Sequence record: PQ631072.1
DNA length: 64,000 nt
Strand: one strand, 5' to 3'
Source of the DNA: Escherichia phage EC.P2
Shown here: positions 1 to 64,000 of the stretch, piece after piece
Layout: every line of letters starts with the position of its first letter
Position numbering within the stretch: the first letter of the stretch is position 1
Translations under genes and position numbers: made by a program
Notes under the pieces: model-generated
The model's input: only the letters and a program-made list of their open reading frames with translations
Databases searched by the model: none
Told to the model about the DNA's origin: nothing

Positions 1-57
1 TTGCTTTGGTTTATATCGACGCTCTTCCATATCAAGCATGATAAAAGGAGTTTTTAA

Positions 58-1068
58 ATGGCAGAAGAAAGAAATTATACAAAAGCTCCTGCACCCAATC
101 TAAACAGAGCATACAAACTGTTAATAGGTACAGCTACTAATACTAAAGAAAAAAGGACAAAAAATTCCTCTTTCAAATCTACAGTAGACTTAGATACTAA
201 ACTAGGGGATGCTAAAAAATCAACCCCTAATTTGTATGTTATTACGGAGCACCAAATATCTTTCACAATAAGAAAAGATAATAATAAAGATCCTAATCAA
301 GCCGAGATAACTATTTATAACCTAAGTGATGATACTGTTAACTATATTAACAAGGGTATTCGTAACAACTTGGCTGTTGCTTTAGCGGTAGGTTATGAAG
401 GTCAAGAGTTAATTATGATCTTTAAGGGAACGGTGCAATGGGTGAGTGATACCTTTAACAATACAGACAGACGTACAGTGTTACATTGTCTGGATGGTGG
501 TATTAACATCTCCGAAGCAAGGACAAGCAGAAGTTATCCGAAAGGTACAAAAGTAAGTAAGGTTGTTAAAGATTTAGTTAAAGATTTAGGTACTACAGAA
601 GGTAATATTCACGTAGATACAGAGAAAACTTTATCATCTGCAACAGCTATGTGTGGGAACACATCACATTACTTAGAAAGTATCTGTAAAGGTATTGATC
701 ATAATGTGTCAATACAAGACGGATCTGTTTACGTGACACCAAGATCACAAATGTCTAGTGCAAGATGTGCATATATTAGCGCAGAAACAGGTTTAATTGG
801 TAGTCCAGAACCTTTCCACAATGATATTAAACCGACACAAAAAGTAACCAAATCTTCTAAGAAAGCTAAAAAGCCTACAGATGGTGTTAAGTTCAGATGT
901 GAAATGAACGGTGCTATCTTACCAGAAAAAACTGTTTGGCTCAAGAGCCATAACTACGATGGTGGTTTTAAGGTAGTATCTGTTGTTCATACAGGAGATA
1001 GGGAAGGTAAAGACTGGACAACTGAAGTAGAGTCTGTATCTGTATCTGCAATTATTAAGAAGGGCTAG
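58..1068 (+). CDS. virion structural protein, putative baseplate hub / tail-associated protein
   Basis: 336 aa ORF, ATG at 58 with AAAGGAG 8 nt upstream; first gene of a tightly packed rightward structural operon directly upstream of the spike gene. No specific motif recognised. Confidence 0.35.
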   Translation: MAEERNYTKAPAPNLNRAYKLLIGTATNTKEKRTKNSSFKSTVDLDTKLGDAKKSTPNLYVITEHQISFTIRKDNNKDPNQAEITIYNLSDDTVNYINKGIRNNLAVALAVGYEGQELIMIFKGTVQWVSDTFNNTDRRTVLHCLDGGINISEARTSRSYPKGTKVSKVVKDLVKDLGTTEGNIHVDTEKTLSSATAMCGNTSHYLESICKGIDHNVSIQDGSVYVTPRSQMSSARCAYISAETGLIGSPEPFHNDIKPTQKVTKSSKKAKKPTDGVKFRCEMNGAILPEKTVWLKSHNYDGGFKVVSVVHTGDREGKDWTTEVESVSVSAIIKKG

Positions 1069-1070
1069 AA

Positions 1071-1808
1071 ATGGATGCTTTAAATTTTGTAACAGCAATC
1101 CGTGGATTAATCAACGAGCAAGTTGCGGAAGTACATACATCTTTACCTGTAAGGGTAATTGGTGTAGATTATGGATCTAAGACAGTAACTTTAGAATCTA
1201 TCGTAAAAAATACCAGATCTACTGAAGATGAAATAGATTACCCAACATTCCACGATGTTCCTTTTATGGTAAATGGTGGTGGTACAGGTAGAATTTCATT
1301 TCCAATCAAAGCAGGAGATATTGGTGTTGTTGTCTTTTCAGAAAGAGATCCGTCGAATGCCTTCCAGACAGACGGAGATACAGCCAGTAGCGGAACATTA
1401 ATTCAACCTTGTGGTTTGTATCCAGCCTGTTTTATTCCTAAGATAGCAACAGCTACAGATTCTTCTGAAGAAGTAGATTCTGAAAAAGTTGTTATCTCAA
1501 ATAATAAGCAAACTTACGCTTCGTTTGATCCTAACGGTAACATATCTGTGTACAACACACAAGGTATGAAAATAGATATGACACCAAACAGTATCGTTCT
1601 TACTGATGCAGGAGGAGGAAAACTTACACTGCAAGGTGGGACTATGACATATAAAGGTGGTACTGTAAATTTAAACGGTTTAACAATCACACCTGACGGT
1701 CGTATGAAAGATAGTGGTGGCATTGGTTTACACACACATACACACCCTGTACGCGGTGTTGAAACTGGTGGTAGCACTGTTACTTCCGACAAACCAAATG
1801 GAGGTTAA
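1071..1808 (+). CDS. baseplate central spike protein (gp138 / gpV-like)
   Basis: 245 aa; N-terminal OB-like region (VRVIGVDYGSKTVTLE), Gly-rich beta-helix-like C-terminal half (GGGKLTLQGGTMTYKGGTVNLNGLTITPDG) ending in HTHTHP, resembling metal-binding apex of phage spikes. Confidence 0.55.
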   Translation: MDALNFVTAIRGLINEQVAEVHTSLPVRVIGVDYGSKTVTLESIVKNTRSTEDEIDYPTFHDVPFMVNGGGTGRISFPIKAGDIGVVVFSERDPSNAFQTDGDTASSGTLIQPCGLYPACFIPKIATATDSSEEVDSEKVVISNNKQTYASFDPNGNISVYNTQGMKIDMTPNSIVLTDAGGGKLTLQGGTMTYKGGTVNLNGLTITPDGRMKDSGGIGLHTHTHPVRGVETGGSTVTSDKPNGG

Positions 1809-1811
1809 CAG

Positions 1812-2447
1812 ATGGGAATACCATTTGATTTAAAACTTGATGGTTCTAACGATTTAGTAATGGTGGATGGTGATTTAACACTAACCACAACTAAAAGTGA
1901 AATTGCAGCACAGACGCTTGGAATAACACTTAGAACTTTCCGTGGAGAATGGTTCCTCAATTCTAATTTTGGGGTTCCATATCTGCAAGAGATTATTGGT
2001 GTTGCCAAGAAGAAAGAGATTGTTGATCGCATTTTCTTATCAACTATCGCAAGTAATGTTTATATAGATAATATCAATTCCTATACATCCTCTTATGATA
2101 GAGATGATAGGTATTACTCAATGAACGTTACTGTTACAGTTGGTGAACAAGTTGTTAGTGCACTGTTCAGTACGCAGCCGTCTGAAGAATATATCTATCC
2201 AGAAGCTGGTGATGATAATGCAGCAATCACTTGTGAAGCATTTGAAATTGTTGAATCTGCAAATAGACTCTATCGCTTTATTAACATTGTTGGTCTTCCG
2301 AAAGATACTTATTCTACTTGGTGGAATGAGTGGTCTAACGAGGCATTGCTTGAAAAATACCTTGTTAACGAAGCCAATAAAGGTCTTGCAACCAATTACA
2401 ACTATGCTATAACAGCAACAATGGGAGCTACAAATAATAATGGCTGA
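1812..2447 (+). CDS. putative baseplate wedge protein
   Basis: 211 aa; N-terminus (DLVMVDGDLTLTTTKSEIAAQTLGITLRTFRGEWFLNSNFGVPY) resembles small baseplate proteins; position immediately after spike. Confidence 0.4.
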   Translation: MGIPFDLKLDGSNDLVMVDGDLTLTTTKSEIAAQTLGITLRTFRGEWFLNSNFGVPYLQEIIGVAKKKEIVDRIFLSTIASNVYIDNINSYTSSYDRDDRYYSMNVTVTVGEQVVSALFSTQPSEEYIYPEAGDDNAAITCEAFEIVESANRLYRFINIVGLPKDTYSTWWNEWSNEALLEKYLVNEANKGLATNYNYAITATMGATNNNG

Positions 2448-2913
2448 TTTAACTACAATCAAGGTGTCTGATCTACCTGTAACAACATCTGTTTCAGACA
2501 CAGATTATTTTGTAACAGATCAATCAGGCATCACTAAGAAAACATCATTACGTGTTCTTCTTGCGGGTGCTGGTGTTACACGAAATCGTCTTTCTGCAAG
2601 GGGTACTGTCACAAATACCCTAGCTTTAGATATTAGCACGGCAGAGTATTTCTCTGCCACTTTATCTAGTCCAACTTGCAGTATTTCATTTAGTAATGTT
2701 CCAGTTACAACTAACATTGTTCAAAACTTTACCCTATCTCTACGTCAAGGTAGTGGAGCAAATAAAGTAACGTGGCCTCAATCTGTTAAATGGAGTTTTG
2801 GTCGCGCTCCTGTTTTGAGTTATAAACAGGGAGCTACAGATATTTTTGAATTTGTTAGTTATGATAATGGAGCTACCTGGATAGGTAGTTTAGTGATGGC
2901 AGGAGTGATTTAA
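2440..2913 (+). CDS. virion structural protein
   Basis: 157 aa ORF overlapping upstream stop by 8 nt and followed by 1-nt overlap with next gene (operon packing). Confidence 0.4.
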   Translation: MADLTTIKVSDLPVTTSVSDTDYFVTDQSGITKKTSLRVLLAGAGVTRNRLSARGTVTNTLALDISTAEYFSATLSSPTCSISFSNVPVTTNIVQNFTLSLRQGSGANKVTWPQSVKWSFGRAPVLSYKQGATDIFEFVSYDNGATWIGSLVMAGVI

Positions 2914-5789
2914 TGTCAAGAATTAAGCACAGAATTGACAATGTTTTCCAACTGATCGATGGACATATTCAGTTCTTAGATCGTAATACAGGTTTAACTG
3001 TAGATCCTACAGTGCAACACTATGTATTAAACCCACAAAACGTTCTAGCTAATAACAGACACTTTATAAACTGGACTGCTCAAGAAGGGCAACCAAACGG
3101 GGATGCTACAACAGAAGGTCAATCCGTGCTTATTCTTGGTTGCGCTTATGCATACCTGGCTTCCGGCGATACAAAGTATTTAGACTCTGCTAAAAAATAT
3201 TGGCAAGCCTATATAGATTACTTCTTTGGTGGTCAGCCTATTCCAGACCCGCCAGCAAAATATCGCCCTAACTGGATTATTAACGGTAAAGAACCACGTC
3301 TTGCACACTATCCTCTTACAGATGATGGCTACCCTACACACGGAGGTTTTAAGGGTAGCTTAATGACGTGGACTAACGGTAGAACAGTTATTCCTCATGG
3401 TGCTCCTCATTGGGGAGAATACCTTGACAAAGCATGGTTTGCTTTTAATGGTAATCTAGGATGGAACTCTGTAAACGCTACAGTATATGCTGTTAATGCA
3501 GATGGAACAACAGATTGGTCTAAGAATGGAGATCAATGGGACGTTGATTGGATCATTGATCGTCTAGGACGTAAAGTTGATTGGGATGGAAATATCTTAG
3601 AAGAAGGTTTTCCAACATCTCAATACGGAACAGTTCAACTAAAAAATACTTCTGTAAACGGTACATATAAATTTAACTACGCGACTTGTAACCCTGTTGA
3701 ACACGGTGGTTATTTAATGGAGCGTAACACTATGTGGCATAACAGACCAGTTAACGTTCCGGTAGAAATGGGCTTTCAGGATAATGCGTCAGATGCTGAA
3801 ACTTGGTGGTGTGATGCTAATTACCTGATGTACCAAATTACAGGAGAAAGAAAATATTGGCTATGCTGGCAGTCTTCACTGTTAGTGTGTCAAGATTACT
3901 CAAACATTGATATGTTTGATAAATTCTTCCGTAAGTCTACATATGCAACTATCCCGTTTACAGATGGCATCTCTTACGATTATTCGTATCCATCTACAGC
4001 AATACCTAAATATTCAAGAGATACTTTAGGTTATATTGTTATTAGACAAGATGTTGCTGCTCAAACAACATTAGAACAGCAAGCCATTTGGTTTAAAGTT
4101 GATCAGAACTCTAAGTTACGAGTTCAGTTTCAAGGTGTAGATGACGCAGGACATGGTATTCTTTTCCGTCCAGAGTTGGAACTAAGTAAGACCAAAGATG
4201 AAAATAACACAGTAACTTACCGCTGTGGCTTACCACTAGGTACAGCTAATATGACAAGCATGGATATTCCACTATCCAGCTTTATGAGAAGTACCCCTCC
4301 AAGTGGTGGAACATATATTATCGCAGATCCGCGAATTATTGTTGACTGGGGTGGCAATACTGTGGTACAATTTAAGTATGTAACAGGTATTGCTGGAACT
4401 AATAATGACCAGATTGTTACTGCATCAATGGATACGGATGGTGGCATTACTGTTGGTTTTTGGTTAACTCCTACATCAAAAGCTAATGTTAAGTCTATTA
4501 CATATAGAACATATGAAGATGACTTTAACATGACTATCACGGATGCTCAAGGTTGGAGATGGTGGGCTATGCTTCCTAAAACGCAAGGGGCATGGAGTAC
4601 GAAGACTTTATCAGCTTCTGATTTTAAGTTAAGTGCTTACCAGCCTAATCATCCAGAAACAGATCCTAAACCTTCAGCAATAAATCTTACTGCGGTAGAT
4701 CAGGTAAATTTAGTTCTCGATACGGCTCCTGTCAATGGTTTAACAGGAACAATAGATTTCTATTGTATTAACGATGTACCTGAAAGATATTCGTCATCTT
4801 CTGGTGATGATTATACCATGTACTTCCGTATCACTGTACAGGCTTCAAGTCCTCATACTGCTAAGTTAGGTGATTGTACTATTATTGACTATAAGTTAAA
4901 TAGTCTTAATTACACACCAGGAATAATTCCATTCTCTAATATCAGTGACCCAAACACTGCATTGTATGATGGCTGGCGTGGTATTCCATACCCAGGATAC
5001 CAATACCCTTCCTTATACTGTTTTGCAGGTAGAGATATTGATTGGACACGTTTAAACAACAGTATTGATTTCTTGTATGATGCTCAAATGTGGTTTTATA
5101 ACACGTTTGATCCTGTGATGCCTGGGCCTATGGCACAAGCATATGTGTGGGATCGTTGGGATGCAAGAAAATACGGTGAACCTAATACGTTTACAATGAA
5201 ACACTGGAATGAAAAAGCGTGGGATGGTTATGAAGCTCGTGCATTCTACTGTGCTTGTCATGCTGTATACGAACTTGTACAAAGAGGAGAAACACCTCCT
5301 GAAAAACTAGTAACTGTTTGTAAAAATTGGATCAACTACCTTAAATGGTTCCAAGACAATAATGATGGAAGAACACCAACTATCTTTAATCCAGATGGTA
5401 CAGTTCTTGCACCTATAGATGACTTTACTAGTCATATGTCTGCACTGTTTATGGCGGGTTGTTCAATCATGGGCTTGGCAGGTTATGATTCACAAATTCC
5501 AAACATTGGTATTGTAGCAGACAGATGTTTTGATCTGATTCAGCAAAACTATATTGTGCTTTCCCCTAACCATCCGATGAATGGTTGCTGGAGTGTTGCA
5601 CCGCGTCCAGATTCAGATAACGGAATGTTCTTTGGTTTCCATGCTGGAGAACTATTACGTGGTTTTGGTTTATATGCCTTGTATCGTAAACTAAACCCTC
5701 AAAACGCTTTACCAATTTTGGATAACAGTAACATACCAACACTAACTGTTCTAACTATGAATGATATTAGTGTTGATGTAACCAAATAA
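2913..5789 (+). CDS. large virion structural protein (baseplate / fibre-associated, possible carbohydrate-active domain)
   Basis: 958 aa ORF in structural module; Trp/Tyr-rich, no catalytic motif confidently identified. Confidence 0.4.
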   Translation: MSRIKHRIDNVFQLIDGHIQFLDRNTGLTVDPTVQHYVLNPQNVLANNRHFINWTAQEGQPNGDATTEGQSVLILGCAYAYLASGDTKYLDSAKKYWQAYIDYFFGGQPIPDPPAKYRPNWIINGKEPRLAHYPLTDDGYPTHGGFKGSLMTWTNGRTVIPHGAPHWGEYLDKAWFAFNGNLGWNSVNATVYAVNADGTTDWSKNGDQWDVDWIIDRLGRKVDWDGNILEEGFPTSQYGTVQLKNTSVNGTYKFNYATCNPVEHGGYLMERNTMWHNRPVNVPVEMGFQDNASDAETWWCDANYLMYQITGERKYWLCWQSSLLVCQDYSNIDMFDKFFRKSTYATIPFTDGISYDYSYPSTAIPKYSRDTLGYIVIRQDVAAQTTLEQQAIWFKVDQNSKLRVQFQGVDDAGHGILFRPELELSKTKDENNTVTYRCGLPLGTANMTSMDIPLSSFMRSTPPSGGTYIIADPRIIVDWGGNTVVQFKYVTGIAGTNNDQIVTASMDTDGGITVGFWLTPTSKANVKSITYRTYEDDFNMTITDAQGWRWWAMLPKTQGAWSTKTLSASDFKLSAYQPNHPETDPKPSAINLTAVDQVNLVLDTAPVNGLTGTIDFYCINDVPERYSSSSGDDYTMYFRITVQASSPHTAKLGDCTIIDYKLNSLNYTPGIIPFSNISDPNTALYDGWRGIPYPGYQYPSLYCFAGRDIDWTRLNNSIDFLYDAQMWFYNTFDPVMPGPMAQAYVWDRWDARKYGEPNTFTMKHWNEKAWDGYEARAFYCACHAVYELVQRGETPPEKLVTVCKNWINYLKWFQDNNDGRTPTIFNPDGTVLAPIDDFTSHMSALFMAGCSIMGLAGYDSQIPNIGIVADRCFDLIQQNYIVLSPNHPMNGCWSVAPRPDSDNGMFFGFHAGELLRGFGLYALYRKLNPQNALPILDNSNIPTLTVLTMNDISVDVTK

Positions 5790-5797
5790 GGAAAATA

Positions 5798-7957
5798 ATG
5801 AAACAGGCTATTTTTACTGTAACTCGAAATACGAGAGTAAATGCCAGTTCATTCAGCTATAAGACCGTCGATGGAACGGCGGTCGCTGGTAGAGATTATG
5901 TAGCTAAACAGGGAACAGTAACGTTCCCTTCTGATGCAGATTCTGCTACTGTAGTGGTTGATGTATATGAACGTCCGGCAAACTCTTTAGATCTTTATTT
6001 TACTCTTGAGATTACTAGCATAAGTCAAAATAACATGATGATCAATGAAGAAATTCGTTGTGTTATTACGACTGATCAATCGAATACAACCCCGCTAACT
6101 TGGCCTGTTGTGAAGTCTAGAATGTTTGATCCTAAGTTTTGGACAATAGATTCTCAAGCAACAGAAAGTTGTTCTATTATCTCTAATGGTGATTCTTTCA
6201 CAGCAAGAATGGTTAATAGGACAGTGGCTGGTCTTGCTGGGATTATTTGGTCAACTTACGATAAATATGATCACAAAGGATTAGGCTACCAAGAACATTC
6301 TGACTTAAGTAAAGAGAAACTTTGGTTTAAAATGGAACTTAGTCAAGGTGTTCCTGGATTAAAAGAAGAAAAATTAATACCATCCTTAACAGTGACACTG
6401 AAGGATGAAACAGTTCATTATGTATCTCTAAACTTTTATGCAGAAGAAGTTTCAGAAGATGGTAAGACAGCAACAATCAAATTAGATTTCTCAAACTTAA
6501 AATCGGGGCCAGAAAATGATATTGTTGTTGACACTACACAAATAGATAATATGTTCTTCTCCTTGATCTCAACGAGGTATCAAGAAATTGAAGATATTAT
6601 TCCTGTAGACAATGAGGATCTTTCCTTTAAGTTTACCATACTGGAGCCTGATACTGGTTACAGTATGATGAATATGGGTAATTTAAATGTTCCAGCACAC
6701 ACCATAAGAATGTGTACATCTTATGATGATATGTATAACCTGACCCCAGAGCGAGTTATTTCTAACACCTACAGATTAGGTTATAGGGATATGATTAACC
6801 ACTATAATGGTATGTCACACTATTATCAGTTTAGTTGGGATGCTGGTTCTAATAAATGGGCTTTGAATAGAACAGAATATTTAAACCCAGCAACAGAAGC
6901 ATGGTTTGATAATTTCCACGCTAATGCAAAAGCTATGGGCTACACAGTAATGAATTCCTTAAGTTTTGAACTTATGAGTACAGTGTGTCCTGTAGAATGG
7001 GTACAACATGCTTGGAATGATGATCTTGCTGCTACAGGTTATGAGCCACCAAGTTATGTTTTATCTCCTTCAATTGATGAAGGGATGAATTATTTACAAG
7101 GTGTAATAAATAAGATAGCTTCTATATCCGCTGCTAATGATCTTCCAGTTATTATTCAGGTTGGTGAACCGTGGTGGTGGTATAACACAGCTACCAATCT
7201 ACCGTGTATTTATGATTATACAACCAAAGTTGCATTTAATAATGAAACTGGATTGTATGCACAAGATGTTGGTACAGTTAAAAATTATAAAACTGGTACA
7301 CCATATGATGAATATTATGCCTTCCTATCTAAAACATTAGGACTGCGTGTTGCTAAATTTGCAACAGATACCAGATTAGCATATCCTGGAGCTAAAGTTA
7401 CATTGTTACCATTTGTGCCATCCATTTTGGGTAATGGTATGATGGAGTTTGTTAACTTCCCTAAAGATTATTATATCCCAGAAAACTTTGACTTTTATTG
7501 TTCAGAATGTTATGATTGGTTGTTGGAAGGTAAGATGGAAAGATCTTTTGACGCTATCACAATACCTAATGAGCAACTAGGTTTTAGTTATGATAAGATA
7601 CATTATCTTGCAGGGTTTGTTCCAGATGCAACTCTAGCACCATTATATGGCTTTGATCCTGAATCAAACTATAGAACATATTTGTGGAAAATGATTATAG
7701 GCAATATTGTATTGAATGACCAGAAGTTTGTTGGTTTATATCAATACATATGGGCTTACCCGCAAATAATGCATGATTCAATAACTGTTCTTAATTCAAA
7801 ATCCCAAGTGTTTTATATGGGTAATGTGCCTTTGAATTGCTACTTGCAAGATATCACTCTTAAACAGGTAAATGTTGAGATTGCCACTATAAGTGGAATT
7901 ACATTAGCCACTAAATCTGGAGAAGATTTAGTAACAACACAAAAATTTTATATATAG
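5798..7957 (+). CDS. virion structural protein with N-terminal Calx-beta-like domain
   Basis: 719 aa; N-terminal segment VAGRDYVAKQGTVTFPSDADSATVVVDV resembles Calx-beta motif. Confidence 0.4.
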   Translation: MKQAIFTVTRNTRVNASSFSYKTVDGTAVAGRDYVAKQGTVTFPSDADSATVVVDVYERPANSLDLYFTLEITSISQNNMMINEEIRCVITTDQSNTTPLTWPVVKSRMFDPKFWTIDSQATESCSIISNGDSFTARMVNRTVAGLAGIIWSTYDKYDHKGLGYQEHSDLSKEKLWFKMELSQGVPGLKEEKLIPSLTVTLKDETVHYVSLNFYAEEVSEDGKTATIKLDFSNLKSGPENDIVVDTTQIDNMFFSLISTRYQEIEDIIPVDNEDLSFKFTILEPDTGYSMMNMGNLNVPAHTIRMCTSYDDMYNLTPERVISNTYRLGYRDMINHYNGMSHYYQFSWDAGSNKWALNRTEYLNPATEAWFDNFHANAKAMGYTVMNSLSFELMSTVCPVEWVQHAWNDDLAATGYEPPSYVLSPSIDEGMNYLQGVINKIASISAANDLPVIIQVGEPWWWYNTATNLPCIYDYTTKVAFNNETGLYAQDVGTVKNYKTGTPYDEYYAFLSKTLGLRVAKFATDTRLAYPGAKVTLLPFVPSILGNGMMEFVNFPKDYYIPENFDFYCSECYDWLLEGKMERSFDAITIPNEQLGFSYDKIHYLAGFVPDATLAPLYGFDPESNYRTYLWKMIIGNIVLNDQKFVGLYQYIWAYPQIMHDSITVLNSKSQVFYMGNVPLNCYLQDITLKQVNVEIATISGITLATKSGEDLVTTQKFYI

Positions 7958-7965
7958 GAGTAAAA

Positions 7966-10131
7966 ATGTCAACTACAATTACTAATTTACCCGAAACATC
8001 AAAAGTTAATGGTTCAGATTACCTGGTTTTAGATCAACCTGATAAAACTGTTAAAAGCACAGTTTCCAACTTTCTTACTGACACTGGGGTGGTTTTAGCC
8101 ACCCAGTTGAAAGATACAGATGGAGCAGATTTAATACAATCCTCAAATGGTAATACTGTTCAGGAAGAGTTGAATAACAATCTTCTTAATGATCGTGAAC
8201 AGTGGCGTCGTAGTCTTGCTGAGGCAGGGTTAACCCTTGTCAACGGTAGCTTTGAAGAAGGGGCTACAGTAAACAATAAGACGGATGCTGTTTGGCATAT
8301 TGCTGGTGGGCAGTGCTATACGTGGGATGGCGAGTTCCCTAAAACTGTTCCTGCCGGATCAACCCCAGGAACATCTGGTGGTATTGGTACTGGAGCGTGG
8401 TTGAGTGTTGGTGATGCAACATTAAGAACAGAATTGTTATCTGTTAATGGTGCTGTAATTCAATCTTTTAACAGTGTTTCAGACATGAAATCTTACAATA
8501 TAACAGCAGGAAGAACATATCATACAAAAGGATATTGGGCAGAAGGTGATGGTGGTGGTGCTCTATATTATGTCACAACTCCGTCAGGAGACGAACCAAA
8601 TGGTTATAGCGATCACAAGTCTGAAAATGGTTTATACATTCGTTTGTTGTCAGAACCTACTGATTTGAATCATGGGGTTAAGATTAGCGATATTTATGAC
8701 CCTGAAACGGCAAGGTGGAATCGAAACGCGATCCAAACTATGTTGCGTGATACCCGCTGGAGCTATACCGAATGTAAAGCACAAGGCGTAATTTATCTTT
8801 TGGGTAGTGTAAATGTAGGTAGAGATAATATCACATTCAAAATCAACAAAGGGTGCTCGCTTAAAGGTAGGTATTCAGATCCTAGTATTTCAACCCCAGA
8901 TCAAGGTGGACACATGATAGGATTCGCTAAATTTTTCGACCCGGATAATGGTGATTTTATACCATGGAGAGATGGTGATACACGTATTAACCCTTATATA
9001 GAAAATGTACATGTTATTTTAGAAGGTGACGTATCTACTGAATTTAACGACAGCCATATAAACAAATATAACAATAACTGTATAGGGTTCCTGAAGGCTA
9101 AAAATTGCAGTATTCGTGGTACAGGTGGTTCATCATCCAGCGACCATCGAGCTTTTAACTTTGACGGCATAGACACTAATGCCCCCAATGGCTCTGAAAA
9201 CAGAGGTGGTAGCATTAATTGTCATATTGATGTTGGTTATTCTTACAATTGTGTAGACAACCCTTGCATGATTGCTGCTGACCAATTCACCGCAAGTAGT
9301 TGCAGCATTAAAATCGGCGATGTGCGTAAAATGGTAGCAGGTGGTTATAACAGTCCGATTGTTATAAATGTATCCGGCATCTCGCATTTCGATATTAATA
9401 TAGGTAGATTTTTGGTTGATGGTGGTGTCACACCAGCGTTAGTTGTAGCTCGTGGCGCTCGTTCAGTTAACGTAACAGGTGGTGTTATACAGGGCTGTAC
9501 AATGGGTGTGTATTCTGTAGATACCCTGGATATTTCTTTAAACATTAAGGAAATGTTTAATGTACCAATAGGTGTTGCTGTTGCAAATAACAGCACTATC
9601 GGCCCGAGAAGTATTATTATTCGTGGAATTAACGCAGTTAACTCCAGCTTTTCCGCTGCTTATGCGCATCAAGCATCTGCATTACCAGCAGCATATGTCG
9701 AAATAGCTGATAATAACTTCAGTGCCGCTTCTAGTTCATTTAAGTTTATTGGTGGTAAAACTTCAGGAAACACTCCTAAAAGACAAAACATTCATGACAA
9801 TGTTACATCTTCTACGGGAGATGGTGGTCAAGATCTCAACTATTTGCCAGGCACTCAGAAAAACATTATAGGAGGTAGTTCAACTACTAGTCTCAGTGTC
9901 AACTTTAAAGATGGCAACTGGAATTTCACAAAAGCGACCGTAGTTGCTGGGCAAGGTGGTGGGCGTGGTATTGCCACCATTGATCTACTTGCTAAAGGCG
10001 TTTCCAGCAACAGCATGGTTATAAGGGCTGGTGCTTATGATGTCACTGTAGCTATGCCTGCCAATGGAAATACGCTGACAGTTAGCGTAGTGTCGCCAAA
10101 CTTCATTGATTATGTGACGCTTCATAATTAG
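7966..10131 (+). CDS. tail fibre / tailspike protein
   Basis: 721 aa; N-terminus typical of phage fibre anchors (TNLPETSKVNGSDYLVLDQPDKTVKSTVSNF); Gly/Asn-rich beta-helix-like body. Confidence 0.5.
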   Translation: MSTTITNLPETSKVNGSDYLVLDQPDKTVKSTVSNFLTDTGVVLATQLKDTDGADLIQSSNGNTVQEELNNNLLNDREQWRRSLAEAGLTLVNGSFEEGATVNNKTDAVWHIAGGQCYTWDGEFPKTVPAGSTPGTSGGIGTGAWLSVGDATLRTELLSVNGAVIQSFNSVSDMKSYNITAGRTYHTKGYWAEGDGGGALYYVTTPSGDEPNGYSDHKSENGLYIRLLSEPTDLNHGVKISDIYDPETARWNRNAIQTMLRDTRWSYTECKAQGVIYLLGSVNVGRDNITFKINKGCSLKGRYSDPSISTPDQGGHMIGFAKFFDPDNGDFIPWRDGDTRINPYIENVHVILEGDVSTEFNDSHINKYNNNCIGFLKAKNCSIRGTGGSSSSDHRAFNFDGIDTNAPNGSENRGGSINCHIDVGYSYNCVDNPCMIAADQFTASSCSIKIGDVRKMVAGGYNSPIVINVSGISHFDINIGRFLVDGGVTPALVVARGARSVNVTGGVIQGCTMGVYSVDTLDISLNIKEMFNVPIGVAVANNSTIGPRSIIIRGINAVNSSFSAAYAHQASALPAAYVEIADNNFSAASSSFKFIGGKTSGNTPKRQNIHDNVTSSTGDGGQDLNYLPGTQKNIIGGSSTTSLSVNFKDGNWNFTKATVVAGQGGGRGIATIDLLAKGVSSNSMVIRAGAYDVTVAMPANGNTLTVSVVSPNFIDYVTLHN

Positions 10132-10136
10132 TAACA

Positions 10137-10156
10137 TCCCCGCTTTGGCGGGGTTC
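10137..10156 (+). terminator. GC hairpin downstream of fibre gene (putative terminator)
   Basis: CCCCGCTTTGGCGGGG palindrome directly after stop at 10131. Confidence 0.4.
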
Positions 10157-10213
10157 TATAGACCTCGGAGAATTAGCTGTATATCGTGATTTAAAAAGTA
10201 ATGAGAACGCACC

Positions 10214-10459
10214 ATGAGAAAATTTTTAATAGGTATGTTTTGTACATATCCTGATAATAAAGTCAGTTCTACTAAAGTTTGGAATGCTATTGGTATGATT
10301 GTTATGTCCAGTATGTTTATTTATTTGGGAATTGATAAAGAAATTCCTGAATGGATGGGCTGGGCTTTTGTTTTTATGATCACACCATCCAGACTAATGA
10401 AGAATTTAATAGATTTACGTTGGGGCAGATCACCTGCCCCTGATAAGGAGGATAACTAA
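10214..10459 (+). CDS. small membrane protein
   Basis: 81 aa, two hydrophobic helices; stop overlaps next ATG by 1 nt. Confidence 0.4.
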   Translation: MRKFLIGMFCTYPDNKVSSTKVWNAIGMIVMSSMFIYLGIDKEIPEWMGWAFVFMITPSRLMKNLIDLRWGRSPAPDKEDN

Positions 10460-11946
10460 TGGCAGATTATGGTTTAACAGATGCTGGTTTTGTCATTCCA
10501 ACATTTGATGATATTCTAAATAATTATATGACAGCATTGAAAAACACTTTCGGTGCAGATACAGCTACATCTGAAGATACTGTCTTTGGTCAACTGTTCC
10601 GTATTATTGCATACACAGATTACACCCTTTGGGAAGGTATGCAAGGTGTTTACAATACCCAAACCTTAGATGGTGCAGAAGGTATTTACCTTGATGAAAT
10701 CTTCTCTAAAAGAGGTTTTTATCGTAAAGCTGCTTCTGCTGGTAGTGGTTATGCTTATGTTAAATCTAACAATAAGGCAGCTTGGACTTATGAACTAAGC
10801 ACAGATGTTTATTTTAATGCCGATAACGATTTGACATATTATGTCAGTGCACCAACAATGTTGAATGCTAAGATTGGAGCATATACCATTTCTAAAGCAA
10901 ACGCAACAGCTTCTGGTGAAACTTCTATTACTTTCTACATTCAAAGTGCTATTGATGGTGGTCTTAACAGTAAAACACTAAGTCCTAGCAATACAAACTT
11001 TATTGTAGATCTCACGAATTTCATTAAAGCTAACGTATCAACAACAGATCGTGCTTTAGTATGGAATGATGCTAGTAATGTTTACATGGGTTATAATCCA
11101 GAAGATAATGTTAACCCAATAGGTCTAGTAACACCAGTGAAATTTTATGCATCCATTGCAATTGGTACAAAATGGAGTGAAATTCCAGTTACGTGTTCAG
11201 ACGTTGGTTATAATCCAGTAGGCACAGAAAGTATTACAGGTATTTCTTCAACGTTTACAGGCTTTTTAGATACAGGTAACTTCTATCCGTTCTCTCCAGG
11301 TACAGATGTTGAAACAGATGCAGAATTCCGTTCTCGTTTCAATGATAATATGGATGAAGCTAATGCTGCTACTCGTGCTGCTATTGTTAAAGCTCTATTA
11401 CTGACAGATGGTGTGACAAAGGTTAAGATTTATGATAACCCTACACTACACGATCAGGAACATGCTCCAGCTATGACATTCCAAACTATTGTGTACGGTG
11501 GTACAGCAGAAGAAGTTGCACAGGTTATTTATAATACTAAGCCTATTAACACATTAACTTATGGTACGACAGCAATTACTATCGTAACAGAAGATGGTGG
11601 TCAAGAAGTAATTCGTTTTTCTCCTGGTGATAATGCGGAATACTCACTTAAACTGGTGTATCAAACTGGCAATGGTAGTGTGTTAAGTACAACAGAAAGG
11701 GAAAATATTGTTTCTGCTCTTGCAAACTTACAGGCTTATTTTGAATTAGGGTCAACAGTAACTAACGATCAGATAAAAGGTGTAATTTATTCTGCACTTG
11801 CGTTCGGACGCTTGACTTCTCTCCGTGTTTATGTTAAACTTAATACTGAGGATGACAGTAAATATAATGAGGGAGATATTACTCCAGCGTACAATGTTGT
11901 ACCATCCTTTGACCTTGATAATATTTCCTACGAGTACGGAGTCTAA
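10459..11946 (+). CDS. baseplate J-like protein
   Basis: 495 aa; N-terminus (GLTDAGFVIPTFDDILNNYMTALKNTFGADTATSEDTVFGQL) matches Baseplate_J family pattern; location in baseplate operon. Confidence 0.6.
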   Translation: MADYGLTDAGFVIPTFDDILNNYMTALKNTFGADTATSEDTVFGQLFRIIAYTDYTLWEGMQGVYNTQTLDGAEGIYLDEIFSKRGFYRKAASAGSGYAYVKSNNKAAWTYELSTDVYFNADNDLTYYVSAPTMLNAKIGAYTISKANATASGETSITFYIQSAIDGGLNSKTLSPSNTNFIVDLTNFIKANVSTTDRALVWNDASNVYMGYNPEDNVNPIGLVTPVKFYASIAIGTKWSEIPVTCSDVGYNPVGTESITGISSTFTGFLDTGNFYPFSPGTDVETDAEFRSRFNDNMDEANAATRAAIVKALLLTDGVTKVKIYDNPTLHDQEHAPAMTFQTIVYGGTAEEVAQVIYNTKPINTLTYGTTAITIVTEDGGQEVIRFSPGDNAEYSLKLVYQTGNGSVLSTTERENIVSALANLQAYFELGSTVTNDQIKGVIYSALAFGRLTSLRVYVKLNTEDDSKYNEGDITPAYNVVPSFDLDNISYEYGV

Positions 11947-11948
11947 AA

Positions 11949-12578
11949 ATGGCAGTGAGTGTTGACCATGTGACAACGTGGGATAGTATCAATGAAGATG
12001 TTAAAGACCTACTGATTGAAGATTTTAAATCTTCTCCGAACATTGTCAAACTACTCTATATCATTTCTAGCGAAAAACAAAAGATAGATCAGGCAATGAT
12101 CTATCTTGCCAAACACCGCTTAATCTCTACTGCAACTGGTAAGTATTTAGATCTTATTGGTGAAGAAATGGGGATGGAAAGAAATGGTGCTACAGATGAA
12201 GAGTATCGTACAATATTAAAAATCAGGGCTTATCGTGTTGCGTCTTCTGGTACGCGAGATGATATCATTGATATGTTCGCTCGTTTTACAGGAACAGAAA
12301 AAGAAACGATCAATACATACGTTGGATTAAATAAAACATTCGACGTATTCTTTTATAATTTGTGTCTACAATCCGATCAGGCAGTAGCACAGTTACTTAA
12401 CGTTTTCCCGATCCTAAGCAGTTATCGCTTAGGTGCGAAAGCGGGTGCAGCCTTTGGTTTCACTTCCTATTATGCCACAAAGCCACCTCATGGTATAGGT
12501 GGTTTAGGTTCTCTTTACACAGAGGCTGAAGGAGATGATACAGGGCGAATGACTATGCTGATAGCTCAAATAGAATAA
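11949..12578 (+). CDS. putative baseplate protein (gpI-like position)
   Basis: 209 aa ORF immediately after J-like gene. Confidence 0.4.
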   Translation: MAVSVDHVTTWDSINEDVKDLLIEDFKSSPNIVKLLYIISSEKQKIDQAMIYLAKHRLISTATGKYLDLIGEEMGMERNGATDEEYRTILKIRAYRVASSGTRDDIIDMFARFTGTEKETINTYVGLNKTFDVFFYNLCLQSDQAVAQLLNVFPILSSYRLGAKAGAAFGFTSYYATKPPHGIGGLGSLYTEAEGDDTGRMTMLIAQIE

Positions 12579-12591
12579 GGAGTTACCCTTA

Positions 12592-13572
12592 ATGGCAAAG
12601 CCACAATACTACCCTGACTGGGCGACACAAACAGTAACCCTCCCAGGAACGGGAAACACAAACAAGATTAGACCAAAAGAAACTATCCGTAATGTTGGTA
12701 TGGACTTTGGTCAGATTATGACTTGTGAAGAAATGAACTGGATCTTAAACAATATTGGGTCTTGGATTCGTTATATGCAAGATGAATTCTTCCCAACATT
12801 GCCTACTACATATCTTCCTATAGTCGGTACTAAAATTACAATGGCAGGTGATGCTACAGGTGAAGTTACATGGAACGGTAATGCTGCTGTAACATTGTCT
12901 ATCCAAGTCGTAGATAACAGTCATAATCACTTATCAGCTAACATTACAGACGCAACATCAAACCAAGTTGTAGGGAATGTCCTTGTTAAGCGTGATAATG
13001 GTGGTGCTATCTATGCAGGTGATATTTACACTTGTGGTACAGGTGCTACAGATCCTGCAACATTATTTTTTAGAAACTATAATGGACAAACAGTAGGCAA
13101 TATGTCTTCTGAACCAGGTGCAGGTGGTCAACTCTATATTTATAGAATAAATCCATCTACTGGAGGAACATCTTGTGGAGTCCGTTTGTATGATGCAGGT
13201 TATGTTTTAATAGACAATCCTCGTTCTAATTCTGGTCAAGATACTGGCAATGGTAATGCTCTTGTAAGATTAGATTATCTTAACTCAAGACTAAACTCAT
13301 TGCAAAGTACACTGCAAAATAATATTAACAACGTTAATAGCAACTTGCAAGGCCAAATTAATAACATTAACAATAGAGTTTCTTCTGTTGTGTCTTCTAT
13401 CCGTCTAGGTACACGTATTAAAGCTGGTGTATCTGAATCTCCTTTCTATGCTGGTCACGTGATCACAGGCTGGGGTTTTGGTGATAAGAAAGAACTTCGT
13501 GGTGCTTGGTATTGGTCTGCTCCGCTACAATATTACATTAATGGTAGGTGGATAACAGTAACCAACGTTTAG
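12592..13572 (+). CDS. tail fibre protein
   Basis: 326 aa; Asn/Gln-rich coiled-coil (LNSRLNSLQSTLQNNINNVNSNLQGQINNINNRVSS) typical of fibre shafts. Confidence 0.5.
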   Translation: MAKPQYYPDWATQTVTLPGTGNTNKIRPKETIRNVGMDFGQIMTCEEMNWILNNIGSWIRYMQDEFFPTLPTTYLPIVGTKITMAGDATGEVTWNGNAAVTLSIQVVDNSHNHLSANITDATSNQVVGNVLVKRDNGGAIYAGDIYTCGTGATDPATLFFRNYNGQTVGNMSSEPGAGGQLYIYRINPSTGGTSCGVRLYDAGYVLIDNPRSNSGQDTGNGNALVRLDYLNSRLNSLQSTLQNNINNVNSNLQGQINNINNRVSSVVSSIRLGTRIKAGVSESPFYAGHVITGWGFGDKKELRGAWYWSAPLQYYINGRWITVTNV

Positions 13573-13584
13573 TAAGGAGAACAC

Positions 13585-14136
13585 ATGAAAAAAGATGTTA
13601 TTTACACTGGCTTTGAACTATATCAACCAGAATTGACAGAAGAAAATGTCATCTATCTTTCAATAGGTGCTGGTTTTCTTAAAGATAAAGATGGTAATGA
13701 TTGGTACGAAATTCAGAAATATTTATCTAAAAATTACCCTGATGCCTATTTCTTAACTCTAGATCACAACAATGTAGTTGTTGCAGCTACGAAAGATGTT
13801 TCTACATATTTTCCCGCTGGTCTTACTGTTCTTGTAACATACAATGTTCCAGATAAGATAGAAGAAGAAAGCAATCTAGGATCGTGGAGATATGACAATG
13901 GTAAGTTTGTTTCTCATAATGGGTTTGCAATAGAAGATGCCAACCTTAAAATGGAAAAAGAATTAACTTGGGCCACAAATCAAATATCTGCAATTCAAGA
14001 TTTAGAGGAATTACAAGGTTTATCTGAAGAACAAAAAGATTGGTTAGGAAAAGTTAAACTATATCGTGCAACACTGATTCAAATTAACGTTGAAGATGCA
14101 CCTAATATAACTTGGCCTACAAGACCTAAGAAATAG
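13585..14136 (+). CDS. tail fibre assembly chaperone (Tfa-like)
   Basis: 183 aa; C-terminal KDWLGKVKLYRATLIQINVEDAPNITWPTRP resembles conserved Tfa C-terminus; follows a fibre gene. Confidence 0.5.
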   Translation: MKKDVIYTGFELYQPELTEENVIYLSIGAGFLKDKDGNDWYEIQKYLSKNYPDAYFLTLDHNNVVVAATKDVSTYFPAGLTVLVTYNVPDKIEEESNLGSWRYDNGKFVSHNGFAIEDANLKMEKELTWATNQISAIQDLEELQGLSEEQKDWLGKVKLYRATLIQINVEDAPNITWPTRPKK

Positions 14137-14145
14137 GGGTAATGT

Positions 14146-14487
14146 ATGGAGCTAACAGAAGTATGGGATATCGCTAAAGAGGCGATTATCCCTCTTATTG
14201 GTGTAATCTGGGTGGTCTTCAAACAGAAGATAGATGATATAGCAAGTGATTTGGATAAAATGGAAGACAAATACCGTGAACTAGAAAAGAAGTTGGTGTT
14301 TGTTGAATCCACTTATGCTACCAAAGCAGAACTTGCTCAAATGCTTAACCAGATCAACTCTACATTAATGGCAAATAATACTGCCTTAGAACAGAAAATT
14401 GAAAAAATAATGGATTTAAAAAATGCTCCTGTTCAATTAATGCTAGAGGAGATTACGAAGCGCACACAAAGTAAGGACAAAAATTAA
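14146..14487 (+). CDS. coiled-coil protein
   Basis: 113 aa, N-terminal hydrophobic helix then Glu/Lys-rich coiled coil; 1-nt overlap with next gene. Confidence 0.4.
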   Translation: MELTEVWDIAKEAIIPLIGVIWVVFKQKIDDIASDLDKMEDKYRELEKKLVFVESTYATKAELAQMLNQINSTLMANNTALEQKIEKIMDLKNAPVQLMLEEITKRTQSKDKN

Positions 14488-16901
14488 TGGCGAATTTTCC
14501 AACATATCCTGCTACGACACTAGAACAAGGTGTTGATCTGGTTATATTCTCGTCTAACCAGATGCATGATGTTATTAACGGGGATGCTACAGCAACTGTA
14601 GAAACCGAAACAGGTTTAATACCTACACTGCGTAAAGCACTTGTTGATAACTTCTTCTTTAAGAGTCCTGTTGCTTGGTCAGCAGGATCAACTGAAACTG
14701 TATTTAACCAGTTACGTTATTTTGAAAACGGCATCTTGAGTGGGTACTACTATGCCCCATCTGCCACTACTGCGAACCCTGTACCTATGCAGGGTACACC
14801 TGTAGGAGACAGTAACTGGACTCTGTATGCTCTTAAAACTGAACAGTTAGCTTCAGATGTGTATCCTTGGTATTTTAAAGGTGCTACAGGGTATGAGACA
14901 GAAATCAGTCCTCCTTATATCTTTGATAATGCTATTGTCACCATTAACGGTGTAATTCAGATTCAGGGTGAAGCATTTACTATCAAAGATAGTAAAATTA
15001 TTCTGGCAGAACCATTAGGTTTAGATCCGTCTACTGGTCTACCTAACAAATTGTTTGCTTTTATTGGTAAAACAACAGCCTCTACTTCTTACGTAGAGAA
15101 AAACCTTTTGTCATCTACCACTGGTGCAGCAATGGTTGGTCTTCCATCTGGAGGCAACCTGTTACAAGCTCAATACTTTGTAACGCCTGAGCAGTTTGGT
15201 GCAATTGGTGATGGAGTTACCGATGATACTCAAGCAATTCTAAAAACCATTACTTTCGCTAACACGAATAACATTCAAGTACGTGCAGATAAGAATTATA
15301 GATTCACAAGCTCAATTGCTATGTCTGGTATTCGTTGGTATGGTGGTACATTCACTGGTAACGGTGGAACAATGATTTCTACTGTGTCCTGTTGGATTGA
15401 AAACGTTCGCTTTGAAAAATGTTATGTTAAGATGTTAGGTGGTGATTGCCGATTCTATCGTAATATCTTCTCCAACGCAACATCTACAGCAGCATTCTTA
15501 ATGCAAGCAATGACAAGTGAAGGTACGTTGGACTTCAGTTACAACGAAATGTATGGTTGTAAATATGCGATCCTGCAACAAGGTACTGGAGAAGTAATGA
15601 CCTATGGGCGTTACTCTAACAACTATATTCACGATATTAAAGGTGATGCTATTGAACTTAACGTAGTTCAAAGACACTACACTGAAGGTTTGATCATCGA
15701 GAATAACCACATTGCTAACGTAGATGCTTCTGGACAAGGTGCAAACTGGGGTATTGGTATTGGTGTAGCAGGTAGTGGCCCATATGGTGTTGATGCTCCT
15801 GATTCACAATATGTACGTAACTTCAGTATCGTTGGAAATAGAGTTTACAATTGCCGTCAATGTCTACACGTTGAAATGGGTAAAAACTTCACAATACGTG
15901 ATAACGAAGTTTATCCTAACACAGCAGTTTCAACAGGTACAGGTTTAACTACTTGTGGTGTTGCATTATACGGATGCCAAGACTTTGAAGTTGATGGTTT
16001 AACTGGTTATCTGCTTAATGATCCGTCTGTTTCAACACGCATGGTCTTTATTGACTGGGGTGTTAACGGTGGAAGATATGCGGGGCCACCAATTAACTTT
16101 ACAATTAAGAATTTGGATATTCCAGAATCTTCGATTGAGATTGCAACGGCTGGATCAGACGCCTGGGAAAACTCTACAATTGTTAGTAACATCAATTGTA
16201 ATGATTTTAAATGGCGTGGGCTACCATCTAGCTCTACTTTTAATAATATTCGTTGCCGTAGTATTGACTTTATTGGTCAACACGGAAGCGGAGAAGGAAG
16301 TGGTGGCGGTTTCTATACTCGCAGCCAATTCACTTATATGAAGTGGGTAGGATGTACAGCACTTAGCGGAGATGAAACAACAGTTTCTTTTGCTAAAATC
16401 TACACGGATCGTTGCGATCAGGTTGGAAATAACTTTGGTGTTCCAACTGCTGTTGATGGTACAGGTCATCGTGGGCCAGTCTTAACCACTATTTCTGAAC
16501 AATATTTTACAGATTATGATGAATTCCCAGGTGGGCGTGACTTCCCTACTGGAACAGTTATTCATTGTGCAAGCGGTAAAAAACACGTTGTTACAGTAGG
16601 TGGTGCTTTCTTTAGTAATAATGAGAAAATAAAAGCAACTGTTACAGGTCAAACCTATCTACAGTCTAATGCTTTAAACTGGGCTAGTAATGGCTACGCT
16701 AAAGCGGCAGGTACTAAGATTGTTATTCCAGGTGCAGGAGCAAATGGTGGCGATCTTGTGACAACTATAGCACGTGCTACGTATGTGACAAATAGTTTGT
16801 ACACAATAGATATTGCAGATCCAATTGTAACACCTACAGCAGAGAATACACAAATTAAAGCTCTGAACCCTGTTACTTTTGTTACTGTCAATAATGCTTA
16901 A
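14487..16901 (+). CDS. tailspike with pectate-lyase-fold (right-handed beta-helix) depolymerase domain
   Basis: 804 aa; signature PEQFGAIGDGVTDDTQAILKTI (pectate_lyase_3 / tailspike glycanase motif). Confidence 0.65.
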   Translation: MANFPTYPATTLEQGVDLVIFSSNQMHDVINGDATATVETETGLIPTLRKALVDNFFFKSPVAWSAGSTETVFNQLRYFENGILSGYYYAPSATTANPVPMQGTPVGDSNWTLYALKTEQLASDVYPWYFKGATGYETEISPPYIFDNAIVTINGVIQIQGEAFTIKDSKIILAEPLGLDPSTGLPNKLFAFIGKTTASTSYVEKNLLSSTTGAAMVGLPSGGNLLQAQYFVTPEQFGAIGDGVTDDTQAILKTITFANTNNIQVRADKNYRFTSSIAMSGIRWYGGTFTGNGGTMISTVSCWIENVRFEKCYVKMLGGDCRFYRNIFSNATSTAAFLMQAMTSEGTLDFSYNEMYGCKYAILQQGTGEVMTYGRYSNNYIHDIKGDAIELNVVQRHYTEGLIIENNHIANVDASGQGANWGIGIGVAGSGPYGVDAPDSQYVRNFSIVGNRVYNCRQCLHVEMGKNFTIRDNEVYPNTAVSTGTGLTTCGVALYGCQDFEVDGLTGYLLNDPSVSTRMVFIDWGVNGGRYAGPPINFTIKNLDIPESSIEIATAGSDAWENSTIVSNINCNDFKWRGLPSSSTFNNIRCRSIDFIGQHGSGEGSGGGFYTRSQFTYMKWVGCTALSGDETTVSFAKIYTDRCDQVGNNFGVPTAVDGTGHRGPVLTTISEQYFTDYDEFPGGRDFPTGTVIHCASGKKHVVTVGGAFFSNNEKIKATVTGQTYLQSNALNWASNGYAKAAGTKIVIPGAGANGGDLVTTIARATYVTNSLYTIDIADPIVTPTAENTQIKALNPVTFVTVNNA

Positions 16902-16903
16902 TT

Positions 16904-16926
16904 AAAAGGGGCGAAAGCCCCTTTAT
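16904..16926 (+). terminator. rho-independent terminator
   Basis: GGGGCGAAAGCCCC hairpin followed by TTTAT. Confidence 0.55.
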
Positions 16927-16941
16927 AAAAGGAGTAGTAAA

Positions 16942-18912
16942 GTGATTTTAACACGTCCAAATAGTGCCATTGCAGACATGGTAGAGTCTCGCTATAGAAA
17001 GCGTAGAAGTTTTGCAAGTGGTTTTACCTTAAGAGATGCTCGTGAAGCATTGCTCTTTGAAGCTGACGGTAACTACTATCAGTGGAAAGGTTCTCTACCT
17101 AAAGTTGTACCTGCTAACTCTACTCCTACATCCACTGGAGGGATTTCAGATACAGCTTGGAAAAATGTGGGTAATGCAGATGACATTGCTCAAATAGAAT
17201 CAGAATTAGATGCTATTGAAGCTGAAATTGAAGATCTTAGAGAATCCATCCCAGAAGCTGGTAAATCAGCTTACCAGATTGCCGTAGACAATGGTTTCCA
17301 AGGTACTGAGACACAGTGGTTGGCTTCTTTAAAAGGTGATCCAGGCGCTCCATTAAAGCTATTAGGGACACTATCTAATACCAACCAATTACCTACAAGT
17401 GGAAACAATGCAGGGGATGCATGGATTGTAGGCGAGAATATGTATGCTTGGGATGGTACTGCTTGGAGAAAAGTAAACTCACAGGGGCCAGAAGGTAAGT
17501 CTGCTTATGAAGTATGGCTTGCAGCAGGAAACCAAGGTACAGAACTAGACTATCTTGCTTCAATTAAAGGTGATAAAGGGGAGCCTGGCCCAGAGGGGCC
17601 ACAAGGTGTGCCAGGTAACAATGCTAATGGTTTTGATTACCAAGGCGCAGCTAATTCCGTTTCAGATCTTCCTTCTGCATCTCATGGAAACACATCTCAA
17701 GCATGGAGTGTTGGTACATATCTATACGTGTCAAACGGTGTAGAATGGATCAATATGGGCGCTATAGTGGGGCCAAAAGGAGATAAAGGCGACAAAGGAG
17801 ATAAGGGTAACACTGGTGATTCAGCTTATCAAGTCTGGTTAAATGCTGGTAACGTTGGTACTATTGACGAATATATTGCCTCTCTGAAAGGAGAAAAAGG
17901 TGATAAGGGAGACAAGGGTGATCAAGGTGCACAGGGTATACAAGGCTTGACGGGGCCAACTGGTGCAGGGTTGACCATTATTGACATTCTGACTAGCACT
18001 TCTGAACTGCCACAAACTGGGGAAGATGGTGATGGTTATCTGATCAATAGTGAACTTTGGGTCTGGTTGCAAGGAGCCACAGAGTGGACAAATGTTGGTC
18101 GTTTAGCTGGTACTCCAATCACTGCAAAAGGACACGTTGCGTCTGCAAGTGCGCTTCCTCCTACAGCCAATTACGGTGATGCTTATCTGACGGAAGATAC
18201 AGGTCATCTTTACATTTACACCTATAATGAACAAACTCAAACTGCTGAATATGTAGATATGGGTAGTTTGAAAGGTGATAAGGGTGAAAAAGGTGAGAAA
18301 GGTGACGCTGGTACTAACGGTACAGACGGTGCAACTTGGATTGTTAAAACAACAGATCCAATCTCTAGTGATGGTAAACAAGGTGATTATGCCTTTAATA
18401 TCTCCACTGGCGAGGTGTTCTTAAAAACATCTGCAACTGTCTGGACTTCTCAAGGTACACTACCTAGTATCACAGATGCACCTAGTGATGGTAAGACTTA
18501 TGCTCGTAAAGATGGGGCATGGGAAGAACTCACTAATTCTGTAGATGGTCAAGATATAGTTCCAACAAAAGTAACAACTAATTTTATAGAGGTTACAGCA
18601 TATACCAACAATTCTGTTACAGGGGACTGGACACCTCCAGGAACACATAACATGAATGTGTTGAATCTTACTGGTAACGCTACTATAAAAGCATGGCCTG
18701 GTGTCGAAGATAGTACAAAACCTAAACCATTCTCTGCAATAGTTTATCTTATCCAAGATGCCACTGGAGGTCGTACTGTTACTTTAGATCCATCTTACAA
18801 AGTAATTGGTTCCAGTGATATTAATACAGATCCTAACGGAGTAACAATACTACAACTAACATATTGTGGTGTTGGCGATTACGTGGATGCTATTGTTGCT
18901 AAACGCACATAA
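16942..18912 (+). CDS. tail fibre with collagen-like Gly-X-Y runs and phage-fibre repeats
   Basis: 656 aa, GTG start with AAAGGAG upstream; GDKGEPGPEGPQGVPG, GPKGDKGDKGDKGNTGD, GEKGDKGDKGDQGAQGIQGLTGPTGAG, GDKGEKGEKGDAGTNGTDG; three copies of SAYQ-W-AGN-GT-DYLASLKG units. Confidence 0.65.
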   Translation: MILTRPNSAIADMVESRYRKRRSFASGFTLRDAREALLFEADGNYYQWKGSLPKVVPANSTPTSTGGISDTAWKNVGNADDIAQIESELDAIEAEIEDLRESIPEAGKSAYQIAVDNGFQGTETQWLASLKGDPGAPLKLLGTLSNTNQLPTSGNNAGDAWIVGENMYAWDGTAWRKVNSQGPEGKSAYEVWLAAGNQGTELDYLASIKGDKGEPGPEGPQGVPGNNANGFDYQGAANSVSDLPSASHGNTSQAWSVGTYLYVSNGVEWINMGAIVGPKGDKGDKGDKGNTGDSAYQVWLNAGNVGTIDEYIASLKGEKGDKGDKGDQGAQGIQGLTGPTGAGLTIIDILTSTSELPQTGEDGDGYLINSELWVWLQGATEWTNVGRLAGTPITAKGHVASASALPPTANYGDAYLTEDTGHLYIYTYNEQTQTAEYVDMGSLKGDKGEKGEKGDAGTNGTDGATWIVKTTDPISSDGKQGDYAFNISTGEVFLKTSATVWTSQGTLPSITDAPSDGKTYARKDGAWEELTNSVDGQDIVPTKVTTNFIEVTAYTNNSVTGDWTPPGTHNMNVLNLTGNATIKAWPGVEDSTKPKPFSAIVYLIQDATGGRTVTLDPSYKVIGSSDINTDPNGVTILQLTYCGVGDYVDAIVAKRT

Positions 18913-18914
18913 TC

Positions 18915-18940
18915 AAAGCCCCTTCGGGGGCTTATTATTT
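18915..18940 (+). terminator. rho-independent terminator
   Basis: AGCCCCTTCGGGGGCT hairpin then TATTATTT. Confidence 0.55.
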
Positions 18941-18951
18941 AAGGAGATTAA

Positions 18952-21771
18952 ATGTATCCTATTCCTTTATTTATGTCAACAACATCAGCTTCAGTAGTAA
19001 CAGCTACATCTATAACCACTTCCTCTATTGGTATTGCAATAGTTGGTAGTAAAAAGCAACTGACATACACAGTTTCACCGGAAGATGGTGCGTTATTTGA
19101 TATAGCTTTTTCATCTTCAGATAATACCAAAATGGTTATAGATAATAACGGTATGATGGAGTTTGTTGCTGAAGGCGGTTTTGATGCAATAATGACAGCT
19201 AAAAATAATTTAGGTGCTGTCTTAACTGATCAATCTGGTGGCTATGCTTCAGAATTAAGTGTGTACACTGAAAGTCTGTCTGCTATGGATGCAGGAACTA
19301 CTCAACAATTGGTTGCTACAATCAGTCCAGAAGGTGCTAAAGACCTTCCAGACATGGTAATTACGTACACCACAACAGATCCAGAAGTAGCTACTGTAAG
19401 CCCTACAGGATTAATAACTGCTCTTAAAGATGGCAGTTGCCGTATAGGTTGTACTGCAACTTATCAAGGAACAGTGGTGGCCTCTGATAGTTCTTATTTA
19501 GGTGTTAATGCTATTCCTGTTATTTCTAATGTAACAGCCGTGGCAAACAGCTATGGAGACATTCGTGTTGCTTGGGATGTAGCTGATCCGCTAGATGGTG
19601 ATACTTATACTGTAGAAGTATTAGATTTAAGTAATAACAGTGTCCAGTGGACTACAACAACCACGAATACTTACGCCTACTTTGATATCTCTGACTCTAT
19701 TCCTCTTTATGGGTTTGCTCCAACATACCTTAAAATTAGCGTTAAGAGCACCAAAGCAGCAGCCGTTATCTTTAATAACTCAATAGCTACAGATGATTCA
19801 TTCATTAAAGAAGTTATTGTCTTTGCTGGACAAGATAACGTAAATGCACACTTTACAGAACTATCTGGTGCAAATAAAGCAGCAATGAGTAGCACAACAA
19901 CCCGTAACGCATATGCTACGCAACGTGGTTTAGCAAATGCTGAAGTTCTTCCGTTAAATACAGCTTCTGGATCATCAGCAGCAGATAAATATGCTGACGA
20001 TAAAGCTGGAACAGGTACACCAGACAACTACTGGTATGATCTGGATAACACAGCAGATGGGCCATGCTTAACTAATTTTATCACTAAAGTCACACCTTAT
20101 GCAAGTAAGGTTAAAGCAATTATTTGGGGACAAGGTGAAAATGATGCTGTATCAGCATCTTCAACTGTTGCAGGTAGGTACAGTAACACTACACGTTACC
20201 ATGATGCTACGATAGCCATCTTTGATAAGATGCGTACAATAGTTCCTGCTTCTCAAGCAAAAATTGTTTGGCAGATCCTAGGACGTTCTTATCTATATGG
20301 TGTAGAAGTTAATGGTGTAGATTGGCAGAAATACAGAAATGTACAAAGAACCATCTCTACAGCACGTGACGATGTTATCATTGGTTCTTGGGTAGATGGT
20401 GCTGAACGTTACAGTGGCTATGCTTATGAAGAAGGTATTGATGGTCGTATCCATTATATTTCTTCTGTATACCAGACAGCAGCTACAAAACTTGCTAAAT
20501 CAGCAGCAGACGGTACAGACCTAACATCAACGTCACCTGTTTGGGTTGATATGGCTGTTCCAACTGGAGCAACAGCTACTTCCCAGTCTAATCAAGATAC
20601 AATTTTAGCATGGGATGCTCAAGGTTATAGTAAACACTACTTCCGTAATATTAACGTCTTAACAGCATCTGTATTAACTGAACAAACGCTTAATACGAAC
20701 AGTTATACGTTTACCTATGCAGATCAAGTAGAACAATATGGTTTTGCAGCAGGTACTACGATATTTGATGTTGCATATTATGACGAAGCAAATGATGTGT
20801 TATCTCCTTTAGTACGTTTTAATGTTAGCGTTACAGCAGGAAAAGTAGAAGATAAACCTGTCGTGATGGACTATGATTTGACACAAGAAACTCTTCCATC
20901 AGATGTTAAGGTTAATGGTGGGAACTCTTTTGCTCGTGCTTCTGGAGATACACTTGTAGCCACTAACACCTTGGTTGCTCCGTTGGAGTATGTTGGCACT
21001 ACCCCTGTAGGTAGACGTGTAACAGCTAACACAGCTACACAAATTTTTGTCAACAACGCCTTAACAAGCGCAAGCCCGTGGGTAAAGACCAACTTAACTG
21101 TTGCATCTTCATCTGATAAATCTCCGGCTGGAACTACTGCTAATGTATTCAAATTAACTCCGACTACAACTTCTGGTAGTCATATCTTAACTGCAACATA
21201 TACTAACGCGTACAACATATCTGCCGGACGTAACTGGTCTGCCTCTGTTTTCTTGAAAGCGAACGGGATTACTAAGGCCAAACTAAGATTAAAAGCAGGG
21301 ACTGAAGTTAATGAAGGTACTTTTGATTTAGCAGCAGGTACATTCACAGGAAGTGAAGCTAATATTATATCTATGGGCAACGGTTGGTATCGTGCTATTC
21401 TGCATAAAACAGGAATAGCCAAACAGTCCTCCATAAGTTTTGAAATAATTGCCTTGGATGCAACTGGTGCGGAGATTTTCGCTGGAGATGGTACTAGTAA
21501 CCTTGCAGTTTGGTTGCCACAGCTTGAAGGTGCTTCTACAGGAGAAACATCAAAAGCTGGATCGCCTTATGTCTGCACATATCCTGGAAATTTAGGAGGA
21601 GTATCCTTCACTATACCAAGGAACGGACATACTGGTGTGGATGTTTACTATTCCAACGGAGACGTTGTTCGTGACGTATTCTCTGGTACGGCATCTACTT
21701 GGACAATAAACTACTCCAGCTTGTACGATTGGGGATCAGTCTTTATTACAGGTTTGAAATATTACGACTAA
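18952..21771 (+). CDS. tail fibre / receptor-binding protein with Big_2-like and SASA (sialate O-acetylesterase)-like domains
   Basis: 939 aa; Big_2-like segment (ATVSPTGLITALKDGSCRIGCTATYQG); esterase-like motifs VIVFAGQDN and AIIWGQGENDA (GQSN / QGExD pattern). Confidence 0.5.
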   Translation: MYPIPLFMSTTSASVVTATSITTSSIGIAIVGSKKQLTYTVSPEDGALFDIAFSSSDNTKMVIDNNGMMEFVAEGGFDAIMTAKNNLGAVLTDQSGGYASELSVYTESLSAMDAGTTQQLVATISPEGAKDLPDMVITYTTTDPEVATVSPTGLITALKDGSCRIGCTATYQGTVVASDSSYLGVNAIPVISNVTAVANSYGDIRVAWDVADPLDGDTYTVEVLDLSNNSVQWTTTTTNTYAYFDISDSIPLYGFAPTYLKISVKSTKAAAVIFNNSIATDDSFIKEVIVFAGQDNVNAHFTELSGANKAAMSSTTTRNAYATQRGLANAEVLPLNTASGSSAADKYADDKAGTGTPDNYWYDLDNTADGPCLTNFITKVTPYASKVKAIIWGQGENDAVSASSTVAGRYSNTTRYHDATIAIFDKMRTIVPASQAKIVWQILGRSYLYGVEVNGVDWQKYRNVQRTISTARDDVIIGSWVDGAERYSGYAYEEGIDGRIHYISSVYQTAATKLAKSAADGTDLTSTSPVWVDMAVPTGATATSQSNQDTILAWDAQGYSKHYFRNINVLTASVLTEQTLNTNSYTFTYADQVEQYGFAAGTTIFDVAYYDEANDVLSPLVRFNVSVTAGKVEDKPVVMDYDLTQETLPSDVKVNGGNSFARASGDTLVATNTLVAPLEYVGTTPVGRRVTANTATQIFVNNALTSASPWVKTNLTVASSSDKSPAGTTANVFKLTPTTTSGSHILTATYTNAYNISAGRNWSASVFLKANGITKAKLRLKAGTEVNEGTFDLAAGTFTGSEANIISMGNGWYRAILHKTGIAKQSSISFEIIALDATGAEIFAGDGTSNLAVWLPQLEGASTGETSKAGSPYVCTYPGNLGGVSFTIPRNGHTGVDVYYSNGDVVRDVFSGTASTWTINYSSLYDWGSVFITGLKYYD

Positions 21772-21772
21772 T

Positions 21773-21798
21773 AAAAAAGGAGCCATTAGGCTCCTTTT
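21773..21798. terminator. bidirectional terminator at convergent junction
   Basis: AAAAAAGGAGCCATTAGGCTCCTTTTCTTTT: hairpin flanked by A-run and T-run between convergent genes. Confidence 0.6.
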
Positions 21799-21806
21799 CT
21801 TTTATC

Positions 21807-22238
21807 TTAATCAGTGAAAATTACGCTTACATCTTCTTTAGAAAAGAGTTTATGATTTTCACCTTTTGTCTCAAGAGTTTCATACAGGTTAAGAAGTTCT
21901 GAAACATCTTTCTCTACTAGTTTCTTCAATGTTGCAATTTTCTGTTTGCGATTCTTAATACGTTCAGCTACAACCTTACGTTGGTATCCGGCAGTACGAT
22001 AACCTGAGAAAGTTACACCAGTGAGACTTGCAGTTACAGGATCGTAGTGACGTTCAATCTGAAATTTATTAAAAGGTACAGCGTCATCACGAATAATCTT
22101 ACCGCCATTACTTACTTGACGAAGACCAGTAACTTGTTCCAGTCGTGCCATAGAAATCTTTGGAGACAGACCAGAGTCCAGGTTCATACCGTTGTTAATC
22201 AGTGCTTTCAGGGTGATTTTGCTGTTCAGTGTACTCAT
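21807..22238 (-). CDS. hypothetical protein (partner of methyltransferase)
   Basis: 143 aa; ATG at 22238 with GGAGGA 8 nt upstream; overlaps methyltransferase 3' end by 44 nt. Confidence 0.45.
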   Translation of the reverse strand: MSTLNSKITLKALINNGMNLDSGLSPKISMARLEQVTGLRQVSNGGKIIRDDAVPFNKFQIERHYDPVTASLTGVTFSGYRTAGYQRKVVAERIKNRKQKIATLKKLVEKDVSELLNLYETLETKGENHKLFSKEDVSVIFTD

Positions 22239-22926
22239 TTAGTCGTTCCTCCGCTTGTTTAAAAATATTTACATCGGCTTCACAGCCTAAGTATTCTCTA
22301 CCTGTTAAAAGTGCCGCAACTTGTGTTGTTGCACTTCCAGAGAAGAAGTCTAAGACTACATCTTCTTCGTTGGTATGTATATTAATAAGGTCACAAAACA
22401 AAGTCAAGTGTTTTTGTGTTGGATGAAAACGATCTGCTCCTTGATAGATAGGATACTCAAACACACCCTTATGATAGGAAGCATTGAAGGTTGGCTTCGA
22501 ACCTTTAACACAGACAATAGCCATCTCTTTAGCGTTACTAAGGTAGTTAACACCACTGTTGATGGGTACAGGGTTTGTTTTAATCCATTCAATAGTACGG
22601 AACATACGAAAACCAAGCGGTTCAAGGATTTCACGTAGCTCCTGGATCTTCCAGATATCATACCAAACTATGCAAGTACCACCTTTTCTAAGCACCCTAT
22701 AGGCTTCTTTGAATACTTCTTTAAAGTAAGGAATATCTACAACATCCCAGTCACCAAAGTTGTAAGATACACGGAATCTATCTGTATCTTTTCCAGTAGG
22801 CTCTCCAGATTGAAAATTTGTGTCACGAGAAATAGCATAGGGTGGGTCAGTAAGAATCAAATCTACACTATTGCTTTCGAGGGTTTGCAGGTAGTTTAAT
22901 GCGGTGTTGTTTACAAATTCGCTCAT
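22195..22926 (-). CDS. DNA methyltransferase (N6-adenine / N4-cytosine, beta class)
   Basis: 243 aa; DPPY motif (ILTDPPYAIS) N-terminal and FxGxG SAM-binding motif (FFSGSATT) C-terminal. Confidence 0.8.
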   Translation of the reverse strand: MSEFVNNTALNYLQTLESNSVDLILTDPPYAISRDTNFQSGEPTGKDTDRFRVSYNFGDWDVVDIPYFKEVFKEAYRVLRKGGTCIVWYDIWKIQELREILEPLGFRMFRTIEWIKTNPVPINSGVNYLSNAKEMAIVCVKGSKPTFNASYHKGVFEYPIYQGADRFHPTQKHLTLFCDLINIHTNEEDVVLDFFSGSATTQVAALLTGREYLGCEADVNIFKQAEERLNEYTEQQNHPESTD

Positions 22927-22942
22927 TATATCTCCTTCAAAG

Positions 22943-22964
22943 AAAAGGAGCCGTTAGGCTCCTT
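22943..22964 (-). terminator. hairpin terminator after SSB-like gene
   Basis: GGAGCCGTTAGGCTCC, nearly identical to hairpin at 21779-21794; T-run on minus strand. Confidence 0.45.
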
Positions 22965-22986
22965 ATATTCACACAATATTTAATTA

Positions 22987-23934
22987 TTAGAAACAGTGCA
23001 GGAAGTTTCGACCATATTGCAAACCAATAGGCGCAAATGGGATATCATCATCGAAATCTTGAACAACAGGTTCTGGTTCTTTCGGTGCTGGCTCTTTCTT
23101 CTCTACTTTTTTAGTTTCTTTCTTAACTTCTTGTACTGGAGTAGACATTCCACGGATAGCAGCAGCTACTTTATCAGACAAAGCAAGAACTTCACGAGCA
23201 GCTTCAATAATCTCTTCTGCCGTTACAGTTTTACCTGTATGATCACGACAAGCGTTAAGAATTGCGTGTCCAACTGAAGCACCAAGATCATAATCAGTCA
23301 CATCAACGCCACGATCTTTAGCAATTTCAGCTTTCAGAGTAACAGTTGCAGATTGTACCACACCAGCCAAGTCGAAAGCATCACCTTTCACACCAGCACG
23401 TAGAAGCTCCAGAGCGCCGTTTACAGCGTGTCCTGTTTCAATCCCTACGGTATCACGTTTTTTGTAGTTAGGCTTGCTACCGTCATTATTAGAGGGCTTA
23501 TTTCCACCTTTTGAAGAGGATTGTGCTTGCTGAACACCTTCTGTTGAAAGAATAGTGATTTTACCTTTAGAGGAGTTGTAGTATGTTTTGCCATTCCATT
23601 CAGAAGGTTTAACATCCATAGTTAGTTCTACACCTTTTTCGATAGTAACCCACTTATCACCATCTTTAACTTGCAGGTTTTCATGTTCTGGGTGCAGTTT
23701 AACTTCACCTAGGCTAACCCAAACACCTTTATCATCAGCACCAGCACCTTTCTCTTTAATAAGCAGAGATGCTTTGTGAGTTGATTCAATTTTCTTATCT
23801 GGCTGACCTGCAACCTTAATATAAGAGACTTTCATTTCATCAAACTTATCTAGTTTGACATATTCGACAATACCTTCAGCCCAGAATGCTTCTTTTTTAG
23901 TACGACGGTCGATTTCAGAATTAATTACTGGCAT
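22987..23934 (-). CDS. putative single-stranded DNA-binding protein
   Basis: 315 aa; acidic DFDDDIPF motif near C-terminus (resembles SSB tail, although not at the extreme end), Lys-rich linker. Confidence 0.45.
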   Translation of the reverse strand: MPVINSEIDRRTKKEAFWAEGIVEYVKLDKFDEMKVSYIKVAGQPDKKIESTHKASLLIKEKGAGADDKGVWVSLGEVKLHPEHENLQVKDGDKWVTIEKGVELTMDVKPSEWNGKTYYNSSKGKITILSTEGVQQAQSSSKGGNKPSNNDGSKPNYKKRDTVGIETGHAVNGALELLRAGVKGDAFDLAGVVQSATVTLKAEIAKDRGVDVTDYDLGASVGHAILNACRDHTGKTVTAEEIIEAAREVLALSDKVAAAIRGMSTPVQEVKKETKKVEKKEPAPKEPEPVVQDFDDDIPFAPIGLQYGRNFLHCF

Positions 23935-23950
23935 AAATTCTCCTCTATAA

Positions 23951-24349
23951 TTACATTACTTTAACACAAAACTCTCGTAAAAGAGTAGCGTCAGTTTCTT
24001 CCAACAGGTATTTACCAAGACCAATACCAAATCCTATTTCACCACTTTCAAAATGGAGAATTTGTATCTTTTCTCCACCAAGATTAATTACTTTTGCTTT
24101 TCCAGGATTATCCAAAACATCTCGTATTGTGTCCTGTAGTAGCATTAGTTCACGTTTTGTGATAGTGGTTTCAGATATCTCTTTGTCTTCTACCCGCACT
24201 GTTAAACGGTTGTATCCACCAAAGAGACATAGTATTTGAATAAAAAAGGTATTATCTTGAGGTTCAACATCTTTTTTAGTTAGTTCAAGACGATTAGTTT
24301 CTCTACTATAGAACGTCTCGACTAAGATTTTAGAACGATTGTCTATCAT
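23951..24349 (-). CDS. hypothetical protein
   Basis: 132 aa ORF in leftward operon. Confidence 0.4.
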   Translation of the reverse strand: MIDNRSKILVETFYSRETNRLELTKKDVEPQDNTFFIQILCLFGGYNRLTVRVEDKEISETTITKRELMLLQDTIRDVLDNPGKAKVINLGGEKIQILHFESGEIGFGIGLGKYLLEETDATLLREFCVKVM

Positions 24350-24392
24350 TCAAGTCCTCATAATAACACATAATTGTAAGGTTTGTCAACAC

Positions 24393-24986
24393 TTAAATCT
24401 TAAATTCTTCGTTGTTAAATGAATCCAGTGTACGTACTTCTGGTTCTTTGGGAATGAAAACGTCTTTTACAAAGCGGAACATAGGGAAACGTTCTGCCAT
24501 TTTACGGACGTGTGCTTCTTTACCTGTGTATCGGTGATTAATAGTGCAAATATTAGTTTTCAATGCAAATTCAAAATCTGGATGATATACATAATTTTGA
24601 CCATCCCAGTAACACAGGCAAATAGCTACGTCAAAGTTCCATACGATTTCACTGCGTACACCTTCTTCCATGATCATAAAGTTAAACTTAAGGTCTTTAT
24701 AGTATGCTTCAAATACCCATTTCAAATGTGGTAGTTCGGCATAAGTGTGTTCTGTTTGCTTAGTAAGTTGTTTAACATTACGTGCACCAACACCCAACAT
24801 CAAAAACTTCTCTACTAGCACGAGTGTATTGTGGTTAGGCATACGCAAGTAAATGTCAATATCTTGTGCAGGTTTCTCTAATCGCCAATCACGTACAGCG
24901 CCGCCAGCTACAATTGCAAACGGATCTACCAGTTGGCACATACGTAATACTTCTAAAGCGCGTACTTTTTGATCTTCAATATTCAT
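24393..24986 (-). CDS. nucleotidyltransferase (Pol-beta superfamily, CCA-adding / poly(A) polymerase-type head domain)
   Basis: 197 aa; motif AIVAGGAVRDWRL...DIDIYL matches GGAVRD ... DxD catalytic signature; ATG with AGGAGA RBS. Confidence 0.55.
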   Translation of the reverse strand: MNIEDQKVRALEVLRMCQLVDPFAIVAGGAVRDWRLEKPAQDIDIYLRMPNHNTLVLVEKFLMLGVGARNVKQLTKQTEHTYAELPHLKWVFEAYYKDLKFNFMIMEEGVRSEIVWNFDVAICLCYWDGQNYVYHPDFEFALKTNICTINHRYTGKEAHVRKMAERFPMFRFVKDVFIPKEPEVRTLDSFNNEEFKI

Positions 24987-25123
24987 ATTTTCTCCTATCT
25001 CTTATGGTCTTTGCGTTATTCTAGATGTTCAAACATCTAATTATGAAATGGTTTAAAAGTGTGGAACAACCTTGGCAATAATAGATTGTCCCACATAAAA
25101 ACTCCTTTAAAATCAAAGGGATG

Positions 25124-27703
25124 TCAGTGACAAGACGCCCATGAGTTACCAACATCGTAACCAGCAGTGAGAGGTACATTAAGATTGTAATACTCACCAG
25201 CTTTATTAACAGCGATAGATGCTAATTCTCCAGCACGACTGTAGGCTGTAAACCAACCACCTTTCGGAGATTCATGTACGTTAGCCCAAATCTTGCCAGT
25301 ACGTTTCTCTTCCTCTTCTTTCCAGGCGTTAACTTTATCCAAACATTCTTTATCAATTTTCTTTTGTTCTTCTGGATCATCAACTTGAGTCCAACCTAAA
25401 GATTCTTTAGAGAACCATTTAAAATGCACGAGATCACGAGTTACTTCAAGCTGTGCTTCATCGTGATATGCAATCATTTGTTGAACGAATGACTTATTTT
25501 TCCAGTCATCAACAAAAAAGTCAACAGCTAATCCTTCTTCTTCGATAAGATCATCGTAGATAACCATTGCTCTTTTTGCACAAATAACACCACCACTCTG
25601 GAACAGAGAGTTAAGTATTGCGTGTGCAGATCGTGTAGGTACTTTCCTTCCATCAATACCAAGAATGTATTTCTTACCTGTTTTAACCCAAAAGTCATGC
25701 AGACGTTCTTTAAGAAGCGCAAGAGGTTTTGCAGCTTCCCAGAAAGCATCGTATACAAGCTGTCCTGTATACATATCACTACCAATAGTTTTTGCTACTT
25801 TTGCAGCTTGAGCACCATAAGTAATACCATACTTAACAGATTTAGCAGGGCTTCGTTCAAACTTACGACCAATAGTGTCAGAAATACGTCGAGCCATCAT
25901 TGTATGAACATCATTAGGTTTTTCCAACAATAGAGCATTACAATATTCGTGTGGTTCCTGCTCGTACCGCCAACAGTAGTGTGATTCTATTTTTGCCTCA
26001 AGAGAATCAAAGTCATAACCAATTTGGAAGTATTTTGGAACTTCTACACCAAATAAGTTACGCATTTCATATCCGTACAGAGATGTTACACGTGGGATAT
26101 TTGCTACTAACCTATGTTTCATACGAGACGTAGCTGCATCACACGTTGCAGCAGGAGTTGGTATACGACCATCAGCCCTTACTGCCGCCAGATAACCTTT
26201 ATCGTAATCCTCTTCATCTTCTTCCCAATCAGCGCCACCCCCTAGAATAGAGTTTCTACGATGTTTATACGTAAGATACTGCACAATCTGCGTAGCATAA
26301 GGAAACTTTTCACCTAGTGCTTCCAAGTTAGGACAAATATCCTTCTCTTGCCCTTTTGTAAAGGAAGGGTTAGTAAGCACTTTAACACCACGACCTTTAG
26401 CTTTAGCAATACGATCTCTTAGTTTCCATTCCAAAGTTTCTGGTGTGCACTCCAGATGATCACATCTGTCCTGGCAGAAGTTAGATGCTAATGTTTGATC
26501 AACATAGTCACGAATAGCTTTCTCCATTTGTGCTTCATCTTTCTTAATCTTAGTGCCAGATTTAAGAGTGATATCTTTATCTTTATATTCAGATGGACTC
26601 CAACCTAAACCAACTAACCAATTTTTAATATGTGTAGTGTCGTCTAAAGTAGCAGGTACTGTAGGATCACAAATAGGTTCTTCTGCTGGAATAGGTAGTT
26701 TAAACTCTTTACCTAATGCAAATAACCACCAACCATCTTCTTTTTGTACAAGTTCACCAGAATGTTTCTCTGCAAACTTTATCATGTTACTTGAAGGTTC
26801 ACCATTCTTTTTAAACTGTAGTTTAGGTGGAATGAATGATTTCAAATAACCTTTAGTAGCAGGTTTAGGAGGTAGTACAGGTTCTGCCTCTAAACGACAT
26901 GCTTCCATTCGAGCATCCAGATCACGAATATTATCTTCTGCTTGTTTCATATTGAAAGCAAAGCCACGGTGCTCTTGACGTGTAATAATATCAGCTACAC
27001 GTTGTTCTAAGTTAAATGGTTCAGACCACTTATTATAATCACCCCACTCTTCCATCAAATAACGGAACACTGCGGTGTTAGCTTTGTTATCGTAAATACA
27101 GTAATACAGCATATCTGCTGCAAATGTTCTAAATCTTTCAGTTTCAGGAATGTTTTTTCTAAAATCAATTTTAACATCCCCTCCAGCTTTCTTAGATAAC
27201 TCTGCCAGACTATGACCACCGAAGCGATCAGGGTTTAGTGTCTTACTTAAGATCATAGTATCACAAATTTCAATGTTACTATTACCCCAAGTATTGTACT
27301 TAATACTGTAGTTGAGTTTAAAAAATAATTTAATTGCCAGTAAGTCGAAGTTAATGATGTTGTGTCCAACTACTTTGGTAATTTTATAGTTTGAATTACC
27401 TTTAAATTTACCTGTTCCATTTACAAAATCAGGAAAATCTTTAAGAGGGAAATGGGTATATTCTAAATGCTCATATTCCTCCAGTCGGTATTCATACTTT
27501 CCGTCAGTCTCAATATACGGACGACCATCGAAAAGATATTTATCACCATCATGGAAAGCAATAATCTCTCCAGTATCATGACTTTCACACACAATACAGT
27601 GCATTGCAAAACTATCTTTTAAACGATATGGACTTGCCAAGTAATCTACACTTTCGTCATTAAGCAAGTTGTTACTTTCAATGTCGAAAGTAAAAGCTCC
27701 CAT
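25124..27703 (-). CDS. DNA polymerase, family A (T7-like, with 3'-5' exonuclease domain)
   Basis: 859 aa; exo motif VVGHNIINFDL; Pol I motif B-like RSPAKSVKYGITYGAQAAKVA; GGAGGGAGA RBS. Confidence 0.85.
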   Translation of the reverse strand: MGAFTFDIESNNLLNDESVDYLASPYRLKDSFAMHCIVCESHDTGEIIAFHDGDKYLFDGRPYIETDGKYEYRLEEYEHLEYTHFPLKDFPDFVNGTGKFKGNSNYKITKVVGHNIINFDLLAIKLFFKLNYSIKYNTWGNSNIEICDTMILSKTLNPDRFGGHSLAELSKKAGGDVKIDFRKNIPETERFRTFAADMLYYCIYDNKANTAVFRYLMEEWGDYNKWSEPFNLEQRVADIITRQEHRGFAFNMKQAEDNIRDLDARMEACRLEAEPVLPPKPATKGYLKSFIPPKLQFKKNGEPSSNMIKFAEKHSGELVQKEDGWWLFALGKEFKLPIPAEEPICDPTVPATLDDTTHIKNWLVGLGWSPSEYKDKDITLKSGTKIKKDEAQMEKAIRDYVDQTLASNFCQDRCDHLECTPETLEWKLRDRIAKAKGRGVKVLTNPSFTKGQEKDICPNLEALGEKFPYATQIVQYLTYKHRRNSILGGGADWEEDEEDYDKGYLAAVRADGRIPTPAATCDAATSRMKHRLVANIPRVTSLYGYEMRNLFGVEVPKYFQIGYDFDSLEAKIESHYCWRYEQEPHEYCNALLLEKPNDVHTMMARRISDTIGRKFERSPAKSVKYGITYGAQAAKVAKTIGSDMYTGQLVYDAFWEAAKPLALLKERLHDFWVKTGKKYILGIDGRKVPTRSAHAILNSLFQSGGVICAKRAMVIYDDLIEEEGLAVDFFVDDWKNKSFVQQMIAYHDEAQLEVTRDLVHFKWFSKESLGWTQVDDPEEQKKIDKECLDKVNAWKEEEEKRTGKIWANVHESPKGGWFTAYSRAGELASIAVNKAGEYYNLNVPLTAGYDVGNSWASCH

Positions 27704-27770
27704 TCTCCCTCCTTAAAATATTTCTAAAGTCTTAATTTGTTAATACTGTACCATAAATTAATTGTTTTGT

Positions 27771-27790
27771 AAAGGGGCTTTCGCCCCTTC
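27771..27790 (-). terminator. hairpin terminator
   Basis: AAAGGGGCTTTCGCCCCTT between gene ending 27794 and polymerase start. Confidence 0.5.
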
Positions 27791-27793
27791 TTG

Positions 27794-28189
27794 TTATTTA
27801 TTGTCAGCACTTAATTGTACTTTAATAAGGCAATTAGGGACACCATTGGTATTTCTCAAGCCTACACGGTCAATTTTAACTGTTCCTGTTAAGCCACTAA
27901 AAGTGGAAACAATGTTATTAATGTTTTCATCCTTACTAGCGATATCAAGAACAACTTTATCACTAACATTTTTCAACATACGATCTACAAGCTCTCCCAC
28001 AAAACCACTGGTAGTTTGAATGAGAAGGTATAGGCAACCATCCTCAAACCACAAATGTTCGCCATAAGCATAACCGTATGGTTCTAACTCCGATCCATCT
28101 TGAAATTTAAACTTGGCAACAGTTTTCGTATAATCATACCCTAACGCAGAAGGGGATACCCCATAGAGGATATTTTCGTTGTCTTTCAT
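27794..28189 (-). CDS. hypothetical protein
   Basis: ORF track gives 27794..28318; internal ATG at 28189 (MKDNENILYG) has AAGGAGAG RBS and removes 119-nt overlap with primase-helicase. Confidence 0.45.
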   Translation of the reverse strand: MKDNENILYGVSPSALGYDYTKTVAKFKFQDGSELEPYGYAYGEHLWFEDGCLYLLIQTTSGFVGELVDRMLKNVSDKVVLDIASKDENINNIVSTFSGLTGTVKIDRVGLRNTNGVPNCLIKVQLSADNK

Positions 28190-28199
28190 ATTTCTCTCC

Positions 28200-29972
28200 T
28201 TAATAAGAACCATCAGGAATATTCTCTGGGTTACTTGTGTATTGATCGTAATCGTGAAGTGTCGCTGTTTTAATCTCATAGAAGAAACTACCTGCTGCAC
28301 CAGTCTCTGAGAACTCACGGTTCTTTAGAATGTAGCAATATGTGCGGTTACGTTCCATAGGATCTTCAGCTTGTTTATCACGCTCCAGCGCAATTGTGAT
28401 ACCAGCACCTTTAGCAAGGAAGCTACTACCCATTGCATCATCTTCTACAATATGTTCATTACTATTGTTAGAAGACTTTTTAACGTGTGAAATTACAACA
28501 ATGGTAATTGCGTACTCTTTCATAATGCGTTTGAGCCACGTCGCAAGTTCCTCTTGTTGTGACACGTCCATACCAGAAAGCAAGTCAGAATAAGGGTCGA
28601 TAACAAGAATGGTTACTCCGAAATAAATAATCATTTCCAGAACCTTCTCTTTAATCACATCTACGTTAGCTCCACGATCATCACAAACATAGAAACGTGG
28701 TGTTCCATCTTCTCGTTCGTAAAAATCACGAATCTTTTCTTCATTATCTTTTAAAATCTTTTCCTTCTCTTCTTTTGTTTTACGGTGAAGAGGGATGTGC
28801 AAGAATGAAGACAGTAAGTTACGAGAATACTTCTTATACGTTGCCTCCAAAGATAAAATACCAAGAGTATGTTCTGGGTGTGCAAGAATAATGTGCTTTG
28901 TAATCTCGTTAACCAACAGTGTTTTACCGATACTTGTTTTTGCAAGTATAACAGTAATTTCTTCTTCTACCAAGCCTCCACCTAACATATTAGAAGCAAC
29001 ACGCATGAATGGAGGAAGGGTAATCATTTTAGCTTCCAGGCATTCCAAGGCTGCTTCATACAGTACGTTAGAAGCATAAACACCAGCAGGTGTGTACAGT
29101 TTAGCTTTGAAAAAGCGATCAAGAAAGTGATCAATTTTTCCTTCTACTAGTGCCTGGTTAGGATCTTTAACATCCGTTAGTTCCATCACGTAAACTTTAT
29201 TACGTGGTAAGATTTTAACACATTTCTCAACTGCTGCACGTCCAGCTTCATCATTATCCATACACAGAACAATCTTTTTAAATTGATCTAAGAATTTATA
29301 ACGATGTTGAAGCTGCTTATGCAGAGATGTTTCGCCACAAGTACCAGATACTACAGCAGGAACAGGATATTTACCGCCCTTGTTATAATCTTTTAGCATC
29401 TGTGTTGCAGCCAGCATATCGTGTTCACCACCAACGATTAGAATAGTACCGCTGTGGTTACGATATTTAAACTCCCCAAAAAGATCACAATCCTTCCCTG
29501 TTTCACCAATAGGATGCGAAAAATCTTTTGGATCGATACGTTGTTTATACCCAGCAATATTGTAATCTTTAGTTGTAGGGTATAGTGTTGAAATTACTTC
29601 GCCAGTAGCTTCATCGTACATATAGCGTACACCGAAAGGTTTAGAGATATCTTCACGAATACCGCGATAACCTTTTGGATTAGTTCCAGTGCTGGCTTTT
29701 AGTTTATCATGTACTTCTGGATTAAACTCACTACCCAAGATATCCTCCTCTTCAATTTCTTCGCCGTGTGCATTTAACCATTTTTGATCAGGGATAGTAA
29801 AGCCACAAGAAAAACAATGTGCGCCTCGATGGTCTTCATCGGCATCTAAGCCATATACCATCAAATTGTTTTGTGATCGATCACGCCCTCCTTTCATACA
29901 ACGAGGACACCCAGTATGTCCTTCTTGACTTAGATCAATGTTATACCCATATTTATTTACAACATAAGACAC
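28200..29972 (-). CDS. primase-helicase (T7 gp4-like)
   Basis: 590 aa; Zn-ribbon CPRCMKGG...CFSCGF, TOPRIM-like middle, DnaB-type Walker A (ILAKTSIGKTLL); GTG start with AGGAGA RBS. Confidence 0.85.
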   Translation of the reverse strand: MSYVVNKYGYNIDLSQEGHTGCPRCMKGGRDRSQNNLMVYGLDADEDHRGAHCFSCGFTIPDQKWLNAHGEEIEEEDILGSEFNPEVHDKLKASTGTNPKGYRGIREDISKPFGVRYMYDEATGEVISTLYPTTKDYNIAGYKQRIDPKDFSHPIGETGKDCDLFGEFKYRNHSGTILIVGGEHDMLAATQMLKDYNKGGKYPVPAVVSGTCGETSLHKQLQHRYKFLDQFKKIVLCMDNDEAGRAAVEKCVKILPRNKVYVMELTDVKDPNQALVEGKIDHFLDRFFKAKLYTPAGVYASNVLYEAALECLEAKMITLPPFMRVASNMLGGGLVEEEITVILAKTSIGKTLLVNEITKHIILAHPEHTLGILSLEATYKKYSRNLLSSFLHIPLHRKTKEEKEKILKDNEEKIRDFYEREDGTPRFYVCDDRGANVDVIKEKVLEMIIYFGVTILVIDPYSDLLSGMDVSQQEELATWLKRIMKEYAITIVVISHVKKSSNNSNEHIVEDDAMGSSFLAKGAGITIALERDKQAEDPMERNRTYCYILKNREFSETGAAGSFFYEIKTATLHDYDQYTSNPENIPDGSY

Positions 29973-29984
29973 ATGATTCTCCTA

Positions 29985-30254
29985 CTAAAATGATTCGTTT
30001 GTCTCCATAATATATTGCATTTCCAAATCTTCCATATGTTTCTTAAATTGGTAAACAATTTCCGATGGGGAAATATCTATATCAAAAAGTTCTTTTGTAC
30101 CAGAATAGAACCTAATACCATCAACAATAAGGCCACCATAATAATCCCAATCACTTTCTCGTGAGAAAGGATTAGGTTCTTCATAATAGTAATCTACTTC
30201 AACAATAATAGGTTCTTTATTATCTTGTTTATACTCAAAATCAAAAGTGTTCAT
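29985..30254 (-). CDS. hypothetical protein
   Basis: 89 aa acidic ORF; 1-nt overlap with upstream gene. Confidence 0.4.
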   Translation of the reverse strand: MNTFDFEYKQDNKEPIIVEVDYYYEEPNPFSRESDWDYYGGLIVDGIRFYSGTKELFDIDISPSEIVYQFKKHMEDLEMQYIMETNESF

Positions 30255-31198
30255 TATAAATCCTCGATAAGCAGTCTGCGGGTTTCATTTAAATCATCAA
30301 TATTGTAGTTATCTCTTACATACTTAGCAAGAGCTAATCCTTTCTCAATACAAACATCAGGAGATTCGATTAAGTATTCTACAACATCTTTCCACTCTTT
30401 AACTGAATCAGCAAAGAAGATTAGATCTTTAAATTCTTCAGTATAGTAGTTCTCTCGTGGAGAACAAACGAGTGGCAAACCTTTAGCACCAGCCTCAAGA
30501 ATTTTTAAATTACTTTTGGCATTATTAAAATGATTATTTACTAATGGAGCTATGGAGATTTGATGACCATCGTATGCCTCCATATAACACTCATAAGGAC
30601 GAATACCTTCATAAACACAATCTGGTTGAATCTCTTCTTTAATTTGCAACCATTGAGCACTACTTAACTCTTCGTGATCTCTACGAAATCCACATAACGT
30701 TAAATCTTTACCAAAAGTAGGAAGAATTGCTAAATCATGTTTATGTGTTTCACTTCCCGCCCAAACCAGTGGGCTTTTAGAATAACGATCTTTAGTAAGA
30801 ACAAACTGCCCTTCATCAAAAGGTAGTCCGTTAGGCACAATATGTACATTATCATTGTATTGGCTTAATTCAACCTTTAATGCTGGAGTTGTTGTAGTTA
30901 CAAGATCGCTTCTTTCAAGGAACCATTTTAGGTCATCTCGGATTTGATTTTCAAATAATCCTTCCAACATATGCCCTTCAGGAATAATTAAAGAATCATC
31001 CAGATCCATTACCAATTTAAACCCAAGTTGTTTAAGAGCCAGGAAACCTGGCTTTCCACGAGTTGGTACTCCATTGAACACAAAAATATTATGCTTAGGA
31101 TTAATGGTCAGTTTGCGTTTATATGGCAAAATGATTCTATGAAAATCACATACACTATACCTTTCATGTCCACGTGTGTCAAGAATAATATTAGGCAT
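30254..31198 (-). CDS. glycosyltransferase (GT-B-like), paralogue 1
   Basis: 314 aa; C-terminal motif NLKILEAGAKGLPLVCSP; shares TKDRYS...P..WAG and HxIxIAPLVNN.FNN.KSNLKILEAGAKGLP blocks with adjacent paralogue. Confidence 0.5.
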   Translation of the reverse strand: MPNIILDTRGHERYSVCDFHRIILPYKRKLTINPKHNIFVFNGVPTRGKPGFLALKQLGFKLVMDLDDSLIIPEGHMLEGLFENQIRDDLKWFLERSDLVTTTTPALKVELSQYNDNVHIVPNGLPFDEGQFVLTKDRYSKSPLVWAGSETHKHDLAILPTFGKDLTLCGFRRDHEELSSAQWLQIKEEIQPDCVYEGIRPYECYMEAYDGHQISIAPLVNNHFNNAKSNLKILEAGAKGLPLVCSPRENYYTEEFKDLIFFADSVKEWKDVVEYLIESPDVCIEKGLALAKYVRDNYNIDDLNETRRLLIEDL

Positions 31199-31209
31199 AT
31201 GGCTCCTTG

Positions 31210-32184
31210 TTAAAGACTTTCAATAACTTGACGACGCAGTTCATTGGCATCTGCAAGATTATAATTAAGACGAACGTGTTCTGCAAGCATCATACCACGA
31301 TCTTCTGTGTATCTAGGGTTCCTCATTAGCTTGACAACTTCATAATGCCAAGATGCTTTAGAATCTGCATAGATAACAGCCTTTGCATCTACCGGATTGA
31401 AGTACGGCAGCACAGGAGAACAGATAATAGGAAGACCCTTTGCACCTGCTTCCAAAATCTTCAAATTGCTTTTACAGTTGTTGAAGTCATTATCTACCAG
31501 AGGAGCAATTGCAATACTGTGACCGTCATACACAGACATATACTCACCTAAATTTTTAATAGCTGGTTTATACTGTGCATTTGGAATTTTACGTTTTACT
31601 TTAACCCACTCCGCAGTAGTTAGATACTGACTATTATTTCCAACAGGTGCAGAAGGATACACTTCATACCCTGCAATTGTCAATAGTGTATCATCAAATG
31701 TATTAGCTACAAGAGATAAATCAGGTTCATGGCTTGCTCCTCCAGCCCAAATAATAGGCGTGTCAGAATAACGGTCTTTTGTCAAAGTAAATTGACCTTC
31801 ATCGTAAGGTAGTGCGTTTCTAATAACGACAACATTACGATTTAAATGACGAATTTTGTAAGCCAGGTATTCTGTTGTTACAGTAACAACATCTGCTAAC
31901 TTAATCATCTCTACAATAGTCTTTGAGTGATTAGTAAATACGCCAGCCATATAATGTTCAGGATTAAGCGAATAAAAGTCATCTAAATCAACAATAATCT
32001 TAACACCTTGTGCCTTCAGGCGTTTAACTTCGTCTGATCCACGAGAATACACTCTATTAAAAACTAAAACGTCTTTCTTAGGCTTAAACGTATTTCCCGC
32101 AAATGGCATTACAATACGATGGTAATCACAACCACTGCCTAACTTATTATCACACTTAAGTACAGGGGTATTAGGATTTACCAT
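31210..32184 (-). CDS. glycosyltransferase (GT-B-like), paralogue 2
   Basis: Track ORF 31210..32223; ATG at 32184 has GAGGAGG RBS and aligns with paralogue 1 N-terminus; ATG at 32223 also has an RBS, so start is uncertain. Confidence 0.5.
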   Translation of the reverse strand: MVNPNTPVLKCDNKLGSGCDYHRIVMPFAGNTFKPKKDVLVFNRVYSRGSDEVKRLKAQGVKIIVDLDDFYSLNPEHYMAGVFTNHSKTIVEMIKLADVVTVTTEYLAYKIRHLNRNVVVIRNALPYDEGQFTLTKDRYSDTPIIWAGGASHEPDLSLVANTFDDTLLTIAGYEVYPSAPVGNNSQYLTTAEWVKVKRKIPNAQYKPAIKNLGEYMSVYDGHSIAIAPLVDNDFNNCKSNLKILEAGAKGLPIICSPVLPYFNPVDAKAVIYADSKASWHYEVVKLMRNPRYTEDRGMMLAEHVRLNYNLADANELRRQVIESL

Positions 32185-32857
32185 ATTTTTGAGCCTCCTC
32201 ATAAGAGATAAAAGTTTTACCATTGCGAAGATCCTCCAGTGATTGTTTATATTGTTCCCAGTTTACACCAATCCCCTGTTCTTTCTCTTCTTTTGACAGA
32301 TTTGCAAAAGGTAAAGGATTATCTCCAAACACATCGTCAGGATGGATAAACGCCATAATTCGAATAGGGCATGGTACGCCGTGAATACCTCGGTTCAAAC
32401 CTGCTAGTGGAACACGCTGAATCCACTCTGCATCTTCATATCCATAACCGTGGGTGTATGAGCGGAAATAGCCAGCTTTCTCAATAACTGCACGGGAATA
32501 CATACCAAACTGGCACATACCTAGTTCCCAAATAACCACTTCACCTTCAATACCTTTTACTTTATCTTTAAAATATTCAGGCATACCAAAGAAATCCCAG
32601 CCATTTTCCTTAGCCTGTTTTACAAAATATGTTTCCCAACCTGGCACAACCGGATAGCAATCATCATCAAAAATAAACCAGTAATCATACCCTTCATCAT
32701 AAAACTTTTTCATCAGTTCATTACGGGCATATGCAACACCTTTTCGTTCCCGATCATACTGTACAACAAAAGTAGCATTAGGATCAGTCACAAGATAATC
32801 TTTAAGAGGACGCTTACCTACAGTAATAACACCAACACCAATTTTTGTATTTTCCAA
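32171..32857 (-). CDS. glycosyltransferase (GT-A fold, family 2-like)
   Basis: 228 aa; DxD region YDYWFIFDDDCYP. Confidence 0.5.
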   Translation of the reverse strand: MENTKIGVGVITVGKRPLKDYLVTDPNATFVVQYDRERKGVAYARNELMKKFYDEGYDYWFIFDDDCYPVVPGWETYFVKQAKENGWDFFGMPEYFKDKVKGIEGEVVIWELGMCQFGMYSRAVIEKAGYFRSYTHGYGYEDAEWIQRVPLAGLNRGIHGVPCPIRIMAFIHPDDVFGDNPLPFANLSKEEKEQGIGVNWEQYKQSLEDLRNGKTFISYEEAQKYGKS

Positions 32858-32866
32858 AATAACTCC

Positions 32867-33430
32867 TTAAATAATTTTATTCATGTCTTGACAATGTAAA
32901 AGGTGTGAAACAGCTTTTCTAGGATCATCACTACCTAAACGGTATGTGTGAAATAAATATAGCCCACGTAATAAACCTAGCCTTTTATTGTTAGCGTGTA
33001 ATGCTTTAGAGAAAATTATATCAAACTGTATTGATCTTTCCTCAAAAGGGATTTCATTCCACAGACTCTTACGAAAGAGAAGAAAGAATCCTGCTAAGAT
33101 AGCATCTGTAGGTACTTCCTCTATTGAGTTTCCCCATTCTAGATGTGCTCTTTTTGCAATCTCAATGTGGTGTAATATATTTGGATCTTCACTTCTTTCA
33201 TTATTAAATAATTGATATGTTGATCCCAATCTATTACAAGATGCACCAAGAACATCAAAATCAGGATTTGAACGGACTATTGATTCCAACCAAGCAGGTT
33301 GTTCTGGAAGAAGAAACATTGTATCAATGTCTCTTAGGCAAATCCAACTATCTTCTGGTAAGACACTTATTGTGTCATTGATACCTTTTCCAATATCTCC
33401 AGAAAGATAGGGAGTTATGTGAAATATCAT
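32867..33430 (-). CDS. putative glycosyltransferase (GT-A-like)
   Basis: 187 aa; possible DxD (CLRDIDTMF); weaker than neighbours. Confidence 0.35.
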   Translation of the reverse strand: MIFHITPYLSGDIGKGINDTISVLPEDSWICLRDIDTMFLLPEQPAWLESIVRSNPDFDVLGASCNRLGSTYQLFNNERSEDPNILHHIEIAKRAHLEWGNSIEEVPTDAILAGFFLLFRKSLWNEIPFEERSIQFDIIFSKALHANNKRLGLLRGLYLFHTYRLGSDDPRKAVSHLLHCQDMNKII

Positions 33431-33487
33431 ACTCCCTCCGTATTATTACTTTAGCATTTTTAGACTAAAAAGTCCAAATGGTTTTAC

Positions 33488-33682
33488 CTATTGATTACGT
33501 TTTGCGAGTTCCATCTGGATAGCTAAACTGTGATCTCGTGCTTCCATATACTCTTTATATGTTTCATTAAGATGATCACGACAAACATCACGCAGTTTAA
33601 TCAGTTTATCTGTAGGGATACCACTAAGATCATCCCAAGATTTTACAACTTCACCAGTATCATTGATCCCAATGGTTTTCAT
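33488..33682 (-). CDS. hypothetical small protein
   Basis: 64 aa ORF. Confidence 0.35.
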   Translation of the reverse strand: MKTIGINDTGEVVKSWDDLSGIPTDKLIKLRDVCRDHLNETYKEYMEARDHSLAIQMELAKRNQ

Positions 33683-33938
33683 CTACAACCTCCTTAATTG
33701 CTACAGCACAGTTTTTGCAGATACACTGCCCTTTACCTTTAGAAATCTGGATGTAAGGTTCATTTTCATTTTCGCCCTTACGTGAGTCATATATTACAGA
33801 ATTGAAGCACACAACGCAAATATTTTTTAAGATTGTATACTTATCAACTTTCTTTTTTGTTTTAAAGTTAACTTCAATAACATCAGCCATCAGTGTAACA
33901 CTCCCAGTATGTTGTTTTGTGACATAACCATAGAACAT
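33660..33938 (-). CDS. small Cys-rich (zinc-finger-like) protein
   Basis: 92 aa; CVVCF...CICKNC cysteine pairs. Confidence 0.35.
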   Translation of the reverse strand: MFYGYVTKQHTGSVTLMADVIEVNFKTKKKVDKYTILKNICVVCFNSVIYDSRKGENENEPYIQISKGKGQCICKNCAVAIKEVVDENHWDQ

Positions 33939-34168
33939 TCAACATTATCGTGACTACGTGAAAAACGTTCCCAAACATCTTCATCGACTCGTAAAGCTAT
34001 ACAAGGATAGACGTTATCATTGATCATTTCAATTGAATAAACATCCACATTGTCTTCGTCTTCGATGAACATCATTGCAAACTGTTCTAAATGTTTCCTA
34101 ATGTAATGTACATCCTCTTCTGTAAGACCAATAACAAGATAACTTGCAACGATAACGCCATCTTTCAT
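33890..34168 (-). CDS. hypothetical small protein
   Basis: 92 aa ORF. Confidence 0.35.
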   Translation of the reverse strand: MKDGVIVASYLVIGLTEEDVHYIRKHLEQFAMMFIEDEDNVDVYSIEMINDNVYPCIALRVDEDVWERFSRSHDNVECSMVMSQNNILGVLH

Positions 34169-34178
34169 CTATATCTCC

Positions 34179-34688
34179 TTAGCGATAGAATTGATGTTCT
34201 TTGTAGCGGTACACTAGAACCATATCTTTTTCCCAGTGTGCTCTTATTGTAGATTTTTTAAAGTATAATGCTCCTTTTGTAATATCTAATGCAATTCGTA
34301 ATTCTGGAAAATGGTTATCGAGATAAAGTAGACGTTCTGCTATAGCTTTAGCGTCTTTCCACTTATCGTGTTCCATAACGTTGAATGTCTTCGTGTAAGA
34401 GAATTGTCCTTTTTGAAACAAAACTTCTTTTATAGTATCAGGGAAATATGAATCTCTCGCCCTATTCAATACTACATTACCAACAGCAGACATACCGCGC
34501 TTTCCTTGATTACGACTTTCTGCATAGATTGCACAAGCTAATAGATTTTCTTTACTATCACGCTTTGTACACTTGTGAACTACTTTAGCAGTTTTTACGT
34601 TTGCAGCTTCGGCTTGCGCCACAACAGGTGTAAATGTAAAAGCAGTTAAGGATAGTAACGCAATTGCGACAAAGGTTTTTATTGACAA
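34179..34688 (-). CDS. secreted cell-wall hydrolase (SleB / Hydrolase_2-like)
   Basis: 169 aa; TTG start with AGGAGG RBS; signal peptide (MSIKTFVAIALLSLTAFTFTPVVAQA); motif LLACAIYAESRNQ...GMSAVGNVVLNRA. Confidence 0.55.
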   Translation of the reverse strand: MSIKTFVAIALLSLTAFTFTPVVAQAEAANVKTAKVVHKCTKRDSKENLLACAIYAESRNQGKRGMSAVGNVVLNRARDSYFPDTIKEVLFQKGQFSYTKTFNVMEHDKWKDAKAIAERLLYLDNHFPELRIALDITKGALYFKKSTIRAHWEKDMVLVYRYKEHQFYR

Positions 34689-34780
34689 ACTTGCCTCCTA
34701 TTTTGTTAAACGAACTTTTATTGTAACACAGAAGAGGCTATTTTGCAAGTGGAGGGGGATAATCCCCCTCTTACACTCTG

Positions 34781-35383
34781 TTAGATATTGTAAACCTTTG
34801 TATGAGTTACTACACCATCTTCTACAAAATCAATACGTTCTTGATCCGTAACTAGTGCAGACAACACTTTAAATTTAATTTTTACACGTTCAAAAGCTGG
34901 TTGACCATCTTTAAGATAATTATGTTCAGTTGTCACTGTCTTGTTTACAAAATCAACTTTTGCTTTACCGTTCTCGCGTAAGTGGAATGTTTTTCCTGCT
35001 TTATACACAATTTCAACATTACCTTCGAGAGTAATTCCTTCAAAAAGTTCACCCTCTTCTTCATTTTCTTCACTTTTGAACAGACGACGAAACTCTTCCA
35101 TATCAAGATAAACAACATCTTCAGAATAACTATCAGTAAGATATGTCTTACCCTCCATTAACCCGAAATATTGCCAGATTGCCGAATAAACATCACTAGA
35201 TGATCCAAGGGTTTCTCTGAGTTTAGTTCCACGGATTACTTCATAAACTTCAAAATTGAAACCAGACTGCAAAGCATCAAACAGCACATCACTAACTTCT
35301 AAAGCATAATCTTCATTGTTGTCAATATCTACAAGAAAATTACCGCTACGAATAAGTTTTTGACCTTCTAAAGTAATACTCAT
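34781..35383 (-). CDS. hypothetical protein
   Basis: 200 aa acidic ORF, ATG with GAGGAG RBS. Confidence 0.45.
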   Translation of the reverse strand: MSITLEGQKLIRSGNFLVDIDNNEDYALEVSDVLFDALQSGFNFEVYEVIRGTKLRETLGSSSDVYSAIWQYFGLMEGKTYLTDSYSEDVVYLDMEEFRRLFKSEENEEEGELFEGITLEGNVEIVYKAGKTFHLRENGKAKVDFVNKTVTTEHNYLKDGQPAFERVKIKFKVLSALVTDQERIDFVEDGVVTHTKVYNI

Positions 35384-35410
35384 TGTTTTCTCCTCTTTTA
35401 TTTCAAATAT

Positions 35411-35426
35411 GCGCCCCGAAGGGCGC
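35411..35426 (-). terminator. hairpin downstream of TerD gene
   Basis: GCGCCCCGAAGGGCGC palindrome between TerD stop and next gene. Confidence 0.45.
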
Positions 35427-35447
35427 TATGATTTATTACTTGATGTA

Positions 35448-36044
35448 TTACTCGAACCAATCGTCGCCAGCGCCAAACGCTTTAACTACATCGTAAATGT
35501 CAAGCCCAGCTTTACCTACACCATATGCTTTCAGTTTCCATTCGCTATCTTCTCGCACCAGGGAGGCAACGTGGCAAATGGTGTTACCTGCAAGTTCTGG
35601 AGCCAAGAAGTCAAAGTCCAGCAGTTCAACATTACGTTCATCATCGAAGATTTTAAGGAAACCTTCGGTAGCGTGACCAAGGCGTTTCTTACCCGTTTCG
35701 TCATCAATAGTAATTACGAATGCAATTTCCTGTGCTTCAGCAGAGATATTATCCAGTGTAACATCAATCTGCTCCATCTGTCCTACACCATCACGAACAT
35801 CTTCACCTGCAAAAGTAGAACGTTCAGGATCAAATTTCTGTGCGTAGCACACCAGGTGACGAGGAGACAACAGTTCCGGCAGACCAGATGCATTGTGTCG
35901 GCAAATCAGAGCACTAACATCCAGATCCAGTTTTTCGTTAGATTTCCAAGAGAATTCCAGACGAATGCGTTTCAGTGCTGGTGCGATCTTTTTCAGAGAA
36001 ACTTTTTCGCTAGAACCTTTTTTCAGGGAAATTTTCTGAGTCAT
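35448..36044 (-). CDS. terD: TerD-domain protein
   Basis: 198 aa; N-terminus MTQKISLKKGSSEKVSLKK and internal ...FAGEDVRDGVGQMEQIDVTLDNI... fit TerD pattern; AAGGAGA RBS. Confidence 0.75.
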   Translation of the reverse strand: MTQKISLKKGSSEKVSLKKIAPALKRIRLEFSWKSNEKLDLDVSALICRHNASGLPELLSPRHLVCYAQKFDPERSTFAGEDVRDGVGQMEQIDVTLDNISAEAQEIAFVITIDDETGKKRLGHATEGFLKIFDDERNVELLDFDFLAPELAGNTICHVASLVREDSEWKLKAYGVGKAGLDIYDVVKAFGAGDDWFE

Positions 36045-36117
36045 AATTTATTATCTCCTTTGTTGTTAATTTACGTTGTCTATTTTACTAATCTTTTCTA
36101 CAAAGTCAAGCGTTTTT

Positions 36118-36912
36118 TTACGCTTTTGCTCCGAATTTTTTAACCCACTCACCAAACTCTTCAGATAACAATTTATCGTAAAGTTCTTCATCAGACAAGG
36201 ACAAATCTGCAATACCGATAAAATCAACATTATCGTACTCTTTTGCCAAGTCTTTCAGGAATTTAAAGTTTGCATTACCTACACCAACCATAAACCAGTA
36301 AACAGGCGTATTGCGGTGTTTGTTCAGTAAGCTACGTACTGCTGAAGTATCCATGTTTTCCCCGTCAGTTTGGAAGAAAATCATTGCAGGAGTACGATCA
36401 ACTTGTGCATCAGTGTCTACAACCTGTTCTACAACAGTACGTGTTACTTCTACAAGTTCTTTTTTACCAGTTAGTTTAGCAAGGAAACCCTTAGCTGGGA
36501 CTTCTTCATACTCAACGACTTCGCGTGTAATATTTTTCATAGGTACACTACCGAAGTATGTATCATAGATCTCCTGCATTACTGGAGCATAAGCAGTACC
36601 ACCATTGATGCAAACATTAGACATGCAAGAGCCGACATAATCATCATACACATCAGCCGTTGCAGGAGGCAGTTCAAAAGAAGAACTATTGAAAGCCCAC
36701 ATGTCAATCTGTGCATTGTCATCAAACTTCATACCAAACGGCAGCAGTTTACCTACAAAATCACTAACAGTGCCATCACGATACAGCTCACACATACTAC
36801 CCGAAATATCTAAGGCGCTACCGACACGAAGAACAACATCGTTAATCTTTTTCTTACGCAGAGATACAGTAAGAGTTTCTTGACGTTTTTTAAGACTGAT
36901 TTTATTGGACAT
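36118..36912 (-). CDS. vWA-domain protein (vWA-TerF-like)
   Basis: 264 aa; MIDAS motif ALDISGSM; N-terminal leader MSNKISLKKRQETLTVSLRKKK mirrors TerD N-terminus. Confidence 0.65.
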   Translation of the reverse strand: MSNKISLKKRQETLTVSLRKKKINDVVLRVGSALDISGSMCELYRDGTVSDFVGKLLPFGMKFDDNAQIDMWAFNSSSFELPPATADVYDDYVGSCMSNVCINGGTAYAPVMQEIYDTYFGSVPMKNITREVVEYEEVPAKGFLAKLTGKKELVEVTRTVVEQVVDTDAQVDRTPAMIFFQTDGENMDTSAVRSLLNKHRNTPVYWFMVGVGNANFKFLKDLAKEYDNVDFIGIADLSLSDEELYDKLLSEEFGEWVKKFGAKA

Positions 36913-36913
36913 A

Positions 36914-37183
36914 TTATTTCTCCTTTCTGAGTGTAATGTTAGTAACTTCTAAATCCACTTCTACCATTTCTGTATCATATGAAATACAGCTAAGTTGACC
37001 TCTTTGTGAACCGTTCAGACACATTGCTTGGTTTGTATTAACTTTAATAAACACTAAGTTTCTGAACGTATCTAAACCAGAATCTTGATACGCAACATAA
37101 TATACGAATGTATCACCTGCGTCAAGTTCTCCAAAACATTTAGGTTCATCTGATTTATCGTCTTTGATATTAAATTTAAGCAC
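36914..37183 (-). CDS. hypothetical protein
   Basis: 89 aa; stop 2 nt upstream of vWA start. Confidence 0.4.
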   Translation of the reverse strand: MLKFNIKDDKSDEPKCFGELDAGDTFVYYVAYQDSGLDTFRNLVFIKVNTNQAMCLNGSQRGQLSCISYDTEMVEVDLEVTNITLRKEK

Positions 37184-37739
37184 TGTCTTCTCCTTTACCT
37201 GCCCTCCAGCCTAAATAGAAAGCCTCTCTGGTGATCTTTTGCAACTCGTTTAAAGAGATAGTTACAACTAAATTATCTTCAATTTCTAGCTTTGAGTCTT
37301 CTTCTGTCTCAATGCAAGTATTATGCACTTTGTGGTAAGGATTGTCAACACGTTTAAATTTATTATTTTCAGTGCTGAAGAAGCAATCTGGATCTTCTTC
37401 TCCATCACCCCAACCCTGGTTAGGGTCTTCTTCAGATCTTTCTGTTGGGATCTCACCTGTAAAGTGCTCTTCTAATACCATAGCGATACCATCTCCAAGA
37501 TCGGAAGAGAACATCAAATTACAAACTTCTTCCCAAGGCATAGACCACTTAAATCTTTTACGATTACCATGTTTATCTTCTTCGTTAGAGAAAACACTAC
37601 CATAGCTATCATAATTGCCATACATCTCTTCAACAACTTTACCACCTTTCAAAAGAAATAGGTAGCAAGGAGAACCATCGAAAGAGGTAGAAAGAGCAGC
37701 ATTGCCAGACTCTTTGCACAAGAAACTAAAACACCCCAT
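37176..37739 (-). CDS. hypothetical protein
   Basis: 187 aa acidic ORF inside Ter-like cluster. Confidence 0.4.
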   Translation of the reverse strand: MGCFSFLCKESGNAALSTSFDGSPCYLFLLKGGKVVEEMYGNYDSYGSVFSNEEDKHGNRKRFKWSMPWEEVCNLMFSSDLGDGIAMVLEEHFTGEIPTERSEEDPNQGWGDGEEDPDCFFSTENNKFKRVDNPYHKVHNTCIETEEDSKLEIEDNLVVTISLNELQKITREAFYLGWRAGKGEDSA

Positions 37740-37939
37740 TATACACCAGCCTTAAGATCAATTAAAGCCAAAGTTGTTTCAGAATGTGTTTGCTCGTCTA
37801 CAGGTGCAGTCATATGATAATACAAAAAGTCTTCGGCATCATACCAATCTGATTCTTGACCTTGTTTCCAACCATCAATGAAAGCATCCTCCATAATGGT
37901 TTGTAATTCTTCACGAGTTAAGTGAATATCTTTATTCAT
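37739..37939 (-). CDS. hypothetical small protein
   Basis: 66 aa; 1-nt overlaps with both neighbours. Confidence 0.35.
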   Translation of the reverse strand: MNKDIHLTREELQTIMEDAFIDGWKQGQESDWYDAEDFLYYHMTAPVDEQTHSETTLALIDLKAGV

Positions 37940-38172
37940 TACACATTCTCCTCTTTTACCAATTCCATCGTTGAACTATCAAAACCATCTTTAGAAGAAT
38001 AGGTATAGACAGAACGTAGTTCTCGCAGGACAGTAAATACATTAGGATCATCTAACCAAGCATCCTGGAGGAGAACATAACGATCTTCATTGTCATACTG
38101 GACAGCAATCATAGAACCAGACAGTTTGTAAATTTTAATATTCATAATATATTTCTCCTTAAAGTAGACCAC
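37939..38172 (-). CDS. hypothetical small protein
   Basis: 77 aa. Confidence 0.35.
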   Translation of the reverse strand: MVYFKEKYIMNIKIYKLSGSMIAVQYDNEDRYVLLQDAWLDDPNVFTVLRELRSVYTYSSKDGFDSSTMELVKEENV

Positions 38173-39262
38173 GTTTAACAGTTTGAATCATACCATCTTC
38201 AAGAGATTGCACTTCTTGAATGTAATCAATACGAGCAGCACGGGCTTCAGTGTTGATTCGGTTAGTTTCTTCCAACATTTTAACTAAGTTTTCTTGATCG
38301 CGACGTAATGTTTCAATATCCAATACTTGACGATTAGCAAGTTGCGTAGCTTCAATTTGGTTTTGTGCAGCCAGATCACTACCCATTGCAATAGCAGCAT
38401 TAAATTCATTCAGTACATTGTTCTGTGTATCGGCTGCTTTCTTCTGGCGTAGACTTTCAATATACATAGAAAAGTTTGCAGAGTAAGCAGGAATAACATT
38501 ATTCACAATATTACGGGCTGATCGCATCAAACTTGCAGATACTTTCTGCATACTTTGTACACGTGGCCCCATCTGAACACACAGTAAACGCAAGGCTTTC
38601 AGGTCTGCAATACGAATTTCAAGCAGATCCATAGTATCACGAGTACGTTGACGCTCTTCTACTTCATTTTCAGGTAGTGTATTAAGGCGAACTTCTTCTT
38701 TTTCATAAGTAGCTGTTAGAAGCTCTATATCCCTGTTTAAGCTAAGAGCATATTTTGCAATAGCCTCTTCTAAACGTTGCAGATATCGTAAAGAATCTTC
38801 TTCTTTTTTCAAGTCTGTTTGGAGTGTCTTTACCAAACCTTCAATACGATTATTGATGGTGTCAAATTCACCAAACAAATCTTCTTTCATACCTAATACT
38901 TTCTTAACTAGTTTACCTAAGCCTTTAGATTGTTTAATAGAATTAGGATCAAGTTGCTTTGCTTGCTTAATAAGTGCAGTTAAACGCTCACTCATTTCAT
39001 CTCCCTGAGATGAACGCTGGTGTTTAAGCACTTCCGCATTAAGGTTACGAAGAGTAAGTCCTGCATCAGCACCAACCTGTTCAATCTCTTCACGAGACAT
39101 TGGAGGCAGCATTTGTACAGGTCGTGCAACAGCAGGGGCATATACAGGGCTTGCATCCATAGCAGTTGGAGCAAACAAAGACTTACTTTTTTCTGTTGTT
39201 GCCGTGAATACACTCATTTCAGACGGTTTGCTTTTTACGGCACTGATAAAAGGACTGGACAT
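38159..39262 (-). CDS. telA: TelA-like (toxic anion resistance family) protein
   Basis: 367 aa, long helical/coiled-coil protein of TelA size and composition; GGAGGA RBS; sits between TerD/vWA and TerC. Confidence 0.5.
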   Translation of the reverse strand: MSSPFISAVKSKPSEMSVFTATTEKSKSLFAPTAMDASPVYAPAVARPVQMLPPMSREEIEQVGADAGLTLRNLNAEVLKHQRSSQGDEMSERLTALIKQAKQLDPNSIKQSKGLGKLVKKVLGMKEDLFGEFDTINNRIEGLVKTLQTDLKKEEDSLRYLQRLEEAIAKYALSLNRDIELLTATYEKEEVRLNTLPENEVEERQRTRDTMDLLEIRIADLKALRLLCVQMGPRVQSMQKVSASLMRSARNIVNNVIPAYSANFSMYIESLRQKKAADTQNNVLNEFNAAIAMGSDLAAQNQIEATQLANRQVLDIETLRRDQENLVKMLEETNRINTEARAARIDYIQEVQSLEDGMIQTVKRGLL

Positions 39263-39330
39263 TCAATTTCCTCCATATTCTTTAGTAGATGGTGATACCT
39301 CTGTACCACCATCATAACACAAATTAAGTA

Positions 39331-40182
39331 TTAAACAAACATATCTAAATAATTTGTAGTAATAAATGCTCCATCTGCTTCCAGATTAACATAACCAGTA
39401 GCATTAGTGGTTAAGAAATCCAGATCGAAGGACTCTTTAACACCCCGTACCTCAACACGAGAGATATCGAATACAGGTAGTGTAACAGCCTCTTCGTGCA
39501 ATACCGTACCTTTGTAGGTTGCCTTAATGATAAACTTGATATTACCCGTTCCCGCATCATACAAAACACTTTCAAAGCCTTTGAGAGTATACTTATCACC
39601 AGAGGTGAAGTGCAAAGTTGCTTTGTTTACAGTACGTTTTTTACGAGGAGTTCCTTTCACACGTTTATGATCACTACGTTTTTTGTATTTAGGAATGAAT
39701 ACAAACGATACACTCTCAAGAAAAGTATCAACATCAAGGATTTTAATATCCTCTGTTGCAGCAAATTTTGAAGTCGTTGCATCAAAATGCTTTGCTCTGC
39801 GATCATACATAAAGATATCAAACCGATCTTCTAAATCAAACAAATTGTGTATCTTAATTTCAGAATGCTTGCACATTGCAGCAACCTTAAACTCTTCAAA
39901 ACGTGGGTGTTCTACAAGCTCTTCAAGTTTTACACCAAAGACAGTATATTGTTTCGAAGTTTTTTCTGGCGTTGGCATTACAGAAGCATAATCACCGATT
40001 GCGCTTTTAAAGCAAAATTGTTCTTGACCTGTATTTTTACCAACGAATTTACAGTATTCGTCATCGTGCATACTTTCTTTGGTAGTACCAACAAACTCAA
40101 AACCATCTTTATTCTTCTCAAGAATTTCTTGATTAAAGATCCAACCTTCCAGGCGATACACTTTACCAACTTCTAGTTTCAT
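39331..40182 (-). CDS. hypothetical protein
   Basis: 283 aa ORF between TelA-like and lipoprotein genes. Confidence 0.4.
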   Translation of the reverse strand: MKLEVGKVYRLEGWIFNQEILEKNKDGFEFVGTTKESMHDDEYCKFVGKNTGQEQFCFKSAIGDYASVMPTPEKTSKQYTVFGVKLEELVEHPRFEEFKVAAMCKHSEIKIHNLFDLEDRFDIFMYDRRAKHFDATTSKFAATEDIKILDVDTFLESVSFVFIPKYKKRSDHKRVKGTPRKKRTVNKATLHFTSGDKYTLKGFESVLYDAGTGNIKFIIKATYKGTVLHEEAVTLPVFDISRVEVRGVKESFDLDFLTTNATGYVNLEADGAFITTNYLDMFV

Positions 40183-40217
40183 CTGTTTCTCCTTCTTATT
40201 TAATCTGTATTAAATTA

Positions 40218-40808
40218 TTAACGACGACGTGAGCTACTAAAACTACGTTTCGACGAAGAATAACTTTTCGAAGACTTACTATAAGAGCTAATAGGGCTTG
40301 AGTAAGACTTACGAGCAGAGTAATTACTATTCACTTTTGTTGTTGATGGGCGTGAATACGTTTGTACACTTTGCTGCTTAATTGTGTTTTGTTTAGTGGT
40401 TGTATATGTATTCCCTTGTTTATCATAAAAACTATGCTTTTGTGTTGTATATGCTTTACTATTAGTTGTAGGAGCAGCGTTGTTATTGATAATTGTTGTA
40501 TTGCTACCGCCATCTCTATAACCACCACCGCCACTATTACCACTCAACATATGACCAAGAAGCATACCTGTAGCAAATTCACCTACACCAGAAGAACCAC
40601 TGCCGCCTCCTTGCACAACAACTGTTGAAGGTTGTGCAGGTGCTGCTTGAACAACTTGAGGTGCAGGTTGATTTACATATTGTTCATCTACCATCTGATT
40701 TGGTGTTTGTTGGTAACGTTGGTTTTGTACATTTTCAGAATCATCACAACCTACCAGCAATGCACTACCTAATACAACTGCAACAATAAAAGATTTAATG
40801 TTTTTCAT
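40218..40808 (-). CDS. lipoprotein with glycine-zipper segment
   Basis: Track ORF 40218..40823; ATG at 40808 (MKNIKSFIVAVVLGSALLVGC) gives signal peptide with lipobox LVGC; GGGSGSSGVGEFATGMLLGHMLSGNSGGGG; Ser/Tyr/Lys-rich C-terminus ending RRR. Confidence 0.5.
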   Translation of the reverse strand: MKNIKSFIVAVVLGSALLVGCDDSENVQNQRYQQTPNQMVDEQYVNQPAPQVVQAAPAQPSTVVVQGGGSGSSGVGEFATGMLLGHMLSGNSGGGGYRDGGSNTTIINNNAAPTTNSKAYTTQKHSFYDKQGNTYTTTKQNTIKQQSVQTYSRPSTTKVNSNYSARKSYSSPISSYSKSSKSYSSSKRSFSSSRRR

Positions 40809-41001
40809 TTGTAACCCTCTCATTTAAAGTCTCAACACAATTTTTAAAATCTCTAGAGAAACAATACATCTGTTCTCCGTTCCTGTTGATAGTAATTGTA
40901 TGGTTATCAACATATGTTGTCAAGATAAAAATCAAACAAAATAACCCTAAAGCAAAACAAATATTTTCAAACAGAATCCAAAGAACACGTAAAACCACCA
41001 T
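40795..41001 (-). CDS. small hydrophobic protein
   Basis: 68 aa, one TM helix. Confidence 0.3.
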   Translation of the reverse strand: MVVLRVLWILFENICFALGLFCLIFILTTYVDNHTITINRNGEQMYCFSRDFKNCVETLNERVTNEKH

Positions 41002-41015
41002 CAGATCACCTCAAC

Positions 41016-41034
41016 AAAGCCCCCGAAGGGGCTT
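41016..41034 (-). terminator. hairpin terminator after TerC gene
   Basis: AGCCCCCGAAGGGGCT palindrome just below TerC stop. Confidence 0.5.
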
Positions 41035-41040
41035 AATGAA

Positions 41041-42018
41041 TTAAGCAACAGTCTGGTCTTCTTTTTCAGGGAAGATTAAACTTGCAATAACACCCAGCCC
41101 CAGAGTACCTAACACAATATACATACTGATCGTCGGATCAATGTGTGCTGGCAGGAAACTCACTTTTGCGTGCAGAGTTTCTGCAAACGGGTGATACATC
41201 AGTTTTACACCCACAAATACCAGGACTACGATAACTGCTTTCTCCAGATGAACCAAATATTTCAGTGCAACACTAAGGACAAAGAACAGAGCACGTAGAC
41301 CTAAAATTGCACACAGCATTGAAGAAAATACAAGCAGAGGTTCTTGTGTCACTGCAATTACTGCTGGAACAGAGTCTACTGCAAAGATTACGTCAACCAT
41401 TTCCATTACAAACACACAAACCAATGCAGGAGTTGCTACACGAACACCATTTTTGATTGTGAAGAACTTCTCACCATCCATCTGATCAGATACAGGGAAC
41501 AGCTTACGAACAATGCGAGTAGCCCAGTGTTTAGAGTAATCAACTTCTGCGTCATTATCTCCAGCGAATACCATTTTAGCTGCGCAGAAAAGGATGACCG
41601 CACCGAAGAAGATATTAACATACCAGCCCAAACTCAACAAGTAAGTACCTACTGCTACAAACACACCTCGGAAGACAATCGCACCTGCAATACCCCAAAG
41701 TAGAATCTTGTGCTGCAAGTGTGTGCTTTTAATACCAAAACTTGCGAATACTGCCACAAATACTACTAAGTTATCTACAGAAAGAGATTTCTCCAACACA
41801 TACCCACTCAAGAACAAGCTCGCAAAATCAGCACCGTGTTGGAAGTATACAAAACCATAGTAGGCTAATGATACCCCAATCCAGAAAATTGACCAGCCAA
41901 TTGCAGATTTAAATGAAATTTCTTTGTTTTCTCTGTGTCCAAAGAAATCAATACAAATCGACAAGACTAAAATACCCACTAAAACAACCACATCAATAAT
42001 TGGGAAACCCAGTTGCAT
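41041..42018 (-). CDS. terC: TerC-family integral membrane protein
   Basis: 325 aa, multiple TM helices, conserved acidic/Asn motifs (LSVDNLVVF; AVDSVPAVIAVTQEP); GAGGAG RBS. Confidence 0.7.
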   Translation of the reverse strand: MQLGFPIIDVVVLVGILVLSICIDFFGHRENKEISFKSAIGWSIFWIGVSLAYYGFVYFQHGADFASLFLSGYVLEKSLSVDNLVVFVAVFASFGIKSTHLQHKILLWGIAGAIVFRGVFVAVGTYLLSLGWYVNIFFGAVILFCAAKMVFAGDNDAEVDYSKHWATRIVRKLFPVSDQMDGEKFFTIKNGVRVATPALVCVFVMEMVDVIFAVDSVPAVIAVTQEPLLVFSSMLCAILGLRALFFVLSVALKYLVHLEKAVIVVLVFVGVKLMYHPFAETLHAKVSFLPAHIDPTISMYIVLGTLGLGVIASLIFPEKEDQTVA

Positions 42019-42036
42019 TCTTTTCTCCTCTTTAAT

Positions 42037-42055
42037 GCGGAGGACAATCCTCCGC
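42037..42055 (-). promoter_or_regulatory. GC hairpin immediately upstream of TerC RBS
   Basis: GCGGAGG-ACAAT-CCTCCGC; on minus strand lies between upstream gene stop and TerC Shine-Dalgarno, no T-tract. Confidence 0.3.
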
Positions 42056-42095
42056 TCTATGTCGTATACTATAAACTGTTTTTAAAGAAAGTCAA

Positions 42096-42344
42096 CTAGT
42101 TCAGTTCTGTAATTTTAAGTTTATCTTCTTTGTTAATGATAGGGAAAGCTACAGCATCACCTACATCATCAATAAAGCAAACAGCAAGACCACCTTCCAC
42201 TTTGCTAACCTGACCATTAAAGGCGTGATACGGGGCAGGAACAATATCTCCATCTTCAAGGAGAATAGCCTCATAAACCTTACCAACAGTACAATCACGA
42301 GTGTTTATAAATTTTTCAAGCACTTCAACATTTACTTTACGCAT
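42096..42344 (-). CDS. hypothetical small protein
   Basis: 82 aa. Confidence 0.4.
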   Translation of the reverse strand: MRKVNVEVLEKFINTRDCTVGKVYEAILLEDGDIVPAPYHAFNGQVSKVEGGLAVCFIDDVGDAVAFPIINKEDKLKITELN

Positions 42345-42358
42345 ATAAAGATCCTCTC

Positions 42359-42565
42359 TTATTTGTTAGATTGAAAGATACCACGAAGTACCGCAAGAAT
42401 GAACGTCACACAGACTACACTCCAAAACGTTACAGGAACATGATGCCAGTCTAAGCCGATAATGTCAATCATATAGTTGTATGCTAAAAGCAGTAGCCAA
42501 CTAGGGATTAACACAATCAAGAACACAACAATAAAACAACCTAATACTGCTAAAACACCTGCCAT
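42359..42565 (-). CDS. small membrane protein
   Basis: 68 aa, two TM helices. Confidence 0.4.
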   Translation of the reverse strand: MAGVLAVLGCFIVVFLIVLIPSWLLLLAYNYMIDIIGLDWHHVPVTFWSVVCVTFILAVLRGIFQSNK

Positions 42566-42574
42566 ACTTTCTCC

Positions 42575-43291
42575 TTATTTCAGTTTGTAAACAATTACAT
42601 TTAAACCTTTGTTCACTAGAGTTTCTTCGATCATAAGTTTTACAATATTCCAAGAACCTCCAGCCAAACCACAACCAAGCATTGGTAAACCTACAATTTT
42701 ACCGCCTGAAGATACAACATCGTCTCCCATACTATCTAACGCATTGTAGATAGCTTCATAATTCAGGTCACGCTTACCTTCCTCACGACGACTATAACCA
42801 TATTGTCCATATAAATTATAAATTGTCAAATTGTTTTCTGTATACTTAGTAAACGTACCTAATTTTTTATAATCACCACGTTTAGTGGCACAATCTGCTT
42901 TAAACGCACCAGGCCACTTGCTTTTAATTTTTGGTGCAATACCACTACCCATAGTGCAAAAACAGTTACAGCAGTGTGCTATAGCGTCTATATCGCCTCT
43001 CTCTGCTGCTGCTAAAAGATCACCGTATACCTCAATGATACCTGGTGGATAACTTGTTACAATCTCATCTTCCCAGTACATTTGCTCTACACCACCGATC
43101 AGTGCAAAGTTTTGTGTGATGCGATCATCAATATAATTAAGACCTGAAACATACACAGCATATTCATCCTGTGCTGTAATGCCTTGTACACGAATTCTTA
43201 AGACACCATCTTTATCTGTTGCTACACGCCCAAAATCTTTTTCTGTAATATTGGTGATAGGATCTCCGAAAGTCGTCACTTTATTAGACAT
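42575..43291 (-). CDS. macro-domain protein (TARG1/OARD1/DarG-like ADP-ribose hydrolase fold) with N-terminal extra domain
   Basis: Track start is TTG at 43408 inside PRTase gene; ATG at 43291 (MSNKVTTFG) overlaps PRTase stop by 8 nt. C-terminal half AHCCNCFCTMGSGIAPKIKSKWP ... LPMLGCGLAGGSWNIVKLMIEETL ... VIVYKL parallels TARG1 (AHCISEDCRMGAGIA ... [24 protein letters not shown] ... ITVYTL). Confidence 0.7.
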   Translation of the reverse strand: MSNKVTTFGDPITNITEKDFGRVATDKDGVLRIRVQGITAQDEYAVYVSGLNYIDDRITQNFALIGGVEQMYWEDEIVTSYPPGIIEVYGDLLAAAERGDIDAIAHCCNCFCTMGSGIAPKIKSKWPGAFKADCATKRGDYKKLGTFTKYTENNLTIYNLYGQYGYSRREEGKRDLNYEAIYNALDSMGDDVVSSGGKIVGLPMLGCGLAGGSWNIVKLMIEETLVNKGLNVIVYKLK

Positions 43292-44141
43292 AATAATCCC
43301 CTTTAACATTAGATTTGTTGATAATGTTGCTTTCAAAAAATTGACGCAGGAAATCAAAGTTCTCTTTGTATTTTTCAATATTATTGTAACCTTCTGCAAG
43401 GCAACCAAAGAACAGTTGTTCTACATAATACAAAGGAAGTTGTGAAAGTGCAATTTTAAAATCAACTTCGCTTTGACTCATTAGATACTTAATAGGACGA
43501 ACCAAACATTTAGCATCAGTTTCTTGCTTAATCATTTTAATAAAAGCTGCCAGGTTATTGATATAGTTGAAGTTAAGTGCAGCTTCGGTGTTGGCTTCTG
43601 TACCTTCATACTTTGCAAAGTACAGGAAAAACGTATCGTTTTCAACACCTTCTTTGTCTAAAATTTCAATAAGTTTTTCTTCGTGTGTTCCTGTAATATT
43701 AACATCATCAATGAAAATCAGAGTTTTATTACCCCAGAAATCACGATTGATAGAGAAAGTGTCACCATCGATCAAAGCCTTACGATCTTCTTTGCTAAGA
43801 AATCCATAATCATTGATATAACTCACTTTACGATGAACGATATCCCACTCTACTGCTTTACCTCCTTTGATAGAGATTAGGTAGTTGAGGTGATCTACAA
43901 AATGTTCAGATAACACTGTAGCTGCATTTTTCACATAGTTATATGGAGATGGAATAACAACAAAACTTTCATTTACTAGTCGTTCTTCATATTTAGAAAA
44001 GAAACTTTCAGCTAGAATGCGTCCCATTCTTTTTGCTGCCTGGTTACTACCAAACTTTAGTTTGGAATAATCTGCAATGTTAAATTTTGCTTCCTTCAGG
44101 TTAGTAAAAGTATTAGCAAAATGTTGAATTTGATTACGCAT
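43284..44141 (-). CDS. phosphoribosyltransferase (type I PRTase fold)
   Basis: 285 aa; PRPP-binding motif TLIFIDDVNITGTHEE; ATG with AGAGGA RBS; stop/start overlaps with both neighbours. Confidence 0.65.
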   Translation of the reverse strand: MRNQIQHFANTFTNLKEAKFNIADYSKLKFGSNQAAKRMGRILAESFFSKYEERLVNESFVVIPSPYNYVKNAATVLSEHFVDHLNYLISIKGGKAVEWDIVHRKVSYINDYGFLSKEDRKALIDGDTFSINRDFWGNKTLIFIDDVNITGTHEEKLIEILDKEGVENDTFFLYFAKYEGTEANTEAALNFNYINNLAAFIKMIKQETDAKCLVRPIKYLMSQSEVDFKIALSQLPLYYVEQLFFGCLAEGYNNIEKYKENFDFLRQFFESNIINKSNVKGDYYV

Positions 44142-44790
44142 TAATAAGTTCCTCTTTTTTAAGTTTAGCCAACAAGTCTTCTGGATTAATAATATGACAG
44201 AACTTCATCCCTATGTCAACAGCTTTTCCATCATAAATCAAACTATCTCCAACGTGTAAAATCTCCTCTGGTGCGAGATCAAACGTTACCATTTCATCAA
44301 AAGAGAGTTTAAAAAACCTAGGATCTGGTTTACACAAGCAAAACTCATCAGAAAAATGCATAAAGTCAAATGGTAATTTTGTTAAGCCAGAATATACAGC
44401 TAAGAAACTACCTGGTACAAAATTAGTATTGCTCTTAATACTCAAAGAATAGGTTGAACTTAGCTCTTCCAACTTCTTGCAAAGCTCAGGGTTCAATATT
44501 GGAGGATGTTTTATAAACATTGCTAAACAGTCTCTTTTTAACCCATCTACTTTATCAAGATCAATGTTCAAACGAGCAGAGAGTGTTTCCCAAGCATTCC
44601 TAGACGTTCCACAAATGCCTTTTTCTGCTTTTAAATCCAGGAGAGTTTTTACCTCTTTATATACGGTAGCTGCTTCTGCTTCAGAACAAGAGGCATACTC
44701 GGCAATAACCTTGTTGCGTTCTTCTGCATACAAAGGATTAGCAGTAATAAGAGTATTCCATACATCAAAAGAAATATGCTTAACAGTCAT
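44134..44790 (-). CDS. HAD-superfamily phosphatase
   Basis: Track start TTG at 44808; ATG at 44790 with GGAGGA RBS gives MTVKHISFDVWNTL (HAD motif I DxxxT); later HVGDSLIYDGKA (motif IV-like). Confidence 0.6.
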   Translation of the reverse strand: MTVKHISFDVWNTLITANPLYAEERNKVIAEYASCSEAEAATVYKEVKTLLDLKAEKGICGTSRNAWETLSARLNIDLDKVDGLKRDCLAMFIKHPPILNPELCKKLEELSSTYSLSIKSNTNFVPGSFLAVYSGLTKLPFDFMHFSDEFCLCKPDPRFFKLSFDEMVTFDLAPEEILHVGDSLIYDGKAVDIGMKFCHIINPEDLLAKLKKEELINA

Positions 44791-44792
44791 TT

Positions 44793-44948
44793 TTAATCCT
44801 CCGTCCAAAAGAATATCATCTGCTTAATTTTATTGATCTCTTGATGTAGTAACTTTCCAGCATGTGATTGATCTTTAATATTGACAGCAAGAATTTCAAG
44901 CTCCGTTAGTTTTTCCTGGATAGCTTTATATTCATCATCTGTAAGCAT
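44793..44948 (-). CDS. hypothetical small protein (below ORF-track cutoff)
   Basis: 51-codon ORF found by hand (MLTDDEYKAIQEKLTELEIL...); weak RBS; stop overlaps HAD RBS. Confidence 0.3.
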   Translation of the reverse strand: MLTDDEYKAIQEKLTELEILAVNIKDQSHAGKLLHQEINKIKQMIFFWTED

Positions 44949-44959
44949 TTTCTTCCCCT

Positions 44960-45163
44960 TTAGAATGGTAATCTTTGTATGTCACTTAGCCCCACACCCA
45001 GAAGTCTAGCAATATCCTTATCTAAAAGCAACTCTTTTTGTTCTAAAATGTTAATCAAATCTCCTAATACTTCTTTAATGTCACGATCATTTTTAGCAAC
45101 GTGACCACCTGCGGTATCAACTTTATCTTTAAAAACAAAATAATGATCCATAATACCCTCCAT
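44960..45163 (-). CDS. hypothetical small protein
   Basis: 67 aa ORF after terminator hairpin. Confidence 0.4.
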   Translation of the reverse strand: MEGIMDHYFVFKDKVDTAGGHVAKNDRDIKEVLGDLINILEQKELLLDKDIARLLGVGLSDIQRLPF

Positions 45164-45170
45164 ATAAATA

Positions 45171-45192
45171 AAGGAGGCTTTCGCCTCCTTTT
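45171..45192 (-). terminator. rho-independent terminator after AAA+ ATPase gene
   Basis: AAAGGAGGCTTTCGCCTCCTTTT; T-run on minus strand. Confidence 0.6.
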
Positions 45193-45197
45193 ATCAC

Positions 45198-46358
45198 TTA
45201 GTAAGAACGACCACCAAACACATACTCTGTGTAGTTTTTACGTTCTTTGTTTTTAATAACAACTTCAATGTTGTTACCTTTATCATCGGTGAACATAAAG
45301 TGATAACCGTCACCACCCATTGTACGAATGTGTTTTTCATCATACGTTAGCAAGATACGGTCTACACCCCAGTAGTAGTCACCTTCTTCATCTTTATCTT
45401 CCACAGTAACGATCCCTTCCATTTCAGGAAGATGCTCTTCTCCTGACTTATGATCTACAGCTACAACATAACGATTACCGCTAAACAAACCTTGTGCTGT
45501 CATACCGTCAATATCGGTATCTGACGAAACATCTCCTGTACGATCTACACCGTTAACTTTCAGAAGTTTAACTTCTTTTGCAGCATAGCGGTGTTCAGTA
45601 ATACTGATACCCATTAATGCAAGTGCATCAGAGAATTTGTCATTAGGGTAACGGTTAAGTTCTTCTACTAATGACTGAACAATATCAAAGTTCAAGTCCA
45701 CGGAAAGATTATAAAGCGTTTCAAAATCTGGCAAGAAGGCTTTGTTCTCCAGATTTTTAGCCAGATAATCATCCATAGTAGCTTTAGGTAGTTTCTTATA
45801 GCTAAAACTGTAGAAAATACGGCTAGGACGATTACGCAAAAATTCTGATACATAACCATCATTTTTAGTCAATACAAACAGCTTGTCATAACCACCAACA
45901 CCATCCAGCAGGGTAAGCAAACCATCTTGTGCATCTTTTTCAGCATACAGTTTATCAAATTCATCGATCATAATCATCACAGGTTGTGTGATTTTAGACA
46001 TAAAATTGATAAAGCCTTCACCATTAAAAGCACTACCGATAGAAATAGTAGGAATACCCATTTCACGAAGAGCAGAAGACAGCATTTTAGCTTGCAAAGT
46101 TTTACCGCTACCTTTCGTACCCTCAAGGAGAACACCTGTGTTTTTACCTTTGCGGCTAAGGAACGTCTTGATAATACGTTCTGATTTATCATCAGTATCA
46201 CCGTATGTTACTGAAGGGACTTCCATATCATTTTTAGGATACAGGAAGAACTCACCACTTTGAGTAACACCTACACCAAAAGTTCCTGCTGGGATTTCTT
46301 CAATATCTGTACCAGATTTCTGACGCAGGAAGATTTGATTGCCGAATACTGTAAACAT
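45198..46358 (-). CDS. AAA+/P-loop ATPase (paralogue A)
   Basis: 386 aa; Walker A GTKGSGKT, Walker B IMIDEFDK; clear paralogue of 61376..62503. Confidence 0.65.
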   Translation of the reverse strand: MFTVFGNQIFLRQKSGTDIEEIPAGTFGVGVTQSGEFFLYPKNDMEVPSVTYGDTDDKSERIIKTFLSRKGKNTGVLLEGTKGSGKTLQAKMLSSALREMGIPTISIGSAFNGEGFINFMSKITQPVMIMIDEFDKLYAEKDAQDGLLTLLDGVGGYDKLFVLTKNDGYVSEFLRNRPSRIFYSFSYKKLPKATMDDYLAKNLENKAFLPDFETLYNLSVDLNFDIVQSLVEELNRYPNDKFSDALALMGISITEHRYAAKEVKLLKVNGVDRTGDVSSDTDIDGMTAQGLFSGNRYVVAVDHKSGEEHLPEMEGIVTVEDKDEEGDYYWGVDRILLTYDEKHIRTMGGDGYHFMFTDDKGNNIEVVIKNKERKNYTEYVFGGRSY

Positions 46359-46378
46359 AGTTTTCTCCTCTATTTAAT

Positions 46379-46849
46379 TTAGTCAGATTCCCAAATGTTG
46401 TCTTTCTTAACCCACATTCGTTGATTATCTGAACCTCTATAACGTTTCGTTGTTGGTTGATTCATATCATACTTACCATCTATCACTATGTCAACCAGTT
46501 TTTTAATTTTCTCTGGAATTTCTTCAAAAAGATATCCTGTATATAAGACAATATCTTTTTTGTTTCCAAAACAATCTCTTACCTTCTCAAGAACATACTC
46601 TACAGTGTCAATGTTCTCTTTGTCAAGAGGTTCACCACCTAAAACTGTTAATCCTTTAATGAAAGGTCGAGATAAATCTTCCAAGATAAGATCTAATGTT
46701 TCAGTAGTGAACTCTTGTCCGTAGTTATACGACCAGGCTTTCTGGTTAAAGCAGCCACGGCAACCGTGGCTACAACCGCTCACCCACAAAGAGCATCTTA
46801 CACCGTCACCGTTGAGCATGTCAACAGGTTCATATCCGGCGTAATTCAA
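46379..46849 (-). CDS. nrdG: anaerobic ribonucleotide reductase activating protein NrdG
   Basis: 156 aa; N-terminus MNYAGYEPVDMLNGDGVRCSLWVSGCSHGCRGCFN closely parallels E. coli NrdG; TTG start overlapping NrdD stop (TTGA) with AGGGAGA RBS. Confidence 0.85.
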   Translation of the reverse strand: MNYAGYEPVDMLNGDGVRCSLWVSGCSHGCRGCFNQKAWSYNYGQEFTTETLDLILEDLSRPFIKGLTVLGGEPLDKENIDTVEYVLEKVRDCFGNKKDIVLYTGYLFEEIPEKIKKLVDIVIDGKYDMNQPTTKRYRGSDNQRMWVKKDNIWESD

Positions 46850-48645
46850 AAATGTTTCTCCCTTTCTAGTACCTCTTGCATTTTACCTTTATTATAAGGG
46901 CGAGAGTTAGGGGCAGAAAGGTATCCTGACACTCTTCTGATCACAGATATGGATTCTTCTTCATGATTACCACAACTTGGACACTCGAAGCCTTTAGCTG
47001 TTGCCTTAAATTCACCATGAAAACCACATTTGAAACACTGATCTACAGGTTGGTTCACGCCAAAATAAGGAATTTTATTGTAGGCATAATCTACAAGAGT
47101 TTCCAGTGCTTGCAAGTTATTTTTAAGGTTTGGTGTTTCTACATAACCTATGTTTCCACCATTACTAATTTGTGCAAAACCTTCCTCATAATCCCATTTT
47201 TGGAACGGGGTAGTGTGCATCCATACAGGTTGATGGAAAGAGTTTGTCAAGTAGTCACGATCAATAGAACCAGGATAGCGATCATTTAATGCTTTGGCAA
47301 ATTTATAGCACAAGGATTCTGCTGGTGTTCCATACAAACTAAAAGCTAAACCAGAACGTTCTTTAAATGTGCAACAGATATCCTTCATATATTGAAGGAT
47401 GTTTTTACCCATTGCTTTTGGATTGGTGTTATTTGGGTATAAAATCTCCATAGCTTCTGCTAAACCTACATAACCGATACTAATAGAGGCATAACCACCT
47501 TCAAATAGTTTACCAATCTCTTCATTAGCTTCTAGTCGAGCTAAAGCCCCTTCCATAAACAATGTAGGGTTTTGAGATGCTTTGGTATGTCTAATACGGT
47601 TAACACGTAGCATATGTGCCTTATACGCCATCTCCATATGTTGTTCCAACAGTTCAGTAAATAAGATGCCCTTTTCACGGGACTCTGCTGCAATGATAGG
47701 TAAGTTTAAAGAAACTACGCCTAAGTTGAAACGACCATCATATTTTTCACCTTGCTCTGTTGCATAGTATGACAAGAAACTACGGCAACCCATGCTTGTG
47801 ACGCGACCATCTGAAGATCCTGTAACTTCTTTGTTTAAAGGTACAGAGATAAAATCAGGATAAATGCGTTCAGCACAACACTCCATTGCCAGTTGCTTCA
47901 AATCATAGTTTGGATCACCAGCTTTCATGTTAACACCATCTTCCAAGAAGAAGATAACTTTAGGAAACACAGGAGTTACCCTATCTTTTCCTAATCCTTG
48001 TTTGTGCACCATTAGGTAGTTTTTAGTGATCATTCTACCAAAAGCAGAGGTATCCAAACCTAAACTAATTGTTATAAAAGGTGACTGACCATTTACACTC
48101 ATTAGGGTGTTCACCTGGTAGATTAAAGTTTGCATTGCATCATAGACCTGTTTATCTACCATACGCATAGCAATATCATAATCGCCAACATCGGCATATA
48201 TTTTATTAAAACTTGCTTTAACGTATTGACTAAGCCCAGTATCAATATGTGCACAAGTTTGTCCACCATATTGGCTAGAAGCTACTGCTTGAATAATTTG
48301 AGTTAGGACAGTAGTTGCTACACCGATAGATTTTGGTTTTTCAATATGTGCATTACCAATACGGAAACCGTTCTCAAGCATATCTTGGTAATTTACCAGG
48401 CAACAATTAGTTAAAGGTGAGAGTAAATAATCTAAATCGTGAATGTGACCATACCCGCTTTTATGCCATTCTGCTAGATCTTCCGGTAAAATATGGGTCA
48501 TTGCCATGTGCTTGCTCAGAATACCTGCTAGTAAGTCTCGGTGAGTATTAACAATCATTGCAGGTTTGTTTGCATTTTCACGAGTAAATTCTTCGGATGT
48601 TTGTTCGAGGAATCCGATTACATCCTCATATAGTTTTTGGGTCAT
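46846..48645 (-). CDS. nrdD: anaerobic ribonucleoside-triphosphate reductase NrdD (no N-terminal ATP-cone)
   Basis: Glycyl-radical motif RVSGYL and C-terminal Zn-ribbon CFKCGFHGEF...CPSCGNH; aligns to E. coli NrdD from about residue 100; start at ATG 48645 (GGAGG RBS) preferred over track ATG 48675. Confidence 0.85.
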   Translation of the reverse strand: MTQKLYEDVIGFLEQTSEEFTRENANKPAMIVNTHRDLLAGILSKHMAMTHILPEDLAEWHKSGYGHIHDLDYLLSPLTNCCLVNYQDMLENGFRIGNAHIEKPKSIGVATTVLTQIIQAVASSQYGGQTCAHIDTGLSQYVKASFNKIYADVGDYDIAMRMVDKQVYDAMQTLIYQVNTLMSVNGQSPFITISLGLDTSAFGRMITKNYLMVHKQGLGKDRVTPVFPKVIFFLEDGVNMKAGDPNYDLKQLAMECCAERIYPDFISVPLNKEVTGSSDGRVTSMGCRSFLSYYATEQGEKYDGRFNLGVVSLNLPIIAAESREKGILFTELLEQHMEMAYKAHMLRVNRIRHTKASQNPTLFMEGALARLEANEEIGKLFEGGYASISIGYVGLAEAMEILYPNNTNPKAMGKNILQYMKDICCTFKERSGLAFSLYGTPAESLCYKFAKALNDRYPGSIDRDYLTNSFHQPVWMHTTPFQKWDYEEGFAQISNGGNIGYVETPNLKNNLQALETLVDYAYNKIPYFGVNQPVDQCFKCGFHGEFKATAKGFECPSCGNHEEESISVIRRVSGYLSAPNSRPYNKGKMQEVLEREKHF

Positions 48646-48664
48646 TAATCCTCCGTGGAAAATA

Positions 48665-48687
48665 AAAGCCAGCATTAAGCTGGCTTT
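48665..48687 (-). terminator. rho-independent terminator upstream of nrdD
   Basis: AAAGCCAGCATTAAGCTGGCTTT; followed on minus strand by TTATTTT. Confidence 0.55.
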
Positions 48688-48734
48688 AGGGTGGATCTTT
48701 ATTTTAAATCTTTTTCGTAAGATTGTCCTTGATC

Positions 48735-49685
48735 TTAGTCAAGGTTTTTGGTAATACGTGTACAACCATCAGAAGTCAAACCGTCAACTTGAGTTTCCCA
48801 AGTACCATGAATATTTCGGAACAATGTTGTTACACCTTTTGGTTCATTAATAATGATTGCCATAACAAGTTTAGGATCGATAACAGACATAATCTTTTCC
48901 TCAATACCCTCTGTAATAACATTATTGCGCACAATATTAATTGCATCTTCTTGTACAGTAAGAACACTTACGTTCTTAAGAGTATATACCTGCTGTGTAG
49001 TGTAAATGATACGAACATAACTTACAGAACGAGTAGGCACAGGTTTACGCGGTCGGCGAAAACGTGGTTTTGGTGAAGATTCAGTTTTACTTTCATCTTT
49101 TGAATAATACTCCTCAAACAGTTTAGTAAATGTTTTTACATCAACTACAAACCGATCTTTCCGATATGGAGAATTCTTATGTGCACCATTAATACCACTG
49201 TTTTCATCGAAGAAAGTAATGTTTTCTTCAGTTGAATACATTAGATAATGATCTGCATTTTTCCAATGTGGTTGTGGACAACGAGGATTACAAACTGAAA
49301 GCAGATAACTAATATCTTCTTCCGTGGCATCAGTATCCAGGAAACACGTATTATGCACAGTCAGTTGTACTTTTTCAGCCATATCTTTTTCTTTATCCTC
49401 ATTAGCAAGATATTCAGTACGAATAATTTCCAGAAAACCTTCAGGTGTTACTTCCATAAATGTATATTCAGGATGAAGTTCCATATATTCAAATCCACAA
49501 CCATCTAACTGCTGTAGAAAGTTAGGGTAGAAGAACAAATCATTAACACTGTGAATCAGATCATTGATTTCTGCTTCAGTTGTGTAGCCAAAACTCTTGT
49601 GAATTGCTTCGTTAAGAATATGCAGGATACCCATCTCTTCTGCTGCTTTTTTAACTTCCAGTTTATTAGCGTAAAATGCAATCAT
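48735..49685 (-). CDS. hypothetical protein
   Basis: 316 aa ORF. Confidence 0.45.
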   Translation of the reverse strand: MIAFYANKLEVKKAAEEMGILHILNEAIHKSFGYTTEAEINDLIHSVNDLFFYPNFLQQLDGCGFEYMELHPEYTFMEVTPEGFLEIIRTEYLANEDKEKDMAEKVQLTVHNTCFLDTDATEEDISYLLSVCNPRCPQPHWKNADHYLMYSTEENITFFDENSGINGAHKNSPYRKDRFVVDVKTFTKLFEEYYSKDESKTESSPKPRFRRPRKPVPTRSVSYVRIIYTTQQVYTLKNVSVLTVQEDAINIVRNNVITEGIEEKIMSVIDPKLVMAIIINEPKGVTTLFRNIHGTWETQVDGLTSDGCTRITKNLD

Positions 49686-49702
49686 TATGTTCTCCTTCTA
49701 AA

Positions 49703-50137
49703 TTAGTTTAAAATTTCTTTTGCAATGGTAGAAGCAAGTTTTCCATCATATTGATTCGGATACTCTGCTTTAAGGTGTTTCATCATATCTGGCATTTTCT
49801 TGCCTGTCAAGGCAAATTCTTCAGCAATAGCGCGAAGATCATCTTCAGATAGCATTTCTGGTAAATATTTTTCCAGAGTGGTGATATCACGCATAGCTCG
49901 CTCACATTTGCTAATGGAGGCATTAACTTTCTTAAGCGAGTCTAGTTCCTCTTTAGCGTGTGCAATACCAATCTTAACAATGTTAATCATAATATCGTCT
50001 TCTGATTTGTTTAGATTTGCCTTTTGAGTACGAGCAAGGTCAAACTCACCAATAATATTAGTTAACAAAGCAAAAGCACCTTTATCGGTTGTGCGTGCTA
50101 AGATACGATCTGCTTTCATTTGTGTCACAATAGACAT
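49703..50137 (-). CDS. GatB/YqeY-domain protein
   Basis: 144 aa; C-terminal GKKMPDMMKHLKAEYPNQYDGKLASTIAKEILN resembles YqeY family. Confidence 0.45.
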   Translation of the reverse strand: MSIVTQMKADRILARTTDKGAFALLTNIIGEFDLARTQKANLNKSEDDIMINIVKIGIAHAKEELDSLKKVNASISKCERAMRDITTLEKYLPEMLSEDDLRAIAEEFALTGKKMPDMMKHLKAEYPNQYDGKLASTIAKEILN

Positions 50138-50149
50138 TCTATTCTCCTC

Positions 50150-50722
50150 TTATTTGCTAATGCTTTGAATGTTATTTACAACACGGTTTATTGCCAGTGA
50201 AGCCCTAGGCTCTGCAATACCTGTTGCATAGATATAAGGATGACCTTTTGGAGACTCCCTCATACCGAATGAACCTAATTCTAAACCATATTCATCCTCT
50301 ACGTCAACCCCAATATTAGTGGGTACTAAATATGTTTTAACTCCATAATAAGTAGAGAAGAAACAACGCATAGCGTTAGCATACTCTTCAATTGTAGCAT
50401 CAGGGTAGAACTCAATCAACTCCAATTTCAAGAAAATATTAAAATGGGTATCATCTAAATTTTCTTCTGTACGGTAACATGGCGTTAGTGCAATATATGG
50501 ATTACCTGCTGCAAATTCAAAACCATCCTTCTCCATTTGCAGGAAAGATTGTTCTGCACTAGCTACATAGTATTTACCGTTAGGATGCCCTAATGGGCGA
50601 TCCTCTTTATTTTCTGGTAGTGTGTACGCCAGTATATCAGCATCCACGAGATATGGAACTTCCAACATTTGTGCAAACCGACCATAGTAATCAATAGCTT
50701 GAGCTATTACTGCAACATTCAT
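50150..50722 (-). CDS. hypothetical protein
   Basis: 190 aa; no confident motif. Confidence 0.4.
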   Translation of the reverse strand: MNVAVIAQAIDYYGRFAQMLEVPYLVDADILAYTLPENKEDRPLGHPNGKYYVASAEQSFLQMEKDGFEFAAGNPYIALTPCYRTEENLDDTHFNIFLKLELIEFYPDATIEEYANAMRCFFSTYYGVKTYLVPTNIGVDVEDEYGLELGSFGMRESPKGHPYIYATGIAEPRASLAINRVVNNIQSISK

Positions 50723-50970
50723 GATCGACCTCCGCTGCGGAATGCACGTTTAGTAATGTTTGACATAGTGATCAAATCTTGAAGCGTCATATCAGGAAAA
50801 TGCTGTTCAAGAACACCTTCAACAGCGCCTACAATATCTGATAACTCAATAAGTTGCATCAGCTTGCAATCTTGAGCAATAGCATCCTGAAGTTCATAAA
50901 GCTCTTCTTGAATCTTAGCAACAGAACCATATTCCTCTTTGCTAATCTCCTTCAAATGATACCCTGCCAC
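50719..50970 (-). CDS. putative MazG-like nucleotide pyrophosphohydrolase
   Basis: 83 aa; paired acidic helix motifs (IQEELYELQDA, LIELSDIVGAVE) resembling the EExxE core. Confidence 0.35.
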   Translation of the reverse strand: MAGYHLKEISKEEYGSVAKIQEELYELQDAIAQDCKLMQLIELSDIVGAVEGVLEQHFPDMTLQDLITMSNITKRAFRSGGRS

Positions 50971-50980
50971 TTTAACCCCC

Positions 50981-53755
50981 TTAGTTTACCAGTTTATTTA
51001 TATCTGGTAAAAGATTTATTTCACCTAAGAAATCACCTTCACCTTCCTCTAGCCAACTCTCATATGCTTGTGCATGATTATAGTTACCATCAAAAGAATC
51101 TGCAACAAATTTTTCTACAGTTTTTCGAGATGTACCAGCACCAAATACACCAAGTTTAATACTATTGATCGGTAAAGTAGGGCTTGTGGGTACTTTCTCT
51201 GTTGCAACACGGTTGATATCTATAATCTCCTGTACGGTTGTGTTCCATTGTAAGCATTTAACACAACGGGTATGCGCTACATACAGTAGGTTTCGCTCTG
51301 CCTCTTCTAGTCCTACCCATTCACCAGTCTTTTTATCATAGTTGGAAGGAAAATCATTAGCAACAATAACCTGATCCCACTCCAAACCTTTAGACTTGTG
51401 TGCTGTAGTCAGTGTGACTTTTGCTGTAGGAGAGTTTCTATGCGTTCTAAGTGTATGTGCTATAGTATTTGCCTTACCAGAAACTACAATGTTTAACAAG
51501 CGTTTAGCATCTGGATCAGCCTCTGCACACTCAACAAATTCATTCCAGTCTGCGTAAGGTAATACAGTTTCATGTTTTACTTTCTCAATATCTCCTCTCC
51601 GAAGAGCATTAACACTATCTACCATAGAGATAAAATCCCTGGTATCTACGTTAATAATAATTTCTTCCCCATCTGCAATACGATCCATTGCCTCCATAAG
51701 CAAGGTTAAATTCTTGCGAAAGATGATAGTGTAAGGTTTTGTATAGTCTACAACATCTGATTTGTAGCTACCTACTACAGTATCAAAGCCTTTACCAACC
51801 AAAGGATGACGCAAAGGTTCTTTATCACTTAAAATCATATTCGCAATGTTTGCCACTTTGGGGCCAAAACGGAAGCAAGCAGTTAATGGAAGCTCTGCCC
51901 CATACTTAGCTGTTTCAATCATCATATTAGAGCTACCTCTAAATTGATAAATGCAGTTGTGGCTAAGAATTTCATTACCAAAGAAGTTAGCAGTATCCTC
52001 TACTTCGATATCATAATAGATACCCTCACTATCTACAATGTCCACAATTTCTTCTGCCGTTACAGTATCACCATCTTTTACCAATACAGACATGCCTTTA
52101 AACAAACCCGCTGCCGGAATTAAATTATATTTGGCGGTGTTCACAGAGGACATGCATTCTTTTAAAGATGCAAACGGAACTATTTCAAGGATCTTTTGTG
52201 CAAAACTCAATGCTTCACGATAAGAGTTGAAATATTTACGTACACGGTAACGACCTTCCAATTTAGCAACACTCACGCTTACACCTGCTTCAATGAGTGA
52301 AGCATAGATTGGCATTTCACTTTCTGTCCACTCAAAGCTAACTTGTGTTCCTTTACAACTTTGTGCTCGCAAAGTCACTGTTAACATTTTTCTTTCATCT
52401 ACTGCACAATTGATGCTGTGCCAGTGTGGATAAGCAAAATGATAATCTTTATCCTCTAAAAGTTTAAAACCATTTTGTCCGAATTGTTCAAAGATGTTGT
52501 TGATTCTTTCTTGATTAATACCGCGTGAACTTGCCTCAAATACACAAGTAGGAATGCCATATTGTAAACTGTATGCCATTTCTTTTTCCATAGCAGCTTC
52601 ACGGTTTTCAACAATATCCAACACCCATAACTTCTGTGCTTTTTCAGAACGTGTACGTTGCCCCAGTTTAGAAAAACCTTCTTTATCATCGAATTTGTTA
52701 GTGATCCCTACTCGGAAGCCTAAATCTTTTCTCCACATTAGGTATACCACCATCTGATCATCTTTCAGAACATAAGGTGAAGCCCAAATACGATGGTTAT
52801 GTGTCATATCTAAAGTCTTACCTTTAGCAGTAATAACATTCCTACCTTTTGTACGTGTAGATAAAGTCTTATTTGTTACTTTTCTAAATGTAACTTTACC
52901 GTTAGAATAAGACTCTACCTTATCACCTATTTGCAGGTCTTTCATTGTAACCTGACCATTTTCGGTATTAAGTACCGTGTTTTCTGACACACATTGGAAT
53001 TCATCACCAACTACCACAATTTGTTTTGCAGATTTAGCATTCCGCAGAATAGACAAGAATGCAGGGTTAACATCCTGGAATTCATCCCCAAAGATAATGT
53101 CATAACCAAGATCAGCACCTGATAACTCAAACAATTTTACATAGGTGTCGTGCGTCATCAAAGTATCTGTGTTAGGGTCAATGCGCTCTCGCCACAATTG
53201 TTTTGCATACTTAACTACTTCTGTAATTAGTTTGTGTTCGTTAATACCTTTTCTTTTAATATCTGCAAGATGTACACCAGGAAAATGTTTACGGCTGATA
53301 AAAGGATCATCCGAAAATTCAAACTTACCTACGGTTTGCTTGATCATTAAACCAATCATAGCACGAGTTAAAAGTGTTTTCCCTCGTTTATCAATAAGAT
53401 TATTAATCTTAAATTTCTTTGCTATCTCACTACCTGTACCTGCAACGTTAACATACTGTCCTTCTGGTCGTGACAGTTTTGCACGTAAACGATGATCCAG
53501 GAATTGATAGCAAATGGAATGCAATGTACGGCATTCTACATTTGGTGGCATCTTACGCCGTGCTTCTTCTGCCATGCTTTTATTGAAAGCTAAGTAAAGA
53601 ATGCGATCTTCTGTACTGTTAGCCAGCAAATAAAGTGTTGACGTTTTTCCTGATCCAGATTTAGCTTGGATAGTTAAAAACCGATGATCTGGAAAAGCCT
53701 CCTTAATAGCTGTTTGCTCTTCTGTTGGAGTAAAACTCAACTCTTTCTTAGCCAT
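50981..53755 (-). CDS. superfamily 1 DNA helicase (UvrD/PcrA-like) interrupted by an intein
   Basis: Walker A TIQAKSGSGKTSTL, motif II DEFQD, motif III split as VVVGDEFQ / CIYQFRGS around a 346-aa insert; ATG at 53755 (MAKKELSF, AGAGAGG RBS) preferred over track TTG 53794. Confidence 0.75.
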   Translation of the reverse strand: MAKKELSFTPTEEQTAIKEAFPDHRFLTIQAKSGSGKTSTLYLLANSTEDRILYLAFNKSMAEEARRKMPPNVECRTLHSICYQFLDHRLRAKLSRPEGQYVNVAGTGSEIAKKFKINNLIDKRGKTLLTRAMIGLMIKQTVGKFEFSDDPFISRKHFPGVHLADIKRKGINEHKLITEVVKYAKQLWRERIDPNTDTLMTHDTYVKLFELSGADLGYDIIFGDEFQDVNPAFLSILRNAKSAKQIVVVGDEFQCVSENTVLNTENGQVTMKDLQIGDKVESYSNGKVTFRKVTNKTLSTRTKGRNVITAKGKTLDMTHNHRIWASPYVLKDDQMVVYLMWRKDLGFRVGITNKFDDKEGFSKLGQRTRSEKAQKLWVLDIVENREAAMEKEMAYSLQYGIPTCVFEASSRGINQERINNIFEQFGQNGFKLLEDKDYHFAYPHWHSINCAVDERKMLTVTLRAQSCKGTQVSFEWTESEMPIYASLIEAGVSVSVAKLEGRYRVRKYFNSYREALSFAQKILEIVPFASLKECMSSVNTAKYNLIPAAGLFKGMSVLVKDGDTVTAEEIVDIVDSEGIYYDIEVEDTANFFGNEILSHNCIYQFRGSSNMMIETAKYGAELPLTACFRFGPKVANIANMILSDKEPLRHPLVGKGFDTVVGSYKSDVVDYTKPYTIIFRKNLTLLMEAMDRIADGEEIIINVDTRDFISMVDSVNALRRGDIEKVKHETVLPYADWNEFVECAEADPDAKRLLNIVVSGKANTIAHTLRTHRNSPTAKVTLTTAHKSKGLEWDQVIVANDFPSNYDKKTGEWVGLEEAERNLLYVAHTRCVKCLQWNTTVQEIIDINRVATEKVPTSPTLPINSIKLGVFGAGTSRKTVEKFVADSFDGNYNHAQAYESWLEEGEGDFLGEINLLPDINKLVN
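51956..52993 (-). mobile_element. intein within helicase motif III
   Basis: Insert begins with Cys (CVSENTVLNTENG...), ends ...GNEILSHN, followed by Cys+1 (CIYQFRGS); 346 aa, large enough to include a homing endonuclease domain (not identified). Confidence 0.7.
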
Positions 53756-53756
53756 T

Positions 53757-54233
53757 TCAACCTCTCTTAATTTGTTTAACAAGCATAGGAACAAAATCTC
53801 GTTTTAAAATTTGTTCAATAATATGATCAGGTAGCTGTTGGAAATTATAATTAAATGCTACTGTCTCACCTTTAGGTGTTTCTACCCGCACATATAGCAT
53901 GTTACGAAGTTTATCCACTTGTGCTGTATATTCTAAACCACGTAATTGATGCATTGCAAACATCAAATCATCAGTTTCAGTTTGGAATCTATCCCTTGTT
54001 TGCATCAAGGATAAGGCAAAAGGTAGATTTTCCCTAAGAGCCACCTTCTTAGGCACTAATGAAGGGAAATACTCCCCAATAACTTCCTGTGTAAGCTGAA
54101 TACACTCTTTTTCAAGCTGGTTTTGTTCCTTGAGTTCACAAACACTTTTTTGTAAAGTGTTAACCTCTTTTTGCAAAGCTGCTAGTTGAGCATTTAACTT
54201 TCTTTTTTGATTACGACCAAAACGTTTAGACAT
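53757..54233 (-). CDS. hypothetical protein (N-terminal coiled coil)
   Basis: 158 aa; stop adjacent to helicase start. Confidence 0.45.
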   Translation of the reverse strand: MSKRFGRNQKRKLNAQLAALQKEVNTLQKSVCELKEQNQLEKECIQLTQEVIGEYFPSLVPKKVALRENLPFALSLMQTRDRFQTETDDLMFAMHQLRGLEYTAQVDKLRNMLYVRVETPKGETVAFNYNFQQLPDHIIEQILKRDFVPMLVKQIKRG

Positions 54234-54242
54234 ATTTTCCCC

Positions 54243-54758
54243 CTAGTAAAACCCCTTAACAATTTGTATTAACTCGGCACAACGGTTGACCAACTTTTCA
54301 TCGTACAATACACGTTGTGGCATATGTTGTATAATATACTCCATTTGCTCATGCCATGTCCACTTTTCTTTTTTGTCTGGGATAACATCACTAGCACGAG
54401 AATTATGTTTTAATGTTTGTATAATCCAATTGCTTGGAAAGTGCTCTCCACCTTTCTTAAATGGTTTATAGTGGCCTAGAGTGAATTGAGAATCCCCTGT
54501 TAGAGCACCCAATTTATTTAGATGGATAATCAAACTACGAAACACGTAGTATTCATAGATGTTATCCACCGTATAGCAAGCATAATATTTCAAGATGCCC
54601 TTATCTCGCGGATACTTACCAACATCCAGATTACACCAGTTGACATTTTCTGGATCATAGTGGTGTTCCTTAAGCCATATTTCTCTTTCATCAAAGTCTG
54701 GGTATATTACCGCCCTGCTTACAGAGTCAACAAGTGGAGATTGAGCATCAAAAAACAT
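54243..54758 (-). CDS. hypothetical protein
   Basis: 171 aa. Confidence 0.45.
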   Translation of the reverse strand: MFFDAQSPLVDSVSRAVIYPDFDEREIWLKEHHYDPENVNWCNLDVGKYPRDKGILKYYACYTVDNIYEYYVFRSLIIHLNKLGALTGDSQFTLGHYKPFKKGGEHFPSNWIIQTLKHNSRASDVIPDKKEKWTWHEQMEYIIQHMPQRVLYDEKLVNRCAELIQIVKGFY

Positions 54759-54779
54759 TATATTTTCCTTATTGGTTTG

Positions 54780-55145
54780 TTAAACGTTTTCTAAATCTTT
54801 TAAGGCATTACCCAACGTTAGAACAATAACATCGTTTGCTGCCTCTTCCCCATTGATATTGGTGAAATTTGGTGTGACAAAAGTAACCATATAAAACTCG
54901 TCCACCTGGAAGACAGCAATAACACCGTCCATCTTAACATCTTGACGAAAGGAAAAACCAATCATCTTCTCTTGCAAAGGCATATCCCCTTCCTTCATTA
55001 CTGCCAGGGAGTTTTCAGGAATGTTATATTTATCTGCTCCGATGTAGATGTACGTAATGTTATCTTTATCGTGATGATACAGGGTTGCTTTTTCCATATC
55101 TAAACCTGACAGATCAAATACGTTAATTTCTTGTGTAGTCTTCAT
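54780..55145 (-). CDS. hypothetical protein
   Basis: Track start TTG 55220; ATG at 55145 with GGGAGGA RBS preferred. Confidence 0.4.
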   Translation of the reverse strand: MKTTQEINVFDLSGLDMEKATLYHHDKDNITYIYIGADKYNIPENSLAVMKEGDMPLQEKMIGFSFRQDVKMDGVIAVFQVDEFYMVTFVTPNFTNINGEEAANDVIVLTLGNALKDLENV

Positions 55146-55509
55146 AAATATCCTCCCAAATCCAATAATCATCTGTGTAAGTAGGATGCCTTTTATCCCA
55201 CTCTGTTCTAGCCCAAGCAACCGCTGCTACCAACACATCACCATGACAAGGTTGAGGTGAGCAGAAGCAAACTAAGTCTTTCCCTTCTAATTCTAACAAA
55301 TCTTCAAGAGTGATTTTACCACAACGAATTTGTTCCCACAACCACTCTTTATATCTTTGTATAGTTGATCCTCGTGGTTCATCATCCTTTAACTTAAAAG
55401 GATTTGCAAACTTTGAGGCTTTTAACCCCATATGAGGCATAGCTCTGCCAATGTACACTGCACCTTCAGGTATTACTTTACCTAAATGGTAGAAATTTAA
55501 TACTTTCAT
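55123..55509 (-). CDS. DUF4326-like protein
   Basis: Motifs VYIGRAMPHMGLKASKFANPF ... LVCFCSPQPCHGDVL; ATG at 55509 preferred over track TTG 55533 (removes overlap). Confidence 0.5.
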   Translation of the reverse strand: MKVLNFYHLGKVIPEGAVYIGRAMPHMGLKASKFANPFKLKDDEPRGSTIQRYKEWLWEQIRCGKITLEDLLELEGKDLVCFCSPQPCHGDVLVAAVAWARTEWDKRHPTYTDDYWIWEDIYEDYTRN

Positions 55510-55510
55510 A

Positions 55511-55861
55511 TTAACCCAAACACATCTGTGCAATCAAGCCCTGTATAAATTTATTAGCTTCTTTACTGTCGTAATCAGTTTCTTCTGGATATCCATCTTC
55601 ATCGTACACAACTGTACCTTCAATATACCCTGCCTCAATTAAGGCACGGATCATATCAAATTGCCAGCATGAGTTACCAAATGGACGTTTACCATTAAAA
55701 CACTCTTCTTCTCTCCATAACGTAGAGAGTAGTTGTCGGAAATATTCCCGTACAGTGACAGTACCAAGATCTGAATCCTCAAACATAACATCCAGGGCAT
55801 CAGGATTGCTTTTCTCTACATAAGGAATATATTTAACACCATTAATAGTTACATCAAGCAT
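55511..55861 (-). CDS. hypothetical protein
   Basis: 116 aa. Confidence 0.45.
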   Translation of the reverse strand: MLDVTINGVKYIPYVEKSNPDALDVMFEDSDLGTVTVREYFRQLLSTLWREEECFNGKRPFGNSCWQFDMIRALIEAGYIEGTVVYDEDGYPEETDYDSKEANKFIQGLIAQMCLG

Positions 55862-56224
55862 TTATTTCTCCTTATCATCATATTCTAGGAACATATCTGC
55901 ACGATATGCTTTACGCTCTTCAAACTTAGCAGGATCTACAACAATAAGCAATACAAGGTTAACATCTAAATACTTCTTAACAAATAGAAATAAATCTTTT
56001 CCACAGTTAAAACCTACACCAGTATAGGCATCCCCATATTGATCTACTGATTTAATCTTCTTACTAACCGTACATTCTATGCTATTCTTTTCTTCTTGGT
56101 ATAAGGCTTTCCCACCCCAATATGTAAAGAATTTAGTACCGTCAGCACCAAGTTTAAAACCTTCTATTGCATGCACAGCAAATGAAAGTAAACATAACCA
56201 AGTGATCATCAGGTACTTTAGCAT
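55862..56224 (-). CDS. secreted / membrane-anchored small protein
   Basis: Track start GTG 56278 overlaps upstream gene by 53 nt; ATG at 56224 gives N-terminal signal-like helix (MLKYLMITWLCLLSFAVHA). Confidence 0.4.
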   Translation of the reverse strand: MLKYLMITWLCLLSFAVHAIEGFKLGADGTKFFTYWGGKALYQEEKNSIECTVSKKIKSVDQYGDAYTGVGFNCGKDLFLFVKKYLDVNLVLLIVVDPAKFEERKAYRADMFLEYDDKEK

Positions 56225-56225
56225 T

Positions 56226-56708
56226 TTAACCACCCAATTGCAAATGTTTAGAAAGAACAATATCCCACTGATCACCACAACCGTTATCTATGCGGAACAT
56301 AATGTACGTATCATCTTCTTCTACAACATATAACACCTCATAGGAATTACAACAGCCTTCCCAATTTTTAACAGCCTCTGGTGTATCATGTGTAAAAATT
56401 TCATTACCATCATATGACCAAAACAAAGGGGTAAGGTTTTCGAAGGTCAGTGAAGTAGGGTTTACTTCATCTTTAACTGCTTCCTCATACTCCTTATGCG
56501 TTTGTACTGCTTTAGTTAGTGTACTCATGTCTATCTCCTTTTCTCCTTCTTGACTATGGAGGATAGCGAACTCTCTAAACTCCACTTCACGCCATGTTTT
56601 CAGGTAGTGCTTTATAATTTTATCAACATCTGCCTGTTCAACATTACTTTTCAAGCAATAGTAATCATGGTCTTCACCCATTCTACCCCATATGCTATAC
56701 ATTGTCAT
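56226..56708 (-). CDS. hypothetical protein
   Basis: 160 aa. Confidence 0.45.
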   Translation of the reverse strand: MTMYSIWGRMGEDHDYYCLKSNVEQADVDKIIKHYLKTWREVEFREFAILHSQEGEKEIDMSTLTKAVQTHKEYEEAVKDEVNPTSLTFENLTPLFWSYDGNEIFTHDTPEAVKNWEGCCNSYEVLYVVEEDDTYIMFRIDNGCGDQWDIVLSKHLQLGG

Positions 56709-56976
56709 CTGATTGATCCTTTACATTGTTCTTGGCATACACAGGAATAACATCGTGTTGATCTTTATTACTTTCATCTGTTAAAGCCCAAAACAATTTA
56801 CCTGCTGGATGTTTAAAGATGTAAGCAATAGGTTCCTCTTCCTGGGCTTCTTTGCTACGGATACCATCCCGCCATGCGAGCCAAGTGTAGACCATCACAT
56901 CTTGACGTTCTTCTTCGTTAGGCCACATATGTGGTGGAAAGTTTTTATCAAACCATTGCTTAAATTCTTCAGTCAT
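56695..56976 (-). CDS. hypothetical protein
   Basis: Track start TTG 56997; ATG at 56976 (MTEEFKQWF) with AAGGAG RBS preferred. Confidence 0.4.
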   Translation of the reverse strand: MTEEFKQWFDKNFPPHMWPNEEERQDVMVYTWLAWRDGIRSKEAQEEEPIAYIFKHPAGKLFWALTDESNKDQHDVIPVYAKNNVKDQSDDNV

Positions 56977-56986
56977 AGTCCACTCC

Positions 56987-57151
56987 TTAGCGTACAAAGT
57001 TAACTTCTGCTTCTTTCAGCTTTGACACTTCTACATAACCACCATGATCATCTTTAATCCATTCTTTTCCTTTACGGATGATAACAGGATATGTAGAGTG
57101 AGTAAGTTTAGGTACAGATCTTTTTGTTTTAGTGATAGAAATGTTTTGCAT
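56987..57151 (-). CDS. hypothetical small protein (below ORF-track cutoff)
   Basis: 54-codon ORF (MQNISITKTKRSVPKLTHSTYPVIIRKGKEW...) with AAGGAGA RBS; stop lies inside RBS of next gene. Confidence 0.3.
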   Translation of the reverse strand: MQNISITKTKRSVPKLTHSTYPVIIRKGKEWIKDDHGGYVEVSKLKEAEVNFVR

Positions 57152-57211
57152 AATAGTCTCCTTAGTAAATTTTACATAGAGTCTAGATTATTTAGTAGAT
57201 AGAGTCAATAA

Positions 57212-57478
57212 CTAATTACTGTTAGATCTGTATTCTGTCTTCCATTCACAATGGTAAACTTCAACAGGTTCTAACTTCCAGTGTTCAGGAACTAATTCAG
57301 GGCAATATCTACAAAAGAGAAATAGATAGATAATTAAGACAGGTATTAAATAGTAAAATGGTATACGATCATAACCATACTTACGAGATAACATGTAGAC
57401 ATATAGATAGGGTATAACAATTAATCCTATAACTATAAGTAAGAAGAGAAGTATAAACCTTAGTGTAGTAACATCCAT
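57212..57478 (-). CDS. small membrane protein
   Basis: 88 aa, two TM helices. Confidence 0.4.
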   Translation of the reverse strand: MDVTTLRFILLFLLIVIGLIVIPYLYVYMLSRKYGYDRIPFYYLIPVLIIYLFLFCRYCPELVPEHWKLEPVEVYHCEWKTEYRSNSN

Positions 57479-57642
57479 AGTATTCTCCTATACAGTAATA
57501 TACTCTGTTCCTGCCCCTCCATGAGTGACAGGAACAATATCTATAGAGAATACTAACTCGCTTCGCTCGTCACCTTTCAGGTTTAGGGTAGCATGTTTTT
57601 CTGAAAAAGTCAATACTCTCCACAAAACTTTACAAAATACTT

Positions 57643-57915
57643 TTACATAGGTACAACAGAGTCTGTTTTGAAGTCGTACATATGATTTACACCTGTGATT
57701 TTTGACATAGAGATTGCACGTTTAGCACCTGCAATTACCTGGTCTGTCTTCTTAATCTCTTCACGGAACTTACATACAGTTAGAGAGAAGAAACGATGAT
57801 CCATCCATTGACGATTCACACGATCACGCTTGAAGTGACGGAAATCTTCAATCTGTTTATTGCGCAATCGGCGCAGTACATGCAATAATTTATAGTAAGG
57901 GTGTTTATTTTTCAT
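57643..57915 (-). CDS. hypothetical small basic protein
   Basis: 90 aa. Confidence 0.4.
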   Translation of the reverse strand: MKNKHPYYKLLHVLRRLRNKQIEDFRHFKRDRVNRQWMDHRFFSLTVCKFREEIKKTDQVIAGAKRAISMSKITGVNHMYDFKTDSVVPM

Positions 57916-57918
57916 AAT

Positions 57919-58347
57919 TTATTCTCCAAATCGAAAATCGTCAATATCATCAAACCATACACAATGGCGAGTCCTTTCTTTTTCTGTTGCAGACATTGTT
58001 TCAACAGCTTTAGGACTAAGCACAACAGGAATGTAACGAACAGGTCGTTCATAATAGTAGCCATACTTTTCTGTATTAGCTGCCTCAAAGACTTTACGGC
58101 GTTCTTCAAGATCTTCTATGGTGAATCCTACCATATAACCATCATGTTTGCTACCCCATCCTTCCTCACTTTCAACAATCGGGATATAAAAGCCGTTACG
58201 CGTCCCTGACGCTGGTTCCTCTTGAGTCTGAAGGCAAGCCTCCCATCCTGCTTTAAAGACGTTATAGAGCGATTTACGCACGTTATGAGTGCCGCTTTCG
58301 CTTGCTGGATAGAGTTCATTAAACTTGTCTTGGATTTGTTGTGTCAT
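57919..58347 (-). CDS. hypothetical protein
   Basis: 142 aa. Confidence 0.45.
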   Translation of the reverse strand: MTQQIQDKFNELYPASESGTHNVRKSLYNVFKAGWEACLQTQEEPASGTRNGFYIPIVESEEGWGSKHDGYMVGFTIEDLEERRKVFEAANTEKYGYYYERPVRYIPVVLSPKAVETMSATEKERTRHCVWFDDIDDFRFGE

Positions 58348-58490
58348 ACTCGCCCCTTAGTGATTATTTGACCAGCTAAACAAATAGCTTGCAGTACAGT
58401 AAAGAAGTAGCCTAATTTTACACTACCCAATACCCAGAATGCAATGTTTGCAAACAAACAAAAAGCAATATTAAGTCTAAAGAATAACAT

Positions 58491-58757
58491 TTAATCCCCT
58501 TCATATTTAGGTAAAGGCATATATGCCACAATGGGAGGGTAATCAAAGTGAAAATGATGGTTCACCACAATAATCTTACCAGACATACTTTTATGCACTT
58601 CACAATACCCTTTTCCACCATCTTCCATTACCACCACATACTCACCTAGTGGGATATCGTATGGATCTTCTACTTTTACCCATTCTGTCATTTTGTAGAC
58701 TCCTCGTAGTAAGGTAAAGCCCTGATCAGTTGTTCTGAAGTGCCATTTTGCACCCAC
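58491..58757 (-). CDS. hypothetical small protein
   Basis: 88 aa. Confidence 0.4.
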   Translation of the reverse strand: MGAKWHFRTTDQGFTLLRGVYKMTEWVKVEDPYDIPLGEYVVVMEDGGKGYCEVHKSMSGKIIVVNHHFHFDYPPIVAYMPLPKYEGD

Positions 58758-58855
58758 GTAACACCATTGTCAACAGAAACATACCCTTTTTTGTCAATAA
58801 ATTTACGCAGACAGCCAGTGAACTTATTTTTGTAGATAACCATCTTTACTCCTTG

Positions 58856-59209
58856 TTACATCCACAGGTTATGAAAATACTTAGCAAACAAAATACGACC
58901 TTCTAAACGATCTTGCCGTTGTTTTTCATTAACTTCTTCTGGTGGAGTTGAGTCCTTAAAAGAAGACTCCATTTTTTCAAGAATTTCTAACCAGTGTTCT
59001 GCTGCTCGTTCTTCCATATAAGGTAGATAGTCACCTTTAGCGTGTGGGTACATCCGACGAAGTAACCCACTAGGAATTTTAACATTGTTTGTGGCTATCA
59101 CTTTTGCACGATACGCAGAAAGTGCATTGTAGATCAGTTTACTTAGTGCTACATCTAGATCAAGAAGATCACTCTCTTCAAATTGAATTTCATCGTGTAC
59201 AATTTTCAT
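58856..59209 (-). CDS. hypothetical protein
   Basis: 117 aa; 4-nt overlap with upstream gene. Confidence 0.45.
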   Translation of the reverse strand: MKIVHDEIQFEESDLLDLDVALSKLIYNALSAYRAKVIATNNVKIPSGLLRRMYPHAKGDYLPYMEERAAEHWLEILEKMESSFKDSTPPEEVNEKQRQDRLEGRILFAKYFHNLWM

Positions 59210-59493
59210 CGTGCCTTCTCCCGATCTGCATCTAATTTCAACAAGAAATCTGTATACTCTTCCGAACCTTGGTGTAAAAACATGTGATAAGAGCTTACCA
59301 GTTTCTTCGTTGTTGTATAACGTTCCATTTCCCCAACAACACCTCCACCTAGTGTGTAGAGCACAATACCTTCAACTCCAACATAGGTTACTACTTCAAC
59401 CAAGTCTGTGTTATCCCAATAGTAGTTAGGTGACACAATAAGATCGCCCACTGCCAGTTTAATGTTTGCTACTTCGTCTTGTGAATAATACAT
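59206..59493 (-). CDS. hypothetical protein
   Basis: 95 aa. Confidence 0.45.
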   Translation of the reverse strand: MYYSQDEVANIKLAVGDLIVSPNYYWDNTDLVEVVTYVGVEGIVLYTLGGGVVGEMERYTTTKKLVSSYHMFLHQGSEEYTDFLLKLDADREKAR

Positions 59494-59505
59494 TTGGTTC
59501 TCCTC

Positions 59506-59799
59506 TCACATTAAGACACGTTTTGTGTTGATGGGTGCATTATCAAACATGTTAAGAACATTATCAAGCAGTTTTACTAATTCATTTGTAATTTGTTCTT
59601 TTGAACGGGAAGAAGTGAGCACTTTGCTTTCACCAACAATATGCATAACTTTTATAGGAGCATCTAAAATGATGTTGTGCTGACGATCCTCTTCAAAAGA
59701 AGCCAACCATTTCTCATTGTTACCGTGCAAGGCTACAATCACACCAAAACCGTTAATTGTTTCAGAAATATTCTTAGTTGCTAAAGTAATGTTCATCAT
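59506..59799 (-). CDS. hypothetical protein (first gene of leftward block)
   Basis: 97 aa. Confidence 0.45.
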   Translation of the reverse strand: MMNITLATKNISETINGFGVIVALHGNNEKWLASFEEDRQHNIILDAPIKVMHIVGESKVLTSSRSKEQITNELVKLLDNVLNMFDNAPINTKRVLM

Positions 59800-59915
59800 C
59801 TACCTCTTTTGTTACGATACACACAGAGTACCAGAAAATAATTTCAGATCAAGTATTGACATACTGTTTTATTGTGCTAATCTTAATGCATACACAAATG
59901 AGAGGAGATAAACGA
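59800..59915. promoter_or_regulatory. divergent intergenic region, candidate promoters
   Basis: 116-bp AT-rich spacer between divergent genes; TTGACA at 59855-59860; AGGAG RBS at 59902-59906. Confidence 0.3.
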
Positions 59916-60467
59916 ATGCAAAACACCGATCTGACTTGGGTAGAAGCCAAAGAAGCAATGTTAAAAGGCAAACGTGTCAAACATAAATACTTTTGCGAAG
60001 GGGAATGGTTTGAAATGCGTAACCGATCCCTTGTAGACGAAAAAGGAAATAACATGGAACAATGGTTCAAAAATGAAATTTGGCAGGGAACAGGTTGGTC
60101 TATAGTTGAAGATCAGTCTAGCTCAAGCGCACTGTTTAGCCCTATTATGTATCGCGTCATCGGTGCTTTAGTTGTTGATCACGGAATTGCAGTGGAAAAA
60201 GAATGCTGGGAAGAGGTATCTTTTTTCAACCTGGCTTCTTATGCAAAAAGCCATATGCACTTGTTTGAAGAAGGGGATGAATTTGTTCTTCGTATGCGAT
60301 ATGGCAAAGAATTCAGATTACCACTTGATAATGATGTAGACACTGTTGTAAAATGGTTAGCAGAGCATTACGCTTACGATGCAATTTGTGGTCGCAGCTT
60401 CGGCAACGAACGCTGGGACATGATTTGTGAAAAATATGATTTTGAGCCGGAGTACGGAGTTTTATAA
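59916..60467 (+). CDS. hypothetical protein
   Basis: Track start TTG 59856; ATG at 59916 with AGGAG 9 nt upstream preferred. Confidence 0.45.
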   Translation: MQNTDLTWVEAKEAMLKGKRVKHKYFCEGEWFEMRNRSLVDEKGNNMEQWFKNEIWQGTGWSIVEDQSSSSALFSPIMYRVIGALVVDHGIAVEKECWEEVSFFNLASYAKSHMHLFEEGDEFVLRMRYGKEFRLPLDNDVDTVVKWLAEHYAYDAICGRSFGNERWDMICEKYDFEPEYGVL

Positions 60468-60718
60468 TGTTAAGTATCAAACCTAAAATGATAACAGCAG
60501 ATGAAGCAGACTTTATTTTCAAATGTGGACGTGTATGGAGAGAATTCACAAAAGGGAATGAAGTGGTTGTTGTTGTCGAACACAAGATATCTATCCAGGA
60601 TCTGTTTGGACAATATGTTGATGTTATTAAATTAGGTATTGACAAGGGTTTAGTTGAGGTGTTAACATTAGATCAAGTTGAAGCAGAGCACCTCGATAAA
60701 GTGGTGGTTGAATTTTAA
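60467..60718 (+). CDS. hypothetical small protein
   Basis: 83 aa; 1-nt overlap with upstream gene. Confidence 0.4.
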   Translation: MLSIKPKMITADEADFIFKCGRVWREFTKGNEVVVVVEHKISIQDLFGQYVDVIKLGIDKGLVEVLTLDQVEAEHLDKVVVEF

Positions 60719-60738
60719 AATACAGACGGGAGAAAGGT

Positions 60739-60912
60739 ATGAGTTTCTTTGTTACAGTATTTATGGCTATCTGGATTGTAGTCTCACTCGTTCTTTTCCT
60801 GGTGGGTTGTCTGGAAGAGATTAAGAAAGCGGTTATTTGCGGTTTCTTTGGCTTTATTATCTCTCCTGCCTGGATGTGGTTCTTCATTATGATTGGTTTC
60901 CTTAAAAGGTAA
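60739..60912 (+). CDS. small membrane protein (below ORF-track cutoff)
   Basis: 57 aa, two hydrophobic helices (MSFFVTVFMAIWIVVSLVLFLVGCLEE...); GGAGAAAGG upstream. Confidence 0.3.
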   Translation: MSFFVTVFMAIWIVVSLVLFLVGCLEEIKKAVICGFFGFIISPAWMWFFIMIGFLKR

Positions 60913-60926
60913 GTGAGGAATAAAGA

Positions 60927-61364
60927 ATGAGTAAAACAAACGCAATCGCAGATAAAGCAACGGATGTACTTCTGAACATGGTTAACGTCACTATTCAAAC
61001 AATGAGTGATGTTGTAGAGTTTGGAAAACAACAAATTCCAGAAGTAATCCATCAATTACTAGTGTGGAAAGCAGTATCCGCAGGTTTATGGCAACTTTTT
61101 AGTATTTGCTTTATGTTTATTACTTTTATTGCTGTGCGGAACCTCGTAAAAGCAATTAAAGATAAAGAATGCCTGTGGTCACGAGATCGCTATGGTGAAG
61201 TATCTGCTTTACCTATTGTTGGTCTTGTTGTCTGTGCTTTCTTTTTCTTTTTAGGATTTGTTATTTTCTTTTCGAATTTTGATTGGCTAAAAATCATTAT
61301 TGCACCAAAAGTGTATCTGATTGAATTTGCTGCTGATTTAATTCGTTCATCTCAACAAAAATAA
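60927..61364 (+). CDS. membrane protein
   Basis: 145 aa; predicted TM helices in C-terminal half. Confidence 0.4.
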   Translation: MSKTNAIADKATDVLLNMVNVTIQTMSDVVEFGKQQIPEVIHQLLVWKAVSAGLWQLFSICFMFITFIAVRNLVKAIKDKECLWSRDRYGEVSALPIVGLVVCAFFFFLGFVIFFSNFDWLKIIIAPKVYLIEFAADLIRSSQQK

Positions 61365-61375
61365 AAGGGGTTAAA

Positions 61376-62503
61376 ATGAAATACACGATTTATGGTGATA
61401 TTGTAAGTGTAAATAAAGATATGGGTGTGGAATCTAATTATCTTCCACCTGGATTCTATACTGTTAGTCGTGATCCCCTTGGCAATTATTTTTTAAGCCG
61501 TGGTAATCTAACAGGTGTACCGGATGTTCTGTATGGTGAAACAGAAAAACGAGCAAATCACGTTATCCGTACATTCCATCGCCGGAGTGCACAAGGTAAA
61601 AATACAGGTTTGCTTCTGACAGGAACTAAGGGCAGTGGTAAAACTATGTTAGCCAAGCTCATTAGTCGTGACCTTGTAGAAGAAGGTATTCCAACTATTA
61701 TGGTTACTCAAGCCTACAGTGATGCTAATTTCATTGAACTTATTAGCAAGATCACCGACAAAGCAGTGATTATTTTTGACGAGTTTGATAAAGTATATGA
61801 GAAGAAACAAGATCAAGAAGCACTTCTCACTTTGTTAGATGGTACTGGCAGTGGTAATAAACTGTTTATTCTAACTAAAAACAGTGGCTTTATCTCTGAA
61901 TTCTTTCTAAATCGTCCTAGTCGTGTGTTTTATAATTTTAATTATGATAAAATCTCACTAGAAACTATGATTGACTATTTAGATAAAAACCTGGATAACA
62001 AAGCACACTTTGATAATTTCCAAAGACTTTGGGATGTAAGTTTAGAGTTGTCCTTTGATGTGATCCAAGGTATAGTAGAAGAACTTAATTTCTACCCTGA
62101 TTTATCCTTTAAAGAATGCATCTCTATGATGGGCGTTTCTTTGGGTGGTGGTAATAAATGGGATATCAGTAGCGTTATTATTAATGGAAAACTTCAGAAA
62201 GTTAGCTGGGTATCTAGTTGGCATAACTTTACACCTGCAATCTTTTTAGGTGGCTCGTGCACACTAGACGTGTACTTGTCATCTCCAAGTGATGCAGATT
62301 CTAAAGAAGCCCTTGCTAATAGCTCTTACGTGGTTTTTGATGATGAAGGCGATGCTCGAATTCCGTTGAATGCGACAAAAATGAAAGCAGACCTTATCAC
62401 AGGCGGTAAAATCGTTGTGTTTAGTGATGATCCAGAAGATTCTTTCCGTATTGTTCTGGAACCAACTATCACCAATGGTGCAACTTTGGCAAGTGTGTTT
62501 TAA
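61376..62503 (+). CDS. AAA+/P-loop ATPase (paralogue B)
   Basis: 375 aa; Walker A GTKGSGKT, Walker B IIFDEFDK; shares many blocks with 45198..46358 (e.g. LLTLLDG, LTKN-G, FL-NRPSR). Confidence 0.65.
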   Translation: MKYTIYGDIVSVNKDMGVESNYLPPGFYTVSRDPLGNYFLSRGNLTGVPDVLYGETEKRANHVIRTFHRRSAQGKNTGLLLTGTKGSGKTMLAKLISRDLVEEGIPTIMVTQAYSDANFIELISKITDKAVIIFDEFDKVYEKKQDQEALLTLLDGTGSGNKLFILTKNSGFISEFFLNRPSRVFYNFNYDKISLETMIDYLDKNLDNKAHFDNFQRLWDVSLELSFDVIQGIVEELNFYPDLSFKECISMMGVSLGGGNKWDISSVIINGKLQKVSWVSSWHNFTPAIFLGGSCTLDVYLSSPSDADSKEALANSSYVVFDDEGDARIPLNATKMKADLITGGKIVVFSDDPEDSFRIVLEPTITNGATLASVF

Positions 62504-62516
62504 GTAAGCCAGCAAA

Positions 62517-62543
62517 TAAAAACCCGCTTCGGCGGGTTTTCTT
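62517..62543 (+). terminator. rho-independent terminator
   Basis: AAAAACCCGCTTCGGCGGGTTTTCTTG. Confidence 0.7.
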
Positions 62544-62577
62544 GTATTGATGCCAGATTTAATAAAAGGAGTAGTAG

Positions 62578-63750
62578 ATGGTAGCACTAAAATCATGGGA
62601 ACAATATAAAGAAGAATTAATACCCCTTGCTAAAAATCACAATATTCAAATCTTGGGTTATGTTGGTGAATGGAAAGGGAACAAGACTAAACTTAAGCTA
62701 TCTTGCCCTAAACATGGAGAGTGGAACACCACGAACATTAATGATTTTAAGAAGGGACGTGGTTGTCCTATCTGTTCTGGTAAGAAGCCGTTAACATGGG
62801 AAACAGAATTGCCGATCTTGGAAGAGATAGCACAGAAGAGGGGGTATCAGGTGTTAGGGTACGTGGGAGAATGGAAAGGGAATAAAACAAAACTTGATTT
62901 GTTGTGTCATTGTGGTAATAAATGGGATACTACAAGTATTAACAATTTTAAACGTGGTAGCGGTTGTCCACAATGTAAGAGGGAGAGACAAACAATGTCC
63001 GACGATCAACATATTGCAGATTTCTTTTCTACAGGGGAATTTAAGGAAGGCACTATCTTCACCAATACAGGGAAACGTAACAAGCGTGATGCAGTATGGA
63101 TGGTTGAGTGTCCTGTTTGCTCCCATGATGAATATGTTCAAGCAGGTGTTTGTGATGGTAAATTTTACTCTGCAGGACATAACCTTAAACAAGGGTATAT
63201 TCCGTGTCGTTGTGGGAACTATCAGTATACAGAAGACCAGATCACCTATAGGGTAAAAAAGGAAGTAGAAGGGAAAGGGTATGTCTGGGTAGATTGGATT
63301 ACCAAACCCTCTTCTATAGGTAAGTTTAAATATCTTTGTCTTGTGCATGGTGAGCAGATAGGGAGTGCTCGTAATTTATTAAGCCTCGGTCAAGGTTGTC
63401 CACAGTGTGCTGGTCATAATCAACAGCAATTATATATTAATATTGTTAAAGATAATGATATTATAGTTGCTCTTAAGTTTGGTATATCTAAAGATAGCGA
63501 TAGACGATTAAACGGTCAAAATAGCCGTAATCTGTTTTTTATGGAGCGTATTTGTTTATATGATTTTAGCACAGTGAAACAATGTAGGGCTGCTGAAAGA
63601 GCTATAAAGAAAAAATTAAAAACTGGTATTTTAACGGCAAGAGAGTTGAAAGATGGTTATACAGAAACAGTAAGTGTTTCTGATTTGGAAAATCTTCAAA
63701 AAATTATTACACAATATGGTGGCAAATTAGTATACAGTAAGGAGATGTAA
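62578..63750 (+). CDS. Zn-ribbon-repeat protein with C-terminal GIY-YIG-like (T5orf172-type) domain; homing-endonuclease-like
   Basis: 390 aa; two near-identical modules (ILGYVGEWKGNKTKLKLSCPKHGEWNTTNINDFKKGRGCPICSGKK / VLGYVGEWKGNKTKLDLLCHCGNKWDTTSINNFKRGSGCPQCKRER), further CxxC pairs, then YINIVKDNDIIVALKFGISKDSDRRL. Confidence 0.5.
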   Translation: MVALKSWEQYKEELIPLAKNHNIQILGYVGEWKGNKTKLKLSCPKHGEWNTTNINDFKKGRGCPICSGKKPLTWETELPILEEIAQKRGYQVLGYVGEWKGNKTKLDLLCHCGNKWDTTSINNFKRGSGCPQCKRERQTMSDDQHIADFFSTGEFKEGTIFTNTGKRNKRDAVWMVECPVCSHDEYVQAGVCDGKFYSAGHNLKQGYIPCRCGNYQYTEDQITYRVKKEVEGKGYVWVDWITKPSSIGKFKYLCLVHGEQIGSARNLLSLGQGCPQCAGHNQQQLYINIVKDNDIIVALKFGISKDSDRRLNGQNSRNLFFMERICLYDFSTVKQCRAAERAIKKKLKTGILTARELKDGYTETVSVSDLENLQKIITQYGGKLVYSKEM

Positions 63751-64000
63751 ATGCGGATTACTGATAAGTATGTGTTCTTCTTCTCGGCAAAAGATGAATT
63801 TAGCAACTGGTATCTATCATCTTTTATTGAACCTTTAGCTCCCAAGTATAATAATTCTATTACAAGTTCTGTTGAATTTACTTGTGTGGAACAATATATG
63901 ATGTGGAGAAAAGCATGTTTGTTTTATGATTACAACATTGCATCTTCTATTTTAACCGGAGATCTAAGATATACAGGAGAAAAAGAACAGGCATATTATA
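63751..64000 (+). CDS. NADAR (YbiA-like) domain protein, 5' partial (runs off window)
   Basis: ATG at 63751 directly after previous stop; VFFFSAKDEFSNWYLSSF ... VEQYMMWRKACLF matches NADAR signature. Confidence 0.6.
   Translation, partial: MRITDKYVFFFSAKDEFSNWYLSSFIEPLAPKYNNSITSSVEFTCVEQYMMWRKACLFYDYNIASSILTGDLRYTGEKEQAYY

Follow-up and report, generated by a model that had tools for sequence, protein, structure and literature searches.

The stretch of DNA analysed here, referred to as the window, comprises 64,000 nucleotides of Escherichia phage EC.P2 (PQ631072.1) and belongs to the genome of a Justusliebigvirus (phi92-like), a contractile-tailed myovirus. The gene under study, whose features are collected in Table 1, is the last of a co-oriented block of baseplate and tail-fibre genes, and its open reading frame lies exactly where the earlier note had placed it. 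The ribosome-binding site has its counterpart in the phi92 record, in which AGGAG is annotated likewise for gp152. The first of two terminator-like hairpins stands between this gene and that of the upstream collagen-like fibre, the product of which carries Tail_spike_N and collagen repeats according to Pfam. In the records of phages Paula and PATM a terminator is annotated somewhere under the megablast match to the gene. A scan for sigma-70 promoters returned the background (15 found for 14.9 expected).

Table 1. Features of the gene and of its 939-residue product, in window coordinates.
Feature	Coordinates	Strand	Remarks
Terminator-like GC-rich hairpin	18916..18933	+	7 pairs, 5 of them GC; T-rich tail
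RBS AAGGAG	18941..18946	+	5 nt upstream of the ATG
ORF, modular tail protein	18952..21771	+	ATG start; 939 aa; stop within the coordinates
Two Big_2 Ig-like domains, N-terminal stalk	19027..19524	+	about aa 26-191; Pfam Big_2 E 7.2e-14, 2 stretches
Linker domain a	19525..19797	+	aa 192-282; within the tblastn alignment to N4 gp65 residues 619-1059
SGNH/SASA-fold domain ('esterase-like' cassette)	19798..20556	+	aa 283-535
Block I, G293-Q294-D295-N296	19828..19839	+	Asp295 codon GAT, 19834-19836
Block II Gly, G340 (ASGSSA)	19969..19971	+	oxyanion-hole position; Gly in 70/94 aligned copies
Block III, G393-Q-G-E-N-D398	20128..20145	+	retained
Block V His, H501 (RIHY)	20452..20454	+	retained
Linker domain b	20557..20841	+	aa 536-630; tblastn to N4 gp65
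Variable C-terminal module	20845..21768	+	aa 632-939
Jelly-roll CBM-like domain, RcGTA head-spike-fibre type	21031..21540	+	aa 694-863
Terminator-like hairpin	21775..21798	+	10 pairs, T-tail; 3' of the stop, between convergent gene blocks

Architecture of the protein and its natural variants

The protein is built as beads on a string: two Big_2 Ig domains, linker domain a, the SGNH/SASA domain, linker domain b and, as its tip, a variable jelly roll of CBM-like type. The stalk, which also matches phrog_215 (aa 10-199) and PDB 6n1a, is conserved over aa 1-191 in proteins P0079-P0081 and is common to all the architectural variants. Both linkers, to which no family could be assigned, are presumed to be Ig/FN3-like beta domains; the first (aa 192-282) is without a Pfam match, and aa 199-272 are absent from the phi92 protein, while the second closes a conserved core (aa 1-628) and is the point at which the Av-05 and phi92 proteins stop. 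The architecture is found in modular variants, some of them lacking the cassette, so that the C-terminal module follows immediately on the Big_2 stalk, and others, of the Av-05 and phi92 type, possessing the cassette and lacking the C-terminal tip. Furthermore, the phi92 orthologue is frameshifted (gp152+gp153) and that of ALITA is interrupted by a premature stop.

The C-terminal module scores 69.5 bits against the NCBIfam family NF048003 ('phage head spike fiber domain'; curated cutoff 36), and its A2 profile finds the RcGTA head spike fibre Rcc01080 (PDB 6TB9) with an E-value of 4.5e-69, together with Pa193 gp46 and E217 gp45, which are members of the same jelly-roll family and stand on adsorption structures. 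A profile search also recovered this fold in a tail fibre gp17. Foldseek with the AF2 model of the module (pLDDT 78) returned CBM22, CBM61 and CBM16 as well as the Pa193 and E217 baseplate proteins. By comparison with the RcGTA type, the domain is here fused behind an Ig-SGNH string. A small beta domain ends the protein, and some 75 additional residues at the C-terminus are found in close relatives only. The module is allelic (dN 0.29 versus EmilieFrey), and this CBM-like tip would be the carrier of the strain-variable specificity.

Searches of Pfam, PHROG and NCBIfam gave no N-terminal virion-anchor domain and no element that would trimerise the protein (coiled coil, beta-helix, collagen, intramolecular chaperone). 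The best PHROG matches, 32204 (spanning aa 1-628) and 11922, are both 'tail protein', and the orthologues include PaulScherrer bas60_0037, the PHB05 'tail protein' and phi92 gp152+gp153. In the literature covered, the scope of which stopped short of the phi92 genome and proteome paper of Schwarzer et al. 2012, no virion proteome, virion mass-spectrometry evidence or esterase study specific to this protein was found, and the phi92 cryo-EM paper makes no mention of gp152 or gp153. The lack of an assigned density may be due to the copy in phi92, which seems to be disrupted. The earlier note had described a receptor-binding protein with an Ig-like segment. The latter corresponds to the two Big_2 stretches, and a modular protein of the tail or receptor-binding type is what the tail-fibre gene cluster, the tail PHROGs, the Big_2 stalk and the CBM-like end of RcGTA spike-fibre type all point to. 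We infer that the protein is present in the virion, at the periphery of the tail.

The central domain and the block I position

The central domain adopts, in a high-confidence AF2 model (pLDDT 95.5, pTM 0.93), a genuine SGNH/SASA fold with its three alpha/beta/alpha layers. The model retrieves 1ZMB (E 2.6e-6), 2APJ (4e-5) and many GDSL/CE2 enzymes with Foldseek, and the family profile reaches the same two SASA structures with E-values of 3.4e-4 and 3.9e-3. A simpler homologue search with the domain had returned only two near-identical fragments, hence the use of an exhaustive HMMER search, which gave 76 homologues. All of the 15 invariant or near-invariant columns of the family show the consensus residue in the EC.P2 protein. 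The earlier note had announced SASA carbohydrate esterase motifs and called for an HMM search. The protein itself stays under the gathering threshold of Pfam SASA (PF03629; 14.2 bits for the full length and 17 bits for the domain, against 24.8), and 18 of 23 aligned homologues match that family (best E 1.9e-13). The SASA homology is transitive, via homologues, and the resemblance is beyond chance but visible via profiles and structure only. With these homologue and profile matches and the structural comparisons, the proposed SGNH/SASA domain stands.

Both motif strings quoted in that note are present, VIVFAGQDN at aa 288-296 (19813-19839) and AIIWGQGENDA at aa 389-399 (20116-20148), but the first of them reads GQDN and not the GQSN of the family. 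Asp295 occupies the position of the nucleophile Ser, and the VIVFAGQDNVNAHF stretch around the block I motif contains no Ser. Among the 70 homologous domain copies aligned, 51 have Ser at this position, as do 1ZMB, 2APJ and NanS (PMC10792757), and five have Asp; of the five Asp rows, two align only weakly, and the rest belong to the Av-05 type or to the cluster of the protein itself (P0003 and P0002, a fragment). The Asp is conserved in all the orthologues examined (ALITA, PaulScherrer, EmilieFrey and Av-05) and in 13 of 13 Av-05-like proteins, a lineage 41-47% identical to the window protein. A sequencing error was considered and rejected: GAT is two changes away from an AGY Ser codon and the Asp is found in every orthologue inspected. 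The replacement of the nucleophile makes the classical acyl-enzyme route of ester hydrolysis unavailable.

The surroundings of this position are better preserved. G340 corresponds to the SGGTAI and EGGSSI of 2APJ and 1ZMB, and the QGEND of block III is the equivalent of the YQGESD and HQGESD of SASA enzymes (PMC10792757). Of the catalytic triad, the Ser is replaced, His501 is in place and the nearest acid, D497, is displaced by one residue (H-4, versus the H-3 of the canonical DxxH) and is not conserved among close relatives. Close relatives that bear the Ser are often without this Asp too (GWIHY), like dyad enzymes such as NanS. Across the family, 23 copies have both Ser and His, seven have neither and four lack the Ser only, a distribution which indicates that the dyad is normally under selection; its loss is recurrent in structural copies, the second copy of N4 gp65 being one of them. 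In the Av-05 sister lineage, the block I Gln (GGDN), to which an oxyanion role is attributed (PMC12313940), and the block II Gly (Ile) have gone as well, losses that would be expected if hydrolysis had already disappeared in the common ancestor.

The domain has a dN/dS of 0.07-0.10, the lowest among five segments of the protein in both pairwise comparisons. It is under purifying selection, and no other part of the protein is as constrained.

Related systems

The SASA or 'putative acetylxylan esterase-like' hydrolases (PF03629; 1ZMB, 2APJ and NanS, 3PT5) share with the cassette the fold and the matching blocks II (xGGxxx), III (QGExD) and V (His). They differ from it by their GQSN, by the sub-threshold score of the EC.P2 protein and by the embedding of its domain between the beta domains of a phage structural protein. 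Among the solved SGNH-fold structures surveyed, the block I Ser is present everywhere except in the OSK domain of Drosophila Oskar (PDB 5A4A), an RNA-binding and non-catalytic domain of SGNH-like fold in which this residue is naturally Asp (GDDFM; PMC10792757). OSK is the precedent, an SGNH fold that bears Asp and is not an enzyme, but its sequence kinship with the phage domain is undetectable, its ligand is RNA and not a glycan, and it has lost the other blocks, whereas the phage protein keeps II, III and the His.

SGNH-fold domains are likewise carried on the adsorption organelles of other phages, as in G7C gp63.1, the acetylesterases of the Vi phages and Pectobacterium phage Possum, and Foldseek finds a distant structural similarity of the cassette to Vi06, ViI, Possum and PPWS4. 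The esterases of G7C, the Vi phages and Possum are of the GDSL type and are trimeric spikes with a catalytic Ser. The EC.P2 domain is of the SASA/NCTSP type with an Asp, and its protein, by contrast, shows no detectable trimerisation or anchor module. Those of G7C and Possum are catalytically active enzymes according to the literature.

For aa about 192-610, the nearest relative of solved structure is N4 gp65 (PDB 9LC0, 9YF4/5), a non-contractile tail sheath and receptor-binding protein. The kinship is seen with phmmer (E 2.7e-11), with the family profile (two copies, E 2.4e-66) and with Foldseek (E 1e-13, TM 0.78), and the homologous part is the central FN3-SGNH-FN3 region of gp65 with its tandem SGNH-like domains. 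Both are multi-domain, bead-like tail proteins whose SGNH-like domains deviate from the canonical catalytic set; the first SGNH-like copy of gp65 has nevertheless kept its Ser (GESQ), where the EC.P2 protein has Asp. In N4, gp65 is a protein of 1382 aa and 10 domains, which carries an NCTSP_N anchor and binds the plug by its C-terminus, and its heterodimer with gp64 wraps the tail tube of the podovirus (PMC13434306). It also contains half an SGNH domain (residues 430-601), which gp64 residues 17-77 might complete. Proteins of this type are defined by a six-fold sheath around a non-contractile tube, and the EC.P2 genome is that of a contractile-tailed phage. The 939-residue protein has neither of the ends of gp65 and gives no Pfam match to the NCTSP_N anchor (PF23844/PF23845 family) or to a TIM barrel, while NCTSP_N and a gp64-like TIM barrel are found in a separate open reading frame of the window, 5798-7957. 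Its identification with the BASEL 'glycan deacetylase lateral tail fibre', linked to N4 gp64, is rejected, the homology mapping to this other reading frame.

A proposed sugar-binding pocket or a possible catalytic site

The reading that we propose, and to which we would give about an even chance, is that the cassette is a conserved, non-catalytic, glycan-binding 'pseudo-esterase', which would bind a sugar of the host surface rather than cleave it. Since the block II Gly, the QGExD and the His are kept in the segment under the strongest constraint, the pocket would be retained as a non-catalytic sugar-binding site. The cassette descends from SASA-type serine esterases, and the former active-site pocket would act as an esterase-derived lectin, the ligand of which may be an acetylated sugar or an amino sugar. 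Binding by the CBM-like tip at the C-terminus would thereby gain in avidity or in specificity. The binding of a ligand and the lack of esterase activity are both deduced from the sequence and its comparisons, and it is equally conceivable that the conserved Asp and His, with blocks II and III, form a catalytic site that works by a different chemistry.

The first alternative is the one put forward in the earlier note, an active carbohydrate O-acetylesterase. In such an enzyme Asp295 would act as the nucleophile, or would activate a water molecule together with His501, and the capsule, the O-antigen or another glycan would be deacetylated at adsorption. The fold and its homology, the retention of His501, G340 and QGEND, the strict conservation of Asp295 across lineages only about 41-47% identical and the strong purifying selection are all compatible with it; the orthologues are already labelled 'tail carbohydrate esterase' in databases, and the esterase tailspikes of G7C, the Vi phages and Possum are well known. 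However, the nucleophile Ser is missing with no other in the VIVFAGQDNVNAHF stretch, the sole Asp-bearing SGNH fold of the structural survey is non-catalytic (PMC10792757), the sister lineage is also devoid of the oxyanion Gln and of the Gly of block II, the DxxH acid is shifted and the Pfam SASA score is sub-threshold. An active esterase is, on this evidence, unlikely. The note had named as its own refutation a Ser/His/Asp triad that is not conserved in the alignment; for the nucleophile this is the case, and the activity it proposed is not supported.

According to a second alternative, the SGNH-like cassette would have no site for a ligand and would only space or scaffold the string of beads, as in the case of the second, degenerate copy of gp65, and all receptor recognition would be left to the C-terminal CBM-like module or to other fibres. 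Degenerate copies deprived of the active-site residues are indeed common in large phage structural proteins, and the disrupted phi92 and ALITA copies and the variants in which the stalk leads straight to the C-terminal module indicate that some backgrounds can do without the cassette, which might serve for spacing alone. Yet the EC.P2 domain, unlike the degenerate copies, has retained His501, the two blocks II and III and every family-invariant position, its dN/dS is the lowest in the protein, and a cassette without a tip, as in the Av-05 and phi92-type proteins, would make little sense for a mere spacer; we therefore regard this explanation too as doubtful. Finally, the protein might belong neither to the tail nor to the receptor-binding apparatus, and might decorate the head, for instance, as its RcGTA head-spike-fibre domain (NF048003), its match to phrog_215 ('head and packaging, structural protein with Ig domain'), its Ig domains resembling those of decoration proteins and an N-terminus in which no tail anchor is recognised, versus the Tail_spike_N of the neighbouring fibre, could suggest. 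This is very improbable, since the gene closes a baseplate and tail-fibre block, its best PHROGs are tail proteins, its C-terminal fold is also that of the Pa193 and E217 baseplate proteins and of the tail fibre gp17, and its middle is homologous to the tail protein N4 gp65.

Could the ligand of the proposed pseudo-esterase be the NGR glycan? N4 and the Justusliebigvirus phages are both dependent on the NGR glycan/Nfr pathway (PMC8669472, PMC11990801). If so, the Asp-SGNH cassette would be an esterase turned lectin that holds an acetylated polymer, the ManNAc-based NGR being the candidate, and, together with the product of 5798-7957, it would represent the gp64/gp65 apparatus of N4 re-deployed as two myovirus tail proteins. 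This extension is a long shot. Phages of the rV5-type Vequintavirus are likewise NGR-dependent, and the idea that the protein is the NGR determinant is downweighted because its homologues occur in 79 phage records only and none of the matches listed (50 of the 79 records) is a Vequintavirus of the rV5 type.

In conclusion, if the domain cannot hydrolyse esters, the label 'tail carbohydrate esterase', which several annotation pipelines give to the orthologues, misleads both the prediction of host range and the mining of depolymerases, in phages of the phi92 type which are therapeutically attractive and have a very broad host range. The homology with gp65 links the adsorption machinery of a podovirus to that of a myovirus, both of them dependent on NGR, a poorly understood glycan. 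If our reading is true, the constrained Asp-for-Ser SGNH fold would be a natural conversion of an enzyme into a binding module on the adsorption organelle of a phage.

Gene, genomic setting and domain organization

The open reading frame runs exactly as the earlier note had read it, from an ATG at 18952 to 21771 on the + strand (939 aa), and its product carries both motifs quoted there, VIVFAGQDN (aa 288-296) and AIIWGQGENDA (aa 389-399). The genome is that of a Justusliebigvirus (phi92-like, Stephanstirmvirinae), and the gene, which shares 97-99% DNA identity with those of W22, BME3, PHB05 and PaulScherrer (Bas60, bas60_0037), is the last of a co-oriented baseplate and tail-fibre block, following the genes for a colanidase-type tailspike and, next, for a fibre that has collagen repeats and a Tail_spike_N anchor. 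This fibre (16942-18912, +; 656 aa, GTG start codon) has, besides its TSP1/Gp66-type anchor, several GxK/GDKGEKG repeats of collagen type and matches fibritin-C weakly; it is phi92 gp151, an unassigned fibre candidate in the 2026 phi92 cryo-EM paper. The downstream hairpin (see table) is located at the convergence point of the + and - strand blocks; the GC skew changes sign at ~22 kb (around 21800-22000), where + strand structural genes meet - strand replication genes, and again at ~60 kb (60000-64000), in keeping with blocks of convergent and of divergent transcription.

Signals, domains and hallmark residues of ORF 18952-21771 and its product
Feature	Position	Strand	Remarks
Terminator-like hairpin, strong	18916-18933		upstream side
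RBS AAGGAG	18941-18946	+	5' of ATG
Two Big_2 Ig-like domains	aa about 26-191		Pfam E 7.2e-14
Linker domains	aa 192-282 and 536-630		no family match; both within the N4 gp65 alignment
Esterase-like domain	aa 283-535
Block I	G293-Q-D295-N		Ser in 51/70 aligned family copies
Block II	G340		Gly in 70/94 aligned family copies
Block III	Q394-G-E-N-D398		family consensus
Block V base	H501		family consensus
Block V acid	D497 (nearest Asp), at H-4		usually H-3 in family
C-terminal module	aa 632-939		core aa 694-863
Terminator-like hairpin, strong	21775-21798		downstream side

The Ig-like segment noticed earlier consists of two Big_2 domains, and the linker domains are, we infer, Ig/FN3-like. Neither an anchor nor a trimerisation module could be detected in the product, which therefore seems to be a monomeric, bead-string adhesin similar in kind to N4 gp65 rather than a classical trimeric fibre.

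The esterase-like domain is real as a fold and by descent, and the SGNH/SASA assignment of the earlier note was correct. The protein itself scores below the Pfam SASA threshold (14-17 bits versus 24.8); an exhaustive HMMER search gave 76 homologues of the domain, and SASA is matched by 18 of the 23 aligned ones (best E 1.9e-13). The family profile matches N4 gp65 in two copies (E 2.4e-66), the SASA structures 1ZMB (E 3.4e-4) and 2APJ (E 3.9e-3), and other GDSL enzymes. The very confident AF2 model (pLDDT 95.5, pTM 0.93) retrieves with Foldseek N4 gp65 (E about 1e-13, TM 0.78), followed by 1ZMB and many SGNH, GDSL and CE2 enzymes, and, in a viral library, the SGNH tailspikes of Vi phages and Possum.

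Replacement of the nucleophile

The SASA-type blocks tabulated in PMC10792757 are I, GQSNM, whose Ser is the nucleophile; II, xGGxxx; III, xQGESD; and V, D-x-x-H. The block I Ser is present in all the SGNH-fold structures surveyed there but the RNA-binding OSK domain of Oskar, which has Asp; the Gln of GQSNM has been given an oxyanion hole role (PMC12313940). Comparison of these hallmark residues with the homologue alignment leaves the nucleophile as the only position that clearly deviates; the protein also has the consensus residue in each of the 15 alignment columns that vary little or not at all in the family. The proposal of a fibre-borne O-acetylesterase, which its author had made dependent on a conserved Ser/His/Asp triad, is thus unsupported, Asp295 standing in place of the Ser.

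An error is ruled out by the GAT codon and by the Asp found at this position in ALITA, PaulScherrer, EmilieFrey and, at 41-47% identity, the Av-05 protein; it is present in 13/13 members of the Av-05-like cluster, a lineage in which the oxyanion Gln is also replaced (GGDN) and the block II Gly is Ile. Ser and His co-occur in the family, being both present in 23 copies and both lost in 7; our protein is among the four that have lost Ser alone. An esterase still active by an altered chemistry through Asp and His seems unlikely to us.

Constraint and modular architecture

Among five segments of the protein, dN/dS is lowest in the SGNH domain (0.07-0.10 versus EmilieFrey and PaulScherrer), and the C-terminal module is allelic (dN 0.29 versus EmilieFrey). 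Three architectures occur at one genomic position among relatives: the 939-aa protein in full; a protein that stops at about aa 628 and so has no tip (Av-05, 647 aa; phi92); and one whose Big_2 stalk (aa 1-191) runs straight into the tip (aa 632-939), the SGNH cassette being absent (P0079-P0081). These stalk-tip proteins of 436-496 aa, one of them at 8001-9491 of metagenome contig SRR30535871_56421, lack the whole FN3-SGNH-FN3 cassette and lie, in related phages, at the same position 3' of the colanidase-like and collagen-like fibre genes. That the cassette is purely a structural spacer we likewise judge improbable.

The core of the tip exceeds the NCBIfam "phage head spike fiber domain" cutoff (69.5 bits versus 36), and a profile made from homologues of the C-terminal module matches the RcGTA head spike fibre Rcc01080 (6TB9, E 4.5e-69), a tail fibre gp17, Pa193 gp46 and E217 gp45. 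The module's AF2 model (pLDDT 78) resembles the Pa193 and E217 baseplate proteins and many carbohydrate-binding modules (CBM22, CBM61, CBM16). A location outside the tail, such as head decoration, is very improbable.

The phi92 orthologue (gp152 + gp153; phi92 3405-5067) occupies three different reading frames, is missing aa 199-272 and all residues beyond aa 628, and has block I outside both annotated CDSs; it is apparently a pseudogene or a sequencing error, which may explain why neither product was ever assigned in phi92 structural work, the recent cryo-EM study naming gp15, gp140, gp150 and gp151 as fibre candidates with no mention of gp152 and gp153. In the ALITA orthologue (9001-11820), codon 720 is an in-frame stop; the gene is therefore split in annotation into a 'tail carbohydrate esterase' gene and a 'tail protein' gene, and its protein would lose the C-terminal tip. 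Depositors have named orthologues "tail protein", "tail carbohydrate esterase" (ALITA, KMB37) or "non-contractile tail sheath" (KKE7M).

Relationship to N4 and proposed role

N4, Vequintavirinae and phi92-like phages share a dependence on the N4 glycan receptor (NGR) and the Nfr pathway (PMC8669472; PMC11990801) and have been tied by a gp64-like deacetylase (PMC8594841). In the window this homology belongs to ORF 5798-7957 (+), whose 719-aa product contains Calx-beta, NCTSP_N (PF23844, E 4.9e-21) and TIM-barrel_NCTSP (PF23845, E 7.5e-82), matches N4 gp64 residues 107-367 (tblastn, E 5.6e-31) as well as short pieces of gp65, and is the fibre, a 'glycan deacetylase' by name, whose link to N4 was drawn in the BASEL papers. 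The middle of gp65 has its homologue in ORF 18952-21771, and the N4 sheath modules are therefore split over two myovirus proteins. Homologues of the product of ORF 18952-21771 occur in only 79 phage records, with no rV5-type Vequintavirus among the 50 matches listed. In N4 itself, the family profile covers blocks I-III alone in the first SGNH-like copy of gp65 (residues 430-601; GESQ, GQGDQD) and the missing C-terminal part, including the 'QIHF' His block, at the N-terminus of gp64 (residues 17-77, E 0.0035), which suggests, from profile matches, that the SGNH domain is divided and that gp64 completes it in trans within the heterodimer of gp64 and gp65.

Databases already contain the gene with its esterase-like annotation, and phage adsorption proteins bearing an SGNH domain are a known kind. 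The searchable literature gave us no account of a Ser-to-Asp replacement that is conserved while the other blocks stay intact, of the strong constraint acting on this SGNH domain, of the cassette-level modularity or of the explicit gp65 relationship.

That the protein helps to recognise NGR or NfrA is a speculation. The reading we favour, to which we give an even chance, is that the cassette derives from a SASA-type esterase, has been conserved in a non-catalytic form and still binds a sugar in its former active-site cleft; it would then act jointly with the variable CBM-like tip.

What the first reader, a model, noticed from the sequence alone, without database searches (positions are those of the whole stretch)
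24393..24986. Stand-alone Pol-beta-type nucleotidyltransferase head domain
A 197-aa protein carries the GGAVRD ... DxD signature of CCA-adding enzymes and poly(A) polymerases but lacks the usual body/tail domains. Minimal NTases in phages may repair tRNA 3' ends cleaved by host anticodon or CCA nucleases, or make nucleotide signals or decoys.
Basis: partly seen in the sequence, partly recalled or inferred. Interest (0 to 1): 0.5.

Follow-up and report, generated by a model that had tools for sequence, protein, structure and literature searches.

The report
Minimal phage nucleotidyltransferase beside DNA polymerase
This is the already-annotated phi92 gp158 gene: a small, phage-only enzyme built like the catalytic head of the enzymes that add CCA or poly(A) tails to RNA, carried among the phage's DNA-replication genes; nobody has tested what it adds nucleotides to.

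Summary
Window 24393..24986 (minus strand) encodes a 197-aa protein with GGAVRD (residues 28-33) and D42-x-D44. It is 100% identical to phi92 gp158, which RefSeq annotates as 'nucleotidyltransferase'.

[quoted passage not shown] By sequence, only the N-terminal helix and motif A are shared. The RRD and EDxxR specificity motifs and the tRNA-binding body and tail domains are absent. The canonical third-carboxylate position is Gln/Asn in 96% of relatives.

The family is large (997 representatives at 50% clustering), about 190 aa, stand-alone and essentially virus-only. In 30 of 42 lineages it lies within 6 kb of a T7-type primase/helicase, DNA polymerase or exonuclease, nearly always on the same strand. 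tRNA genes are nearby in 5 of 42, and no RNA-repair genes recur. All 15 tRNA genes of a 97%-identical phage already encode CCA.

Most likely it is an active minimal terminal nucleotidyltransferase acting on RNA 3' ends, but not a canonical CCA-adding enzyme. tRNA-tail repair, a DNA or replication role, and non-nucleic-acid acceptors remain open. The gene family is already catalogued and its function is untested. Interest is modest.

The parts
24393..24986 (-). CDS of the 197-aa stand-alone nucleotidyltransferase (phi92 gp158 orthologue, 100% aa identity)
24992..24996 (-). Shine-Dalgarno AGGAG, 5 nt before the ATG
   Evidence: the same RBS is annotated in phi92
24855..24905 (-). Motif A: G28-G29-A-V-R32-D33-W34 ... 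D42-I-D44. This is the NTP/Mg2+ binding loop plus the two catalytic Asp on strand beta2.
   Evidence: G28, G29, W34, D42 and D44 are invariant in 95/95 relatives; R32 and D33 are >90% conserved. It is the only segment that aligns by sequence to class II CCA enzymes.
24681..24710 (-). beta4-beta5 hairpin carrying E93 (24708-24710) and N102 (24681-24683), the candidate third metal ligand(s)
   Evidence: Secondary structure. Conservation and E93/N102 covariation. The rule that the third acid sits on strand 5 comes from PMC11646218. The residue mapping is inferred, not superposed.
24462..24620 (-). Family-specific C-terminal beta/alpha sub-domain (residues ~123-175) with conserved W126, K128, F138, Y153, H159, K162 and F167-P168. 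It occupies the place of the start of the class II neck and has no EDxxR template.
   Evidence: low-confidence hhalign path; inference
25124..27703 (-). Family A (T7-like) DNA polymerase, immediately upstream in the same orientation
   Evidence: phrog_17, E 1.7e-111
28200..29972 (-). T7 gp4-type primase/helicase of the same replication block
   Evidence: phrog_239, E 1.8e-166
23951..24349 (-). Downstream 132-aa protein (phi92 gp157-like, phrog_16560, function unknown). It sits at position +1 in 4 of 42 lineages only.
22987..23934 (-). 315-aa protein (phi92 gp156-like, phrog_4477), annotated as single-stranded DNA-binding protein in several related records
24360..24389 (-). Near-consensus sigma70-like promoter (TTGACA-18-TATTAT, with TG) just after the NTase stop codon. 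It suggests the downstream gene can be transcribed on its own.
   Evidence: a consensus match only

Best explanation
The gene encodes a catalytically competent, phage-restricted minimal nucleotidyltransferase. Its core is homologous to the head of class II tRNA nucleotidyltransferases and bacterial poly(A) polymerase, and it is expressed with the phage's T7-type replication genes (primase/helicase, PolA, NTase, SSB-like). Shown: the fold, the invariant GG...DxD site, purifying selection, restriction to viruses, and the replication-module context. Inferred mechanism: the G28-G29 loop and R32 hold the triphosphate of an NTP, and D42/D44 on strand beta2 bind Mg2+. The third ligand is supplied unconventionally, by E93 on beta4 together with Gln/Asn102 on beta5. 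The C-terminal sub-domain (W126, K128, Y153, H159, K162) closes over the nucleotide in place of the neck's EDxxR template. The NMP is then transferred, without a template, to the 3'-OH of an RNA end. A tRNA-like acceptor end is the leading candidate, because small NTases such as MenT act on tRNA acceptor ends without body or tail domains. It lacks motifs B-E and the tRNA-measuring domains, so it is not a canonical CCA-adding enzyme. It would add one kind of nucleotide or a short, loosely specified tail, or it would need a partner for specificity.
Against: No biochemical data exist for any member in the literature I could search. Gene neighbourhood points to DNA replication rather than RNA or tRNA metabolism: 30 of 42 lineages have a replication gene within 6 kb, 5 of 42 have a tRNA gene, and no RNA ligase or kinase cluster recurs. 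The family pI is near neutral (median 6.4), which is unusual for a protein that must hold RNA by itself. The canonical third-carboxylate position is Gln/Asn in 96% of members, and about 20% have no acidic residue at either position 93 or 102. The RRD ribose-sensing motif is absent, so NTP versus dNTP preference cannot be predicted. E. coli already has its own Cca enzyme.
Confidence: 0.4

Rival explanations
1. It is a true tRNA CCA repair enzyme. It would rebuild CCA tails removed by host exonucleases or by tail-cleaving immune nucleases and so keep translation running during infection.
For: Its closest folds are CCA-adding enzymes. Cleavage of tRNA CCA tails is now a documented anti-phage mechanism (Cas12a3), and the authors state that the viral counter-measure is unknown (PMC12851939). 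One relative (L013) sits 2.5-4.5 kb from a 10-tRNA cluster in which 9 genes lack encoded CCA. Small 'TRNT-like' genes are widely annotated in Autographiviridae (PMC8472413, PMC9145550).
Against: Motif D (the EDxxR nucleotide template), motif B (RRD), the flexible-loop context and the body and tail tRNA-binding domains are absent. These define CCA specificity (PMC11784652). It scores below the Pfam and NCBIfam cut-offs (19.1 vs 23 bits; 15 vs 290 bits). tRNA genes lie within 6 kb in only 5 of 42 lineages. All 15 tRNAs of a 97%-identical phage encode CCA and lie about 40 kb away. The host has its own Cca.
Confidence: 0.12
2. It is a replication-linked enzyme acting on DNA or primers. As a terminal transferase it would add (d)NMPs to DNA 3' ends, RNA primers or replication intermediates, or otherwise serve the T7-type replisome.
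Against: All closest structural relatives are RNA-specific enzymes. The gene is found in only 196 of 50,697 phage records by tblastn, so it is accessory rather than a core replisome part. T7-type replication blocks are known to harbour unrelated host-takeover and anti-defence genes (my own knowledge of T7 class II genes), so position alone is weak evidence. No DNA-binding domain is detectable.
Confidence: 0.2
3. It nucleotidylates a non-nucleic-acid acceptor or makes a nucleotide product. Examples are AMPylation of a host or phage protein, modification of a metabolite, or synthesis of a signal or decoy that interferes with host immunity.
Against: There is no hit to any PADLOC defence or signalling NTase model. 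These enzyme classes are clearly more distant than class II RNA NTases. There is no conserved partner or target gene next to it: the only conserved +1/+2 neighbours occur in 4 of 42 lineages.
Confidence: 0.15
4. It is a non-catalytic remnant: a nucleotide- or RNA-binding protein that has lost transferase activity.
For: The canonical third carboxylate on strand 5 is Gln/Asn in 96% of members, and about 20% have no acidic residue at either position 93 or 102. ICP1 keeps only a truncated 137-139-aa copy.
Against: GG and both Asp are absolutely conserved across about 25%-identical relatives, which is hard to explain without metal and NTP chemistry. In all three members where position 102 is Asp, position 93 is Lys or Arg, which looks like maintenance of one carboxylate at the site. 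Known NT-fold enzymes work with fewer than three acids, for example RelA/SpoT and Tam41 (PMC11646218).
Confidence: 0.03

Closest known systems
[quoted passage not shown] PDB 1MIV, 4WBY, 3AQL)
   Different: It is 197 aa rather than 350-480 aa. It has no body or tail, no RRD (motif B), no EDxxR template (motif D), and Gln/Asn at the third-carboxylate position. It scores below the Pfam and NCBIfam thresholds. It is virus-only and sits in a DNA-replication block.
Stand-alone 'CCA-adding enzyme head domain' protein NP_344798.1 of Streptococcus pneumoniae (PDB 2LA3, 191 aa)
   Different: Identity is only 9%. It is bacterial rather than viral. No sequence-level relationship was detected.
Small 'TRNT-like' nucleotidyltransferases of Autographiviridae and other phages (e.g. 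Ahp1 ORF19, LKD16, Pectobacterium PP2, Caulobacter Cd1)
   Same: They are stand-alone class-II-like heads of about 170-215 aa encoded next to the phage DNA polymerase. They are annotated by similarity only, with no experiments.
   Different: They form a different sequence family: 14-21% identity and Foldseek TM 0.55-0.66. They fall outside the profile hits that define this family.
MenT/AbiEii nucleotidyltransferase toxins (e.g. MenT1, PDB 8AN4)
   Different: They are toxins of bacterial toxin-antitoxin systems with a cognate antitoxin. This protein has no sequence match to them and no antitoxin-like partner, and it lies in lytic phages.
RlaP (PF10127), the RNA-ligase-associated Pol-beta NTase of jumbo phages and bacteria
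   Same: It is a phage-borne Pol-beta NTase proposed to restore nucleotides at damaged RNA ends (PMC7824862; PMC12776372).
   Different: The query has no PF10127 hit. No RNA ligase or kinase recurs among its neighbours.

Membership tests
Pol-beta nucleotidyltransferase superfamily | Signature hG[GS]x9-13Dh[DE]h | tested here: met
   A27-G28-G29, then 12 residues, then D42-I43-D44-I45. The pattern is as quoted in PMC11646218.
Pol-beta nucleotidyltransferase superfamily | NT fold: helix, strand 1, GG loop and helix, strand 2 carrying two acids, then strands 3-4-5 | tested here: met
Pol-beta nucleotidyltransferase superfamily | Third catalytic carboxylate on strand 5 | tested here: inconclusive
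   The strand-5 position that faces the site by register (residue 102) is Gln 79%, Asn 17%, Asp 3%. The cross-strand residue E93 is acidic in 71%.
Class II CCA-adding enzyme / poly(A) polymerase family (PF01743) | Motif A, GGxVRD...DxD | tested here: met
   D42/D44 align to D40/D42 of BstCCA (1MIV).
Class II CCA-adding enzyme / poly(A) polymerase family (PF01743) | Score at or above the curated family threshold | tested here: not met
   Pfam PolyA_pol gives 19.1 bits against a cut-off of 23. NCBIfam CCA tRNA nucleotidyltransferase gives 15 bits against 290. hhalign against an E. coli-type Cca profile aligns only 24 columns, probability 21%.
Class II CCA-adding enzyme / poly(A) polymerase family (PF01743) | Motif B (RRD) and motif D (EDxxR nucleotide template) | tested here: not met
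   No conserved RRD or EDxxR exists anywhere in the 95-sequence alignment. The query's E107-E108-G-V-R111 is not conserved in the family. Motif definitions come from PMC11784652, and the BstCCA sequence was verified.
Class II CCA-adding enzyme / poly(A) polymerase family (PF01743) | Helical neck, body and tail domains that bind the tRNA | tested here: not met
   The protein ends at residue 197. Relatives are 175-220 aa. Adjacent genes have no PF12627 or any other Pfam match.
Class II CCA-adding enzyme / poly(A) polymerase family (PF01743) | Template-independent addition of C, C, A (or poly(A)) to an RNA 3' end | not testable with these tools
   This needs an enzyme assay.
Phage family PHROG 1614 / 10174 and Pfam PF26128 (stand-alone phage nucleotidyltransferase, uncharacterised) | Significant full-length profile match | tested here: met
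   phrog_1614 at E 2e-34 over residues 7-193, and phrog_10174 at E 2.2e-26. PF26128 is precomputed for the 99%-identical cluster representative. That model is not in the local Pfam copy, so its name could not be read.
RlaP (PF10127) RNA-repair NTase | PF10127 match and adjacency to an RNA ligase | tested here: not met
   There is no PF10127 hit at E<=1. No RNA ligase appears among recurrent neighbours.
Defence and signalling NTases (CD-NTases, MenT/AbiEii, MNT of HEPN-MNT) | Match to a PADLOC or Pfam model of these families | tested here: not met

The most novel reading that the evidence does not exclude
This roughly 1000-cluster, virus-only family may be the missing phage counter-measure to immunity that attacks tRNA 3' tails (Cas12a3-type CCA-tail cleavage, CCA-trimming nucleases). 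It would be a minimal, body-less tail-rebuilding enzyme that phages carry with their replication genes. Alternatively, and equally unexcluded, it may be a new untemplated terminal transferase that is an accessory of T7-type replisomes.
Probability: 0.15. Interest if true: 0.7.

Novelty: new member of a known kind. Interest (0 to 1): 0.33.

Why it matters
If the enzyme repairs or tails tRNA or RNA 3' ends, it would be a phage answer to tRNA-tail-directed immunity. The authors of the Cas12a3 study state that this counter-measure is unknown (PMC12851939). If it instead acts on DNA or primers, it would be an unrecognised accessory of the widespread T7-type replication module. Either way, a very large family found almost only in lytic phages, always beside the replisome genes, has no tested function. 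A few simple assays would settle it. As a sequence finding it is not new: the gene is annotated in dozens of genomes and sits in PHROG and Pfam families.

Tried and rejected
1. Split CCA enzyme (body and tail encoded by the next gene). I rejected this. The downstream 132-aa and 315-aa proteins have no Pfam match, a strong promoter-like site separates them from the NTase, and they accompany it in only 4 of 42 lineages.

2. Maturation of phage tRNAs that lack CCA. I rejected this for this phage. The window has no tRNA, and all 15 tRNA genes of a 97%-identical genome encode CCA.

3. Rosetta-stone evidence from fusions. Some relatives carry N- or C-terminal extensions, but these match only families of unknown function, so they were uninformative.

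4. Residue-level mapping to class II enzymes by profile methods. HMMER and hhalign align only motif A with confidence. A relaxed hhalign run (50% probability) gave a path in the middle of the protein that conflicts with the predicted strand order, so I did not rely on it.

5. The afdb50 fold library was unavailable. Model coordinates could not be retrieved, so no superposition or distance measurement was possible.

6. My initial impression that the DNA polymerase is split in this window was wrong. phi92 instead carries an extra in-frame insertion.

7. Literature searches for any biochemical characterisation of this or similar small phage NTases found only genome-annotation statements.

8. Cellular homologues. 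A scan of 185,579 species genomes found 12 loci, all on MAG contigs, two of which (131 and 148 kb) are phage-genome-sized. The scan relied on the AGGA[PV]RDW peptide pattern, so divergent cellular relatives could have been missed.

Full report
**What is there.** The window is a phi92-like Escherichia myovirus (Justusliebigvirus, Stephanstirmvirinae). A 1.3-kb probe around the finding is 95-99% identical to 55 phage records. The ORF at 24393..24986 on the minus strand (ATG start, 197 aa, AGGAG 5 nt upstream) is 100% identical in protein sequence to phi92 gp158. RefSeq calls that protein 'nucleotidyltransferase', and some GenBank records call it 'putative tRNA nucleotidyl transferase/poly(A) polymerase'. 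Against phi92 the gene shows 11 nucleotide differences and no amino-acid difference, so it is under purifying selection.

**Family.**
- Pfam's PolyA_pol head model matches below threshold (19.1 vs 23 bits, residues 26-81).
- PHROG 1614 'nucleotidyltransferase' matches the full length at 2e-34.
- The 99%-identical cluster representative carries the precomputed Pfam accession PF26128. That model is missing from the local Pfam copy, so I could not read its name.
- An exhaustive HMMER search of 1.84 billion representatives found 997 relatives at E<=1e-3, and almost all of the top 150 are 175-220 aa.
- In an alignment of 95 relatives (22-47% identical to the query), G28, G29, W34, D42 and D44 are invariant. 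Q6, A10, L14, A27, A30, R32, D33, A40, Y82 and K162 are conserved in more than 90%.
- D119, which resembles the Asp of the class II 'RRD' motif in the query, is not conserved.
- A scan of one genome per 185,579 prokaryotic species found only 12 loci, all on metagenome-assembled contigs. Two of these contigs (131 and 148 kb) are phage-genome-sized.
- tblastn finds the family in 196 of 50,697 phage records: phi92-like, phAPEC8-like, Klebsiella, many Vibrio phages, and a truncated copy in ICP1.
- The family is therefore essentially viral, and accessory rather than universal.

**Structure.**
- AlphaFold2 with the 95-sequence alignment gives pLDDT 93.3 and pTM 0.86.
- All 45 Foldseek PDB matches at E<=0.001 are class II CCA-, CC- or A-adding enzymes or bacterial poly(A) polymerase, with 150-200 aligned columns.
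- BFVD shows that many phages encode comparable stand-alone heads of 170-215 aa.

By sequence, only the N-terminal helix and motif A align to class II enzymes. D42/D44 correspond to D40/D42 of BstCCA, whose sequence I verified against PDB 1MIV. The elements that make a class II enzyme a CCA-adding enzyme are motifs B-E, above all the EDxxR template, plus the helical body and tail (PMC11784652; PMC11646218). These elements are absent.

**The third carboxylate.** In the NT fold the third acid lies on strand 5 (PMC11646218). In the model, strand 5 is residues 99-106. By register with the BstCCA hairpin (G75...E79 against G98...N102), the equivalent residue is N102. That position is Gln in 79%, Asn in 17% and Asp in 3% of the family. 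Its cross-strand neighbour E93 is acidic in 71%. In all three sequences where 102 is Asp, 93 is Lys or Arg, and about 20% have no acid at either position. This mapping is inferred from secondary structure. I could not obtain model coordinates to superpose, and a relaxed hhalign path disagrees at low confidence. The metal site, however, looks non-canonical.

**Context.**
- In the window the order on the minus strand is: primase/helicase (28200-29972), a small gp160-like ORF, family A DNA polymerase (25124-27703), the NTase, a 132-aa protein of unknown function, the SSB-like gp156 homologue, and an N6/N4 DNA methyltransferase.
- I fetched 80 IMG/VR loci encoding relatives, called genes, and grouped the NTases into 42 lineages at 60% identity.
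- A T7 gp4-type primase/helicase (phrog_239) lies within 6 kb in 25 lineages, a DNA polymerase in 23 and a 5'-3' exonuclease in 9.
- Thirty of 42 lineages have at least one of these, almost always on the same strand and 1-4 genes away.
- HNH homing endonucleases are also frequent (12 lineages).
- tRNA genes occur within 6 kb in 5 lineages, and no RNA ligase or polynucleotide kinase cluster recurs.
- phAPEC8 and Curvibacter phage P26059A show the same placement.
- The analogous small NTase of phiKMV-like phage Ahp1 sits between ligase and DNA polymerase (PMC5014404).
- The window has no tRNA gene. In a 97%-identical genome all 15 tRNA genes encode CCA and lie about 40 kb from the NTase.
- The family pI is near neutral (median 6.4).

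**Interpretation.** The solid part is identity. This is an active-looking, phage-restricted, minimal Pol-beta NTase descended from, or sharing ancestry with, the class II head. It is retained under selection and co-inherited with T7-type replication genes.

The acceptor is not established. I give most weight to homology: every close structural relative transfers NMPs to RNA 3' ends, and MenT-type enzymes show that a body-less NTase can work on tRNA acceptor ends. I therefore commit to untemplated nucleotide addition to an RNA 3' end by a non-canonical, loosely specific enzyme (0.4). The rivals are:
- a true CCA repair enzyme (0.12);
- a DNA, primer or replication-linked terminal transferase, favoured by context and by loss of the ribose-sensing RRD motif (0.2);
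- a non-nucleic-acid acceptor or a nucleotide product (0.15);
- a non-catalytic remnant (0.03).

About 0.1 is left unassigned for roles not considered here.

Cas12a3 cleaves tRNA CCA tails as anti-phage immunity, and its discoverers say the viral escape route is unknown (PMC12851939). Nothing in the sequence or its surroundings specifically supports that link.

**Comparison and novelty.** Membership of the Pol-beta superfamily is met. Membership of the class II CCA/PAP family fails on curated thresholds, motifs B and D, and domain architecture, although the catalytic head works like one. The protein belongs to catalogued but uncharacterised phage families (PHROG 1614/10174, PF26128). The literature I could search contains only similarity-based annotations of such genes and no experiments. 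The finding is therefore a correct reading of an already-annotated gene. Its interest lies in the untested function of a very large virus-only family, not in the discovery of the gene.

Noticed in passing
window 24360-24389 (-): A near-consensus sigma70-type promoter (TTGACA, 18 nt, TATTAT, with an extended -10 TG; 11 of 12 matches) lies in the 43-nt gap between the NTase stop codon and the next gene. It is the best match in a 7-kb scan.
   Followed up: no
window ~25975, inside the DNA polymerase gene 25124-27703; L001 10077-10808: phi92's DNA polymerase (1104 aa) carries a 244/245-aa in-frame insertion that is absent from this window's 859-aa polymerase. The inserted segment has no PHROG match, and an intein or another mobile insertion was not tested.
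   Followed up: partly
window 30254-32857 (-): Three consecutive glycosyltransferase genes (phrog_7162 twice, phrog_2456) sit directly upstream of the primase/helicase, inside the replication block. Whether they modify DNA or a cell-surface glycan is unknown.
   Followed up: no
GenBank MG065639, MG065645, MG065656, MG065689 (L098-L100): Four 'UNVERIFIED: Campylobacter phage' records are about 97% identical to this E. coli phi92-like phage over the probe and are classified as Justusliebigvirus, so the host label looks doubtful. The one genome scanned (MG065639, strain A150) carries 15 tRNA genes, all with encoded CCA.
   Followed up: partly
L004 3959-4378 (Vibrio phage ICP1_2006_E ORF223): ICP1 phages keep only a truncated 137-139-aa version of this NTase (query residues 3-126), lacking the C-terminal sub-domain. 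PHROG 10174 appears to model this short form.
   Followed up: no
L013 9155-11108: In a 147-kb IMG/VR phage contig, a cluster of 10 tRNA genes lies 2.5-4.5 kb downstream of the NTase homologue, and 9 of them lack an encoded CCA. In the four other loci with nearby tRNAs, all the tRNA genes encode CCA.
   Followed up: partly
IMG/VR loci L006-L085: HNH homing endonuclease genes (phrog_953 and others) lie next to the NTase and replication genes in 12 of 42 lineages. This suggests the module is a hot spot for mobile endonucleases.
   Followed up: no
representative proteins P0029, P0036, P0050, P0060, P0075, P0097, P0109: Some relatives carry N-terminal extensions of 75-210 aa, including a repeated roughly 85-aa unit that matches phrog_17589 (unknown function). 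These might be targeting or substrate-binding modules.
   Followed up: partly

Follow-up and report, generated by a model that had tools for sequence, protein, structure and literature searches.

The window analysed here, i.e. the whole 64,000-nucleotide stretch of Escherichia phage EC.P2 (PQ631072.1), encodes a real and conserved Ter module that is already known in kind: it is the Stephanstirmvirinae version of a phage-borne Ter system. The source phage is a Justusliebigvirus (phi92-like, Stephanstirmvirinae), the window is 99% identical to several GenBank records, and the phage origin proposed in the initial annotation is supported. Its implied novelty does not hold, since near-identical GenBank records and papers on phiPsa374, phiKp34 and jumbo phages predate it; those records already name TerD, vWA-TerF, TelA, TerC, PRTase, HAD and macro proteins.

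Organisation of the gene block

HMM searches run with the four Ter proteins upheld the earlier assignments of TerD, vWA-TerF-like, TelA and TerC, all matches, with E values from 1e-28 to 1e-38, being far above the gathering cut-offs of Pfam. Four independent domain matches with E<1e-27 inside 6.6 kb are far beyond chance; the genes are genuine and subject to selection. All ORFs proposed previously were found in place on the minus strand (Table 1); what had been taken for one ORF at 36914-38172 is actually four small ORFs (89, 187, 66 and 68/77 aa).

The genes form a co-oriented block of ~9.4 kb running from 44808 down to 35448, with nrdDG on one side and a Sec-signal cell wall hydrolase on the other, the latter being of SleB type, encoded just downstream of the module with a signal peptide and annotated as endolysin in phage ESCO13. 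The block begins with a HAD-family hydrolase and a ComF-like PRTase_3, then a frame-overlapping TARG1/DarG-type macrodomain, continues with a TerC/Alx-type multi-pass inner-membrane protein that has its own sigma70-like promoter and conserved 5' hairpin and is bordered by small membrane proteins plus a lipoprotein, proceeds to TelA, a number of small proteins and the stand-alone vWA protein, and ends with TerD, which has its own promoter and terminator hairpin. The initial annotation recognised the four Ter genes but missed the HAD, PRTase_3 and macrodomain genes at 42575-44808, outside the region it had delimited. Its description of a leftward operon set was right as to co-orientation, but because hairpins and sigma70-like promoters separate the genes, the region consists of ~5 transcription units in series, and a single operon is rejected.

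Table 1. Features of the Ter block and its immediate surroundings.
Feature	Position	Strand	Evidence or remark
200-aa protein	34781..35383	-	phrog_22473; no Pfam family significant
TerD-domain protein	35448..36044	-	PF02342, PDB 2kxt E=8.6e-15
Sigma70-like promoter TTGACT-16-TAAAAT	36045..36117	-	upstream of TerD
Stand-alone vWA-TerF-like protein	36118..36912	-	PF10138; intact MIDAS
89-aa beta-rich protein	36914..37183	-	stop 1 nt before vWA start
187-aa accessory protein	37176..37739	-	phrog_14928; no Pfam match
66-aa protein	37739..37939	-	between TelA and vWA in all Stephanstirmvirinae loci examined
68/77-aa protein	37939..38172	-	phrog_26823; within subfamily only
TelA (toxic anion resistance family), all-alpha	38159..39262	-	PF05816, phrog_5890
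283-aa protein, variable slot	39331..40182	-	no Pfam match; only 2 homologue clusters
Lipoprotein, glycine-rich segment and Ser/Thr/Lys-rich tail	40218..40823	-	lipobox LVGC; phrog_21570
68-aa single-span membrane protein	40795..41001	-	hydropathy; phrog_17591
TerC-family integral membrane protein (Alx/TerC subfamily)	41041..42018	-	PF03741, TIGR03718
TerC upstream region	42019..42095	-	sigma70-like promoter TTGACT-16-TATAGT, then 5'-UTR hairpin GCGGAGGATTGTCCTCCGC, then RBS
82-aa protein	42096..42344	-	phrog_17459; no Pfam match
68-aa protein, two hydrophobic spans	42359..42565	-	hydropathy; phrog_16065
Macrodomain protein, TARG1/SCO6735/DarG type	42575..43309	-	Pfam Macro PF01661, E=2.4e-7
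ComF-like phosphoribosyltransferase (PRTase_3)	43284..44141	-	Pfam PF15610
HAD-superfamily hydrolase	44134..44808 (annotated start 44790)	-	Pfam PF00702, NCBIfam HAD-IA subfamilies

Ter proteins and their neighbours

TerC matched its Pfam family with E=1.2e-38 (133 bits, cut-off 27.8) and, with 323 bits against a cut-off of 246, also passed the NCBIfam model of the TerC/Alx metal-homeostasis subfamily. It has at least 8 hydrophobic spans by hydropathy, in agreement with the multi-pass protein described earlier, and is 72% identical to that of ESCO13 (dN/dS ~0.15); a GC-rich hairpin lies 3' of the gene. Among six phages, five of the seven pairs in the 5' hairpin show compensatory changes that preserve pairing, and the 5' region matched no Rfam riboswitch. 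The six include Klebsiella phage 05F01, where a DUF475 gene occupies the TerC slot behind the same promoter and hairpin, which suggests that a TerC-clan protein is required there.

The two-span 68-aa protein is conserved between the macrodomain and TerC genes in ESCO13, L012, L013 and L015, the single-span one is conserved 3' of TerC in four related phages, and the 82-aa protein occurs in closer relatives only. A 'holin' label for the two-span protein in the BME3 record finds no support in PHROGs. The proposed glycine-zipper lipoprotein was confirmed in that a lipobox was found, and its homologues in ESCO13 and 05F01 are 31-36% identical. In E. coli, Asp at position +2 keeps a lipoprotein in the inner membrane, and the Asp present at +2 here suggests that this one is probably retained there as well. 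Together with the spans of TerC and the two small transmembrane proteins, it argues for a membrane location of the module.

TelA matched Pfam with E=5.1e-34 (118 bits, cut-off 30) and its PHROG with E=2e-136, and is 78% identical to the ESCO13 protein (dN/dS ~0.08); its AF2 model predicts very long helices with low confidence (pLDDT 58). The vWA protein (E=1.2e-38, 134 bits, cut-off 29.4) has a subfamily-specific insert of ~25 aa, and the MIDAS motif reported for it is indeed present, its residues DxSxS (DISGS), T (GGT) and D (TDGE) being invariant in 10 phage homologues. TerD (E=5.1e-28, 98 bits, cut-off 25.3) is 81% identical to that of ESCO13 and is followed by the hairpin GCGCCCTTCGGGGCGC (35411-35426), while the position of its promoter is not conserved in ESCO13 or 05F01. 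Its acidic loop, which in K. pneumoniae TerD binds Ca2+, is degenerate (GEDVRDGVGQME versus GDNRTGEGDGDDE), and the loss of the GDGDDE part in the subfamily counts against the explanation preferred below.

The 89-aa protein has its 05F01 counterpart in the same position (40% identity), and ESCO13 carries a paralogue encoded between the vWA and TerD genes; the protein resembles DUF11/DUF7507 repeats of giant surface proteins, and Pfam itself gives no match. The 187-aa protein, not present in 05F01, L010, L012 and L013, shares a C-terminal ELQxIxxxAFxxGWxxG motif with the 66-aa protein. The AF2 model of the 283-aa protein was unusable (pLDDT 31), and its slot in ESCO13 and 05F01 holds other genes, including a SprT-like peptidase. 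No TerB, ATP-grasp or kinase/phosphatase partner, as suggested previously, was matched in the Pfam scans run; TerB is the other proposed ligand sensor, so this also counts against the preferred explanation. None of the Ter proteins matched a PADLOC defence model, a further point against that explanation, and none of the scanned ORFs matched a PADLOC model for a Ter protein. Membership of the 200-aa protein in the module is doubtful: it has no counterpart in ESCO13 or 05F01 and matches weakly (E=2.8e-4 in a 2610-ORF set) an L018 ORF between TerC and vWA.

Conservation and relation to known systems

The gene order HAD-PRT3-macro-TM-TerC...TelA...vWA-TerD is common to Justusliebigvirus and Phapecoctavirus, and together with amino-acid identity of 65-81% and dN/dS of ~0.08-0.2, similar to nrdG, it points to a maintained function. 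HAD lies directly upstream of PRTase_3 in 40 of the 40 related loci examined, and here the end of the HAD frame and the beginning of the PRTase frame share 8 nt. The HAD protein scored just below the 26.4-bit gathering cut-off (E=1.6e-5, 25.8 bits) and retains the nucleophile Asp in motif I (SFDVWNTL); the Asp+2 position is Trp/Tyr in all 23 aligned members, and as the general acid typical of HAD phosphatases is thus lacking, a 'nucleotide to nucleoside' step is uncertain. PRTase_3 (E=1.1e-41, 143.5 bits, cut-off 28.7) has 306 homologues, the closest among those with context examined being phage-borne, and its PRPP loop IFIDDVxITGTHE is conserved, with an invariant core, in 20 homologues. The macrodomain gene starts within the PRTase gene (26-nt overlap). 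The best structural-sequence relatives of its product (PDB 5e3b, E=5e-15; also 2fg1 and OARD1 4j5q) are TARG1/OARD1, SCO6735 and DarG, and it belongs to the same class, which removes ADP-ribose from Glu or DNA thymidine. It differs from them in an N-terminal extension of ~90 aa, and from DarG in lacking the C-terminal antitoxin domain (48.9 bits against the DarG NCBIfam model, far under the cut-off of 250).

The terC/terD/terF-vWA/telA subset has been reported in the virulent phages phiPsa374 (PMC9796965) and phiKp34 (PMC8386662) and in jumbo phages (PMC7824862). Iyer, Anantharaman, Krishnan, Burroughs & Aravind (2021; PMC7824862) described jumbo-phage Ter systems with PRTase and HAD, mentioned that 'certain related smaller tailed phages' also carry them, and hypothesised superinfection exclusion, the same working model as ours. 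By their description, jumbo phages such as Acinetobacter phage vB_AbaM_ME3 have the TerD, TerC, TerF-type vWA, TelA, PRTase and HAD 'signal biosynthesis' enzymes also found here, whereas the present system has a 145-150 kb genome, a frame-overlapping macrodomain, no TerB and a degenerate TerD acidic loop. phiPsa374 and phiKp34 have the four families in common, in one co-oriented early-region cluster, yet represent a separate lineage because sequence identity is very low; in phiPsa374, homology to the TelA and vWA proteins described here can be detected (22-26% identity), a related macrodomain is encoded at a distance of 3 kb, and the 17 kb examined contain no HAD-PRTase_3 pair. The bacterial terZABCDEF operons (IncHI2 R478, E. 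coli O157, K. pneumoniae) share the TerC, TerD and vWA (TerF C-terminal half) families, but they have four or five TerD paralogues instead of one and no TelA, while in the phage TerB is missing and vWA is not fused to TerD; the nucleotide-level relationship is limited to a 190-nt terC patch. The B. subtilis yceCDEFGH genes, part of a bacterial stress regulon, encode three TerD proteins, the TerC-family YceF, YceG and the TelA-family YceH; TerD, TerC and TelA are thus combined there as well, in the setting of cell-envelope stress, though without vWA and PRTase/HAD.

Possible function of the module

We tentatively propose, at somewhat less than an even chance, that the module forms an early-expressed, metal-linked inner-membrane complex protecting the envelope of the infected cell, a mechanism inferred along the Anantharaman/Iyer/Aravind model. 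Since host-type promoters precede TerC and TerD, host RNA polymerase would transcribe the Ter genes, presumably early, a timing read only from the promoter consensus. TelA, vWA and TerD would gather around TerC on the inner membrane's cytoplasmic side and change the flux of divalent cations and the state of the membrane; the metal link is suggested by the invariant MIDAS and by the subfamily of TerC. A nucleoside-like product of PRTase/HAD may control the complex. As a net effect, the envelope of the already infected cell would be shielded, until the phage's own lysis, from superinfecting phages injecting their DNA, from colicins or from abortive-infection effectors directed at the membrane. 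The model is inspired by the phenotypes of plasmid ter operons (phage inhibition, colicin resistance, Zn/Mn resistance): phage inhibition and colicin resistance require bacterial terC, terD and terZ, and deletion of terC in K. pneumoniae leads to larger plaques and Zn/Mn sensitivity (PMC12054061). In gut jumbo phages, terD operons show high transcription (PMC12880540). Against the model, the literature searched contained no experimental work on phage Ter genes, their functions were declared unknown in PMC9796965, the HAD protein lacks the Asp+2 general acid, and the TelA model is poor, with a non-specific fold search. As noted initially, the sequence gives no hint that tellurite resistance is the true role, and the initial suggestion that the module manipulates the host envelope or subverts a host defence is hypothetical.

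TerC could instead be a Mn2+/Zn2+/Ca2+ exporter or metallation factor, with TerD, vWA and TelA as metal-sensing accessories, which would keep cytoplasmic metal suited to phage enzymes or load metal onto exported phage proteins such as the SleB-type hydrolase. In B. subtilis, secreted enzymes receive their metal from TerC proteins. The module lies between nrdDG and the hydrolase gene, and both the TerC/Alx model match and the intact MIDAS agree with this role, as does the influence of K. pneumoniae terC on Zn and Mn resistance (PMC12054061). Metal homeostasis is nevertheless unlikely, as it explains neither the recurrent HAD-PRTase linkage nor why TelA and vWA are conserved as much as TerC, and Rfam revealed no metal-sensing riboswitch. 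Moreover, we know of no metal requirement of SleB-type hydrolases. The hydrolase gene next to the module (the 'endolysin' of ESCO13) and the interleaved small transmembrane proteins and lipoprotein, one of them named 'holin' in BME3, would also fit a role in lysis timing or membrane stabilisation, whereby the inner membrane would stay intact and energised while a long infection lasts and premature activation of the exported endolysin prevented, similarly to a phage-shock-type membrane-maintenance system. The predicted long helical shape of TelA, the contribution of bacterial TelA to nisin tolerance (PMC12791056) and the pspA-like gene adjoining a terD gene in gut jumbo phages (PMC12880540) are in line with such a role; it appears rather improbable, given that the holin label lacks PHROGs support, that the fold search with the TelA model gave only non-specific, generic coiled-coil matches (E>0.01), and that Ter genes of other phages do not adjoin lysis genes.

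Outside the subfamily, the HAD-PRTase_3 pair was found <10 kb from Ter genes (TerD/vWA/TelA/TerC) at 8 loci (L007, L008, L014, L018, L020, L022, L023 and L027) and likewise near Ter genes on two Bacteroidota MAG contigs. As this adjacency recurs in ~6 distinct arrangements with shuffled order, a classic signature of functional linkage, the pair is probably coupled to Ter, and it is rather doubtful that HAD, PRTase_3 and the macrodomain form a cassette of their own, for counter-defence or metabolism directed at nucleotides or ADP-ribose, that merely neighbours the Ter genes and, for example, undoes ADP-ribosylation or makes a modified nucleotide. The Pfam family PRTase_3 was also presumably defined from Ter-linked operons. 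Such a cassette would, however, account for the cases in which HAD-PRT3 has no Ter genes close by, namely Rhizobiaceae replicons, Rhizobium phages, where its neighbour is an NMN adenylyltransferase/Nudix gene, and XaC1, where TerD is 165 kb off, all of which counts against our preferred explanation; it would also suit the ADP-ribose-removing type of the macrodomain, the phiPsa374 homologue of the macrodomain, which has NAMPT and PRPP-synthetase genes as neighbours, and the location of PRTase_3 elsewhere in the 05F01 genome. Finally, the phage proteins might act as decoys or dominant negatives that poison or hijack a host ter-encoded phage-inhibition complex. Phages are inhibited by bacterial ter (PMC12054061), and ter-type terC is present in ~19% of complete E. 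coli genomes (1010/5426). This is very improbable, as the module is kept under purifying selection even though E. coli K-12, the routine isolation host, has to our knowledge no ter operon. The phage proteins are ~20-30% identical to the bacterial ones and the likeness of TerC to bacterial terC is confined to the 190-nt patch at 70% identity, which speaks for a phage lineage of long standing and against mimicry of the host.

Composition of the Ter block

The initial annotation had placed four Ter-type genes on the minus strand, and all of the ORFs proved to be present where it had put them. An HMM search of their products gave the four assignments, TerD, vWA-TerF-like, TelA and TerC, far above the cut-offs, the Pfam scores being 3-5 times the gathering values; TerD was also matched to the TerD structure 2kxt in the PDB (E = 8.6e-15). 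The vWA protein contains a complete MIDAS set (DISGS, GGT, TDGE), in which DxSxS, T and D are invariant across 10 phage homologues. The observation is thus confirmed by the Pfam and NCBIfam matches, the membrane spans of TerC and the MIDAS set. What had been missed is the extent of the module: genes for a HAD hydrolase, a PRTase_3 (PRT3) and a macrodomain protein lie directly upstream of TerC, in frames that overlap by 8 nt and 26 nt, the macrodomain frame overlapping that of the PRTase. We regard the resulting composition (TerC, TelA, vWA and TerD with the HAD/PRTase pair) as practically certain.

Coordinates of the Ter block, of neighbouring genes and of the TerC-leader hairpins in the compared phage loci (L-numbers)
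Feature	Sequence	Position	Strand	Match or remark
AAA-type ATPase	window	45198-46358	minus	phrog_2376
HAD-superfamily hydrolase	window	44134-44808	minus	Pfam score slightly below gathering cut-off
ComF-like PRTase_3	window	43284-44141	minus	PF15610, E = 1.1e-41
Macrodomain protein	window	42575-43309	minus	TARG1/SCO6735/BT1257 class; PDB 5e3b, E = 5e-15
Two-TM ORF	window	42359-42565		'holin' in the BME3 record
TerC-leader hairpin	window	42019-42068	minus
TerC, multi-pass membrane protein	window	41041-42018	minus	PF03741, E = 1.2e-38; at least 8 hydrophobic spans
TelA	window	38159-39262	minus	PF05816, E = 5.1e-34, profile positions 13-330 of 332
89-aa protein	window	36914-37183	minus
vWA-TerF-like protein	window	36118-36912	minus	PF10138, E = 1.2e-38
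TerD domain protein	window	35448-36044	minus	PF02342, E = 5.1e-28, 98 bits, cut-off 25.3
SleB-type cell wall hydrolase	window	34179-34688	minus	PF07486
Four glycosyltransferase-like genes	window	30254-33430	minus
TerC-leader hairpin	L003	5764-5813
TerC-leader hairpin	L015	11578-11627
TerC-leader hairpin	L013	5523-5572
TerC-leader hairpin	L012	11521-11570
Leader hairpin	L006 (Klebsiella phage 05F01)	2417-2466
DUF475 protein in the TerC slot	L006 (Klebsiella phage 05F01)	2467-3531		PF04332, E = 5e-93; weaker TerC match

A Ter system in the sense of Anantharaman, Iyer and Aravind comprises a TerC/TerD/TelA/vWA hub, a linked PRTase and HAD, and TerB. The block contains TerD, TerC, TelA, a MIDAS vWA and the PRTase with a HAD (the latter devoid of Asp+2), and lacks TerB and the acidic loop motif of TerD, a predicted Ca2+ site; TerB is optional in abbreviated Ter systems (PMC7824862). 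The classical terZABCDEF cluster has multiple TerD paralogues (TerZ, A, D, E and F), TerB and a TerD-vWA fusion (TerF), whereas the block has a single TerD, a stand-alone vWA without the TerD half and no TerB. It also differs from TerY-P anti-phage defence, in which a TerY-type vWA is combined with a PP2C phosphatase and a Ser/Thr kinase: the block matches neither the PADLOC models, none of which recognised any of the Ter proteins, nor the kinase/PP2C pair. TerB, ATP-grasp or kinase/phosphatase partners had been suggested for the unassigned ORFs, but neither TerB nor any other Pfam match was found in the 20 flanking and intervening ORFs (E ≤ 0.1), and no ATP-grasp, kinase or PP2C in the ORFs scanned with Pfam, NCBIfam and PADLOC; the PADLOC models of Ter proteins matched none of the scanned ORFs. 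An ATP-grasp or kinase among the ORFs of 66-187 aa was rejected, since the proteins are too small and the scans were empty.

Several proteins of the block deviate from their better-known relatives. The acidic loop of TerD, which we take from the K. pneumoniae TerD structure to be a Ca2+ site with the motif GDN(R/L)TG(E/A)GDGDDE, reads GEDVRDGVGQME in the block and GDNRTGEGDGDDE in K. pneumoniae; the two-residue deletion, with loss of GDGDD, was seen only in Stephanstirmvirinae, the loop being kept by other phage TerDs. In the HAD (44134-44790, minus strand) motif I is SFDVWNTL, and the nucleophile Asp and motifs II-IV are retained; Asp+2, the usual general acid, is replaced by Trp/Tyr in 23/23 aligned family members, taken from the window and from loci L003-L042, therefore the usual phosphatase mechanism is not assured. 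Motif I resembles dehalogenase-type HADs more closely than phosphatases. The PRPP loop of the PRTase, IFIDDVxITGTHE, is kept in 20 PRTase_3 homologues with invariant core residues. The macrodomain protein was matched by the PADLOC DarG profile (E = 1e-13, model positions 6-144 of 329), and its likeness to DarG, the antitoxin of DarTG, is confined to the macro half: with the full-length model NF048014 the score was 48.9 bits (cut-off 250), and only the N-terminal macro part was aligned. The AF2 model of TelA is weak (pLDDT 58), and a Foldseek search with it against the PDB gave no matches at E ≤ 1e-3; a BAR- or PspA-like fold was rejected, the matches being generic bundles of the coiled-coil, BAR and chemoreceptor types whose TM did not exceed 0.35.

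Predicted transcription units and companion ORFs

The genes had been described as one operon set; the predicted promoters and hairpins, however, divide the block into what appear to be several transcription units. The tightly packed first one would comprise 63-aa and 51-aa ORFs, the HAD, PRT3 and macrodomain genes, and ORFs of 68 aa (two TM) and 82 aa. TerC would form the second, having a sigma70-like promoter (TTGACT-16-TATAGT) and a 5'-UTR hairpin in front and a GC hairpin behind, and the third would contain a 68-aa one-TM protein, the lipoprotein and a 283-aa ORF. A hairpin precedes the fourth (TelA, 68-aa, 66-aa, 187-aa, 89-aa, vWA), and TerD, the fifth, has its own promoter (TTGACT-16-TAAAAT) and is followed by the hairpin GCGCCCTTCGGGGCGC. 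Sites of the type TTGAC[AT]-N16-18-TAnnnT are 3-fold enriched in the window with a coding-strand bias, a pattern that fits transcription by the host RNA polymerase; from the sequence we infer early expression.

The TerC leader is about 45 nt long and holds a simple GC-rich hairpin of 7-8 bp beginning about 12 nt past the -10 box. The arrangement of promoter and hairpin is kept across genera: in a comparison of six Stephanstirmvirinae phages the structure was conserved and the sequence was not, with compensatory changes in 5/7 stem pairs. The hairpin may stabilise the 5' end of the mRNA or act as a regulatory stem; an Rfam E-value scan of 33000-47000 gave nothing relevant for riboswitches, including the yybP-ykoY (Mn2+) type.

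Among the smaller ORFs, that of the 89-aa protein ends with a stop codon 1 nt ahead of the vWA start, and a paralogue lies between vWA and TerD in Phapecoctavirus. Pfam itself gave no match for this protein, and in a library of 1.8 billion proteins it resembled the Ig-like DUF11/DUF7507 repeats that occur in giant surface proteins (E down to 2e-11). The lipoprotein carries Asp at +2, which under the +2 rule of E. coli leads to inner-membrane retention, and such retention is predicted here. The 283-aa ORF has only two clusters of homologues and an unusable AF2 model (pLDDT 31); the ORF at 48735-49685 was dismissed as its paralogue, the similarity being due to profile drift (pairwise E = 0.17). 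The name 'holin' for the two-TM ORF was found to be without PHROGs support.

Relatives and origin of the block

The 7.5 kb around the cluster share 97.6-99.1% identity with the best 30 records, which are from E. coli phages of Justusliebigvirus (phi92-like, Stephanstirmvirinae), and 80-90% with about 50 records of Phapecoctavirus (phAPEC8-like). Several records name the genes; in OR525700, for instance, they are called 'terD family', 'vWA found in TerF C-terminus', 'toxin anion resistance protein' and 'integral membrane protein TerC', together with 'macro domain', 'phosphoribosyltransferase' and 'HAD hydrolase', and a table from 2015 lists gp172, gp173 and gp178 of phi92 as TerD/TerD/tellurite resistance (PMC4690881). 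According to Iyer et al. (2021), jumbo 'and certain other related smaller tailed phages' carry Ter systems, that of phage ME3 being 'relatively complete' and including PRTase and HAD (PMC7824862); the subset terC, terD, terF-vWA and telA occurs in the virulent phages phiPsa374, where the functions were stated to be unknown (PMC9796965), and phiKp34 (PMC8386662). The block had been annotated before and belongs to a known kind of system, the phage-borne Ter system; its novelty had been overestimated. Four unannotated records of 'Campylobacter phage' A150, A145, C3 and A110a (MG065639, MG065645, MG065656, MG065689) are 98.4% identical over the 7.5 kb; their Campylobacter jejuni host label is doubtful.

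The gene order in the Phapecoctavirus phage ESCO13 is the same as in the window: nrdG, HAD, PRT3, macro, TM protein, TerC, TM protein, lipoprotein, TelA, small ORFs, 187-aa, 89-aa, vWA, TerD and cell wall hydrolase, with amino-acid identities of 48-81%. The dN/dS values against ESCO13 are about 0.08-0.2 for most genes, 0.43 for HAD and 0.09 for nrdG, ratios that are rough because dS is saturated. The block is conserved, real and under purifying selection. The interval between TerC and TelA is variable and contains a SprT-like peptidase in ESCO13 and in Klebsiella phage 05F01. The latter, the most divergent relative, retains TelA, 66-aa, 89-aa, vWA and TerD, has PRTase_3 elsewhere, and carries in the TerC slot a DUF475 protein (TerC clan) preceded by the same promoter and hairpin; one membrane-protein family has here been exchanged in place for a related one. 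From the comparison of 05F01 and ESCO13, the core therefore consists of TelA, vWA and TerD together with a membrane protein of the TerC clan; the lipoprotein, 66-aa and 89-aa proteins are subfamily-specific companions.

To follow the enzyme pair beyond the subfamily, homology to PRTase_3 served to gather loci from the phages in GenBank, from IMG/VR, from contigs of metagenomes and from the genomes of 100,044 species. The Ter families were mapped with profiles built here, and the calls outside the subfamily had single-sequence E-values of 1e-7 or lower. HAD lies immediately upstream of PRTase_3 in 40/40 loci. Outside Stephanstirmvirinae, Ter genes are found within 10 kb of the pair in eight phage loci (L007, L008, L014, L018, L020, L022, L023, L027) in shuffled order, e.g. 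TerC-TerD-vWA-HAD-PRT3, TelA-HAD-PRT3-vWA or TelA-vWA...HAD-PRT3-TerD, and in two Bacteroidota MAG contigs (L041, L042), where 2-3 TerD genes stand beside HAD-PRT3 and which may be phage DNA binned into MAGs. The pair occurs without nearby Ter genes in XaC1, in Rhizobium and Caulobacter phages, in several metagenomic loci and in Rhizobiaceae replicons, where it is surrounded by unrelated genes for metabolism and partition. These lone rhizobial pairs (L029-L040; Rhizobium, Sinorhizobium, Ensifer, e.g. pRL10 of R. johnstonii 3841) share about 40% identity with the phage enzymes and resemble the pairs of Rhizobium phages. A contig (L028, JAEZZU010000022.1) of a 'Proteobacteria bacterium MAG' that serves as a GTDB species representative is a Phapecoctavirus fragment with HAD-PRT3-macro at 65% identity.

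A recent capture from the E. coli host was rejected, as no long nucleotide match was found; the similarity to E. coli terC is a 190-nt patch (20% coverage) of 70% identity. Among the relatives examined, the closest ones of PRTase_3 and TelA are encoded by phages; the identity to bacterial homologues of TelA is only about 20-27%. A bacterial origin of the PRTase_3 clade was likewise rejected, with only 15 loci in the 100,044 species, mostly Rhizobiaceae without Ter neighbours; the remaining loci are on MAG contigs that may be of phage origin. The block thus appears to be an old phage lineage of the Ter system, not a recent host capture. At the level of a genome scan little is added, since the genes are named in GenBank, and earlier papers cover phage Ter systems, their link to PRTase and HAD, and the hypothesis of exclusion; modest increments are the 40/40 adjacency, the macro/PRTase overlap, the degenerate TerD loop, the atypical HAD motif I and the DUF475 protein replacing TerC in one relative.

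Possible functions of the Ter block

What Ter proteins do biochemically has been an open question since the 1990s. It was proposed that the enzymes make a nucleoside or nucleotide signal sensed by TerB and TerD, while TerC alters membrane transport and TelA and vWA build sub-membrane structures, so that superinfecting phages are excluded (PMC7824862). Bacterial terC, terD and terZ are required for phage inhibition and colicin resistance, and deletion of terC in K. pneumoniae results in larger plaques and Zn/Mn sensitivity (PMC12054061); in gut jumbo phages terD operons are highly transcribed (PMC12880540). No experimental report on any phage-encoded Ter gene was found in the literature.

Adapting this Aravind-type model, we tentatively suggest that an early-expressed, metal-linked TerC-TelA-vWA-TerD complex associated with the inner membrane, and coupled to the product of the HAD and PRTase, would shield the envelope of the infected cell from superinfection, colicins or membrane-directed abortive infection. 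By analogy with the bacterial systems, such envelope protection is a reasonable possibility, falling somewhat short of probable. A role in metal homeostasis or metallation agrees with TerC passing the NCBIfam model of the TerC/Alx metal-homeostasis subfamily (TIGR03718, 323 bits, cut-off 246), and we consider it unlikely as the role of the whole module; lysis timing or membrane maintenance seems rather improbable. The Ter-adjacent and Ter-free loci together make the linkage between the HAD-PRT3 pair and Ter genes strong, therefore, and not obligatory; that the HAD-PRT3-macro trio is functionally independent of the Ter genes is quite doubtful, and a decoy against a host Ter system is hardly credible.

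Envelope protection may also be put more boldly, as a virus-encoded membrane immunity device under small-molecule control, to which we assign a low probability. Here the invariant HAD-PRTase_3 pair would synthesise a nucleoside or nucleotide of an unusual kind, with the atypical HAD (Asp+2 to Trp) as part of the chemistry, and the macrodomain may edit or degrade the product; TerD or small conserved partners would sense it and switch the TerC/TelA/vWA complex, which would bar colicins and incoming phage DNA from crossing the inner membrane. If so, the superinfection-exclusion machinery of phages would be the ancestor of the bacterial Ter systems found on plasmids and prophage-like islands. What Ter proteins do might be clarified with the help of a phage version that is compact and strongly conserved. 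The block has one TerD, one vWA, one TelA and one TerC plus the enzyme pair, and is carried by phages of E. coli K-12, including BASEL collection members such as PaulScherrer; it is therefore a convenient minimal system in tractable phages for the complex and for the PRTase/HAD product.

Other genes near the block were also recorded. The AAA-type ATPase gene, between nrdG and HAD-PRT3, is present in Justusliebigvirus and absent from ESCO13. The four glycosyltransferase-like genes stand in a row beside primase/helicase and DNA polymerase genes and could target DNA or surface glycans; one has a sub-threshold match to PF20691 (TET-associated glycosyltransferase, E = 6.8e-5). The SleB-type hydrolase that adjoins the Ter block, annotated as an endolysin in ESCO13, has an apparent cleavable Sec signal peptide (…VVAQA|EA), and an exported endolysin in this position would be suggestive.
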